From Nemertoderma westbladi (taxonomy: Eukaryota; Animalia; Xenacoelomorpha), in NCBI GenBank assembly GCA_032718475.1, contig JAUCBJ010002026.1, positions 11,630 to 75,629 on the forward strand: a DNA stretch of 64,000 nt, in the 5' to 3' direction. The notes beneath the pieces are model-generated. The model searched no databases and had not been told where the DNA came from. It saw nothing but the letters and a program-made list of their open reading frames with translations. A program made the translations under genes and the position numbers. How positions within the stretch are numbered: the stretch's first letter is position 1; every line of letters starts with the position of its first letter. Positions 1 to 64,000 of the stretch are shown one piece after another.

Positions 1-1475
1 ACTGTAGGACTCATTATCATCAGGAATTGTACCATGGAGGTAATTTCGTGCGAAACAGGTGTCCATACGGTCAATTACCCTATGTTATAACTCTATGTCG
101 GGCGACCAAACTCTTTGTTGTTCGTACAGAGTCTACTGTGTCCTATACTCGCCACCAGACTGGCAGTCAGCTCAATTTCCATGGTTTGGTTGAGCTGTTC
201 CAACAACGCTAGAATCTCGATACATGATGTAGTCGAAAGGATCGAGAATTTCTGACTGACTTCAGATATACTGGAGACAACTGTTCCACGGTTGATGTCT
301 CGAGTCAGTTAGAGTCTATTCATTAGATCGTGACAGTTGCCACATACACAATGGGCAGCGGTTGACGTGGAGGGGAATACTCGCTGATCTCGGGGAACTC
401 ACTTGACTGTACTCTCTAGTCAAAAGGGTCCAAATATGATAAAGGATTCGGTGGTCAAGGATTGCGATTCTTGGTTTGCTCGTCAAAAAGAGTTCAAACA
501 TCTCGGTTTGTGTAAGGTAATTCGGGGAACTACAATAGTTGAACTCCCATCTGAGTTGCTCATCCATCATTTACGGCTCAGCATATCGAGATAGGGGTTG
601 TTCGTCGGTGATCCAATTGAGAGACCATCCCATAATTCCTTCATAGCCCGAATATATCGATTCCTTAATTCGTGATCATCTTCAATTAAATCCATTGTTC
701 GATATATATGATCCAAAGATATCAAGAGTTATAAGTGCTTGTCGAAATTGAGGTTAGCGGACATCGCCACCTCTTCCCTTTCACCCGCAGTATGGTTTGA
801 GTTTCTCGGGCAGTTTATTGTTTTGTTCCGCACCTTCGGATATAACTACCGATCCGGTGGCGGACAATAAACTTAAGCCGAGTCCCTCAAAACCATCCAG
901 AGCTGCAGGCCGCTATTGATCATTGCCGGCAAGTCACAAAATATTGAGGCAAAAGCTTTAACTTTACTCGTGAGATATAAACTGCCAATAGATACTGCAA
1001 CTCGCTACTGTAACACACATAGATTAGCTGAGATCAATTGTTTATTTCACGGTGCGACACAAATACAAAGGTTCCGTTGATTTGGTGTTTTCCACGATGC
1101 CGCTAATTAAATTTCATAGCTAGTTACTAATTGTATACATATTATTATCCCATTATTTGTTGTTTGACAAAAATGGAACAATAATTATGCTTTATCTTTC
1201 GAATTAATCAACTATAACTGCGGCATCTAGGAGAACGAGAATAGTTAGAGTGGTTCTCATGCATTCAAATAGAGGTAATGTCATATAACAGATTTATATC
1301 TTATTTATCATCTGTGACATCGGTTAAATAACGTGACATGAAATATTAATATATTTCTGTCTGATTGAAATAATTTATTTTGTTCCTTCTATTTGAAAAT
1401 TTTGCAATTTAACATTTATATTAGATATAAAGACGTTAGCAATTGACATTATTGCGCGCACAAATACATCTGGTT

Positions 1476-2265
1476 AATTCAGGGATGACTTGTGGCTTTA
1501 AATGGTCAAAAGGACAACAGTATTTGACTGTTGTGAAGACTTCCCTCGTTGCACACCGGTTGAATATAAATATATCTATCCGTGAATTAATGTACAAGAA
1601 GGCCAAATTGGTTATTTTATTGGGTTGATTTTACAATCCGTTCCCATAATTATTTAAATTTATAACACGACGTTAACAACTGATGCTTATTATGATGTGC
1701 AAGTACATCGGATAGGTTCAACGATGCCTTGGGACATCCAAACATTCAGTTTGTCAAAGGTATAAACAATATATTTATTCATATTGTTATGTGGGGACTT
1801 CTCTTATTGTACACCGGCGAACATTAAGCCATTTATAACATAAGTTATTGTACAATAAGACCAAATGGGATATATAGTATAATTACACGGGGTGTTGAAC
1901 AAAATTTTTACTCAGCAGTGTGAGTTTATTCCGTTCCCGTGATTTGTCATATTTTATTGACGTGCTATGGGATTTCTTTTACTGTACACTTTCAGAGCAT
2001 AAGCCTATTATAGACTCGTAGATTAATGTACAATAAAGCCAAATTTATTTTGTGTCACTATTATTATGTAGCCTAAATATTTACATTATATTCTTACAGG
2101 TACAGCGTACATACATGATATTCTTAGAGCATACCCGTACATACAGTATATTCTTACAGCGTAAATAAGCTAAACTTTAAGAATCTGCACTCTTTATTTA
2201 AATTTTTTAAAAAATTTTGCTATGTTAATCCGAATTTACAATAACCCGTTCCCACGATTTGATGG
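1476..2265. repeat. Three degenerate ~200-300 bp repeat units downstream of element A pol
   Basis: Recurring blocks: TGTACAA(G/T)AA(G/A)..CCAAAT near 1591, 1849 and 2027; CCGTTCCC at about 1638, 1931 and 2246; GA(C/T)TTC...TG(C/T)ACAC near 1538, 1796 and 1970. Confidence 0.6.
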
Positions 2266-2297
2266 AATGTTATCATCACAATCGTATCCAATGTTTA

Positions 2298-4409
2298 TTA
2301 ATTTGGATTAATGTGTTCAAGGGAATACAGTGTTGGTTTTTTACGACCATAATCGCCTGATTCCTCGCGGGCTATTTCCAGCAAACAGAGCCGTCCAATT
2401 GGTCTATTCAATGTTTGAGGTACAAATTCTAATTTCTTCTTATCCTTCTCCCTTTGTTTCTTCTTTCTCATTACTGATCTCACAAGTCCGTCAGCGGATG
2501 TATGGACAACTGTGACACATCCAGTTTGCCATCGTTTCCTCGGGATATCGTCGTCGACTATTAGTATTACGTCATCAATTCGAAGGTTTTCCTGACGACT
2601 AAACCATTTGGTGCGCAGTTGGAGAGATGGTAAGTAGTGTTTCTCGAAGTGTATGGCGAATCTATTGGAAAGTAATTGCATCATCCGCCATGTTTGACGT
2701 AAGTATATATGGGAATCTTCCGAATTAGAAACAGGTACCATAACGATGGGTTTCTTCATCAGGAAGTGAGCAGGTGTCAGCGACTCCAATGACTTCGGAT
2801 CAGACGAAGCAGGCATCAATGGGCGGTCGTTAATGTAAGCTGCTATTTCTTCCAGAAAGGTGCGAAGTAACTCATCTGTTAGGTATGCCCCGCATGGTAT
2901 CACGTGGTGGAACGCTATTTTAACACTTCGGATCATCCGCTCCCAGCTACCTCCCCACCATGGTGCGTCAGCTGCGTTGAACGTCCAAGTCGCCGCATTT
3001 ACTTTCAATAACTCATCAACTTGCTCCTGGTTCCATCTATCAACATATGTGGTGATTTCTCTGCTAGCGCAGACGAAATTGGTTCCTTGGTCAGAACGTA
3101 TAGTTTGACTGCTGCTTTGAATACTGCTGACTGACCGTGCTATCTGTCGTCTCAAACACAAAAGGAAGCTATCCATCGACATGTCGTTGACCATATCCAG
3201 ATGTATCGCTCTACACGTCTGACAAACAAATATAATACACCATCGTTTTACTTTGGTACGTGTTCGTTTGACCTCTATTGGTCCAAACATGTCAACACCG
3301 GTGTTTGTGAACGGCGGTTGGTAGCAACTTACCCTCTCACGTGGTAACTTCGCTTCAATTTGGGTTAATGGCTTACTGTACAGTCTTTTACAGGGAATGC
3401 AATTCCTTAAAATTTTATTAAGTGACTTACGGGGTTTAACCAAGTAATAACGAGTGCGCAGTTCACTAAGAATTCGTTCACGGCCAGCATGGTAAAGTTT
3501 GGCATGTGTGTCTTGAATTAACTTACGTTGTATATCTGGGCTATATATTATTATTGGGAATATGGTATCCTTAGACACAGGAGCGTTAGTCAATCTACCT
3601 CCTACCCTAATTAACCCATCTATCATGACACTTGTGCAATTGTCACGCAACGTGATGCCTGGTTCACTCACCAATTTATTGTACCTTGCTGGGTCATCGA
3701 GTTTCTGAGAAAGACGCAGTAGTTGTTTATTAGTCTCGTCAATATCTCCTCGCGTCACTGCTGGTGTACAGTCTCTAGACACACCAAAACGGCAGTGCAC
3801 GTATTTCTTGAGATATGTCACGCTCTTACAAAGTCTATACCAAGAACTATAGTGATTCATTGCTTCTTCCAATAAGGGTGATAATCCTCGTTTTATGTTA
3901 GGTAATGTATCACTTGATCGTCGTGGTGTGATCTTTGAAGTATCACTAATATGGTTTGGTAAGTCTGAATTGGTCGTTATGTTTTCATGGGGTTCCTCAT
4001 GTTTAGCGAAATACGAATTCTGAAGTCCAGAAGTTTCTGGTTTCCGGGTCAAGTCATTGTCAACTATTTGGGCAGTTATATCAAGTGGTATGGTGAATAA
4101 CTTTGATTTTGTAGTTTTCCTTGGCTTTATTATTTCGGCTCCCTTAGCGTGTCGGATTTCTGCCGGTGTCAGATTTTTCGGCCATTCGTTTCCAGCCTCC
4201 CATAAGAACTCTGGTCCGTTGAGCCAACATTTGGTATTAATCAACTCTCTTGGAGTCGCACCACGCGAAGCAATGTCAGCGGGATTGATAGTACCGGGGC
4301 AATGCCTCCATTGATCCACCTTTGTGCGGCTGAGCATGATTGCAACTCTGTTCGTTACATATACACTAAACTGACATACTTCGTTAGTTAAATATTCTAG
4401 AACCAAGAC
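2298..4409 (-). pseudogene. Element A pol 3' part: end of RNase H plus integrase
   Basis: BEL motifs WRHCPGTINPADIASRG, IRVGGRL, H..LYHAG/CIPC zinc finger, TGVDMFGP, RSDQGTNF, WWGGSWERMIRSVK, LTPAHFL. The first 5 codons of the tracked ORF come from element B LTR. Confidence 0.92.
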
Positions 4410-4977
4410 TGTGACGGGATCCACCGAGGATCCCGGTTTATCCAGTTTCTAATCTACGATCCCCGCCGTGCGTATGTGAAAAGAGTTCTGATTGTTGGTT
4501 GATCAATGCATATAGATATAAGGGTATGATGAATGATAAGATATAGCACAGTTAAAGTGAACGATGTATAGTGTACTGGTAAAATGGTTTAATATTGTAT
4601 GGCAGTAGACGGAGATGTGATTAGAGTTCCGGTACTACCCTAACTAACTGACTTACTGAAGTGAATAAATTGGCACAACGAATGATAATATATATTGCAC
4701 TGGTTGGCCGCATTACGTTACTCAGTTGATGCCTTCCCCCCATTGGCTAATAACTCACTTCTCGCCTCCCATCTCTCTGGGAGTGTTTTCCCTCCCCACT
4801 GCTGTTATTCTCTCTCTCGGAGGTATAACCTCTGACCCCCTTTGTGTGTTCCCTTAGGGGTTTGTCGCCCCGTTTATTGGGGTGACACGAGGTTGATTGG
4901 TAACCAACCTCGTGCTCCCAATATTGCTTAAAACCAACTCTGTGTGGGCCTGGTTAGTGGAATTGAATACGCTAACA
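4410..4977 (-). repeat. 3' LTR of element B
   Basis: TGTGACGGG...GCTAACA, a direct repeat of 17604-18171 with about 8 substitutions counted by eye. Confidence 0.96.
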
Positions 4978-4986
4978 CTCCCCCCC
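4978..4986 (-). other. Polypurine tract of element B
   Basis: Plus-strand CTCCCCCCC (minus GGGGGGGAG) abuts the 3' LTR. Confidence 0.8.
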
Positions 4987-5633
4987 ATGCTATCTTCCTG
5001 GTGAGAAGATAGCATCCACCTCTAGTGCGCTACAATTCCGCTGGATCTCGATCTACCATCGAGTGTGGGGTGGAACTATTTTCCTCGGAGCCAGCTTTCC
5101 AGACCGCCCCCTATGGGTATGATATCGCTACCCTGTTTACCTGGCGTCCCGTGTCGGGCCGATCGTGCGCTCCTCTCACACGACTTTTGTTTCCCCAACA
5201 CTTTCACCACTAACTCTGCTCCACTCTCACCCTAATTCCTCCATACTCTCGGACTTCCCCGTCCCTCACTCTGACTCTTACTCCTCCCCCCCCCCCACAC
5301 TTGAATTGCATCCGCACTCTCTCCGCACTGTTACTCAACCCCTATCTCATCCACTCACTCCTGACGAGTCTCACCCCCCTCCCATGCCGTCGCACCCAAG
5401 AAGTGTGATGTCGTCCAATGTCTTGTTCGTGATAGTCAATCGTCCCCCAATCCCAGTAGCTAATTGGAAAAAGGTTGTATGACTATAGTACTTACTTTGA
5501 TTACATTTGCTAAACTAATGATTGCTACGTACGTACATACTAATTGCACTTTTCAATTATTTAGATTACTTGAATTTGTACTTAGGAGTTCGCATGTCTC
5601 GCGTGGTGCCTTCCAGGCATGTTACATCGAAGT

Positions 5634-8100
5634 CTAGTTTGTTCCACCTGCCTTTGGGAACCACCTCAACTCTTCCCCTCTATCGTCCTCCTCCCTTGGT
5701 CGTTTCCTGGTCGCTGCCGCTCCTTTGGTCTTATCTCCCTTCAGGCTCCTGACCCTCGCCGTCACCTCTTTACTAATCCCGGTTGTCGACTCCTTGGGCG
5801 CTGGTGTTATTAGCTCCCGGTATCGCTTCGCGGGTGGCCCCTCCGAGTGGCCCTGTTGTCTCCCCCTGGTGGCGTCCCATAGGATCACTTTCATCGCCCG
5901 CGGCACATGCTCCGCCAAGAAATCCCTGAACTCTCCTCTGTTCTGTGGCGTCCACCTGTCCAAATACCTCTGCGTATTTATCACCCCGACATACGACGCC
6001 GCCGTCGCCACTTCTTGGTAGGTAAACGGAAGCCTCTGTTTGATAATCTCCATGTGGGCCTCCTGATTGATGTTAAAGAAGCCCCACCGGAACTCCTGGG
6101 CCTTCATGCGTTGCCGAGTCATGGCCCCGACGTCGGCCTACTCCTCGAAGTTCCTAAACTTCTCTTCGTCGTCCATCCAGTCGCACTGGCGTCCATAGTG
6201 CCCCCGAAAGTTGCACTTCGGACACCGGTTGTTCAACCGTGGACACGCCCCCATCCTGTGGCTTGACTCGCGGCAGTAGAGACAACTAGTTCCTTTTTGG
6301 AACCGGTACAAGCAGCTCCTTTCCTGGTGGGTCTGTCTCCCACAGTAGTCACAGCCGAGCACCAATGTCTCCCGCCCCACGTCGTCTTTCGTCCCAAGCG
6401 ATCTCCGCGGTCTGTGGAGTCGCTGGTAAGCGAACTTCCGGACGTTAGCGTCCCTGTCCACATCGATCTCCTCGCCCCTCCCGGGCATCGTCTCCCCGAA
6501 TACTACCCGTGGTGCCGTCCCCGGTTGCTCGCCCAACCTGATAGTGCTCCCCGCGAAATCCATCGCCGGCTCCTCATGCACCCAGGCCCGCTTGCCGGGT
6601 CTATCCCAGAAGGCCCTCGCCCCACTGGCCGTCACCACCCTCCCACCAACCCAGTCCGTGTCCGAGTGGCCGATCCTCCCGATGGGCGGCATCTCTCCGA
6701 ACTCGTCGTCGTCCTCATCCTCCTCTGGCAGTGGCTCCAACCCTGGTATCCCGGTGGACCCACTGTGTCCCTTCCCGCCTTGGCTCTCGCCCGTAACATT
6801 CCATCCTTCCAGCTCCCCTAGCCTCCTTAGCGGCTGGTCGCCCTCGGCGCCCGCTCGTATGGGCGTCGTCTGCAATACCGACGTCGACTGTTTCGGTGAT
6901 CCCACCGCCCATCCTAATTCTCACCCTAGAGACTCCCCCGAACTCCCTGACGATGTCCAACGAAGTTCGTCTAAGGCCGCCTGTTCCTCGAAGCCGTAGC
7001 TCTGTGCCCTAGCTTCCTCCTCCCTTTCCGCCGCTTCTCTCCTCTCCTGTCTATCGATTTCTTCCAATCGCTTCACCTCTCATCTATCCGCCTCTAGCTG
7101 CTCCCATCTCTGATACGCGTATCTACCTCCCCGTCTACCAGATGTCGGCTGTTATAGTACACCGACTCGCCCTTCAGCCCCGGGTGGTCTACCAGACCCT
7201 CGAAAGCCATCTTAAAGGCTCTTCTGTAGCTTAGGGGTGATCCCGATAATAGGAATGCCGTTGGTTCCCTCTCGATAACCACGGTCATGAATAGGTTAAG
7301 CAAACCCATCATTATCCAGTCCTCCTGTAGGATATATCGCTTCTGATATACCTTTATCGCTCCTCTCCGGAATTGATACACCTCTTGTTTCCCTGGCCTC
7401 GCTCCCCACTTCAGCGAGTTCGCCAAGTCCGCTCCGTACTCCTCTCTGAACTTGCTCCAGTCCATCTGTTTGTGACACACGAGCCCCATTAGCTGGCCCA
7501 TTGCCACCGCTCCACAATGGCCTGAGTTCTCCACTAGTCCCAACCCACCTGGTGCTGTCATAGCCATGTAGACCGTCTGCGTATCCAGAAGGTTGGGGGT
7601 GTCTGGACCGATGATTCTCTCCGCATCGTCGCGAATCGCCGATCCCACTTTCGTCGTCGACTTTTCTCTCACTAGGGTTTGCACCGCCTTCGGCAACCGG
7701 TTCAACTTCGGCCCGTCCTTCTTTCCATACGTTCCTAGATCGAATAGGAATATATCCCCATTTGGCGCGGCCAAATGTAGGAGTATGGTTCTGGCCGACC
7801 CCGCCGATCCTCTCCTCGAACCCTCCTCGTCTTCCACGGTCCCCTCATCGTCTAGGACCATGTATCCTTCTCTGCTGACGGACTCTACTGACTCTACTCC
7901 CTGAAATGGTCTTGCAGCGCTCGCGCCCCGTGACCTCTCTCCAACCGCTTGTAGTATTCCCTCGTCTTCTCTTCCGGATGCCTCTTGGTGAAATCCACCA
8001 GTATCCCCTTTCCTCCTGACTCCGCCTTTCTCTTCCTCATCAGTTTCCCCGCAATTCCAAACTCTCTCACTCGCTCACCTGTAAGGTGGTGCCTTGCCAA
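5634..8100 (-). pseudogene. Disrupted accessory ORF of element B: DEDD 3'-5' exonuclease-like domain, 3 CCHC zinc knuckles, basic NLS-like tail
   Basis: 7094-7861 has Exo I 'VLDDEG', 'LHLAAP..IFLFDL..LPKAV', Exo II 'KVGSAIRDD', 'LLDTQ' and Exo III-like 'QKRYILQED'. 6138-6905 has CDYCGRQTHQERSC, CLYCRESSHRMGAC and CPKCNFRGHYGRQC. The pieces join through one frameshift (7094-7151), TGA at 7080 and 6921, and TAG at 6138, in frame with 5634-6122. The link to 7894-8100 needs a further frameshift. Confidence 0.75.
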
Positions 8101-8529
8101 GGCGCAGTACAGATGAGTGATAGGTTAAGATGGTCGGTACGGTTCGACAATGGCCTATTTCTTACTTAATTTTGAGTTATAGTCTAATTTTTACTAGTTA
8201 ATTCCTAAAACTGTCAAATTGTACCCTAAATTGTAATTTTGTCCATTACTTTAATTATGTTCCAGAATTTTCTTTCTACTGTTACCATCATTTATCTAAT
8301 TTTCTGATTCTATTTTTATTTTAATTTAATCGTACTACTGTGCTATTACCTACTTATTATCGCCGATGGATTACTCTACTTCGTAATCCACATTCTGGCC
8401 TACTCTGTGGGCTTGTGCAGTAAAACAGTATGCATCGTGTGGCCTACACGATTTATCCAGCTGTACTCATATGCCCCCCTCTTGCTGCTTACTACTAATA
8501 TCTATATTGTACATACCCTTCTACCACTA

Positions 8530-9070
8530 ACTCTTACTAACCGGTACTATGTACCCTCTTACTAACTTTTAACTAACTTCTACTAACCGGTACTACGTAC
8601 CCTCTAACCTCTAACTCCACTAACTAACTAACCGGTACTATGTACCCTCTTACTAACCTCTAACTCCACTAACTAACTAACCGGTACTACATACCCTCTT
8701 ACTAACTCTAACTCCACTAACTAACTAACCGGTACTACGTACCCTCTTACTAACTCTAACTCTCTCCAACTAACTAACGGTACTACGTACCCTCTTACTA
8801 ACTCTAACTCTCTCCAACTAACTAACTACTACTAACTACTAACTAACTAACTAACTAACTAACGGTACTACGTACCCTCTTACTAACTCTAACTCTCTCC
8901 AACTAACTAATGGTACTACGTACCCTCTTACTAACTCTTACTCTCTCTAACAGTACTACGTACCTTCTAACTACTAACTCTTACTAACTAACTAATGGTA
9001 CTACGTACCTTCTAACTACTAACTCCTAACGGTACTACGTACCTTCTAACTACTTAACTAACTAACTTCC
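8530..9070. repeat. Tandem array of 11 GGTAC-TAC-GTACC hairpin cores with (CTAA)n spacers
   Basis: Cores at about 8543, 8589, 8634, 8683, 8731, 8779, 8864, 8912, 8952, 8997 and 9031; spacing mostly 45-49 bp. Confidence 0.9.
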
Positions 9071-9195
9071 ATCTGCCTACTTACTCTCTCTTTATTTATT
9101 TATTATTTTTTTTATATTTTATGTGTGGGAAGGGCGTCTCGCCCTCAATCCCACCCCCCTCAGTCCAAAACTTGGACGACTGAATACTACTCATC

Positions 9196-10403
9196 TAAGG
9201 TGCTCCCTCTAGTAGGCAGCACTTCCCTACAGCCCTTCTGTAGGTCTTTCTATCTTTTGCTCCTATTTAGCCACCTATCCGCACTTCTACCGATCGGACT
9301 CTTCCGTCCTCATCGGAGTAAGTGCCCACAACTCTCGCCAATCGCTATTGGTTGTTGACGATGGTATCATCCGTGACGATAACCAGATCACCCTCTTTTA
9401 ACTCCCTATTCGTGTTCCTCCACTTGCTTCTCCTATGTAGCGTGGGTAGATATTCCTCAACCCACCTCCTCCAGTACTCTGCGCTTATCGCCTTGGCGAC
9501 TTTCCAGCTCTGTCGGGAGTGTATATCGTCTGGGTCTACACCCCACATGTCGATGGTCGCTGGCCTCTCCATTAGAAAGTGACTAGGTGTCAGCACGTCT
9601 AATGACTCCGGGTCATCATTTTCTGGATATAGCGGTCTGCTATTAATGATACCCTCGCACTTTGCTAGTACCGTCCTCAGCACGTCCTCTGTTACCATGT
9701 GGGTGTTCATCAATTTCGTCATCAGACGCTTGGAACTACCCACTAGTCTCTCGACGCATCCTAAAGTATGCGGAGCATACGGTGTCCTCCTCTCCCACTT
9801 CACCTGTCGTCTTCTCATGGCTGCCCTGACTTCCTCCCCTTCCAGGATATCCAAGGCATCCGCCATCTCATTCTCCGCCCCCACAAAGTTTGTTCCGTTG
9901 TCGGAATATATTACTGCAATCGTCCCACCTTTGCGGTCTCTGAACCTTTCTAGAGCATTAATGAATGCTGATGCGGTTGCATCTTGGGCGAGTTCTATCC
10001 CTACCGCCCGTGTGTTGTTACATATGAAGATGATGCCGTAGTGCTTCTCCGTGTGCCGCATCACCTTAATCTTTATCGGCCCGAACATATCCACACCGCA
10101 ATGCGTAAATGGCGGGTCGTGTTGTCTCACCCTGCTGGCCGGTAGCGGCGCCATCTCCTGTATAGCTCGCTCCTTCTTAGCTCGTCGGCAGGTCTGGCAC
10201 TGCCCCACTACCGCCTTTACCTTCTTTCTCAACTGTTTGACCCAAAAGGTCCTTCGTATCTCCGTGAGGGTCCGGCTGGTGCCCCCGTGCAATATCGACT
10301 TATGGGAGTCCCAGATAATCTGGTGGACTATCGGCGATCCATTAGGGATGATGATGGGCTTTGGTGGGATGACAATACTGTTGTTGTTCACACCTGAGTT
10401 CAT
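9196..10403 (-). pseudogene. Element B integrase
   Basis: H..ILHGG, CQTC, CGVDMFGP, YSDNGTNFVG, VERLVG, LTPSHFL. Reading continues past the stop at 9345 as 'NNQ*RLARVVGTYSDEDGRVRSVEV...CCLLEGAP'. Confidence 0.9.
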
Positions 10404-13279
10404 CCTAGGATCCCGTCATCATTGAGTTGTGGTGACAGTGCGATCAGCTCACTGTCCCGTCGGAGATGCTGTTGTTTACCGACGCGTTCCACCTCGTCGC
10501 CGTAGTTCTTCCTCTGTTCGTAGCGGATGACTGCCTTGGCCGCTCCCTCCAGATCGACGGTTGTTCTAATTTTTATGTCTTTTCCGACTCCCTTGAGGAA
10601 ATCCCCGAAGGCTCTCCAGTACGCCACTAACTTCTTGGTCTTGTACCAACTAGAGCTGTAGCTAAGGAGTTTGTCCGTTGGGTTATCGCACAGTTCTTCC
10701 GGTTTCGGTTGCACGTCCCTTATCTCCCTCACCATCTGGCTGTATATCTCCTCACCTTCTGAATCTACTCCCTCCTCCTCTAACGCTACTTGTTCTGCGC
10801 CCGGGTCCACCTTTCTCATCGGTGGCCAGGCTGTCTTATCGTTCAGGAATTGCGGCCCATGCTGCCACAATACTTCCTTCTTCAAGAAAGTGTGGCGTGC
10901 CACGCCCCTCGATAACAAGTCCGCTGGGTTCTCGTCCGTTGGGCAGTAGTGCCACCTTTCTAATTCTGTAGTTGCCCTTATTTCGTCCACCCTATTTGCG
11001 ACGAATATAGGGTATCTCGTCCTTTCGTTATGTAGCCAACCGAGCACTACCATGGAATCCGTCCAGTAGTGTGTTTCCACTATGTTGGGAATTGCGTCCA
11101 CTAAGTAGGCTGTGGCCCTAACTCCTAACCTCGCAGCTGTCAACTCGAGTTTCGGAACTGATGCTGAATCTGGTGGCGTCGACTTCGCTTTGCTGAATGC
11201 GAGTCTGGGCTTGTGAGCCCCCTCTCGTTGTACTAAGTAGAGTGCCGCTCCGTATGCCTCTAATGACGCATCGGAGAACATGTGTAAATCCAGATTCGTC
11301 ATGTCCCCATCCGGGAAATACACACGTGGCATGCTGTATGTTCCCATCTGCTCTAAACTCTCTGTCCACTTGCTCCATTGCTTGCTGATCTCTTCCGGGA
11401 CCTCTGTATCCCAGTCGTCCTTTAGTTTGTACACTCTCTTGAGTATCTGTTTCCCCGTGACTAGTAATGGGGATGCTAGGCCTAGGGGATCGTATATCCT
11501 GGCTATGTACGACACATAGCCCCTCTTTGTGTGGATATCTGCGCCCTCCTGACTCAACTGGTATTTTAACTCGTCTGTCTCTCGGTTCCACACGATCCCT
11601 AGTGCCTTCTGTTGGGACTCCACTCTCTTGTTCGCCATGTCCTGTCCCTTGGCTGTCGTGGGATTATCCATGGTCGACTCTGGCCTCCTGTCCTCTATGG
11701 CTTTCATGAACTCTTGCGAGCTGGATTGGAACTTGGTTAGGTTGAACCCGGATCCTTTTAGGATGTCGCGAACCTCGCGCCCCGTGTCCAGTAGTTCCTT
11801 AACCGTATTTCCAGACTCCATCCCGTCGTCTACATAGAAGCCGCGTCGAATCATATCGACGGCTTTGGCGCTGTATTTCTCTTCCTTCCCTTCTACCGTG
11901 TCTCTTACGGCCACAGTCGTTGTAAACGAAGACGACTTGGCTCCCATATTCTGTACTATCATCTTATACATCGGTATGGTCGACGGTTCCTCATCGCCGT
12001 CGTACCATAGGAAGCGCTGACTGTCGCTATCCTCTTCCATTACACGGACTTGGTTGAACATGCCTTCGATGTCGCAGGTGAAAGCGTGTTTACCATTCCT
12101 GAATCTGAGTAGGACCTCGATCCCTGAGTTGTAGATGTTGGGACCCTCCAGCAGATAATCGTTTAGGCATTTGCCGTTGGTTTTAGCCGATGCGTCAACT
12201 ACCATCCGCAGTTTACCTTTCTTCGGGTCTAGAGCCACGTGGAGTGGCAGGTAATAGGTCCTGTCCATGTTTGGTTCGTCGACCGGTAACTCCACGGCCC
12301 ATCCTTTCTCGACATACTTTCTGATTGTCTTGTGAATGTACTCATTCTTCTCGGGGCTCCGTTTTAGCGTCTGCTTCAACTTACGAAGCCTCGTGAGTAC
12401 CATCCCTTTATTGTCGGGTAACGGTAGCTTCGGTAGCTTCCATACCATTCCTATGGTATACCGCCCCTCATCGCATGTCATCGATTCCTTTACACTTTGT
12501 AAAGCCTGCTTGTCTTCTACCGAGGTTCCGACCCCGGTCTCTTTTAATCCCTCAAAATCCTGTCTGAGCAGTCTCCTGAGCTGCTCCTCTGCTCCCTCAT
12601 CTCCCATTTCTCGCATAGTTCCCGCGAACATGCATCCTGATGTCTCCGACATCCTAAATGGTATTTTGCTCCTGATTGGGCCGCTTAGCGTCCACCCGAA
12701 TGGTGTTAATATCGCCACCGGGTCACACTGCCTGTCTTCGCCGAAGACCGTTTGCATTCTCTCGTGGGCCGTCGGGCAGTCCATTCCTACTATGATGGAT
12801 ACCTTCCTAACGTCCACTTCTGGGATTGAGAAGTCGATACTGTCCAGGAATTTGTATTGTTCGACCTCGATGTTGGTTGGCCGCCTGGCGTTGATATTTA
12901 TCGACTCTATCACCTGGATGGGGTCAATGGTCGCCCCATAGTCGCATCCCGGTGCTATCGCTGCTATCGCGCACCGTCCGGTCCTCATCTCCAGAACCTC
13001 ATCTTTGCTGGAGATGGTTGTTACCGCCATTCTACTTGGCCTCGTTCTCAATCCTATCTCTTCGGCCACCCAATCCTCAACTAAGGTGAAGGCTGCACCA
13101 CTGTCGACCAGCATCAGTGTGGTTACTGATCGATTGCCTTCCCCGATTATCCTTACTGGTACTACCCCTAATAGTACCGTTCCTCTCTTCCTCGCCACTA
13201 CGGTGCTTGTTGCCATCGTCTGACCTTTACTTTGACCGAACTTAATTGGCGTTTCCTTGCATTGGTGCTCTATGTCCAC
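10400..13279 (-). pseudogene. Element B protease-RT-RNase H
   Basis: LVDSGAAFT, YYLPLH, LRMVVDAS, CDIEGMFNQV, FYVDDG, FSDAS, PKLELTAA, WTDS, NPADLLSRG. Frameshifted from both gag and integrase. Confidence 0.93.
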
Positions 13280-16200
13280 TCATCACACATCGCGAGCAGA
13301 TTTCATTCCTTCTCGCGTATTCTACCTGATCTTCCCTGGGTAGCGCTTGCCAGTACCTGCAGTTCATGGTCTGATGAAGTGCATTTGTATGTAGTTGGCA
13401 TTTGCTCTTTGGGTTGTAGCCATCCTTATAAAGTGCGTTGCATATCGCACTTATATTTGTACCAAAGTCCCTACTATTCTTATTGTTTGGGTTCGGCCTA
13501 CTGGGCGTGCTGGGGTTATGTTTATTTGTGTTGTTATTTTTCCCCTGTCCGCTCCATGATGTGGTCTTACCCCCGGCTACTTGTGGACTGGTAGTCCCCT
13601 GCATTGCTGCGTACGGCAGTGACTGTCTGAGCTTTGGCAATGCGTTCGACGCGTTGTGCTCTGGTTTCGGCCTGTGGTAATCGGTCTTTGGTCCCTTTCC
13701 CAGGCTATCCTCGCTATAGACTGGGTCCGTTATAAGTTCAGCTTCATAGTTTAAGAAGCTCGACATCTCTTCTAAACCCGGTTCCGCACCCTTCCTATCT
13801 CGAGTGGTGAAAGCGATTTTTCTCCACTTATTGCGCAGCCAAATCGGTAGTGCCTGCGCTATCGTAGTGATGTTGTTAGACGCGTTGAGTTCGTATGGCG
13901 CGTCCAGCGTCTTTAGTACGATTAGTGCCTTCTCGACTTTGTTAGCGAATGTCTTTATGCTAACGGGGTTATCCTGTAGGCCACCCGATGTTATACCTCT
14001 CAGGGTCTGCCGGATGATCTTGGCCGGGTGCCCATATTCCCTGTCTAACGCCCGCCATGCCGTCGTGAAGCCGCCCTCAATGCCCTGGTATTGCCTCATG
14101 ATGTCGTATGCTGGGCCTCCTGTATACACTTGTAGATACTTTAGGCACTCCGCCTGCGTCAAATTTTTTGTTAATATTTCATTACTATACATACGCCGAA
14201 ACTGTAGGTATTCTTCCGGCCTACTTCCATCGAATTTGAATGGTTCCACGGGTGGTAACTCGATCCTGGTCTTTAATGCATCGATTAACGTGGCCATTCC
14301 CATCGCTTGCGCTTCCAATGGGTTCGATGGATGCTGTATAGGTTCTCCCATTGGGTGCGGTCCGTTCGTCCTGTCTGCCGCTTTCCTCTGACTTGGATAT
14401 ATCATTGGGGGTAGCGGCCCCCTCCATATTTCTGTGTCGCACGATCTATTCTCGTCCAAGGGGTTCGATGTTCTTACTCCTATTGGGGTATATTGTTGAT
14501 ATTGTGATGGGGGAATGTCACCCTGTCCCCCCCCCCCCCCCCCACCGGTATGTTTGGTACTGGGGTTGGTGTTAATATAGTGGGGCCCATACACCTATCC
14601 GCAATAATTCGCCCCTCCCCTGGGTATATGTTATGTCCCTGCATGCTGTAGTCATACTGCTGTGCTGGTACCGGTATAGGCCTATCCACTTCTGGCCTAC
14701 CCGCCGGTATGTACTCCGCGACTTCCGGGTTTAATCCCGTCATTCGCGCTATCCTATCGCCTACATTATCTCTCCCAGCATGGCCTATGGTATGTGCAGT
14801 AAGGCCTACAGTATGTCCTGCAGTCTGTATGTGTCGCTCGGGATCAAAGTTTATCCTTCTCGAATAATCCTCCCCGTGGCTACCGTATTCTCGATCGGTA
14901 GGTATATCCCGTCAGGAAGTTTCTCTTTGACCCCCTCTACTGCTCTCGTCCTCGTGCCGGTACATCCTGTACCCCTCTCTCTGCGCGCAATATGCCTCGT
15001 CAGGTCGCGTTTCTCCAGGACGACGGCAATCTCCTGAAGTTCGACCTCACTGACTCTCCGTCTCCACCTCTACTACCGACGGCTCGCTATCCGTCCTCGC
15101 TCTCCTGTCGTTCGCAGCGACACTTCTTCTACTCTCTTCCTTTCTTCTCTCTGTAGTGCAGTATCCCCGGTCGTGAGATCTCTCGTCGACCTCCCGGTTA
15201 AACTCCACTGTTCTTCTTCCCTCCTCTGATTGGGCTCGACATCTCGTCGCCCGCCCTCTCGCGACGTCAACCTGTCTCTCTCTGCCCGATCGCACGCCAC
15301 TGGGGATACTCGTAACCCCCCCTACTATTCTCCATCGCCGGGTGCTGCGGTTCACCTAATTCGCCCCGCGCATTATCCGCCGACGCTTGTGGGACACTCT
15401 TTGCCCCCCCCCCCCCCCGCTCGCTGCTAATCTCTCGTTGTGGGGCTCCTATAGCCCCCCCCCCCACTCGCCACCTATTACTTCACTATCTCTCACCTCA
15501 CCTCTACACCCCTCTCTAGTCGACACACTAACCATACTGCGACTGGGTCTATTCACCCCCGCCTCTCTCTCTGCTACTGTGTGGCCTACCAGGCCCTCTA
15601 CTTCCTGCCTACTAACTACGTGGCCTACCAGGCCCTCATCGGGTTGACTCAACCCCGCTACTTCCTGCCTACTAACTACGTGGCCTACCAGGCCCTTGTT
15701 TGTCGGGCCGTCTGAGCCCGCCGCGTTCATATTAATAGCACCACTACCAGCATGACCTGTTAAATCAATTAAATCCTCCAAATCAATTAAATTATTTTGC
15801 ACACCTAAATTAGAAACGGAATTATTTTGTTCGTTCGAAATAAGATTATTTGAATTATTTGGCGTATTTATATTATTTGAATTATTTTGTACATTTATAT
15901 TATTTGAATTATTTTGTAAATTCAGATTTAGATTATTTGAATTAGGACTATTCGGATTATTTGAATTATTTGTATTTAAATTTAAATTACTACTACTAGG
16001 TAAAATATTTCCTGCAATGAAAGTTTGGTTAGAATTATCCAATACAGTACTATTAATATTAACGTTATCTACTGTATTATTACCCCCCCCCCCCCCCCGC
16101 CCGTACGGTCACACCAGTCCTGGGTCTGTAATGCGGTCCCTGTAAGTGGGGTATTAATAAACGTTTTCCTAACTCCTGGCTCCTCGTAAATACTCGAGCC

Positions 16201-17485
16201 AGTCTCGCTCTCTGATAGCCCCATCTGCGCCAGTTCCAGTCGGCGCTTCTGTTTGGCTTGATATTGAATAAGCCCCCTTAGGCGGGCATGCAAATCATCC
16301 CGCACACGCTTCCCCATTGCCTCTCTTTCCAGATCCTCCCGCGCACTCTGGTCGGCTAATTCCGCCTCTCTCGCGACTCTCTCCAGTCGTCTCACCTCGC
16401 GCTCTTTTCGCTCGCTCTGCTCTCTCGCCTCACGCTCCTCACGTCTATTCTGCTCTCTCGCCTCATTCGCTGCCTCGCGCTCTTCTTGCTCCTTCCTTTC
16501 TATCCTCCCTATTTCCTCGCACTCCTTAAAGCTTCTCGCGACCTTCTCGGCCCTCTCTCTGTTCACTCTAACCAGTTCTTTCTCCTTCTCTAATAATGCA
16601 CTCCCTTCCACTAACTGTCTCTCTAGTTCTCTCTGGTCTAGCGCCGCCAGATCGAGCTGGCACGCCAGATCTATTTCCCGCACCCGTCTTTCTTTTGCGG
16701 AGGATGTAGCAGACTTATCGGTCGCGACGGACTCGCTTCGCCTTCCCGTCCTACTAACTTTCCCCCGCCTCCCGGAATTTTCCCCGACCGACGAGACCGA
16801 ATCCTCGGGGTTAACCTCGGATTCGCTCTCCTGCGGTCTCCTCCAACCCACCAATTTTACTCCCCGGGCATCGACTAAGTATGGCCCTACGTACACTACG
16901 CTAGGTTCCATACCCCTACATTCCCATAGTTCGAACAGTTCGCTGGCAACCCCTCTCGCTCTCTCATCGGCTAGTTCTCCCTGCCCAAAACGCATTAAGT
17001 AATCAAAATGTCTGTTCGACTCACCTAGCCGCTTCTTTAACTTCACCTCGTCTATCTTCGCCCCTCATTTGGCCTCTCTCAGCTGCTTCCGGGTCGCGGC
17101 GTAGGCTCGTCGGAGCCGGTTGCTGACCCCGATGTCCTCATCGCCGACATCTCCTTTATCGCTCCGGGTCCGGCGTCGTACCGGCGGCCCCACCGTCGCC
17201 GTTCCGGTGGGCCGTCCGTCGCCCTCAGCCTGTGGCTGGCCGGCGACATCGGCACGTCGACCGCCGCTGTATGTCGACTCGTCTCTCTCCTCTCCCGACT
17301 CGTCTCTCCCTCCTCTCGACTCGTCTCCTCGTTGTAGACGGCCCCCCTCCTCTTGGATTGCCGGATCGCCTATGGTCGATGAACCCGGCGTCGTGGGTCG
17401 GTACCGTCACGTCGCGGCCTTGCGGATCGTTAGGTCTTTATCATCGTTAGGTCCGCGGCGGTGTCGTCTCTCTTTCTCGACTCAT
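13242..17485 (-). pseudogene. Element B gag (frameshifted pieces)
   Basis: Coiled-coil piece 16069-17046, Asn-rich piece 15449-16042, and BEL gag core 'FKFDGSRPEEYLQF...YLQVYTGGPA...ALDREYG' with Cys/His knuckle 'CSRCVMSGH'. Several breaks lie at or near long C homopolymers. Putative ATG at 17485. Confidence 0.8.
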
Positions 17486-17603
17486 GCTGTTTGACTGTCA
17501 GTTTCTAGTTGAAGTTCCTTTTACTTAGGGCAGCAGTAGCAGGTTCTGATCACTTAGTGCAGCTTGGATCTAATCACTTAGGGCAGCAGTTGGCTCTAAT
17601 CAC

Positions 17604-18171
17604 TGTGACGGGATCCACCGAGGATCCCGGTTTATCCGGTTTCTAATCTACGATCCCCGCCTTGCGTATGTGAAAAGAGTTCTGATTGTTGGTTGATCAA
17701 TGCATATAGATATAAGGGTATGATGAATGATAAGATATAGCACAGTTAAAGTGAATGATGTATAGTGTACTGGTAAAATGGTTTAATATTGTATGGAAGT
17801 AGACGGAGATGTGATTAGAGTTCCGGTACTACCCTAACTAACTGACTTACTGAAGTGAATAAATTGGCACAACGAATGATAATATATATTGCACTGGTTG
17901 GCCGCATTACGTTTCTCAGTTGATGCCTTCCCCCCATTGGCTAATAACTCACTTCTTGCCTCCCATCTCTCTGGGAGTGTTTTCCCTCCCCACTGCTGTT
18001 ATTCTCTCTCTCGGAGGTATAACCTCTGACCCCCTTTGTGTGTTCCCTTAGGGGTTTGTCGCCCCGTTTATTGGGGTGACACGAGGTTGATTGGTAACCA
18101 ACCTCGTGCTCCCAATATTGCTTAAAACCAACTCTGTGTGGGCCTGGTTAGCGGAATTGAATAAGCTAACA
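17604..18171 (-). repeat. 5' LTR of element B
   Basis: Repeat of 4410-4977. TATATA at about 17883-17888 is followed on the minus strand by TCAGT Inr-like motifs at 17853 and 17845. Confidence 0.96.
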
Positions 18172-21100
18172 AAGACAGCATCAGTCCAAAATGTAGTCCT
18201 TGATATTTCAAAATTCAAATATTCAGTCACGTTTTTAGCAACAGTTGTTGCATAGAAACCTGCTTTCAATTCTGCCCTAGGTGGTCGTGTCCTTAACTCT
18301 TTATTCACAATGAGAGCTTTAGAAGCAACCAAGGCTACACGTACATCGTGAGGGGTTTGTACACGCAAGTAAGCTACAATACCTAGTCCAACCTTGCTCG
18401 CATCACTGAAGACATGTAACTGGTACTCATAATTAGGTAGTACATGGCCAAAGTAGGCCCGTGGTACCTTAAAGTCCTCAATTTCTGGCAAAGTCTCCTC
18501 CCAAGCTTGCCAATGGGCCAACAACTTACCAGTCAACGGGTCATCCCAGGAATTGTTTTCTTCCCACATATCCCGAACTATACACCTAGCCGTCAAGATA
18601 CCTGGGCCAATGAAACCAATGGGATCAAAATAGGTGCTTAATATGCTAAGGCATATTCTCTTAGTATGTTTACTCTCACTTCTCACCTGTAGTTTGAATG
18701 ACATTTCATCAGTTTCGGCGTTCCATCTTAAACCTAATGTCTTTGTTTCCGGTAAATCATCACGTGTCAAATCCAGATTTTTCGCACCACGTTCTTAGAA
18801 TGGTATTGAGTCCAGAAACTCTCTGGAGTTGCTAGCGAACTTCGTGAGGTTGAATCCTCCTCGTTTAAGACATTCTACTGTGCCTTTCGCTATGCTTATC
18901 GCCTCCTCAACGGTTGGAACAGACTTCAAGTTGTCATCCATATATATATATCTTTCTTGATATTTTCTAGGACGGCGGGCGAGAAATCATGTTGGTTATC
19001 GTCCGCCGTGGTATGAACAATGAAGCATGAGTTAGATGGGCTGGAATTAATGCCGAACGCTTGTACCGTCATCCAATATTCCTTCAGAGGTTTTCTAAAG
19101 TCTCCATCTGGCCACCAAAAAAACCGGAGGCTATCTCTGTCTACTTGTAGGGCCTTCACTTGTAAAAACATGCCTTCAATATCTGAGGCGAAGGCGATCG
19201 AGTATTGGCGAAGGCGAATCAAGATTCCTAGAAGGGATTGCAACAGGTTGGGACCAGTCATTAATTCTGAATTCAGAGACTGTCCTTTATATAGAGCCGA
19301 AGCATCAAAGACCACTCTCACAGTACCTGGCTTGTCGGGACGTTCCACATAGTGATGAGTTATATAGTATGTCCGATTTGATTCTGGTGTCCTTGTTGGC
19401 ACTTCTTCAGCATACCCTTTTGTGATGAACTTCTCCATCTGTTCCCTATACATGTGCCATGCGTTATGGTTTGCAGCCAATCGTCGCTTTAATTGTTCCA
19501 CTCTCTTCTCTGCTAGAATTCTGTTGTTATGGAACTTGGGATCCTGAGAGCGCCAAAGTAAACCTATTTCATACTTACCTTCATTCTTTAATAATTTTGT
19601 GGTAGTCCGTTGTATGTCACGGGATCGCTCATCTTCAACAGATAAGGCTTTCTCATAAGAGGTTGGTCCCTCCCTTTCTTGTTTCATTATACTTACAAGT
19701 TGTTGCTCAGCATTATATTCAGCCTGAGCTCGCAAGATTTCACTTAATTCGTCATGTTCATCGTTAACAAAATTTCCTTGCAAAGAATTATAATTCTGCA
19801 TTTGATAATTAATATACTGTTCGTCATCAATTAACTCTGTATCAGTCTCATCATTCTCTAGGTCTATGTTTTGGTCATTGTCAGTCGATAAGACATTTTC
19901 AAGTGATGAGTCATAGCTAAGAACTTCGTTTACCTTTATACTTGCTCCGGTTCGTTCTTGTAAGGTTTTCGCTGAAGGTCCCGTACAATACCAACCTATC
20001 TGCGTCCTACATGCATATGGTGCTAAAGGTAAAGGTTTTTTAGGTATCTTCTCCAATATCTCGAGAGCCTCATGTGCATTCTGTCCAATCAGGAGGGAAA
20101 TTCCAGGACTGTCAACATCATAACGGGGTATTTTATGTTCGTTGGTGAATTCGTCTTCATCCCAATTATATAATGGTGCTTGTCCCCTCGTGAGGTTCTT
20201 TATCGCCACCATTTTCACATTGTCCAATGAGTATATATGATCATGATTGGTCGGGGCTGACAGAGCACTAATGCAATAGAACGTTTCCAATGTTGAAGTC
20301 CATTTTTGCATTACACCGGCTAAATTAAGTCGCATGGGATATATTTCGTGGTTGTCCCACAGTGTTTCAGCAAGATCTTTATCTATGAAGGTATTCGTGC
20401 TGCCAGAATCCATTAATGCATTTAGTATAATGCTTCTTTTACCTGCATGTAATCTCACCTGGACTATGGGAAATTCTCTTACTCCTACATTCCTGGACTG
20501 TTTCAGTTTTGTCACCTGATTAACTGATGAGTGTTGTAATGGTGTGATATCGTCTGTTTCCGGGTTTGAGACATAAGTTAGGGCTCTTTCCATCATAACA
20601 TGATACACATTACACGAGTCACTATCATCTGAAAACTCACCTGGATATGGAGAACCTGCCAGTTCGACAGAGTCATACGGATCTTCGCAAGCGTCACTGA
20701 AGTGTACACGTTGTTCCATACTTATAGGGGTGTAAGATTCACTATGTAGCAGAGCATGATGTGAACCGTTACATTTTGGACACTCAATACCTACGATTTT
20801 GCAATCTCTCCTCAAATGACCAAATTTCAAGCATTTGTAGCATGTACGTTGGTTCTTAATAAACCATCTCCTGGATCTTACACTCATCTTTAAAAATTCT
20901 GGGAATTGGTACATTTGACGACTTACCTTTGGGCAAAAGGGGCATGTATTAGGATCTTTATTTGTTACCGTTTTATCATTTGTGTTAGTTACTTGGGATC
21001 GTGGTAGTATCCCATTGGTTGATCTTATATCACGTTGGGTGGAGGTTTGTATATCACCTTTCGTATTTGTCAGTATATGGAGTCGGCTATTGGGTTTACC

Positions 21101-21958
21101 GGTTGGTTTCGAATAGTAGACTTCCTGGCAATCAGATTCCATGTCTTCTCTCAAAGAAATACTGCTATCGTATTCTGGGTCATAGATATTCATAACTCTT
21201 TTTCTGGGAACAATAATGGGTTTCTCGGTTGCTGGTTTGGCCTCACTTCCTCTTTCACGGACATCTCTTTGAAATTGTAGAGTGACTTCATCTTTGAGGA
21301 ATTTAAGGAAGTCTCTCATGGTGACGTCACGCTGTCTATCACGTTTGTTTTGAACAACAAAACGATCCCATCGATTACCAACATTTCCCTTTGGTAGAGC
21401 ACCAGCTATTTTATTGACGACCATGTATTTGTCATACATTTCTCCCTTATTCAACCAATCTAACTGTCTACACAACTCATGGACTTCATCCGAGAACTCA
21501 ACCAAGCCTCCACCTGCTATACATTTCTTTGTAATTAATTTGTCAAACACAAACATCGCAATGGTAGATTGATCACCATACCTTTCAGAAAGTGTGTTCC
21601 ATGCTTCTTGTAACCCTTGAGGATGACCTACATATTTCAGAGCCATTGTTTTTGGGGGTCCCTCTAGACATTCAATGAGAAATCTTAATTTTTCTCCTTC
21701 AGTCAAAATTGAGTTCTGTATATTGTCTTTAAAGTACTCGTGGAAAGGAAGCCATTTCAATGCATCTCCATTAAATTTTATCGTTTCACCTCCAGTTACA
21801 ACCTGTCTCGCCTCAGTTCTGGCCATTTGTCTACTCAGGCTTTCTTGAATTGAGAGGTTAAGAAAAGATGTCGATAAATTACCAAGGCTATCTGGTGGTC
21901 GGGTAACATTAGGTGGTACTTGCATGGGATTAGGGTTCAAGAATGGGTCAATACTCAA
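18172..21958 (-). pseudogene. Element A gag core, protease, RT and RNase H 5' part
   Basis: KFNGDALKWLPF, CYKCLKFGHLRRDC, CPKCNGSHHALLH, LMDSGST, RVVFDAS, SDIEGMFLQV. The YMDD motif is broken by a TA-dinucleotide expansion near 18945. Stop at about 18795, then TLGLRWN and FSDAS. Confidence 0.92.
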
Positions 21959-24400
21959 TAGGTGGTTGATCAGTGTCTCTCATTTGGGTCCTCATGGTTG
22001 CTATGTTTTCTGCATGCATACCATTAGTTTGCGCTGATCTTTGAAGAATGTGTACATTCTGCCCAATTCTAACATTTTCTGATGATGGTAATTGGTTATT
22101 AACCGCAGCTAATGTATCCTTAGCAGTTACTAGTTGTTGTTGAATTCCCTCCAGAACTTGAGTGGAATAATATATTTCATTTTGTTTTCTTTCAAATACT
22201 TTATCATTCTCTCGGAGTTTATTTAGATCAGCTTCCTTCACATTATTTAACCTCAAAATTGCATCTTGTACTCCCTTTAATTTGTTTAGATTTTCTGCAT
22301 ATGTATTTGCAAACTCACCATTATTTCCTAATGTATGTCTTAACTCTGAGATGGTGTCTCGCAGACCCTGTTGCACCCTTTTGCCTTCCTCAATTTGGGT
22401 TCTAGTTATCTCACTATCCATTGGTTTAATAATGTTTTTTGGCCTACATACTTTACCTGTTTCATTGGTCCTCCTTAACTGTTCAGGATGGGCCCCTTGC
22501 TCACCAATGACCACTTCCGACATATCTGCGGATCCATGGGTCTCATTGGTTCCATCAATGGCCAATCTACGGTGACTAATCGGTGACAAACCACTCTCAA
22601 AGGAAACACGCTCATTCTGGGGAACTCTGACTGTGCTGGACATGCATGGGTCACTAATAGTCTTCTCACCTTGTACAAAACTTACAGTAGTATGTTTAGT
22701 CTGGTTCAATCCATGTGTCTTACCTGCGGGTCCAGCCTGAGCTACTGCCGACATAGCTGCAGTTCCATAGCCAGGGTTATTATGATTAAGTTCGGGTGTC
22801 TTACCAGTTACTAGAGTTACCTTTAGTTGTTTATTATTTGATATTTTATTGTTTGTCAATTGAGCTGGAACTGACATATCTGGACCAGGTTCAGCTTCAG
22901 CTTCCTCATCAACATCTATAATGGTAACCAAGGGGGCAGATTGTTTTAGAGAGGATGTGTCACTTTGGCAGACGTCAGAATATGCATGTGGGTTAGATCT
23001 CGGTGGCATATCCGGCATCCGGATTAACGATGCTCGCTTTCTGTGACTGTTCTTGGCCCTCGAGGAATAGACTTTGCTTATGTCACTATCACTTGCACCC
23101 TCATCTGATGAGGTGAAATAATTGGCCTTCCGGGTGATCCGTTTTTTGTCAAGCGAAGAGAATTTCCTTTGTATCTCCTCCCTTTTTCTTGCCATTTCAA
23201 CCTCTGCAGCTAAAGCCGCTTTCTTTCGTTCGAGTTCCAATGCCCTTAATTGGTCGGCCTTAACTTTCTCTGCATCAGCTTCGGCCTTAATTTTCTCTGC
23301 CTCGGCTTCGGCCTTAATTCTATCTGTCTCGGCTTTGGCATTAATTTTATCTGCTTCGGCCTCTAATTCTAGTTCGATCACCTGTTGCTTCCTCCTTTTC
23401 TGAGCAGCATCTAATTCCAGTTGCTCCAAAGCACGCTCTTTGCCCAGTCGGTCAATGTCTTCCAACACCCGTTTAGCTTGTTTACTCCTTGGGTTCAGGC
23501 CCTGCAATCGCCGGCACAATTCTGTTTCTCCCACGATTTCTATTTGATCTGTCAGTTGTGAGATGGCATCTACTGGGACTTCTTGTTTGTATTCTAGAAC
23601 AGATTTGGATAGGACAACCACTTCTTTGAGTAAGTCATTTATCAATTTATCCAAAACAGAATCCTGAAGTCTTAGTGCCACTTCATGGAATGCCGAAAAA
23701 ATTATTATTATACGCAACACTCTCTGCACCACTTCGAAATCTAATGAGGGATCAATAACTTGTGTACTCCGCTCAGCATGGAGTCAAATTTTAAGTTGCT
23801 CAATTTGTTTACTAAAGCCTTGCTTAAATGTTCTCGCCATCCTTTGATAAGTCATGGATTCTGTCACTGATTTTGGCATTTTTAATTTTTGTAAATCTTC
23901 TACAGTAGCATCACCTAGGTTAAAAAACCTGTGTAACTTGGGGAAATTGTGCTGGCGTAATACCTCTCTTTGAAACTCACCTGCAGAATATCCTGCATGG
24001 AGTGTTGATGTTGGTTTATAAGTCTCTATTGCCTCTAGCAGGCGGATTAATTGATTCGGTGGCAGCCTCGTTAAGGGATCTTTAAACGAGGTGTCAGAAC
24101 CAGAACCTTTAGATGAACTGACTTCACTTACACTAGCTGGAATGGATTCAGATTGGGGGTGTGAAGCCTCACCTATTATCGGTCCACCTATTTATTGTAT
24201 TATGAGAGGCCTGGTTACCTTGTATAATTTCATTGTCAGGCAATACAGTCATGTTCATGTCATTTCTGCTGTAAATATCATCCCTGTCATAATTGTAACT
24301 GTCACTACTATAAGTGGGACTTCTTTGTGTTCTGACGTCCACACTTGCTGCTTGTTCTCGCTGGGAAGTCTTATTTTTCCATTAATGCAAGTCTTACTGT
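21948..24400 (-). pseudogene. Element A gag N-terminal region (coiled coil)
   Basis: 594-aa ORF with AEAEKIK repeats and 'FTSSDEG', shared with element C. An upstream broken frame 'KDPLTRLP..HAGYS..HNFP..FNLGDA..EDL' resembles C 46475-47338. The 5' limit is approximate. Confidence 0.7.
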
Positions 24401-25370
24401 CGATCTGCCGCTGAACGCAATACAACTGAGCGTTCAAATCCCTTACCGTACTCACTATACCGAACACCAACAGGATTGATATGGGACCAATTAATCCAGT
24501 TTTCATGCAGTCAAGACGGGAACAGCACAAACACATTCAGTCACCTGAAATCACACTCACAAATAAGCAATTCACAATCGAAACACAAACAACACAGTAC
24601 AGAAAAATTTCTTCAAATACCTCTCCCAGAATATTTAGATAGATACTCGATTTACTATTAAGACGAGATTGACACCAAGCGAGATATAATTACGCAAGGG
24701 ACGTCCGGGACGTCCTATCAAAAAGGTGGGGGACACGCAGTTCGTTAGCCGCTTGAAATATTTGAGTGCAGAATCTACACTGAACTGTTAAATGCTACAA
24801 CAATAAATGTACATACTGTAATTGTAAACATTCAGGTAAATAAATTTTTACAACTCCTATTCTATACACAGTAAATCTATTTATAACACCAACAGGTGTA
24901 AACCTAAAATATTCTATTCAGAATGTCCTAAATAGCCTACTCTAGAATTACAGATAAGGACAATGCAACAATAAATGCGAGGAGAAAAATTCACCAGGTG
25001 GATAATATTCGCTGGCGAAATCTTCACTGAGTTAAATATTCACTGTTAGCGCTACAATTCAATTTTGCAAATAATGAGCCTAAACTTACGACCAGCTGTA
25101 TATACAAGAAACGGGCGCTAGTAACCGTTACTTGTACTCGTAGAATAATTTATTGTTGCATATAAAACTGGCGTTACTATAAACAGATTTGAAAACCCGT
25201 ATAAATAGTTCCTTTAAGTTGTGTGTCTGGGCTGCTTACGTCTTTATGTCTAACTGAAAACTGTATTCATTCGAGACTTATGGAAGTCGGATTTATGAAA
25301 CTGACAATCCGAGATACCGATGTCACAGGAATTAATTTTGTGCACGTATTAAAATATGTTAGTTTGCTAT

Positions 25371-25663
25371 TGTAATAGGAATATAACAGTATCGGTAGCG
25401 TATAGCCTTTACTTTGTTTTAGGTTAGGCATAGGCCTGTAGAACGTGGTTAGAATTTGTTGCTAATATAACTAAACTATATATATGATGATATTATTATG
25501 GTGATCAAATGGTGATGTACAGATGTTCTGATGTGATTATATTTTGTTATTATATTTTATTATACAGTCCCTATATTATGATGAACCAAGTATAAGCAAC
25601 AGACTACGTTATTTATATGATCGGGTTGATGCAGATAAGAGCATGATGAGATAGCTTATTACA
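25371..25663 (+). repeat. 5' LTR of Gypsy D
   Basis: TGTAATAGG...TTATTACA, 293 bp. Confidence 0.95.
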
Positions 25664-25677
25664 TGGAGGTCCCACCG
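25664..25677 (+). other. Primer-binding site, tRNA-Gln type
   Basis: TGGAGGTCCCACCG directly after the LTR is complementary to the tRNA-Gln 3' end (...CGGTGGGACCTCCA). Confidence 0.8.
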
Positions 25678-25833
25678 GCTGCATTCACTACGATCTATAG
25701 GGTAAGGGTATACAGGCTTATGTTTAACATCTAGAGGTGGGTTATGCGGTAAGTAGCAGAACTGGAGCGTGTTACTCGTCAAACTGCCGAAGAAACGAAA
25801 GATATTTATCACGGGGAGATTAGAAAAGCAGCA

Positions 25834-27171
25834 ATGAGTGAGGAGAAAAAGTCGAAACAGACATCGAAGGGTGCTGCAGGAGGTGATACAGGGTTTGCAA
25901 CTGACTTGAGCAACATCGCACAAATGTTCAGTACTGTTATGCAACAACAGATGGAAAATCAGGCGAGAATGTTTACTCAAATGATGGAGAAACTTTACGA
26001 TAAAGATGCCGCACGTTTAGAGAGTGATCGCATTGTAGCAGAAGAGAGAAATCGTCGGGAAGAAGAGATGTTCCGATCTCTTCTGAATAACCAGGAACGT
26101 TTGGGAAGAGATTATGAGGGTGACGATCCTATGTATTCGGCAACGGGTTCTAGAGATATGAGTAGGCGTTCCACGAAATTAACTGAAAAAATTCCTCCTT
26201 TCGACCCAAAAACAATGTCAATCCAAGAATGGTTTGATGAGTATTATGACAGGGTAATGACTGATTCCCAGGTCGGAGCAGAAGAGAAGAAGAACCGTTT
26301 ACTAGTGAAAATTGGTCGACTTCATACAATGCTAGAAGAAACCTTAGACGAGTCGGATAAGGAGAGTTATGATTCATTAAAGAAAGCTGTAATAGGAATT
26401 CTTGGGGACAGTAGAAGGAGTACAGCTACTGAAGTTGCCTCCTGTAAACAGGGTATTAATGAATCTTTACCTGAATTTATTGAACGATTCATGGTTTGTG
26501 TTCGACGTCGTAAGGAAGAAGTAGACGGTGTTGGTGAAACTCCATTACTTCAGGATTTCTTTGCTGTTAATATCCGTTCTGGACTTAGTGGACGTCTGCG
26601 AGGTTGGCGACGACTTCATCCTGACTCAACTTGGAAAGAGTTATTCCAACAAGCAAATGCACTAGATATGGAACATGCTGTAGAGCCGAAATGTTCAGTA
26701 ACTACATCTTCAATTGATTATAAATCGAGTAATTATAACAAATCAAAGTCTAGTTCAAATAATAATGCTAATTTTTCTACTAACACAGAAATTGTAAAGA
26801 AACCAAATGTCCATTGTTATAATTGTGGAAAATATGGTCATTTTGCTTATGATTGTCGCTCACCTATTAAGTGTCATGGTTGTGGAAAGTCCGGACATCG
26901 TATAAAAGACTGTTATAAGAACAATAAAAAGAAGGATGACAAGAATAAATGCAAAGGTAAGACAGATGATAAATATCAACAATCTTCTTTATCTTGTAAC
27001 ACAGTTATTGTGGGATACGATAAATGTAATCATACTCAAGATGATTATAATGAAGCACCAACTGTGAGCAAAGGGGAAGGTGCAATATCATCAGCAATTG
27101 ATGCCAGAAAAACTAACTCTACAATGGAGGGTAAATCTAAATTGCCATGGAATGGTCAGCATTTACGATGA
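25834..27171 (+). CDS. gag: Gypsy Gag with two CCHC knuckles
   Basis: 445-aa ORF; CKQGINESLPEFIERF; CYNCGKYGHFAYDC and CHGCGKSGHRIKDC. Confidence 0.9.
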   Translation: MSEEKKSKQTSKGAAGGDTGFATDLSNIAQMFSTVMQQQMENQARMFTQMMEKLYDKDAARLESDRIVAEERNRREEEMFRSLLNNQERLGRDYEGDDPMYSATGSRDMSRRSTKLTEKIPPFDPKTMSIQEWFDEYYDRVMTDSQVGAEEKKNRLLVKIGRLHTMLEETLDESDKESYDSLKKAVIGILGDSRRSTATEVASCKQGINESLPEFIERFMVCVRRRKEEVDGVGETPLLQDFFAVNIRSGLSGRLRGWRRLHPDSTWKELFQQANALDMEHAVEPKCSVTTSSIDYKSSNYNKSKSSSNNNANFSTNTEIVKKPNVHCYNCGKYGHFAYDCRSPIKCHGCGKSGHRIKDCYKNNKKKDDKNKCKGKTDDKYQQSSLSCNTVIVGYDKCNHTQDDYNEAPTVSKGEGAISSAIDARKTNSTMEGKSKLPWNGQHLR

Positions 27172-30100
27172 TGTTTTACATTGGCAACGGTAGGGGGTAT
27201 AGATTATCGTTCTTTCGTCGATGGGGGTAGTGAAGTATCAATAATATCTGAGGCTGCTTTGGACAGAATACAGTCTCTTACATCAACGAAAGTTCAGGTA
27301 TTACCGCCGCCAGTGGAACCAAAGTCTGAGTCTGGTCATGTCATGGATATAACGGGATCAGTAATGTTGAATATGCAGTTAGGGAGAAAGCAACATACCG
27401 TAGAATTATTAGTGGGTCGTAGTGGACAACATGATGTATTAATTGGCTTGGATTTGCTAGGTGCATTCCGTATTTGTATGAGATGGAATGTTAGCGGAGA
27501 TATAATCCTCGAAATGGATGGTGAGGAACTGATCAGTGAAACAGTTATACGTTCTTATGGGGATAAGACGATTGCAACTGTATGGTGTAATGATATAGTA
27601 ATAATACCTCCACGGAGTCGACAGATGATAACTGGATATGTAGATAATGCTATGAATAGGGGAGATTCTCTTTTATTTGAGCAGTCTGAATCTTTAACAA
27701 AGAAACATGGTCTCAATGCAGCAAGATCACTTACCAAAGTTGATGAGTTACAACGTATACCTGTGCAGGTTCTAAATACATCTAACATGGAAATGCAAAT
27801 CAATAAGAAGACTAAACTTGGATCGGTAGAATATATTGAGACTATACATGAGATTAATAATACAGATGGTGATGATAGGGAAGATGATAGTGATATGGAA
27901 TGTATGTCTATGCCTGTACCAGATGTTTTATCAGAGCCATGGACTAGGGAAACATTTGAATCCGAACTTCAAATAGGGGATGATTCCAGTCACGAGGAGA
28001 AAGATGAACTTGTTAATATATTATACAATCATTGTCATGTATTTGCCAGAAATGAAGCTGATTTAGGTTTAGTGGAGGGTGTGTCTCACCATATTGATAC
28101 AGGAGACTCAAAACCAATTAGAGTTAAAGGTGTTAGAACTCCGAAATCGCATTGGCCAGTTATTGAGAAACAAATAAATCATATGTTAGAAAATGATGTG
28201 ATAGAACGTTCTGAGAGTCCATGGTTGTTTAGGCCGGTGCTTGCTCTTAAGAAAGGTGGTGGTATACGATTTTGTATTGATTTTAGGCCGTTAAATGCAG
28301 TGACAAAGAGGGATGCTTATCCTTTACCATCGGTTACTGAGTTAATTGACTGTATTGGAGCACCACCGAGGGGGGCAAAACGTCTTTATTGTAGTACTCT
28401 TGACGTTTATTTGGCTTATTGGACTGTAAAGATTGAACCAAAGGACAAGGAGAAGACAGCATTTTCAACTCATATGGGTTTATTTCATTTTAAACGTATG
28501 CCGTTTGGTTTGACCAATGCACCTGCAACATTTCAGCGCTTAATGGAACTGACATTATCGGGACTGCAATATATTACTTGTCTAATATATCTCGATGATA
28601 TTTTAATATTTGCATTTGGTTCTGAAGAACACTTAAAGCGATTAGAAACTGTCTTAGTAGCATTGGAAAGAGTTGGAATGAAATTAAAGTTGAAGAAATG
28701 TAAATTCTTAAATTCTAGAATATACTATCTGGGACATATTATTGACATAGATGGACGACATCCCGACCCTGAGACTGTTTCAAAGTTATTGTCAATTCCA
28801 TCATTGAAGTCGAAGAAGGAGATTAGAATGTTCACAGGATTGGCGTCATACTATAGAATATACATACCGCATTGTTCATATAGAATGAAACCCTTGACAA
28901 ACCTCATGAAAGATGATGTTGAGTTCATTTGGGGGGAAGAGCAACAATCAGCTGTGGATGATATTAAACACGCACTTACTAATCCGCCATGTTTAGCACA
29001 TGCTGATTTTACTAAGGACTTTATATTACATACAGATGCATGCAAGAAAGGCTTGGGAGCAGTGTTAGCACAACACAATGAAAACAATCGTGTGCAGCCA
29101 GTTGCATATGCATCTCGAACTTTACATGGGGGTGAAGTAAACTACTCTATTAGTGACTTGGAATGTTTGGGCGTTGTTTGGGCCGTTAAACATTTCCGTC
29201 CGTATCTTTATGGGGGAAAATTCCAGATATACACTGATCATTCAGCACTAACTTACTTGCTGACAGCTAAACAGCTGGAAGGGCGTCTAGCACGTTGGGC
29301 GTTATGGTTAAGTCAATTTAATTGCACCATTCATTATAGACCGGGTAATAAACATCAAGATGCTGATGCACTTAGTCGATTACTACCTACTTGTTGTCCT
29401 GATAAAACACTAGGAAACTGCCCTTTAGATAATGAAGTAGATTTAATAAATAGAGATAAGGTTATTATTAATGCTATTGATGTTCCTTTAAAAGTTGATA
29501 TATCTGTGAAACAAAGACATGATGTTCAATTGAATAAGTTGATTGATTACCTTGAGTCTGGTACCATACCATCGAGTTCGAAAGAAGCAAAACGTAAAGT
29601 ATTAGAAGCGCAATATTATGAGATTAATAACTCCATACTATATTATCGAATGAAATTTAAGAGAAGTTCTAAAGTGAAACTACTTACTGTTGTACCGAAA
29701 TCGTTACGCGTTGAGTTATTGCGAGAATATCATACGGCACATTCGTCTGGACATTTTGCAACAAGTAAAATGTATGAAACATTGTTGAAATTCTACTATT
29801 GGCCCGGAATGTACCGTGATGTGAATCGACATTACAAGTCATGTGTGAGATGCATCGAGACACGCGACTTGCGGCAAAGACACGAATTGGAGTCGATCGA
29901 AGTTGAACGACCTTTCGAGCGGGTTGGGGTCGATCTGCTGGGTCCGTTCATTCCGACGGAGTATTATAACACATATATTGCTGTATTTATCGATTATCTA
30001 ACTAAATACGCGGAATTCGTTCCTTTGCAGGATGCAAAAGCGGATTCTACAGCAACGGCGTTAATGAATCGCGTGGTCCTACGATATGGGGCACCTGAGA

Positions 30101-31038
30101 TATTGTTATCTGATCAAGGTCCAAACTTTCGATCAAAACTCGTTGAAGAATTAACGCAGAGGTGTGAAACGCAGAAGGTTTATACTGTGCCTTACCACCC
30201 TCAATCGGATGGGTTGGCCGAGCGCACAATTGGCACAGTCATACGATTATTACGTTCGCTGACTGACCATCGTGGGCGGGATTGGGATATCCTATTGCCA
30301 GTCATTCAATTTGCTTACAACATTACTGTACACGCATCCACGGGACATACACCATTTTATTTATTACATGGTTTCGAAGCACGTAGACCCGCAGATAATA
30401 TGATTTTACCAGAGGGTGATAAATTTACCCCTCATAAACGTGCTAAATTAATTGGTGAACATATGTCAGTTGTTTGGAATTTAGCTCGTAGAAATATTTT
30501 AATTTCTCAAAATAGACAAAAACAAAATTATGACCGTAAAGTGAGAGATGAGATTATTAATATTGGTGACATTGTTTGGGCCAGAAACCACTCAGTCAAA
30601 CCTGGCACTGATCATAAACTTGCACCAAAATTTAATGGACCATATAGAGTAAGTGAAATAAATAATAAGAATTTATCTATTGTACCTATTAACGAGATAA
30701 ATAATAATAATGTAAAAGTTATTAGTAGAGACAACGTTCGTTTGAGAGTCGGTCCCTACCTACCGCCTTTACCTACGAATGTTACAGTTTCTGGGCGTAG
30801 TCCGAAACCATTGCTTGGTCGTGATTACGATAGTCAGAAAAACTCCCATCAAAATACTCGTAATGTAGACGAAACCATTGTTTATCCGTGCCCTATTTGT
30901 GGAATTCCTTGGTTTTCGGAAGGTAATTACATGGTCGCCTGTGACGGATGCCTTGAATGGTTCCATTTTGATTGTGTTGGTCTTGTAGATGAACCTAAGG
31001 AAGATAAATGGTTTTGTAGTGATTGTGACAGAAAATAA
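27172..31038 (+). CDS. pol: Gypsy Pol (PR, RT, RNase H, integrase, C-terminal PHD finger)
   Basis: VDGGSEVSII, RFCIDFRPLN, MPFGLTNAPATFQ, YLDDIL, HTDAC, LECLGVVWAV, YTDH, GVDLLGP, SDQGPNF, HPQSDGLAER, GPY motif, then a C4HC3 PHD. In frame with gag across one TGA. Confidence 0.93.
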   Translation, partial: CFTLATVGGIDYRSFVDGGSEVSIISEAALDRIQSLTSTKVQVLPPPVEPKSESGHVMDITGSVMLNMQLGRKQHTVELLVGRSGQHDVLIGLDLLGAFRICMRWNVSGDIILEMDGEELISETVIRSYGDKTIATVWCNDIVIIPPRSRQMITGYVDNAMNRGDSLLFEQSESLTKKHGLNAARSLTKVDELQRIPVQVLNTSNMEMQINKKTKLGSVEYIETIHEINNTDGDDREDDSDMECMSMPVPDVLSEPWTRETFESELQIGDDSSHEEKDELVNILYNHCHVFARNEADLGLVEGVSHHIDTGDSKPIRVKGVRTPKSHWPVIEKQINHMLENDVIERSESPWLFRPVLALKKGGGIRFCIDFRPLNAVTKRDAYPLPSVTELIDCIGAPPRGAKRLYCSTLDVYLAYWTVKIEPKDKEKTAFSTHMGLFHFKRMPFGLTNAPATFQRLMELTLSGLQYITCLIYLDDILIFAFGSEEHLKRLETVLVALERVGMKLKLKKCKFLNSRIYYLGHIIDIDGRHPDPETVSKLLSIPSLKSKKEIRMFTGLASYYRIYIPHCSYRMKPLTNLMKDDVEFIWGEEQQSAVDDIKHALTNPPCLAHADFTKDFILHTDACKKGLGAVLAQHNENNRVQPVAYASRTLHGGEVNYSISDLECLGVVWAVKHFRPYLYGGKFQIYTDHSALTYLLTAKQLEGRLARWALWLSQFNCTIHYRPGNKHQDADALSRLLPTCCPDKTLGNCPLDNEVDLINRDKVIINAIDVPLKVDISVKQRHDVQLNKLIDYLESGTIPSSSKEAKRKVLEAQYYEINNSILYYRMKFKRSSKVKLLTVVPKSLRVELLREYHTAHSSGHFATSKMYETLLKFYYWPGMYRDVNRHYKSCVRCIETRDLRQRHELESIEVERPFERVGVDLLGPFIPTEYYNTYIAVFIDYLTKYAEFVPLQDAKADSTATALMNRVVLRYGAPEILLSDQGPNFRSKLVEELTQRCETQKVYTVPYHPQSDGLAERTIGTVIRLLRSLTDHRGRDWDILLPVIQFAYNITVHASTGHTPFYLLHGFEARRPADNMILPEGDKFTPHKRAKLIGEHMSVVWNLARRNILISQNRQKQNYDRKVRDEIINIGDIVWARNHSVKPGTDHKLAPKFNGPYRVSEINNKNLSIVPINEINNNNVKVISRDNVRLRVGPYLPPLPTNVTVSGRSPKPLLGRDYDSQKNSHQNTRNVDETIVYPCPICGIPWFSEGNYMVACDGCLEWFHFDCVGLVDEPKEDKWFCSDCDRK

Positions 31039-31430
31039 TTATTCTTTTTTTATGAAATAAGTTAGAACGAAATTGAAACGATGTTACGGGAGTATATTTT
31101 GATGGCAATTACAATGTAATTAATAATTTAATTATTGTGCATATATTTTTAATTTGTATTTGGAAAACTATTTTTTGTGATGAAGGAAAGGAGTATTGCA
31201 GTTGTAATAGATTAAAGCATTTGGTACACCTAACAATGTACTATATAGATAATTTGATTGATACGATTATTATAAACTGAAAGTATTTTGTGAATTTATT
31301 TTGAGTGCGTTAATTACGATTATAATATAAAGAATTGAGATATGTTATTTTTTTAAGATAGTAGAATATTAATAGTGTAATAATTTTTTGTAATTTTGAA
31401 GATCGAGTCGATCTTTATTTCCAAGGTGGA

Positions 31431-31727
31431 TGTAATAGGAATATAACAGTATCGGTAGCGTATAGCCTTTACTTTGTTTTAGGTTAGGCATAGGCCTGTA
31501 GAACGTGGTTAGAATTTGTTGCTAATATAACTAAACTATATATAAAAATGATGATATTATTATGGTGATCAAATGGTGATGTACAGATGTTCTGATGTGA
31601 TTATATTTTGTTATTATATTTTATTATACAGTCCCTATATTATGATGAACCAAGTATAAGCAACAGACTACGTTATTTATATGATCGGGTTGATGCAGAT
31701 AAGAGCATGATGAGATAGCTTATTACA
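31431..31727 (+). repeat. 3' LTR of Gypsy D
   Basis: Direct repeat of 25371-25663, 297 bp. Confidence 0.95.
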
Positions 31728-32657
31728 CTATTAATATTAGGCATCATATGACAATACCCCATTGCGATGAGTTGCAATACCGTACAGTCTATAGACCACC
31801 AACCTCAATGTTATTGTGCTACCAACGTTAATCAACAACAGAATGACTTGAATCCATTCTCTTTATCTTTATCGATAACATAATAATAACATAAATCGCA
31901 ATAATTCAACTGATATAACAAATTAATTAATAGACAAACAATAAATCGACATAATACGAATCAATATCACAAATTGACATCGGCAATATCACGAATTGAC
32001 GTGAATATTCCGACCCACAAATCTACTAACAGCTAGTGAGTTGTTAACTAATAAATCTTCAATAGTTAGGCTGACAAACTGATATAATGCTATACTATAT
32101 ATAGGCTGGGGCTGGTAAGCTGAATGCAAATGGGTATTAGCCAATCAGAGCTATTCTGCATGGCCCTTGCAGTATAACATAATAATTCCCTGGCAGAAGT
32201 AAATTAACAATATGGGGCGAGCCTGCGAGGTAAATGCCATTCACTAGTGGCATTAACAACTATTATGGTTTCATACCAAGTCACTAAAATTATCAATATG
32301 GGGGTTTTCAGGGTCGGTGATTTCATTTCTGATGTCAGTTATAATGTTTGGTGGTATCTAATATGTCTGTCTGACAGTTTGACTGTCTGTCTGTCTTCTA
32401 AATTTTGAAGGACAAACTGATATCCCGTCTTCCAGTAATCGTTACAATGTATTCATAAACTGAAACTCGTTGAGAGAGAACCAAACTACAGTGGACTGCA
32501 AGACAGATATGCTGAGTGCTGAGATGGCTGCATGGGTAGGCCTATATACGAGTTAGCAGGATGTGTGTAGTGTAGTACTGTTGTAGTAGGCCTACTGCTA
32601 CAGTCAGGCACAGCAATGTAGTACCGTACCTAATGATGTAATACAGTAATGAACCGG

Positions 32658-33519
32658 TGTAACAGGAAAATATGCCCCCCCGGGCAAATTTCCCTAGGAA
32701 AAAATGCCCCCCCTTAGGAAATTATGCCCCCCCTGAATTATACAATAATAAACAAAACTTATTACTACTAAAACTTACAAAAATTATACAAAACAATAAA
32801 CAGTCACTTCACCAAATGAAGGAAAGGAGCAGGTTACAGAGGCATGCCTTTCTAACCAAAACAATAAACGATCATTTAACTAATTGAGGGAAAGGAGCAG
32901 GTTACAGAGGCGGGATTTTCTAACCAAAACAATAAACAGTCACTTTAGCAAATCAGGGAAAGGAGCAGGTTACAGAGACGGGATTTTCTAACCAAAACAA
33001 TAAACGATAACATTACCAATTGAGAGAAAGGAGCAGGTTACAGAGGCGGGATTTTCTAACCAAAACAATAAACAATCACTTTACCAAATCAGGGAAAGGA
33101 GCAGGTTACAGACTTAAAAAAGCTTGGAGCTGCTCGGCGCCCACACAACACCACACACTCGCACTGCTGTTATACCAGTACTTACTACAGTAGCCTACTG
33201 ACTTAGATACTTCAGTATGCTGTTCTACATCCCTTACTGCCTTACCTGCTTACCTACCGGCAGACCGGTACCGTACTATTCTTCCAGCTATTACAAGTTC
33301 TGCAGTTGGTAGATTAAAAGTGGCTACCAGCAGACCGGTATCGTACCAGTTTTCAGACTTTTGAGGGGGGCTAATTTTCCTGAGGGGAGGCATTATTTCC
33401 TAAGGAGAAATGCCCCCCCGGGCTAAATTTCCTAGGAAAAATTGCCCGGGGGGACATAATATCCTAGGAAATAATGCCCCGGGGGGCATATTCTAGGGGG
33501 GGCTGATTTCCTTGTGACA
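32658..33519. mobile_element. Non-autonomous Ginger1-like DNA transposon (MITE) with internal tandem repeats
   Basis: TGTAACAGG...CCTTGTGACA termini, CCGG on both sides (32654-32657, 33520-33523), and subterminal inverted 'TAGGAAA..ATGCCCCCC' motifs. TGT ends with a CCGG TSD fit Ginger1. Confidence 0.65.
32790..33112. repeat. ~68-bp tandem repeat, about 5 copies, inside the MITE
   Basis: GAAAGGAGCAGGTTACAGA at about 32822, 32890, 32958, 33026 and 33094. A diverged single copy lies at about 55958-56000. Confidence 0.88.
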
Positions 33520-33949
33520 CCGGTCTGCCGGTAGGTAACCAGAGCCTGCTGGTCATATTTACAGGCAGGCTGACAAGCTGTCAGGAGCGGAAAAACAACA
33601 GGTGTTGTTTTGTCCTAGGACTAAAATAACACTTTTCTTAGGTAGACTATCATTAGCAGAGTATTGTTTTGTCCGGGAATAGTGTATAACAACAATTAAT
33701 ACTATAAAACAGAAGTAAAATAATGCGGTGAAATGAGTTGTTCAGAGTCAGGTGAAAATCATAATGCATGAAATGTTATGTGATAAGTTAATAGATTTAC
33801 GTTCTTATAACCAAAGCCATCTGATGTTTCCTGGCCAAAGTCTGAAACTTCCGTACGGAAGCACAGTATTCTGAGTTGTTATGATTCTCAGTAAAAGGTA
33901 AACAAAGACCATAATGCATTGCGCGAGTTTCTATAGGTTTCTGTTAGCC

Positions 33950-34145
33950 ATAAAGTGAAAATTGCTCTGATTGGCTGAATAAGACAGAACAAAGAACTTC
34001 CACTACACAAAGAATCAGCTGACAGATTTCGTCATCTTGGTTCTAATTCCTTCCTGTCGCGTAGTTGGATAATTTTAGGGTTATTTTAGAGTATTCTGCG
34101 CATTGCGTAAAAATGACTTGTTATGTCCGCAAAAGCTTTTACAGT
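33950..34145 (+). repeat. Dispersed repeat, diverged direct copy at ~49665-49920
   Basis: Shared blocks GCTCTGATTGGC, AATCAGCTGACAGATTTCGTCATCT and AAAATGACTTGTTAT.TCCGCAAAAGCTTTTACA. Confidence 0.8.
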
Positions 34146-34249
34146 AATTTTAATGATATGTTTTATTGCATGTCAATATTGACATCTAATGTCAATATTG
34201 ACATGAACGCTGGGTTCTTATGTTCATTTCACCCCCACCAAATCTATTT

Positions 34250-34737
34250 AGAGGCCTTCAAGTAGCATCACAAATACCAGAATACTGAAACGAGCTGTCA
34301 AAACGCTTTAGTTAGAGGCATTCTTGCTGCATTATAAATACTGAAAAGAGCTTTTGAAACTATTCGGGCCTTCGCGCAGCATGTTAAATACTGAAAAAGA
34401 GCTACTAAAACTGTTCAGAGTCCTTTGTGCAGCATGATAAATGCTGAAAACTGCAGTTGAAATTGTTCAGAGGGTTTCATGTATCATGAGAAAAACTGAA
34501 AAGAACTGATAAAACTGCACAGGGGCTTTCGCACAGTTTGAAAAATACATAAAAGATCTCTCAAAGCTGCTCAGAGACCTTTGTGCAGCATGATAAACGC
34601 TGAAAAGAGATGTTGAAACTATTCAGAGCTTTGTGCAGCATGATAAATGCTGAAAAGAGCCGTTGAAACTATTCAGAGGTCTTCGAGCAGCTTGAGAAGG
34701 ACTGAAAATAAGTTTTGAAACTTTCAGGCCTTCGCAC
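34250..34737. repeat. ~52-bp satellite, left part
   Basis: Degenerate CCTTCGTGCAGCATGATAAATGCTGAAAAGAGCTGTTGAAACTGTTCAGAG units; the array resumes at 51038. Confidence 0.85.
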
Positions 34738-35753
34738 CGGTCCTACTAATTACCCCAACCTACCACAATTTACCCCAACCTACCACAATCTACCGCAATC
34801 TACCCCAACAATTCGATAGAAGCATCTAATTACCACAATATTATTTTACAATGGCATCTAATTACCACAATATACAGAACGCAAGTGTCTATTTACCACA
34901 AGACTACACTGCATCTAATTACCACAATATTCAGATATTATTTTACATTGGCGTCTAATTACCACAATATACAGAACGCAAGTGTCTATTTACCACAAGA
35001 CTACACTGCATCTAATTACCACAATATTATTTTACAATGGCATCTGATTACCATAATAGCGTAGGCGCGGGTGACTTTGCCATTGGTGGTGACATTGCCA
35101 GTGTGTATATTGATTTTCTCTTTCATAATATGAGGAACAGTTTAAGACAATTGAGACAATTTGGTTGTTTAGTGGCATAGTATTTATGTAAAGCCATATA
35201 AAATTTTACAAAAGTTGTAAAAATAGACAGTAACAAATGATTTGAAGCATCTACAAAATTTGCATAATAATTTTCATAAAAATTATTATTTGATCAGATA
35301 AAAAAAAAGTTGTAAACAAAGTGTTCTAGGAAATAGAAATTATATAAAACCTGATATATAGTGATAGTTTATTATTATTGAGTTCAATTTTTTATGATAT
35401 TACCCAGACATAGTTGTGTAGAATACAATGGCAAAGTCACCCCAACTCTGACAAGGAACCAACTGAATAGGGCTGTTATTTTGTTTATGATGTAGGCCTT
35501 TTATACGGTATTAATATTCAGATATTTAATATAATAGCCTAAAAACTTTACTCCACATTTCATTATCTGCTTGCATATAATTATAGTAGTACCATAGTGA
35601 AATGCTGAAATGCTTGCAGGCCTATCCTTTACATCACATAGCGTTTTAGTTGTACCGGTACTGATACTTACTTATGGCATATCATTTAATTAATTATCCT
35701 AAACTTTAGTTCCGGTACTAAAAGTACTGGTAATGACTTAGTATCAGCTTAGG

Positions 35754-36099
35754 ATGCCTGACATTTAACGTAAACTTGGCTCACGTTCTTATCGAAATTA
35801 TACTGAAGATGCTCTCATAAAGGCAGTGGACGAAATTCGGGGAGGTAAAACTGCAAAATCAGTTTCCGAAAAGTATAACATACCACGCCGAACATTAGGA
35901 AAAAAAGTTAAAGAAACTTCATACAAAACCGGTAAGGGGACAGAAGGTGCTCAATGACACTGAAGAGAATGTCATTAAGGATAGCATTCTACAATGTGCG
36001 GAATATGGTATGCCATTGGACTCATTTGACTTACGAATGTTGGTGAAGTCTTATTTGGATAGTATTGGTAGAGAAATAAAGAATTTTACAAATAATATC
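35754..36099 (+). pseudogene. pogo/Tigger-type transposase N-terminal fragment (psq-type HTH plus CENP-B-type HTH)
   Basis: Manual translation: MPDI*RKLGSRSYRNYTEDALIKAVDEIRGGKTAKSVSEKYNIPRRTL, then after a frameshift GQKVLNDTEENVIKDSILQCAEYGMPLDSFDLRMLVKSYLDSIGREIKNFTNN. TIR-like GGGTGACTTTGCCATT at ~35068 has an inverted copy at ~35427. Confidence 0.8.
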
Positions 36100-36101
36100 A
36101 A

Positions 36102-36952
36102 ATTCGTTACATCAGGATATTAAATTTACAGTTGAATACCAAAACATTAAGGGACAGTTACCTTTTTTGGACGTACTAATTGGTTTAGTTTATGGTAAAT
36201 TCTCGACTGACGTTTATCAAAAACCTACCCACTCCAACAGGTACTTAAACTTTTCATCCAACCACCACCCACGGGTGAAACAAAGCGTATGCAGTGCATT
36301 ATTTTTTAGATCCAATCGTATTTGTTCTACTGTAGATGCACGAAATCGCACTCAAACTAAACTGGCTAACACATTAGCTAATAATGGTTATCCTACCAGA
36401 ATTATTTATAGTACAAAGAGACGTATCAATAGACAATTCGACCAACCTAAACCTGTACGACCCAAGGACAAAATTGACATAAGACTTGGCTTACCATATG
36501 AGGAAGGCCTCACTGAAAGTTTGGAAAAACTCTGCGCTCTCTATGGGGTGGCAACTTACTTTGTACCGGGGCGAAAGTTGGCATCTTTTCTGCTAAAAGG
36601 TCACAAAGCGGTGACTGATCATAGGGGCGTAATATATAGGATCCCATGCGAATGTGGTCTAACATATATAGGTGAAACTAAATACAGTATGGATATCCGT
36701 TTAACGCAACATGACAGTGATGTAAGACACGGTAGGTATAAAGCATCGGATCTAGCAGCTCACCATGTGGATACTGGACATGTGCCAAGTTTTGAGTTAA
36801 CAGAAGTCATAGGTAGACAAACCCAGTTACGTAGGAGAAAAATCTTAGAAAGTCTTAATATCCGATTATTAGGGGACAAAGCTATTAATAAAAGGACATC
36901 GGTGGACGTTGACCATTTAAGTGTAGGGGCATTACAAAAATATATGAACTAA
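36102..36952 (+). pseudogene. Penelope RT thumb plus GIY-YIG endonuclease (truncated)
   Basis: VYQKPTHSNRYLNFSSNHH; GVIYRIPCECGLTYIGET; RLTQH; SDLAAHHVDTGH; RKILES; IN. Confidence 0.9.
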
Positions 36953-37370
36953 TATTTGTAGTACATTGTGTGTATGTGTGGGTGAATGTGTATTTTTTCT
37001 TTCTGTGATTGTGCCAATTGTTTGTATTATTTGTATTATACTGTATGTTTAGTACTGTAGTTGTGGTCTCATGTAATGTTTTTTATATTATACTGCTTTT
37101 GTGCTATAATATCCGTTAAGTTACTGTATGGTGGTTATTTGTCTTGTCAGTCAGTGCATTGGTTATTTTCAGTATTTTGCAGTATTACAACTTAGGTTAG
37201 TACTGGGTTAGGTATTATTATACAGTTTTGATTTTAGGTACCTTACTGTGACTATACATAGTTAGGCCAGTTTGCAGGACTGTGTTATTATTCCATTATT
37301 ATTATTATGCGATTAGGATTACATACATATCTCACATTCAATATATCTATCTTCTATTAGTTAGTTGTGT

Positions 37371-37420
37371 TTGTTATTGACAATGAATTATAATATTAAT
37401 TCGAAATATATTTACGATAT
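37371..37420 (+). ncRNA. Candidate minimal hammerhead ribozyme (U3-A8 variant)
   Basis: TTGACAA-T-GAATTA-taatat-TAATTC-GAAA followed by a palindromic AAATATATTT stem III; lies in the Penelope 3' region. Stem I is weak. Confidence 0.45.
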
Positions 37421-38299
37421 CGCTGTATTGCTCCGTTTACTTATTATTATTAATTTTGCAACTATCTACACTAACTGGAATTACATTACTTCATCTTTAT
37501 CGATATTATGATTAATTATAATTAGGCTAGCGGGCGTTGCTGCCTACCCCTCAATGCCCCCGGACAGCGCAAGATCCTCAGCACCGATGTACTGTCGCCG
37601 CTGTGCCTTTCGCCAACATAGTAGCTACACAACGACAACAATACCAGCGCGAGTCACTCCACTGTCCGTCCCAAGGGCTCAGATTTACTTCAGGTTCTTA
37701 CTGCAGAGGTAGGGCTACTTTCACAACTGCGACTAGCTACTGTAAACACACTTTAGTAGCAACATTCACCTATAAACGCACAAATTCCACACAACTGTCA
37801 CAAATTGTATACATTCGGGTCATTTGTCCGTTAGTCAAGTGCCTTCCAGAATGCCACGTTATTATTATGTATCCTTGGATACTAGCAGTGTGCTATTTAT
37901 TCGTATGCTATTCAATGGGGCAAGCTTTCTATTGTTCTTTTAACTCGCTTCTAATTCTAGCGTGGTTGTTGCTATGGTGACATTATGGAAAGCTAGCATT
38001 AGAATTAGGGTAATTCGCATGCATACAGATCTGGGATGCTATTTAATAGTAATTATTTAATTGTCAATATTCCCCTTTATACATGATTTTATGAATTTTA
38101 TCGGCTATTGACTATATATTGGAGATTCTCGCTCACTAATATACTTAATAGGGTGAATCTCCGCTCCCATGATCTATTAATTAATGGAATTTTGGGAATG
38201 TTATAAATTGTATAAAATGACAATTTATCAAATTCATGAGAAGATATGAATTTAAATTTATTCCCGTAAATTTTATTATTTAATATTAAAATAGACACA

Positions 38300-38680
38300 A
38301 TTTTATTCCAGAACATGTCTGGGAACTAGGATCCTTAATTCTAGGAAATTTGTCTTTTTAAGAGTATCGGTAAGTGCTACGATATCTTAATCGACTAGAA
38401 TTTTAAAGGATCTGATTTTTAACAGATTTTGGATTTTCTTGGTTTACGAACTCCTTAGAGTTTATTTGTCGGCATTTACTCTATTATAGCATTTGTTTTA
38501 ATAGATTTTTATAAATATTAACTATGTAATATTTAAGATGGGCACCGATTTATTCCAGAACTTGTCTGGGGACGTTAACCACTGATTCTAGAGTTTTGTC
38601 TTTCAAGTATATCGGTGGGTGCCGTGATATCTTAATCGACTAGAATTACAGATGGTCAAAGGGTTTAACAGATTTATTTT
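38300..38680. repeat. Two diverged ~130-bp direct repeats downstream of element C pol
   Basis: TTTATTCCAGAAC.TGTCTGGG...GATATCTTAATCGACTAGAATT...TTTAACAGATTT at about 38302 and 38550. Confidence 0.75.
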
Positions 38681-39198
38681 GCATTTTACGCTACTGTTAA
38701 ATGGACATCACGCTACTATATGTATTATTTAATATACGGTATGAGAGCAATATTGCAAGAAGCAATGTCAGTGAGAAGAGGCAAGTCGTTTCCAAGGTCT
38801 ACCCAGAGCTTGGTTTAGCCGAAACACGAGGATCTGAACTTTGCATTCCTAATACTCTACTTACCAATAATACTTGAGTATAGTAGGAGCTTTATTGTAC
38901 TTTAATAAGTACGGACATTTCATCTTACTGTAGTCACGCATTTATAATATGATACGGACAGTAAGGAAAGAGAAAAATAATTATTTCTCGCCATTGCACT
39001 AAATATATAATATAAGTAATTAAGTAATAAACACTAATATATATTGCACTAATCTACTAAATAATCGCTAAAATAACATTCTACTAAATAAAATTAAAGA
39101 AAATGATTATAATAAAATTACGTAATAATACATACATAAATATAAAAATAATAAAACAAATATAAAATAATATAGTCACACACCCACTCCAGACACTG

Positions 39199-40708
39199 TT
39201 ACGTTGGGGAGTCCCTAGATGTTTGTTGGATTAGGGAGGTGGTCGTGGGAAGAGTATCTTGCCTTCCATAGTTTCCGGAGAGTTCTCTGTCTCTTTCCAG
39301 TAAACATAAACGACCAACTGGGCGATTGAGTTGTTGTGTTTCGAACACAATTCCAGGTTTCTTAAAGTTACGTCGCATGACGACGAGTTCTACCGATCGC
39401 ACTAAACCATCATCGGAGATATGAGTCTCGATGATACGACCTGTCTGCCACCGCTTACGTGGAAGATCTGATTCCACAATAAGGACCATGTCTCCGGCGC
39501 TGACAGTTTTCTTGCTGCGCAAACCACTTGGTTCGAAGTTGTAGCGTAGGCAGATAATGTTTTTTGAAATGGTCAGCGAAACGATGGGACAACAACTGCA
39601 CAAGTTGCCAAGTTTGTCGGCAGTATTCGTCTCCGTCCGAGATTTCCGATCGTGATAGCATGGCTACAGGTTTCTTCAGTAGGAAATGCGCGGGTGTTAG
39701 CGCTTCTAGGGAGTCGGGACTCGATGAGACTGGCATAAGCGGTCTCTCATTAAGATAGGCGGCGATTTCTTCCATTAACGTCCGCAAAAGTTCGTCGGTG
39801 AGATACGCGCGGCACGGCACTATAAAGTGAAATGCGGTCTTCACGCTCCTGATTAATCTCTCCCAACTTCCTCCCCACCAAGGAGTGTCTGCGGCGTTGA
39901 AGGTCCAGCTAGATGCTGTTACCCTTAGCTGATCGTCCACCTGTCTTTGGTTCCAATTTTTAACGTAAGCCTTGATCTCATTATTGGCACCAATGAAGTT
40001 CGTTCCCTTATCAGATCTCATCGTGTTGCTAGTTCCAAAGCGAGCGATCTGTCGGCGTAAGCTCAATATGAAGCTGTTGGTAGATAGATCTTTCACCATA
40101 TCTAGATGGATCGCTCTACAAGTCATACAGACAAAGATGACACACCATCGCTTGACTATAGTCCTAGCACGATATACTTCAATAGGGCCAAATAAATCCA
40201 CACCGGTAGTAGTAAAGGGTGGTTCATAGAAGCTTACTCGTTCCCTAGGTAATTCTGCCTCTCGCTGTGTTAAAGGCCTACTAAATGCTTTCCTACAGGG
40301 TATACAGTTCCTAAGAACTTGGTTCAGAGCTCTACGGGGTTTATGGAAATAATAGCGAGTTCGAATTTCGCTAAGAACTCATTCTCTACCAGCATGGTAA
40401 AGTTTACTGTGAACATCTACAATCATCTTGATTTGTATTTCAAGATTTCTAATGAGTACAGGAAATTTAGTGTCAAAGGACAATGGAGCATTAGTTAGTC
40501 TCCCTCCAACACGTATTAACCCATCTATCATTGTGCTAGAGAAACGATCCCTTAAGCGCATCTGTGGATTTCTCAACAACAGGAAATACTTATCGGAATC
40601 TTCATAGCATTGCAGGAGTCTCAGTATCTGCTTATTGGTTTCTTCATGCTCCTGGTAACTGATCTTCTCCGTTAGAAACCTATCTGATACCTTGTATTTG
40701 GGAAGATC
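39199..40708 (-). pseudogene. Element C integrase (stops and frameshift)
   Basis: IRVGGRL, HSKLYHAGRE*, VDLFGP, RSDKGTNF, WWGGSWERLIRSVK, LTPAHFL, SDDGLVRSV. Confidence 0.9.
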
Positions 40709-43700
40709 TTAAATAGCATGGACCTGTGCAGATGTCAGTGGAGCGGTATCACTAGCAATCTTCGTCCTGGAGTAGTGATGATGGAAGCATCGCTTCAAAT
40801 ACACGACGGCCTTACAAAGCCGATTCCAGGAGCTATAGTGATTTATCGCTCTCTGCAGGAGAGGTGAGAGTCCCTGCGAGATGTCTGGTGTTCCAGATTT
40901 CCAGTCTCTTTCTCTAATTTCCACAACAGATTTATTTGTGGCGGGGGAGTTTAGATCCACAGTGTTGTCAATGGAAATGTGTAGTACAGACAGATCTAAC
41001 ACGGGTTTAAATAACTTTGATTTACTCGTCCGGGTTTTAGGTTTGACTTTCTCCGCTCCCTTGGCTTGTCTAATCTCAGCCATGGTGAGATGAGGAGGCC
41101 ATTCATCCTCTTCTTTACTTAGGAAGTCGGGTCCACCTAACCAGTCTGGAGTATCTATCAGTTCTTGAGGAGTTGCTCCTCTGGAGGCGATGTCGGCTGG
41201 ATTAATCGTCCCAGGGCAATGTCTCCATTGATCTACCTTAGTTCGACTAAGTATAATGGCTACTCTGTTGGTAACGAAGATGCTGAACTGACAGACTTCG
41301 TTGGTTATATACTCCAAAACGAGTAAAGCATCGGTCCAATAGATGGTTTTCTCCAGTGGATAGTCGGTCTGTTCTGTTACATTCCGGCCGATGGCTGTAG
41401 CGTATAGAGCCGCTTTTAACTCCGCTCGAGGAACTCGTAGTTTGTTGTTTATCAAGGCCTTAGAGGTGACCAAGGCAACTTTCATTCCATCCGGAGTTTC
41501 AACTCTCAGGTAGGCTACTATACCTATTCCCATATCGCTGGCGTCTCCAAATACATGGAGTTGATAGGAATACGTGGGGAGAACGTGACCAAAATATGAA
41601 TGGGAAATCGTAAAGTTCTCGATGGATGGTAGAGAATCTTCCCATTTCATCCACTTCTTTAGTAGTTCTCCCTTAAGTGGATCGTCCCACGAGTGGTTTT
41701 CAAGCCACATTTGTTGCACTAAACTCCGAGCAACCAATATAACTGGGCTAATAAATCCCAATGGATCAAAATAAGTGCTCAGGATACTGAGACAAATTCG
41801 TTTAGTTCGAACTGGATTATCTCGCTGTTTTAGCTGGAAAAACAGGATATCTCTCTCCGTGTCCCATTTCAAACCAAGCGTCTTGGTTTCCGGAAGATCG
41901 TCCTTGATGAGGTCCAGATCTTTAACCCCTCGGTCTTCTACTGGGATCGATTCCAGAAACTCACGGGAGTTACTTGTGAATTTGGTTAGTCGAAATCCAC
42001 CGCGTTTCAAGCACTCTACCGTTCCCTTGGCAACATCAATGGCTTCTTCCACCGATGGGAGGGACTTTAAATTGTCGTCCATGTATATATCCCGTTTGAT
42101 GTTGTCTATAACTGCTTTAGAGAAGGCGTCTCGGTTGTCATCAGCAGTGGTACGCGCTACTGAGCAAGCGTTCGAGGGGCTCGAGATGATCCCGAAAGCC
42201 TGGATGGTCATCCAGTACTCCACTGGTTTCTGGTTGAGGTCTCCTTCAGGCCACCACAGAAATCGTAGGCTGTCTCGATCCATATCCAGCGCCTTAACTT
42301 GTAAGAACATGCCTTCTATATCCGAGGCGAAAGCGATAGAATATTGCCGTAATCTTAAGAGTATTCCCAACAAGGATTGGAGTAAGTTGGGTCCTGGCAA
42401 CAACTCAGAGTTAAGGGATTGGCCCATGTAAAGGGCGGAGCCGTCGAATACTACCCGGACTTTGTTGGGTTTACCGGGTTTGGGAACATAATGATGTGTT
42501 AGATAATACGTTCTCTCAGTTATGGGTGTTTCTTCCGGTACTCGCTCCGCGTATCCCTTATCGATGAATTTCTTCAGCTGGGTCTTATACATCTCTTTAG
42601 CTGAAGCATTGGCCGTAAGACGCCGATGTAATTGCGCGATTCTCTTCTCCGCTAAGGGTCGGTTATTTATGAAGTTGGGTTCTCGCCGTCGGAATGGAAG
42701 ACCAATTTCATACCTTCCTTGATCTTTAAGAAAACGGGTAGTTGTTTCCTGAATCTGCTTGGCTCTTTCCTCCTCGACTGATAGGGCCTTATCGTAGGAA
42801 TTAGGCTCTACAGCTTCTTGAGTAAAGAATCGTACAGTGTGTTCATTGCGAATCTTAGCGTTGTATCGATCTATCACCTCATTTAGTTCGTCGTTGTAAT
42901 CGAATTGTCCACCATGATGGATGAGATGACACAGGTTCACTTGGTTTTGCCAAGTTTTGTTTTCAGTGAGGAGGTCGATTGTGTTTTCCTCGTCGAATAA
43001 TTGGTGAATGTCGTCATTATCTGAGGAGTATGGGATTCCCTCAGTTGTGGTCTCTCCCTCACTGATTTCTTCTTCCCATTCACTCACCTGATGGACTTGG
43101 TCGTTGGGTAGCCTTTCCAGGAGTGTCCTACGGGAAGGTCCAGTGAAGTACCAACCTACTCTTGTTCTTCCCGCATATGTTTGTAATGGTTGCGGTCGAG
43201 CAGGCCGTTTTTCTAATGCCTCTAGCGCCTCATGCGCATTTTGGCCGATGAGTATCTGTACCCCTGGGTAGTTGGTGTTGAATCTAGGGATATTGTGCTG
43301 CTGGGTAAAATCATCTTCATCCCAGTTGTAAGGTTCCACTTGGCTGGTAGCAAAGTTCTTTATTGCCACCATTTTTACTGACCTTATGCTGTGTTCTCCT
43401 AGTTCGTCCTGGGGAGTGGACAACGCGCCTACATAGTAGTCTGTAGCTACTATAGATTTCCAAACCTGCATAATTCCTGAAAGGTTCAACTTAGTTCGGA
43501 ACTTGGGTTGTCCAGCAAAGATGTCTTCGGCTAGTTCTTTGTCAATGAATGTTCCTGTGCTGCCGGTGTCAAGGAGGGCGTTCACTATAAAACTCTTAGC
43601 TAACCCGTGGACTCTCAGCTGCACTACAGGGAATTCCCGGATTCCGACGTTGGAAGTTGGCGCTTTCCAAGATGGTTGTCGGTCCGGAATAGTCAGTGGG

Positions 43701-46700
43701 AGCTCGCTATCGGTTTCAGTCTCATACGTAAGCGCTCGATACACCGCGGTGTTTATCATATAACAGGATTCGTTTTCGTCGGAGAATTCGTCCGTGTAAA
43801 ATCCTTCCATCTCAGAGCTGTGGTCAGTGTCGTTCACATCATTGAATTGGAAATGTAGTTCGGACTCACTTACCTGACTCGGGCTGTTTCGTTCGAATTC
43901 AGTGTGCAACAAGATATGATGTTTTGCGCCGCACTTAGCACACCTTGTGTCTGAGTAACAGGTTCGCCGTTGGTGTCCTTGTCTGAGACAATTATAACAC
44001 AACCACTTATCCCACATGACATCACGTCTATCCTTTAGGGATTTCTTTAAGAATTCATCACATCCACTTAAACGATGGGGCCCGTCACACAATGCACATT
44101 TGGGTTTGATGTTACTTACTTTAACTTGTGTGGTGTTGTGCACACTTGTTCTTTCCTCGGGCTTTCTTCCATGAATTCTCTTAGGAGACGTAGGAGGAGT
44201 TTTCATTACCTGTTCTCTCCTGTCACTGGTTCGAGACTTAGATTTACTTACATATTTAGATGTTTTGTTGACATAGTAAGATCTTTCTGTGTCTTTCCCG
44301 CTGTTCTCCTCTTGAGAGGTTTGGCTTTCGCCATCGTCTGTATAACACACTGGTGTTACCTTTCTCCTAGAAACGGGTTTTTCACTTACTTTATTCTCCG
44401 GTGTCTTCTCTCGAGACTGCTTTAGGAGCTGTAATCTTACCTCTCCATTTAAGAATGACATGAGATCAGCCATGGTAGGGTCTCTTTGCTGCTGGTCCAT
44501 CATATAGAGCACTCTCTTGTCCCAACGCGTACCTACTCCACCCTTCGGCAAAGTAGAGGCCACGTCTCCAACAACCATAGAACTCTGATATTCATGAGAC
44601 TTACCTAGCCAATCTAACTGTCTACAGATCTCCTGGATCTCATCGGAAAATTATATAATCCCGCTGCTAAGAAACTTTCGGGGCGCTACTAATTTCGCAT
44701 ACAAATACCTAGCTATGTTTGTCCTATTACCATACCTGATGTTTAGTGTATCCCAAACTTGTCGCAATCCATCTGGATGTCCAATAAACTTTAACGCCAT
44801 TAACTTGGGAGGTCCTTCCAAGCACTCGATGAGGAATCTAAGTTTCTCTCCGTTAGATAGTACAGAGTTCTGTATGTTATCTTTGTAATATTCATTAAAA
44901 GGTAACCATTTCATCTCATCTCCGTTGAACTTGACGATCTCTCCCACCTTTACCGCTTGACAGGCTTCGGTTCTAGCCATTTGATGTGTAAAACTTTCTT
45001 GGGCCATCGTATTATTTAATATCGAGTTATCGGTATATAAATTTCTCGGATTATGATCAGGTCTATATGGAATATCATTATCAACAGGTTTATAATTATC
45101 CTTAATAGGGTTTACTATAGGAGTTTCTACTTCACTAGCAGTATAGATGCGTGTAGGCTCCACACCTTGCGCATGAAATACTTCAGACCTAACAGGTTGA
45201 CACATTGTTACAGGGGTTACAGGGTTACATTTATACCCTTTTGTATATTTACTAACTTATCGCGTTCTAACGCGATACTCTGCTGCACTTCTTGCAACTC
45301 TAACCTACCTTCTCTTACTGTTTCCTTTAACTGCTGAACAGTCCCCTCCAACTCTCGGACCTGTCGGGAGGAACGTACCCGATGTTCCTCCATCTGCCCG
45401 AGCAGGAGATCCATCCCCGCCGTCGCTCATCCACCCACTCTACCGCCGAAGCGGGAGCCGCCAACATAGTAGCGGGTAGACGAGGGACGACGGGCGATAA
45501 ATCGTTAATGTCTCGCTCGGCTTCCAGGTCCGGAATGGACTCAGGAACTGTCCTACTGGGCACAGGTAGTTTAGTACTATGCAAAGGGAATTTAGAGTTA
45601 GGTTCTAGAAGTACAGGGGTCTCTATCACAGAGGGGGTGGCTTCGAGTACAGGCCTAATTATTTCAGGCTCATCTACTATAGTAGGGAGTCTTTCTACTC
45701 TAATAATTTGGTCTGTGTATTTTGTGCTACCTAAGTCTGCACTAGCTAGTTGCCTTCTCACAGCTGGGGGCAAATTAGGCAATTTCTGACAGTGGGGCGT
45801 TCTTCTACGTTTGCTGGAACGAGATCTATTTCCTCCGCCTTCAGGATCTGTTGTATCGCCTTCATCAGATGAAGTAAATCCCTGTCTCTTGGGAGTAGAT
45901 CGACTTATTATCTGCATTTGACTAGCTGTTCTCCGTTTATTTAAGTAGTCTTGCTTCTCTTGAAGATTTTCCAACTCTAGTTGGGCTGTTTCTTCAGATG
46001 CCCTCCGTTCTGCTGCTGCCACTGCCTCTGCCGCCTTTCTTTCCGCTTCTGCTGCTGCTGCTTTTCTTTCTGCCTCTGCCGCTGCAGCTGCAGCTTTTCT
46101 TTCCGCTTCTGCCGCTGCCGCTGCCGCTTTTCTTTCAACTTCTGCCGCTGCCGCTGCGGCTGCCTTTCGGTCTTCTATACGTTTTTTCTTTAATTGTTCT
46201 TCCTGTTCTCTAGCGATGAGGATGCTTTCATCAAATTTAGCCTGCTCCGCGGCTAACATTTCTGCATCTAATGAGTCTAACACAAATTTGGCTCCCTCAC
46301 TATTAGGGTGAAGTCCAGCTAGCCATCTCCTTAACTCTTTGTCACCTATAAATCGTTGATAGTCCGACAGATAGATGTCAATAGCGTCCATCTTCTGAGG
46401 TTTCTCTGATGTAACGTCGCTTTCCACCTGAGAAAAGGTAGTGTCCGTTGATTCTCCGTGGGTCGCGCGCTTAGTTAGCTGAATTTTCCATTGTGTCGTT
46501 CCTTGGACTTTAAGAACCGTTGGAACCAAGTCTTTATGGCAACTTGCAACGACGTGTCTTGGCTTCTCTTCGAGGCTTCCTCAAAGGCGGAAAGGATCAG
46601 TTTGATCTGTAAGATTCGTTCTCTAACTTGACAAAGCAGCTCTCCCTGCTCTTGAGGTCCTTGGGGTTGTTGAAACAGTTGTTCCTCTAATCGCTCCAAA

Positions 46701-47338
46701 GAGCTGAAGAATCCCTGTACATATCCTGCTGCCGACCTCTTCCACACAGCTGGATCTCTAGTGTCCTTTACCACTCCCATCCTGTATAAGTCCTCCCAGG
46801 CAGCTTCCGATAAGTTAAATGGGAGTCCGGGTCCGGGGAAGTTCCATTGCGTCTCGACAATAGACTTCAGTTCCTCCTTTGTGTATCCCGCATAACTGTC
46901 CTTGGTCGATCGCTTACTTCTCGCCCAATCGATTTGATGTTCCTCCACCGCAATCAATACCCTAGTGAGTACAGCTTCAGGAAGAATAAGAAGTGGATCC
47001 GAATAAACCGCTTCTGCCATCTTGGCTCCGATCTCGGGTATCAACTCTACAGTATCTGAACTACTGGAGCTATCAGGCCGCTGAGAAATGAGTTCTAGGT
47101 TCGGGTGTTGCTGCTGTTTAACAGCTGCCTCTTGGTCCCGCTTGACTTGAGCCCGAGTGCCTATAATAGACCTACGGTGCTTGACTAGCCTAGGGTCTGA
47201 TACTACTACTGGAGGGATGACCTTTCTTACAGTAGGAGGGGACTTGGACTTCGGTCTAAGATGTTCTGCCCTCCTGTCTGAGTCGCAGACTGTTCTTTCT
47301 AGGAGACTATCTGACAGAGTTTGCTTGGTGTCAGCCAT
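40709..47338 (-). pseudogene. Element C gag-protease-RT-RNase H (frameshifted in gag)
   Basis: ORFs 46475-47338, 45327-46529 (AERKAAAAAAE repeats), 44651-45205 and 40709-44578. The last has three Cys/His knuckles, LLDTGST, YMDD, FGDAS and WTDA. Confidence 0.92.
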
Positions 47339-49329
47339 ATTTGATTGTACAGTTGAATGCCTACTACTATAACGACAGTTAAAGCAAGTCTAGTAATTCA
47401 GTATCAACTGCAAGCCTAGTGATCAATTACCGATACCGTTACTCAATGTAACGTGATATATATAATATATTAGAATACCGGTATACACTTATAGTATATA
47501 TATAAGTATGATTATAGACTAGGATTAATTACAGAATACCGGTATATAATTTCAGCATAAATTTATAGAAATAAATATAATAAGCCTACTATAAATACTG
47601 GTAATGTCAATTATTTTAGAATAACTGAATTTCTGAATCTTAAGGTTACTTTTCTTTACTTATTACTGTTATTAAGCAGTAGTCCAACTGATATTAAGAC
47701 CTAATTGATGTATAACAGGCCTACTATTTTATAAATCGGTTTGAGTTGATTTATAATGTATATATATATATACCCGTATAATGGGTTTTGTCAATGTTTG
47801 AAATAAATGTTATTATTTCTGATAAGGAGTCACTACACAGAAACTGAACGCTCTCAGTGAAGTGCTACTTGTTAGACACTAAAACAAATAATTATACTTT
47901 ACTAAGTTACTTATTACTACAAATTACATACAATACTGTGTGAGATTACAATCTCTAAATTAAACGCCAAAAGTTACACGTACAAATTTTAGAGTAATTT
48001 TACAGGAAATCTACAAACCAGCCTAACAAGGAGTTAGAATTTCTGGTTATTACAAATGGACAGGATACTACGGTATTTGAAAATAATAAAGCAGTAGAAA
48101 ATAAATTGCGTTGTCTAGATAAGAAAATACCACCGTCTGACGACTTATAGTCTTTAGCTCTACAGCTCTATAAGTACTACGTTATGTACCCGGAGTGTCC
48201 TTACCTAGAAGTTAATTACTGCAGCCAACCAGAGCTAACGTGCCTATTAACCACTTTACAACACAAATATACTGCCTACACACTAATTACTTTCGGAAAG
48301 CACTGTACACTAAACCCTAAATTTGGTACAAGTACTTATACAACAAATAACCAGCATAGCAGTTAAATATACTTGTACAGCTAAAAGAACCACGGTATCT
48401 GCTGGAGTGACCAGAGCTTAAAATCACCAGTCTTTACCTACGCCAAGCAGCCCTGATGTAGTACCAGGGTTAATTTAACTATAACGGTATGTATAACAAG
48501 CACAATTACTGTAGGAATAAACTTGGGGATTATGTAGGTTGCGAATAATCGCATAAACTCTGAATAATAAATATTATGCTACCCGTGCAGACTACACAAA
48601 CAAGATACAGACCAAATGCTGGCAGACTACTATCAAGCCTAAATAAACTACAGTATATGCAGACTCCGAAATGGTTAGTTAGTATGCGTTCTAACCTAGT
48701 AGTACGACTTATTGTTTCGGAGGGGATTTACCTTACAACACTGGATGCCCCCACCTTCCTAACAAGTACTTTATTGGACATACACTTTACACACACTGCA
48801 ATCGCTTCAGACTCAACAATAGCCAGACAACAATCCAGCCTACAAATTATTTGTACAATTTGAGTGGGCTTACACGCCTTCTGCTCAATATTACACTTAC
48901 AGCTAAATAAAACTGTCAGAAATAAATAAGCTCTAAAAGAAACAAGGGATGTATGTACAGTCCCTAATCTCTTAAACAGCCTACCAATATACAATATCAC
49001 AATCGAAATAATACTAGTACCGGTAAGTACCGGTTCGGGTGATTAGGTAGTTAGGCCTACAGGTTACCGTCCGACCGGTACACTAGACTTTATTGCCTAT
49101 GGTGCAATAAAGAAACTAACAAATCTATTATTGTTCGCGCTTTCAGACCTTTAGCAGTTTAACCTGCCAATTTTAGATGTCCTCTTGTTTATAAATCGAC
49201 TTTAGCCTATAACAAATATTTAGTGCACATGAAGTTACATTAGCCGAAGCCAGTCTATGCACGATCATTCACCCACAGTTAAGGGAGACTGGATTCGGAT
49301 GCTTTGACCTTATTGCGGTGTAGACCTAC

Positions 49330-49620
49330 TGTATTATTCGATTGATAACTACTTTATAATCTCTGACAAATATATTTACTTTCGGGGAAATATTAACAGT
49401 TCCTTTAGGACGTGGCGCTTTAAGTATATAAACAGAGTTATGACTTATACTAAACACAACAAGATGGCTAATGATTTCCGTAAATAGCGCATTCTTTAGG
49501 GGATGCTTTATTATCTGTCACACTACTGCACACTGATCTGCCGACCGTCACTGAATTTGATCATATATAAGGAGGATAGCAACTGACACATGTATGGATT
49601 ATGAAATAGCATTTAATACA
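49330..49620 (-). repeat. Putative 5' LTR of element C
   Basis: TGTATTA...TAATACA 7-bp inverted ends. Minus strand shows TATATA (~49564-49569), TCAGT (~49550, ~49533) and AATAAA (~49510). No partner copy. Confidence 0.35.
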
Positions 49621-50299
49621 CTCAAAAACCACTATAATGTAAGTCGCAATGTACAAGATAAAATGAAAATCGCTCTGATTGGCCGAGCGAGCTGAACAAA
49701 GAGAAGTTCCACGTATGCAGTAAATCAGCTGACAGATTTCGTCATCTGAACTACCATCTTTTTAGAGTATTAAGCGCGTTGCGGCATAAAATGGCTTGTT
49801 ATGTCCGCTAAAACACCTACACAGTATATTGCGGAGAAAATGGCTTGTTATGTCCGCTAAAACACCTACACGGTATATTACGGAGAAAAATGACTTGTTA
49901 TATCCGCAAAAGCTTTTACAATAGAATTAAGTAATATCAGCGTTGGTGGGTGTTTTAAAAATGATTGTAGTTAGTGAAACATAAAATTATTAAAAGCATT
50001 TGTGTATTTGTTTACGTGATGAAATCGTAATTGACAAGTAAATAAACGACATACTGCACAACATGTATGTATATTAAATAAGACAATAAATCACATTTAG
50101 TTTTGTAAGTTAAATTCCATTAGGAGTATTATTTAATACTCATTACAGTCATCAGTAGCGAATCAACAAATAGTCAGCTCCATTATCAAGCCCATTTGCC
50201 ACAAAGGTACAAATAATAGAGACACATCAATGAATTCGTACTTCGGTTGAGCGTTTAGATTTGTCATTCCAATATATTTGTCAAACCTAAAAAATAATA

Positions 50300-50970
50300 C
50301 TGTTGTGATTAGACACTTGCATTCTGTATATATTGTGGTAATTAGACGCATTGTAAAATAATATTGTGGTAATTAGATGCAGTGTAGTCTTGTGGTAAAT
50401 AGACACTTGCGTTCTATATATTGTGGTAATTAGATGCCATTGTAAAATAATATTGTGGTAATTAGATGCAGTGTAGTCTTGTGGTAAATAGACACTTGAG
50501 TTCTGTATATTGTGGTAATTAGATGCCAATGTAAAATAATATTGTGGTAATTAGATGCAGTGTAGTCTTGTGGTAAATAGACACTTGAGTTCTGTATATT
50601 GTGGTAATTAGATGCCATTGTAAAATAATATTGTGGTAATTAGATGCAGTGTAGTCTTGTGGTAAATAGACACTTGAGTTCTGTATATTGTGGTAATTAG
50701 ATGCCATTGTAAAATAATATTGTGGTAATTAGATGCAGTGTAGTCTTGTGGTAAATAGACACTTGAGTTCTGTATATTGTGGTAATTAGATGCCATTGTA
50801 AAATAATATTGTGGTAATTAGATGCAGTGTAGTCTTGTGGTAAATAGACACTTGAGTTATGTATATTGTGGTTATTAGATGCAGTGTAGTCTTGTGGTAA
50901 ATAGACACTTGCATTCTATATATTGTGGTAATTAGATGCCAATATAAAATAATATTGTGGTAATTAGATG
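50300..50970. repeat. 89-bp tandem repeat (about 7 copies) in the right TIR arm
   Basis: Near-identical ORFs spaced 89 bp apart (50430, 50519, 50608); three TGTGGTAA(T/A)TAGA subunits per unit; about 2 inverted copies at 34820-35058. Confidence 0.92.
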
Positions 50971-51037
50971 CCTCTATATCGAATTGTTGGGGTAGATTGC
51001 GGTAGATTGTGGTAGGTTGGGGTAATTAGTAGGACCC

Positions 51038-52662
51038 CTTCGCACAGAATGTGAAATACTGAAAAGAGTTGATAAAACTGTTCAGAGTTCTTCATGCAGC
51101 ATGATAAATGCTGAAAATAACAGTTGAAATTGTTCAGATGGCTTCGTGCAACATGAAAAATGCTTAAAATTGCTGTTGAAAGTTATAAAACTGTTCAAAG
51201 TCCTTCATGCAGCATTATAAATGCTGAAAATAACATTTGAAGTTGTTCAGAGTGCTTTGTACAATATGAGAATGCCGAAAATAGCTGTTGAAACTGTTGA
51301 GAGAGAGGCCTTCGTGCAGCATGATAAATGCTGAAAAGGGCTGTCTGGCTGTTGAAACTGCTAAAAGGCCTTCATGCAGCATGAGAAATACTGAAAAGAG
51401 CTGATAAAACTGTTCAGAATCCTTCGTGCATCATGATAAATGCTGAAAAGGGCTGTTAAAACTGCTAAAAGGCCTTCATGCAGCATGAGAAATACTGAAA
51501 AGAGCTGATAAAACTGTTCAGAGTCCTTCATGCAGCATGATAAATGCTGAAAATAACATTTGAAGTTGTTCAGTTAATCAGTTCAGAGGGCTTTGTGCAA
51601 TATGAGAATGCCGAAAATCAGAAAATAGCTGTTGAAACTGTTCAGATGCCATCGTGCAGCATGATAAATGCTGAAAAGAGCTGTTGAAACTGCTAAAAGG
51701 TCTTCATGCAGCATGAGAAATACTGAAAAGAGCTGATAAAACTGTTCAGAGTCCTTCGTGCAGCATGATAAATGCTGAAAATAACATTTGAAGTTGTTCA
51801 GAGTGCTTTGTACAATATGAGAATGCCGAAAATAGCTGTTGAAACTGTTGAGAGGCCTTCGTGCAGCATGATAAATGCTGAAAAGGGCTGTCTGGCTGTT
51901 GAAACTGCTAAAAGGCCTTCATGCAGCATGAGAAATACTGAAAAGAGCTGATAAAACTGTTCAGAATCCTTCGTGCATCATGATAAATGCTGAAAAGGGC
52001 TGTTAAAACTGCTAAAAGGCCTTCATGCAGCATGAGAAATACTGAAAAGAGCTGATAAAACTGTTCAGAGTCCTTCATGCAGCATGATAAATGCTGAAAA
52101 TAACATTTGAAGTTGTTCAGTTAATCAGTTCAGAGGGCTTTGTGCAATATGAGAATGCCGAAAATCAGAAAATAGCTGTTGAAACTGTTCAGATGCCATC
52201 GTGCAGCATGATAAATACTGAAAAGAGCTGTTGAAACTGCTAAAAGGTCTTCATGCAGCATGAGAAATACTGAAAAGAGCTGATAAAACTGTTCAGAGTC
52301 CTTCGTGCAGCATGATAAATGCTGAAAATAACATTTGAAGTTGTTCAGAGTGCTTTGTACAATATGAGAATGCCGAAAATAGCTGTTGAAACTGTTGAGA
52401 GGCCTTCGTGCAGCATGATAAATGCTGAAAAGGGCTGTCTGGCTGTTGAAACTGCTAAAAGGCCTTCATGCAGCATGAGAAATACTGAAAAGAGCTGATA
52501 AAACTGTTCAGAATCCTTCGTGCTTCATGATAAATGCTGAAAAGGGCTGTTAAAACTGCTAAAAGGCCTTCATGCAGCATGAGAAATACCGAAAAGAGCT
52601 GATAAAACTGTTCAGAGTCCTCCATGCAGCATGATAAATGCTGAAAATAACATTTGAAGTTG
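51038..52662. repeat. ~52-bp satellite, right part, with ~547-bp higher-order repeat
   Basis: About 30 monomers; variant GAGTGCTTTGTACAATATGAG recurs at about 51250, 51801 and 52348. Confidence 0.9.
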
Positions 52663-53026
52663 CTGATAGCTGGATAGGCTTACCGCAGTACAGGTATTAC
52701 AGTCAGACTCAGATTGTAGTCTAGTTATACACTGTATACTGGTATAGGCAGGCCTACTGTTTGCAGGTTTGGGTGGGTATCTTTCATACAGCCATATCAG
52801 CATAATACTGTAATTGTAATATGCCTGCCTACCTGTTATTAATCAACTGATACCTGGATAGAGTGAGATAATGTCTTAATGTGTACCGGTCTGCCGGTAA
52901 TGTCTTCATATGATTACGATCCCTGGATCCTCTACCATGTTCGAACAATGTTAATTTAAAATTCTGTCTTCCGCGGAATCTTTCAAAAACTTCTAATTTG
53001 TACTGTTGTACAAATATCCCGACAAA

Positions 53027-53851
53027 ATGAATTACCAAACCGATATCAATTCAACGATTGAGTTGGGGAATGAAGGGCTTGCATTTGCGCATATTAATCC
53101 CCACGATGGTTTAGATAATCCGGCATCCCAGAATTGGCATTTCCCTCGCTCATCGCTTTCGGATGACGGTGCCAGCAGTAGCTGTGTCGATACGGATAGC
53201 AATCCGGCCTCTAGGAAAAGCTCAATGCGGTCGACCCCTCCATCTACCCCAACTTCGGGTAGTAAATCGGTGCGCTTTGCCGACACGTTGGGGATGGATC
53301 TCGAGTTGGTTCGACAGTACCTGGAGGATTCTGGGAGTCGCGACCATTCCTCCGAGGATTTAACCCTGATTGGTAAGGGAGATGAAGCCGTTAGTGAGGA
53401 AATACGATCCAAGTTTATCCATCCATGCTTCACCCAGCCTTGCAGCCAATCGAACTTTATTACGAGACTCAATCAAGACCGGATTTGCCTTGAAACCTCT
53501 GTAATATCCAGTATGTCGATACTTGGCACCGTGAGAGTGAGAAACCTATCCTTCGATAAAGTCGTCAAGTTGAGGTATACCGCAGATAATTGGAAAACAC
53601 ACAAAGATGCGGAAGCTACATATATCAAGGGATCCTGCGACCAATTTACGGATCGGTTCTCCTTTTGTATTCATTTACCAAGTCACCTTGTTGTTGGTAC
53701 TTCTATTGAAGCTGCACTGTGCTACATAGCTGGCGGTACTCAAGTGTTTTGGGACAACAATCAAGGTCATAATTATCTCTTCAGGGTGTTCTCTAAGGTA
53801 GAAGGAGATGATAGATTCACTCAGGATTACTTTTCTTCACAATACATATGA
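53027..53851 (+). CDS. Protein phosphatase 1 glycogen-targeting regulatory subunit (PPP1R3 family, CBM21 domain)
   Basis: RVxF motif KSVRFADTLGMDL; CBM21 motifs ICLET, GTVRVRNLSFDKVVKLRYTADNWKT, DRFSF, WDNNQGHNY. ATG in CAAAATG context; 274 aa; uninterrupted. Confidence 0.92.
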   Translation: MNYQTDINSTIELGNEGLAFAHINPHDGLDNPASQNWHFPRSSLSDDGASSSCVDTDSNPASRKSSMRSTPPSTPTSGSKSVRFADTLGMDLELVRQYLEDSGSRDHSSEDLTLIGKGDEAVSEEIRSKFIHPCFTQPCSQSNFITRLNQDRICLETSVISSMSILGTVRVRNLSFDKVVKLRYTADNWKTHKDAEATYIKGSCDQFTDRFSFCIHLPSHLVVGTSIEAALCYIAGGTQVFWDNNQGHNYLFRVFSKVEGDDRFTQDYFSSQYI

Positions 53852-56843
53852 ATATGATCTCATTTACTGATTTAGGTGATGTTTGTGCTATTAGTGAGTA
53901 GGTTGCTTACTGAAAACATGAAGTAGTGTAAGTTATACAAATAGCTGCCTACAATTGCTTGATAGAGTGTGCCCGTGTTTATAAGTAATTACAGAATTAC
54001 ATAAGTAAATAGATATTTTAGACGGAATTGCTAATAATATTGTATTTATTTAAAGAGTTTTACTGTACTGCTGAAGGCCTAGTTATTGACTAGAGTTCTA
54101 ACGTAATTTTTACTCTAGTTGATTAGTAACGTTAGTATTCTATGGGCATAAGGGGGGGGGGGGGGGGGTGTTTGATTATGGCCAATGTCTGCAAATTATC
54201 TTTTATTTGATACAAATGGCCTAATAATACAGTAATAGTTTTAAATTGATGTAAAACTGCTAAATTTAACATAAACCTAATTATCAATAACGATAACGAA
54301 TTTATGTAATCATGAAATACTTAAAGTCATCAAGAACGGTATTGTAAATGATGTTGAATAGTTATGTAAGAGGATTTCGTAACAATCTTACTTAAACTCA
54401 ATAGTAACAGACTTATTTGATGAACTTATTGTTAGGTATTTTTATGAACGAATCCCATATACCTAACGACGCGGTATACAGTACATTGTAAATATATATC
54501 TTTCTAATAACGACGGAATCACAATTTATCTATATCGGAAAATCGACGCAAATAACAGCGGATTCTCTCAAAAATTAAATAATCTATTCTATTGACTTTT
54601 GTTTATTGTTTTGGTTTGAATAATGTTCAATGTATCCTGCTCCTTTCTATTAATTGATTTTAAACATTGTCACGTATCGAGATGAGATCTGCGTCAATTG
54701 CGTCTGCGTATCTTATATTTTAATTTTTCAAAATTTAATTGTATAATTATTTATTATGTAATGACAATGTTTTGTATTTATATCTCACTATATTGTAATA
54801 TTATATTTATATATAATATTATATTTATATATAATATTATATTATATGTTAAGTTAGAACTCTGGTAGGTTAGAGTATAATATAATCTATAAACCGTTAC
54901 ATATTATGTACATTTTACAGTTACTGGTACATACATACTGCCCCTGTCCCGTAATAATAAAGGATACCGGTACCTTAATGACAAGTTCGTCAGGTTCTTG
55001 GTACATCATGTGAAGATTACATAGTGGATATTTTTTTCTAGAACTTAAACTTAGAAGCTTATGACCGGACCGGAATTGTTACACTTACAATTATTGGAGT
55101 TTATTGTTATAATATATCTACAGTTACAACAGTTAAGGGAAGCTGACAACAAATTACAATAAATTAAGTAGGTCCTATTATAGGGAGTCTTATTCTTAAT
55201 AATTCAAATTATTTCTGGGCAATGGTGGGTATCATTTGTCTTTATTTATATTTTGTAATATAATGTATCTATCACATAAAACACAATGAACCATCCACAC
55301 CCACGCATGATAGGTGGCTGGTTCATTTGTTTTTTATTTATTATATCACCAATTCAGGTTCTATGTACTGCATTTTGTTATATTTATATTTACATTTTGT
55401 TATAGGCTTTATTTATGCATAGAACCATCACATTGTATTTATGTCTGACTACATATTATTTATGTAAGGCATGTTGAACGGCACCAGTATACTGAGTCCT
55501 TAAAAGTATTTAGCAAGTAAATATTATGAATATTTCAATCAGTGTTGCATTCTTTCTTGCAACTTTGGGACGTATTTGGTGGCATTTAGTATTTAAATTA
55601 TTTATACATTATTGTTTATATTATTCATTTATTTGTCCAGATATTATTTTGGAGGCCATGTATGTATTGGCGGGGATAAACAAATTAAATTAAAGCATCA
55701 AAAGTTGTCAACCTATTAAGAATACCAAGGAATTGCTTAAACCCGGTATTTAAACCATTTATTGCATGGGAAATAAGGTATAACTTTATTTTATCTGTGA
55801 TACAGTTACCGAGTGATGTTTCTGAGCACATATTACAAAAACCGGTCGTTATCTACATTTAATTCTCATGCAGCATGCGTTATCCCGGGTGTAAGTAAAC
55901 GCCACGCCCCAAGTCGACAATCATCAATATCATGCTAAATAAAGTCAATCATAAATTGAGGGAAAGGAATAGGTTACAGTGGCATGCTATTCTAACCAAA
56001 TAATGATAGAGTTAAGCTCGAGAGCACAGTTACAGTTTCTTGTCGGCTGTGATTATCGGTTGTCTGCTTGTAATTTACACCGAAATATCACCTAATTTTA
56101 TTTTGCACTCGACTTGTATTTCTGTTGCTTAATAATGCGATTATACCCAAACAGTTTGGGCGCAGTGATGGTATTAATTGCTGGAATAACTTTTGCGAGT
56201 AAACATTTTAATTTTTGTAAATAAGTTTTACAGGTATTTAATTTATTTATCCCCGAAATTGCCAGGTTAGAGGTCACACATGTTTGGCAATAAATATTTT
56301 ATTTTAGGTGCAACCCAGTTCAAATCTTAATAATATCGCAATGTCATTGAATTGGATCAACTTAAATTTATTACAATTTTAGCATATCATATAATATTTA
56401 AATTGAGGGAGTTTTAATGTTGCTTATTAAGACGAACCAAAACAATAAACGGGAGCCATAGCACAGGTTATAGTTTCATAATCAACTACGCAATAACTTA
56501 ATTGAGATGTAATTATTACTCAGGCGACGTTTTCTTTTGGGCGAAGGTTGCTGCGTTCCGTAAACATTATCTGAAATTGTAGGCGGTGTAATATTATTTA
56601 TTATATATCCTACATGCGGATGAATTATACCTAATTTCGATTAACTATATTACGGTACGGCTGTGAGATTCTACCAATAGCATTTATAATAATAATTAAT
56701 TGTTGACTAACTTATTTCAGATTATCTGAATGAACGGAAGGTAATTTCCGGTAAATGTTATCTCATACATGTAATATACACATGTAATAATTGTTATTGT
56801 ATTGATGTTTTGGGTAAATGAGAGGTTTAATATTATTATTATT

Positions 56844-56913
56844 ACCAGGTGGGTTCGAACCTTTGACCTACATGATGGAAGTATGGCGTTTTAACTATTC
56901 CGTTAGCGGTTAA
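56844..56913 (-). pseudogene. tRNA-derived relic (SINE-head-like)
   Basis: Minus strand CTAACGGAATAGTTAAAACGCC...GGTTCGAACCCACCTGG has A-box-like and B-box motifs; stems are degenerate. Confidence 0.5.
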
Positions 56914-56973
56914 GATAAAAGGTCAAGTACAGTAGGGTTGGCCACAGCAAGATTTAATGTCTACCTTTTATTT

Positions 56974-57046
56974 GTGCCTCTAGCGGAATGATTAGAGCGC
57001 CAGACTTCAATCTTGGAGATCACTAGTTCGATCCCACCTGGACATC
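56974..57046 (+). pseudogene. tRNA-derived relic (SINE-head-like)
   Basis: CTAGCGGAATGATTAGAGCGCCAGACTTCAATCTTGG...GTTCGATCCCACCTGG; acceptor and T stems are mispaired. Confidence 0.55.
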
Positions 57047-57174
57047 ATTGTCGAATTTGCTAAGCTGTGTCGAAAGAAAATTATAATTTCTCATATTGTG
57101 TTTTATGGTACTTTCTGTGCTTTTACGTAAAACAGTAATAAAAATATCTTAAAGATTACCATTTACTAAAGATA

Positions 57175-58912
57175 CAGTGGGTCATTCTCAACAAAAGTGG
57201 CCAAAACCGACTTAGAAATTGTCCGGAACGTAATTTCTGTTTAGATTGATGAATTTTTAAACGGTAAAATGTTTTATATATGAAACTTGGCCTGAAAATT
57301 CTGCTCATCATGTTTTCAGGGTTGAAAAATCCCTGCATATTACCATATTTCTCTGTCAAACGCTAAAAAATAGCATTTTTAACACTTGTTTAAAGAATTT
57401 GCATAACATTTAGAGAGCAGTAGAATGACCTCATTATGGTCCTTGGTGTACAAACTATATATCATTCGGAAGCTTGAAAAATTTCCTACACTCTCAGATC
57501 AGTTTTTGGAGGATACAAATACTTCCGTTCCAGTAACAGCATAAAATATTATTAAATTTCAATATGACCCCTGTAATGTCCCAAATGTTCAATAGAGGTT
57601 CGAAAGAATCTATAAGAAGTTATCAGTCGGTATGATGATACGCAAATCCAGCCTCAATTATTACAGAACACAATAAAAAAAACCTTATTGAAAACGATCC
57701 AGTAGTTGCCGAGATTTTAACATCTATATGTGACAAACCCGGTATGTTCAAGATGTTTTGTCCCATGTTTTCCATAACTAATTCTGCATATAAATTTGCA
57801 TGTAACATTTTGAATTAACAAAGTAAAGTTATTATAGTAGATTAAAACATGGGCAATACAGCCATTGTTACTTCCAACTTCAATATTAAAGTGTGCTCCC
57901 TACACATTCAATATCAAGATCAATTTGTCCCTCCATGTAATGGCCCTGTAATTGTCCCACAAAATACGTGTGCGAGATGCCATTACAGTGAGGGACTGTC
58001 CCTTCTCTGTAATGGCAAATTTAGTATTGATTCTATGGCACACTAATTGGTGGGAAATTTGAAAAGCATCTGTATTTGGTCATTTAATTTCAGGACTTAA
58101 CTTTTCTGTTTTAATTAACTTACACCGTACCATTCTACTAACATAGACTAATTTTGGTCCGTTAAATTTACAAAATGGAAACACGAAACCATGCCTTCCA
58201 CCATGCGAACTATTATGTACGAAGCATTCAAGTGCAGTGAAAGACTTCGCGATTTTAGATTTTACAGGGTTTGATATGTCGGATGCTGAACTTTACCCCT
58301 CAATTGATTCTCTCCAATTTTTGTCTGAATGAAAACTTTATATAATTTCGAAGTTTATTGAATTTCGAATTCACTCTGTCCGAACTAATTTTGTTTCTAG
58401 GCTATTGTAGCAACTTACGAATAGTTTGGAATTGTCTGATTTTGGTTTCTTTTCTGTGGTCGATTATATTAATTTTTAAAAATAATACACAATTTTGACA
58501 AAACTTATCTTTCTCGGAAAACTTACTAAAAAGTTATGTATGGAAAATTAACTAAATACATACGTACATGACTATTATATTGTTACAATTTGTGGGGACA
58601 TCGCATTACACGGTAGGCCTACCAATAGAAATATATGAATATATTGTTACAGGGCTGGGACATCGCATTACAGGGGCAATTTACAGCCTAAAAATTCGTA
58701 TTACATGGAGGGACAAACCATTACAGGCGGGACACATACTTTACCTTGATTATTTCTTTAAGATTTTATCTAACATCTCGGAGATTGTCACCATTGAATT
58801 CTCCTTAAAAAATGCTTTCAGAATATATATAGTTTTGTATGGTTTCAATGGAGTTGAAATTTCAGGAATATTTCAGTTCTATTTGGCCACTTTCGGTGAG
58901 AATCACCCAGTG
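57175..58912. mobile_element. Non-autonomous TIR DNA transposon (CAC-ended; Chapaev/Transib/EnSpm-like)
   Basis: Left end CAGTGGGTCATTCTCAACAAAAGTGGCCAAA matches the reverse complement of the right end, CACTGGGTGATTCTCACCGAAAGTGGCCAAA. Internal inverted GTCCCTCCATGTAAT / ATTACATGGAGGGAC. Flanks GATA and CATA. Confidence 0.7.
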
Positions 58913-59316
58913 CATACTGCGCAAGATACTCTTCTTGCTTTAACCTATAGTAATATAATATTTAAATAATAATAATTATAGTCTAGATCTAGATAGAACC
59001 CATTACTCGAATGTTTTTCATCGACTGTTCAAGTCTGCTTGCCGCTCGCCTGCTTGCCACTCGCCTGCTTGCCGCTCGTGCTGGGAAGGTGTTGTACTGG
59101 TTTCTAGAAGATAACACAGTCAAGTTGCAACTGCAGCACTGCCAGTCCCAGTACTGTTGTGCACTGTCATGGTAATTAAATTCCCGGGAAATAAATTAAA
59201 ATACATTTCGGAGCACTTTTATCTACTTCCGAGATTGAAAGGCAATCTTTAAACCCGAACCTTCACATAAAGAGCGCGATAAAGGAAGTAATAGTGATTG
59301 TTGTTCTTCTTTTTGT

Positions 59317-62300
59317 GCAGCAAAATCCATCTACTTGGACTGGGGTTGGCGTGCAGCCAAATCCATCTCCTTGGACGGGGTTGGTGTGCAGCTAAATATA
59401 TCTCCTTGGACGGGGTTGGTGTGCAGCTAAATCCATCTCCTTGGACGGGGTTGGTGTGCAGCTAAATCCATCTCCTTGGACGGGGTTGGTGTGCAGCTAA
59501 ATCCATCTGGGACGGGGGGTTGGTGGGCAGCTAAATCTATCTGGGACGGGGGATTGGTGTGCAGCAAAATCCATGTCGGACGGGGTTGGTGTGCAGCTAA
59601 ATCTATCTCCTTGGACGGGGTTGGTGTGCAGCTAAATCTATCTCCTTGGACGGGGTTGGTGTGCAGCTAAATCTATCTGGGACGGGGGATTGGTGTGCAG
59701 CAAAATCCATGTCCTTGGACGGGGTTGGTGGGCAGCTAAATCCATGTCCTTGGACGGGGTTGGTGTGCAGCTAAATCTATCTCCTTGGACGGGGTTGGTG
59801 TGTACAGCTAAATCCATCTTGGACGGGATTGGTGTGCAGCTAAATCCAGCTCCTTGGCCGGGGTTGGTGTACAGCTAAATCTATCTCCTTGGGCGGGGTT
59901 GGTGTACAGCTAAATCCATCTCCTTGGACGGGGTTGGTGTGCAGCTAAATCCATGTCCTTGGACGGGGTTGGTGTGCAGCTAAATTCATCTCCTTGGATG
60001 GGGTTGGTGGACAGCTAAATCTATCTGGGATGGGGGATTGGTGTGCAGCAAAATCCATCTCCTTGGACGGGGTTGGTGTGCAGCTAAATCTATCTCCTTG
60101 GACGGGGTTGGTGTACAGCTAAATCCATCTTGGACGGGATTGGTGTGCAGCTAAATCCAGCTCCTTGGCCGGGGTTGGTGTACAGCTAAATCCATCTCCT
60201 TGGGCGGGGTTGGTGTACAGCTAAATCCATCTCCTTGGACGGGGTTGGTGTGCAGCTAAATCCAGCTCCTTGGCCGGGGTTGGTGTACAGCTAAATCCAT
60301 CTCCTTGGACGGGGTTGGTTTGCAGCTAAATCCATCTCCTTGGGCGGGGTTGGTGTGCAGCTAAATCTATCCCCTTGGACGGGGTTGGTGGGCAGCTAAA
60401 TCCAGGTCCTTGGCCGGGGTTGGTGTACAGCTAAATAAATCTCCTTGGACGGGGTTGGTTTGCAGTTAAATCCATCTCATTGGACGGGGTTGGTTTGCAG
60501 CTAAATCCATCTGGGACGGGGGATTGGTGGGCAGCTAAATCCATCTCCTTGGACGGGGTTGGTGGGCAGCTAAATCCATCTCCTTGGGCGGGGTTGGTGT
60601 AGCAAAATCCATCTCCTTGGACGGGGTTGGTGGGCAGCTAAATCCATCTCCTTGGGCGGGGTTGGTGTGCAGCTAAATCTATCCCCTTGGACGGGGTTGG
60701 TGTGCAGCTAAATCTATCCCCTTGGACGGGGTTGGTGGGCAGCTAAATCCAGCTCCTTGGCCGGGGTTGGTGTACAGTTAAATCCATATCCTTGGGCGGG
60801 GTTGGTTTGCAGCTAAATCAATCTCCTTGGACGGGGTTGGTGTGCAGCTAAATCCATCTGGGACGGGGGATTGGTGTGCTGTGCAGCTAAATCCATCTCC
60901 TTGGCCGGGGTGTTGGTGTACAGCTAAATCCATATCCTTGGGCGGGGTTGGTTTGCAGCTAAATCCATCTCCTTGGACGGGGTTGGTGTGCAGCTAAATC
61001 CATCTGGGACGTGGGATTGGTGGGCAGCTAAATCCATCTCCTTGGACGGGGTAGGTGGGCAGCTAAATCCATCTCCTTGGGCGGGGTTGGTGTAGCAAAA
61101 TCCATCTCCGTGGACGGGGTTGGTGTGCAGCTAAATCCATCTCTTGGCCGGGGTTGGTGTACAGCTAAATCCATATCCTTGGGCGTGGTTGGTTTGCAGC
61201 TAAATCCATCTCCTTGGACGGGGTTGGTGTGCAGCTAAATCCATCTGGGACGGGGGATTGGTGGGCAGCTAAATCCATCTCCTTGGATGGGGTTGGTGGG
61301 CAGCTAAATCCATCTCCTTGGGCGGGGTTGGTGTAGCAAAATCCATCTCCTTGGACGGGGTTGGTGTGCAGCTAAATCCATCTCTTGGACGGGGTTGGTG
61401 GGCAGCTAAATCCATCTCCTTGGGCGGGGTTGGTGTGCAGCTAAATCTATCCCCTTGGACGGGGTTGGTGTGCAGCTAAATCTATCCCCTTGGACGGGGT
61501 TGGTGGGCAGCTAAATCCAGCTCCTTGGCCGGGGTTGGTGTACAGCTAAATCAATCTCCTTGGACGGGGTTGGTTTGCAGTTAAATCCATCTCATTGCAC
61601 GGGGTTGGTTTGCAGCTAAATCCATCTCCTTGGACGGGGTTGGTGTGCAACTAAATCCATCTGGGACGGGGGATTAGTGTGCAGCTAAATCTATCACCTT
61701 GGACGGGGTTGGTGGGCAGCTAAATCCATCTCCTTGGACGGGGTTGGTGTAGCAAAATCCATCTCCTTGGACGGGGTTGGTTTGCAGCTAAATCCATCTC
61801 CTTGGACAGGGTTGGTGTGCAGCTAAATCCAGCTCCTTGGCCGGGATTGGTGTGCAGCTAAATCCATCTCCTTGGGCGGGGTTGGTGTGCAGCTACATCC
61901 ATGTCCTTGGACGGGGTTGGTGTGCAGCAAAATCTATCTCCTTGGATGGGGTTGGTGTGCAGCTAAATTTGGTGTGCAGCTAAATAGTAAATCTATCTCC
62001 TTGGACGGGGTTGGTGGGCAGCTAATCCAGCTCCTTGGCCGGGGTTGGTGTACAGCTAAATCCATATCCTTGGGCGGGGTGGTTTGCAGCTAAATCAATC
62101 TCCTTGGACGGGGTTGGTGTGCAGCTAAATCCATCTGGGACGGGGGATTGGTGTGCAGCTAAATCCATCTCCTTGGACGGGGTTGGTGGGCAGCTAAATC
62201 CATCTCCTTGGGCGGGGTTGGTGTAGCAAAATCCATCTCCTTGGACGGGGTTGGTGGGCAGCTAAATCCATCTCCTTGGGCGGGGTTGGTGTGCAGCTAA

Positions 62301-63900
62301 ATCTATCCCCTTGGACGGGGTTGGTGTGCAGCTAAATCTATCCCCTTGGACGGGGTTGGTGGGCAGCTAAATCCAGCTCCTTGGCCGGGGTTGGTGTACA
62401 GTTAAATCCATATCCTTGGGCGGGGTTGGTTTGCAGCTAAATCAATCTCCTTGGACGGGGTTGGTGTGCAGCTAAATCCATCTGGGACGGGGGATTGGTG
62501 TGCTGTGCAGCTAAATCCATCTCCTTGGCCGGGGTGTTGGTGTACAGCTAAATCCATATCCTTGGGCGGGGTTGGTTTGCAGCTAAATCCATCTCCTTGG
62601 ACGGGGTTGGTGTGCAGCTAAATCCATCTGGGACGTGGGATTGGTGGGCAGCTAAATCCATCTCCTTGGACGGGGTAGGTGGGCAGCTAAATCCATCTCC
62701 TTGGGCGGGGTTGGTGTAGCAAAATCCATCTCCGTGGACGGGGTTGGTGTGCAGCTAAATCCATCTCTTGGCCGGGGTTGGTGTACAGCTAAATCCATAT
62801 CCTTGGGCGTGGTTGGTTTGCAGCTAAATCCATCTCCTTGGACGGGGTTGGTGTGCAGCTAAATCCATCTGGGACGGGGGATTGGTGGGCAGCTAAATCC
62901 ATCTCCTTGGATGGGGTTGGTGGGCAGCTAAATCCATCTCCTTGGGCGGGGTTGGTGTAGCAAAATCCATCTCCTTGGACGGGGTTGGTGTGCAGCTAAA
63001 TCCATCTCTTGGACGGGGTTGGTGGGCAGCTAAATCCATCTCCTTGGGCGGGGTTGGTGTGCAGCTAAATCTATCCCCTTGGACGGGGTTGGTGTGCAGC
63101 TAAATCTATCCCCTTGGACGGGGTTGGTGGGCAGCTAAATCCAGCTCCTTGGCCGGGGTTGGTGTACAGCTAAATCAATCTCCTTGGACGGGGTTGGTTT
63201 GCAGTTAAATCCATCTCATTGCACGGGGTTGGTTTGCAGCTAAATCCATCTCCTTGGACGGGGTTGGTGTGCAACTAAATCCATCTGGGACGGGGGATTA
63301 GTGTGCAGCTAAATCTATCACCTTGGACGGGGTTGGTGGGCAGCTAAATCCATCTCCTTGGACGGGGTTGGTGTAGCAAAATCCATCTCCTTGGACGGGG
63401 TTGGTTTGCAGCTAAATCCATCTCCTTGGACAGGGTTGGTGTGCAGCTAAATTCAGCTCCTTGGCCGGGATTGGTGTGCAGCTAAATCCATCTCCTTGGG
63501 CGGGGTTGGTGTGCAGCTACATCCATGTCCTTGGACGGGGTTGGTGTGCAGCAAAATCTATCTCCTTGGATGGGGTTGGTGTGCAGCTAAATTTGGTGTG
63601 CAGCTAAATAGTAAATCTATCTCCTTGGACGGGGTTGGTGGGCAGCTAATCCAGCTCCTTGGCCGGGGTTGGTGTACAGCTAAATCCATATCCTTGGGCG
63701 GGGGTGGTTTGCAGCTAAATCAATCTCCTTGGACGGGGTTGGTGTGCAGCTAAATCCATCTGGGACGGGGGATTGGTGTGCAGCTAAATCCATCTCCTTG
63801 GCCGGGGTTGGTGTACAGCTAAATCCATATCCTTGGGCGGGGTTGGTTTGCAGCTAAATCCATCTCCTTGGACGGGGTTGGTGTGCAGCTAAATCCATCC
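59317..63900. repeat. 35-bp minisatellite, about 130 copies, with a 1624-bp internal duplication
   Basis: Unit GCAGCTAAATCCATCTCCTTGGACGGGGTTGGTGT; rare variants recur 1624 bp apart (61872/63496, 60601/62225). Confidence 0.96.
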
Positions 63901-64000
63901 AAATACCCTCATGGATACTGCCCAGAGGACGACTGGTGACTCTCATGGCCAATGTTACTGCAAACTACATTAGGCCTATAATAGGCGATATTATTTATAT

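Follow-up and report, generated by a model that had tools for sequence, protein, structure and literature searches.

A BEL/Pao retrotransposon of Nemertoderma westbladi with a probable DEDDy-type exonuclease and zinc-knuckle gene in the position of env

We found that a BEL/Pao retrotransposon of the xenacoelomorph Nemertoderma westbladi carries, where env would be expected, a third gene whose first part very probably has the fold of a DEDDy-type 3'-5' exonuclease, as suggested by ESM features, a family profile, a multiple alignment and a guided structure model. Nuclease cargo in the env slot thus extends from rotifer elements to the BEL/Pao group, and variation across copies hints at purifying selection in the nuclease part of the gene. 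By analogy with a known RNA-trimming enzyme, the product may trim RNA and thereby help the element against small-RNA silencing by the host, a tentative reading to which we give somewhat less than even weight.

The element and its third gene

The element lies in a stretch of 64,000 nucleotides (hereafter the window; assembly GCA_032718475.1, contig JAUCBJ010002026.1, positions 11,630 to 75,629), where it occupies positions 4410-18171 of the minus strand as one unit of 13.8 kb, compared with the 4.2-10 kb given for elements of this kind in the ICTV profile of the Belpaoviridae (PMC8742986). The initial annotation had called it a BEL element, and its LTRs, target duplication and Pao-type gag and pol domains bear this out. 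The 5' LTR (17604-18171) and the 3' LTR (4410-4977) are both 568 bp long with TG..CA ends and differ from each other at 8 positions (1.4%). A 5-bp target duplication, AAGAC, flanks the element at 4405-4409 and 18172-18176, and a purine run just ahead of the 3' LTR (4978-4990) forms the polypurine tract. An LTR size within 0.2-1.2 kb, TG..CA ends, a target duplication and a polypurine tract are all features of the Belpaoviridae, as is the gag-PR-RT-RH-IN order with Pao-type domains that we observed.

The gag region (13242-17064, minus strand) consists of several broken frames, including a coiled-coil-like piece (17064-16069), an Asn-rich piece and a piece matching DUF1759 (14594-13242; Pfam, E=2e-10). 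It is followed by pol (9204-13279, minus strand), with protease (DSG), reverse transcriptase (YVDD), RNase H/Peptidase_A17, integrase and DUF5641 regions; its frame shifts near 10400 and meets a stop at 9347-9345. Pfam matches over the cut-offs in the element were Peptidase_A17 (E=3e-42), DUF5641, DUF1759 and Integrase_H2C2, and an aspartyl protease was also reported. The element, degraded along its whole length, belongs to a BEL/Pao retrotransposon family with many copies. It is nested within another BEL-type element, the pol of which resumes on either side.

Beyond pol, and separated from it by a non-coding tandem array with a unit of about 48 bp (8517-9067), is the third gene, which has about 800 codons counted from an ATG at 8040 and is interrupted in this copy by three stops and two frame changes. 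Its open reading frame pieces run from 8124 to 7894 (with the ATG at 8040), from 8074 to 7094, and, within a single frame, from about 7112 down to 5634, all on the minus strand. The product would begin with a basic N-terminal piece of about 46 codons (7894-8040), followed, after a frame change near 7890-7900, by the nuclease piece (7097-7900), which is uninterrupted in this copy, unlike the gene as a whole. A second frame change near 7116-7118 leads into a charged low-complexity linker (6354-7112) that contains stops at 7082-7080 and 6923-6921. Three CX2CX4HX4C zinc knuckles come next (6183-6353; starts at 6353, 6284 and 6224), and the C-terminal part (5634-6182) carries a stop at 6140-6138, the basic motifs PPAKRYR and RKRPR, and the end stop at 5636-5634. 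At least two knuckles were present in 0 of 20000 shuffles of the knuckle-bearing piece, and CX2CX4HX4C is the knuckle pattern of nucleocapsid proteins. The pieces, the three stops and the knuckles were found as the initial annotation had placed them, and both frameshifts, the linker and the basic motifs that it named are present.

That annotation had also described the gene as occupying the place of env without being one, and this description holds. None of the pieces contains a transmembrane segment by 19-residue hydropathy, the highest value being 1.32 in the Exo III helix, and there was no Pfam glycoprotein match of the kind expected of a belpaovirid env, including in the C-terminal part, which was compared with Pfam and with the window. 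In the env-bearing belpaovirids Tas, Cer7, Cer13 and Atlas, the third gene codes for a membrane glycoprotein (PMC8742986; available portions of PMC9094657 and PMC554778), and the ICTV profile describes only env-like third genes (PMC8742986). The gene described here resembles those of Tas, Cer7, Cer13 and Atlas in lying between pol and the 3' LTR and differs from them in having no transmembrane segment.

Relationship of the nuclease piece to DEDDy exonucleases

Ordinary sequence searches returned no relatives of the nuclease piece. It had no match in Pfam (E<=1), PHROGs, NCBIfam or the PDB sequences, no true relative of near or greater length in a set of 5.8 billion sequences, and none among the phages, viral contigs and prokaryote contigs searched. 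All 8 matches among 1.84 billion representatives were TPR repeat proteins aligned over a short stretch only and were rejected as relatives. One metagenome locus was likewise set aside as a chance match, its gene being, on our reading of the sequence, presumably a bacterial RluD-like one.

A different signal came from the ESM Atlas, in which the top three clusters carried PF01612 at 0.93 (the first sharing 172/256 features with the nuclease piece) and 10/10 of the best family-bearing matches agreed on the family, figures to be read against controls in which shuffled proteins reached 0.9 in 4-10% of cases and a third also showed 10/10 family agreement. With residues 5-212, PF01612 appeared in 26/30 matches, a result from the same source as that for the whole piece and not independent of it. 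The nearest clusters were mostly from Nucleocytoviricota. This PF01612 signal is independent of the prior DEDDy hypothesis.

We then compared the piece with a profile of 40 bacterial PF01612 domains taken from 61 genomes and chosen to span the WRN-like, RNase D, NrnC and Pol I types. The score was 12.5 bits (E=3.5e-6 for a single comparison), a value reached by 0/1000 shuffles, and hhalign aligned 161 columns that keep the order of Exo I, II and III, at a probability of 54% (E=1.3e-4). The Pfam gathering cut-off for PF01612 is 23.6 bits, and the piece had no Pfam match even at E<=1; its identity to the 40 family members is 9-19%. Against E. coli RNase D, BLASTP aligned the piece in register, without significance (E 0.99). 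Judged by these scores, the nuclease piece appears to be a remote PF01612 relative, not a scored member of the family.

The motifs named in the initial annotation, VLDDEG (7858-7841), KVGSAIRDD (7651-7625) and YILQED (7336-7319), are all present, and their catalytic-type residues fall in register with those of the family. In a MAFFT alignment of 41 sequences, D17 (codon 7852-7850), E19 (7846-7844) and Y189 (7336-7334) are invariant and the column of D92 (7627-7625) is nearly so. The Exo I DxE (D17, E19) and the Exo II Asp (D92) are thus those of a DEDDy enzyme. The annotation fared less well at Exo III, where the fourth acid of the YxxxD motif, four residues after Y189, is Glu193 (7324-7322) rather than Asp, with Asp194 adjoining. 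In motif order, in spacing and in the KVG...D stretch of Exo II, the piece resembles WRN, EXD2, Mut-7 (Nibbler), EXD1, Egalitarian and the PF01612 exonucleases of giant viruses; it differs from these in scoring below the Pfam cut-off and in having extra residues inserted behind Exo I and ahead of Exo III.

A structure model built from the single sequence had a pLDDT of 33.8, and a structural search with it gave nothing useful (best Z 2.5). Guided by the 41-sequence alignment, AlphaFold2 produced a model with a pLDDT of 75.7, in which D17 and E19 of Exo I lie within a strand spanning residues 13-22. This model matched diDNase, RNase D, WRN, Nibbler and TbRND with Z of 13.2-14.2 and rmsd of 2.9-3.7 over 153-177 aligned residues, all tied. 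The top Foldseek rows in the PDB were TbRND (E 1.5e-5, TM 0.56), the top BFVD rows were Pandoravirus exonucleases, and Egalitarian and Exd1 were among the fold matches, as were the DNA-acting WRN and Pol I exonuclease domains. The DEDD fold proposed for positions 7094-7900 is compatible with this model; since the model was built on a DEDDy alignment, its fold matches are partly circular and are no independent proof.

The assignment to a WRN/EXD/Mut-7 type in the initial annotation held at the level of DEDDy, as indicated by the ESM matches, the profile and the alignment, and found no specific counterpart below that level. The WRN-like profile was the only one of four subfamily profiles to stand out, at 5.5 bits (1/1000 shuffles), which is less than the 12.5 bits of the mixed profile, and the RNase D (3 sequences), NrnC (7) and Pol I (13) profiles did not rise above shuffles (111, 126 and 309 of 1000, respectively). 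With the structural rows tied and the subfamily profiles weak, PF01612 comparison does not name a subfamily or a donor.

The glutamate at the fourth catalytic position, with Asp adjoining, means that activity may be weak or absent. The protein could then be an RNA-binding adaptor, catalytically weak or dead, that in the manner of Egalitarian and EXD1 carries, localises or shields the RNA of the element or decoys piRNA factors. The strong divergence of the domain and the presence of both proteins among the fold matches are in keeping with such an adaptor, and inactive DEDD derivatives in piRNA biogenesis are noted in the available portion of PMC5408684. However, D17, E19, D92 and Y189 are all kept, a pattern more in keeping with metal binding than with an inactive site, and rotifer ORFs with a single Asp-to-Glu change (DEED) are judged possibly active in the same portion of that paper. 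We thus regard an adaptor as rather unlikely.

Other copies of the gene and selection

The stretch is present in five sequencing runs, all under a single organism label and from three studies, and the condition of the gene in other copies was assessed from 4 of these runs (3 samples, 3 studies); runs X1 and X3 represent one sample, and one run may be the source of the window. Contigs aligned to the third-gene stretch numbered 7658, 4866, 5291 and 72 in the four runs, with identities from <90% to >99%. These numbers and the wide spread of identity indicate a family with many divergent copies, and summed contig depth was not taken as copy number.

Most of the breaks in the third gene look like decay private to this copy. 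In each of the 4 runs, the whole depth over the stop at 6140-6138 departs from this copy, and the stop at 7082-7080 differs in 19239/19530 and 17257/17257 of the depth. For the stop at 6923-6921 there was no variant among the rows listed, and the match of one X2 contig to this copy breaks off within the codon. Length differences at 7116-7118 occur in part of the depth (at 7118, 1737/5872 in X1 and 3585/6686 in X2), and 15 X1 contigs diverge from this copy at 7888. The single frame of about 820 codons claimed in the initial annotation is accordingly supported for the family at about 800 codons from the ATG, though no contig in the runs compared spans the whole gene. It is quite likely that working copies make a single product of about 800 residues.

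Counts of variant sites were taken from listed subsets of 40 of 734 and 40 of 114 rows, from which non-coding rows, duplicates and two stop sites were dropped, and the selection figures are site counts from these subsets, not dN/dS. In the nuclease part (7120-7885), 18/26 listed variant sites fall at third positions and 17/26 are synonymous, compared with 34% expected (p=2e-4); the figure for non-CpG listed sites was 13/18 (p=8e-4). Read in the other two frames, the same listed sites gave 7 and 4 synonymous changes. The only listed change in a catalytic codon, that of D92, is at the third position. All three segregating sites listed in the N-terminal piece are synonymous (3/3). In the C-terminal part, 12/30 listed sites are synonymous, which is about neutral, with 24/30 of them within the linker (6744-7077) and no more than 2 among the knuckles. 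Of the two outcomes that the initial annotation had set out for the other copies, selection or neutral drift, the third-position bias supports coding selection on the nuclease part across copies, while the C-terminal sites, dominated by the linker, look about neutral.

These data bear on whether the gene has any function for the element. It could be a passenger, either a stretch of host or virus origin or a set of unrelated fragments, picked up by accident. In favour of this, the gene has five breaks in this copy and is not spanned by a contig, the linker looks neutral, and neither the 5.8-billion set nor the 1.84 billion representatives contained a homolog. Against this, the third-position bias extends across copies while the stops are private to this one, and the codon-position GC of the third gene (0.57/0.41/0.63) matches that of pol (0.53/0.40/0.61). 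Moreover, pol of the same copy is broken too, so decay is element-wide. A mere passenger is therefore improbable.

Known counterparts and possible roles

In bdelloid rotifers, the Juno and Vesta lineages of LTR retrotransposons are gypsy-like. DEDDy ORF3s have been described in Juno, Vesta and Terminons, located in the env position in Juno and Vesta, with a change from DEDD to DEED (Rodriguez, Kenefick and Arkhipova 2017, available portion of PMC5408684). Like the Juno and Vesta ORF3, the gene reported here is an RNase D-like DEDDy gene downstream of pol that replaces env, has no transmembrane segment, shows one acid changed to Glu and has attracted the same proposed roles. RNA 3'-end processing and silencing are both discussed for the rotifer ORFs as proposals, and no clear link was seen between DEDDy ORFs and copy number; env-like and GDSL ORFs resequenced in that study showed mostly neutral variation (PMC5408684, same portion). 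Two reviews, in their available parts, restate the account. The concept of LTR retrotransposons that carry a DEDDy ORF3, together with the candidate functions considered here, has thus been in print since 2017 (PMC5408684). In contrast to the rotifer ORF3s, the gene belongs to a BEL/Pao element, and its triple CX2CX4HX4C array is not mentioned in that portion, which describes a Cys-His-Cys motif in Vesta2/5, the comparison being one of descriptions and not of sequences. That unrelated retroelements have acquired 3'-5' exonucleases more than once suggests a benefit that recurs.

From its sequence, what appears to be new here is the BEL/Pao host group, the layout of an exonuclease domain with three CCHC knuckles, and a nuclease with no relative detectable by ordinary sequence search. 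Some Cer elements of C. elegans, of the BEL group, were reportedly described around 2000-2001 with an exonuclease-like domain. The literature covered, exclusive of most subscription papers and of Repbase, Dfam and GyDB, yielded no report of an exonuclease ORF in a BEL/Pao element. The term 'exonuclease' has 0 occurrences in PMC3118150, PMC554778, PMC3315495 and PMC9094657, and the available portions of PMC6338049, PMC5718144, PMC11599104, PMC5603734 and PMC11662393 contain no BEL exonuclease case.

The closest layout that we found in a cellular protein is that of TbRND, the RNase D of Trypanosoma brucei (PDB 7c42/7c45/7c4c), which also has a DEDDy Exo domain, a linker and an array of CCHC fingers; these fingers bind single-stranded RNA on its upstream side, a few bases away from the 3' end lodged in the Exo site (available portion of PMC7797062). 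The shared order of DEDDy domain and CCHC fingers favours an RNA-binding 3'-5' trimming enzyme. TbRND differs in that it trims guide RNAs for the cell and has four fingers after a linker of 28 residues (PMC7797062, same portion), whereas the protein described here has three fingers and a linker of about 290 residues. Identity to TbRND of 15-18% and the tie with other DEDDy folds speak for analogy rather than orthology.

On this analogy, the CCHC knuckles would bind single-stranded RNA and the Exo domain would remove 3' nucleotides with two metals. We consider this step fairly likely, with our confidence held down because the fourth acid is Glu. The least certain step is the substrate, which may be a silencing RNA of the host or its precursors rather than the RNA or cDNA of the element itself; even if the first step holds, we would put this at somewhat below an even chance. 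More specifically, a BEL/Pao lineage may have independently gained the nuclease and triple-knuckle protein, perhaps from a WRN-like exonuclease of the giant-virus type, and the putative product would destroy or mis-trim host piRNAs or siRNAs. This fuller version is close to the counter-silencing factor envisaged in the initial annotation, and we think it unlikely as a whole. If true, an LTR retrotransposon of an animal would encode an anti-silencing factor that acts by catalysis. Because the nuclease piece is uninterrupted, its activity and substrate are open to direct testing, with a bearing on whether retrotransposons in animals make enzymes that counter silencing by small RNAs.

An active nuclease could also serve the replication of the element itself. 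It would then shorten an RNA primer derived from the element, or the 3' ends of its genomic RNA or cDNA inside the particle, and the knuckles would be nucleocapsid-like signals for packaging. In the ICTV profile, belpaovirids have a primer site for tRNA (Arg/Gly), and the position just past the 5' LTR (17594-17603, minus strand) has no tRNA-type site starting with TGG; its 10 nt are instead complementary to positions 352-361 of the LTR (17820-17811). Complementarity of 10 nt to its own LTR was reached by 21/20000 LTR shuffles. The pairing of the first 10 nt past the 5' LTR with the LTR itself is as in self-primed elements. The nucleocapsid-type pattern of the knuckles, the DNA-acting WRN and Pol I exonucleases among the structural rows, and the proposal of 3'-end processing of element RNA for the rotifer DEDDy ORFs (available portion of PMC5408684) are likewise in line with such a role. 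On the other hand, elements A and C of the window show no such third gene, and PF01612 was absent from the 120 BEL/Pao pol relatives listed, a comparison that would miss separate ORFs. We view a replicative role, like an adaptor, as rather unlikely. The integrase relatives are animal Pao-type polyproteins, with best identities of 33-42% among the 120 of 1285 matches listed, and those with a named source, among the same 120, are mostly from marine invertebrates and fish.

Primer position and organization of element B

No TGG tRNA-type primer site was present at the 5′ LTR edge (17594-17603) of element B, the BEL/Pao LTR retrotransposon on the reverse strand at 4410-18171. Directly past this LTR come 10 nt that form the complement of LTR positions 352-361 (17811-17820; also 4617-4626), a complementarity that was reached in 21 of 20,000 shuffled LTR sequences. 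These LTR positions lie ~70 nt downstream of a TATA-like box and ~30 nt downstream of a GTAAGT donor-like site. Based on its sequence, element B is thus a candidate for self-priming. The self-complementary site is followed by a short imperfect tandem repeat.

A tandem array of ~48-bp units (8517-9067) is located between pol and the third gene, the broken gene for a predicted DEDDy exonuclease with CCHC knuckles. Words of 10-14 nt occur both in this array and in the stretch of LTR that immediately precedes the self-complementary site, a similarity that is not significant (E 0.53). The array may possibly be an internal promoter or RNA signal. The gag region (14480-17064), unusually long with ~3.8 kb preceding pol, has broken frames, with one charged coiled-coil-like piece and one Asn-rich low-complexity piece. 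At 13.8 kb, element B exceeds the 4.2-10 kb range given for BEL/Pao elements in the ICTV Belpaoviridae profile.

Neighboring retroelements

Element A, an older BEL/Pao element (2298-4448 and 18048-23783), is interrupted in pol by the insertion of element B, and no match to the third gene was found downstream of it within the window. The third BEL/Pao element, C (39199-47389), has an open frame of 1313 aa and a pol with 65-68% DNA identity to that of element A; no exonuclease match was found in it.

An element with ~295-bp LTRs that are 98.7% identical (25371-31727), which we take to be gypsy-type, has open gag and pol. Past its integrase, the C-terminus carries a PHD-finger-like Cys pattern. 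A 290-aa frame (36080-36952) presumably resembles the RT C-terminus and GIY-YIG endonuclease of a Penelope-like element.

Repeats and a likely host gene

Long inverted repeats made of 89-bp and 52-bp tandem units (34110-35058 and 49788-52696) lie ~15-16 kb apart with element C between them, an arrangement suggestive of a foldback-like or DNA-transposon structure. The 284-aa frame at 52997-53851 contains a KSVRF motif and, we assume, resembles a CBM21-like glycogen-targeting PP1 regulatory subunit; judged by sequence, it is likely a host gene. A satellite array with a 35-bp unit (59206-64000) reaches the window end.
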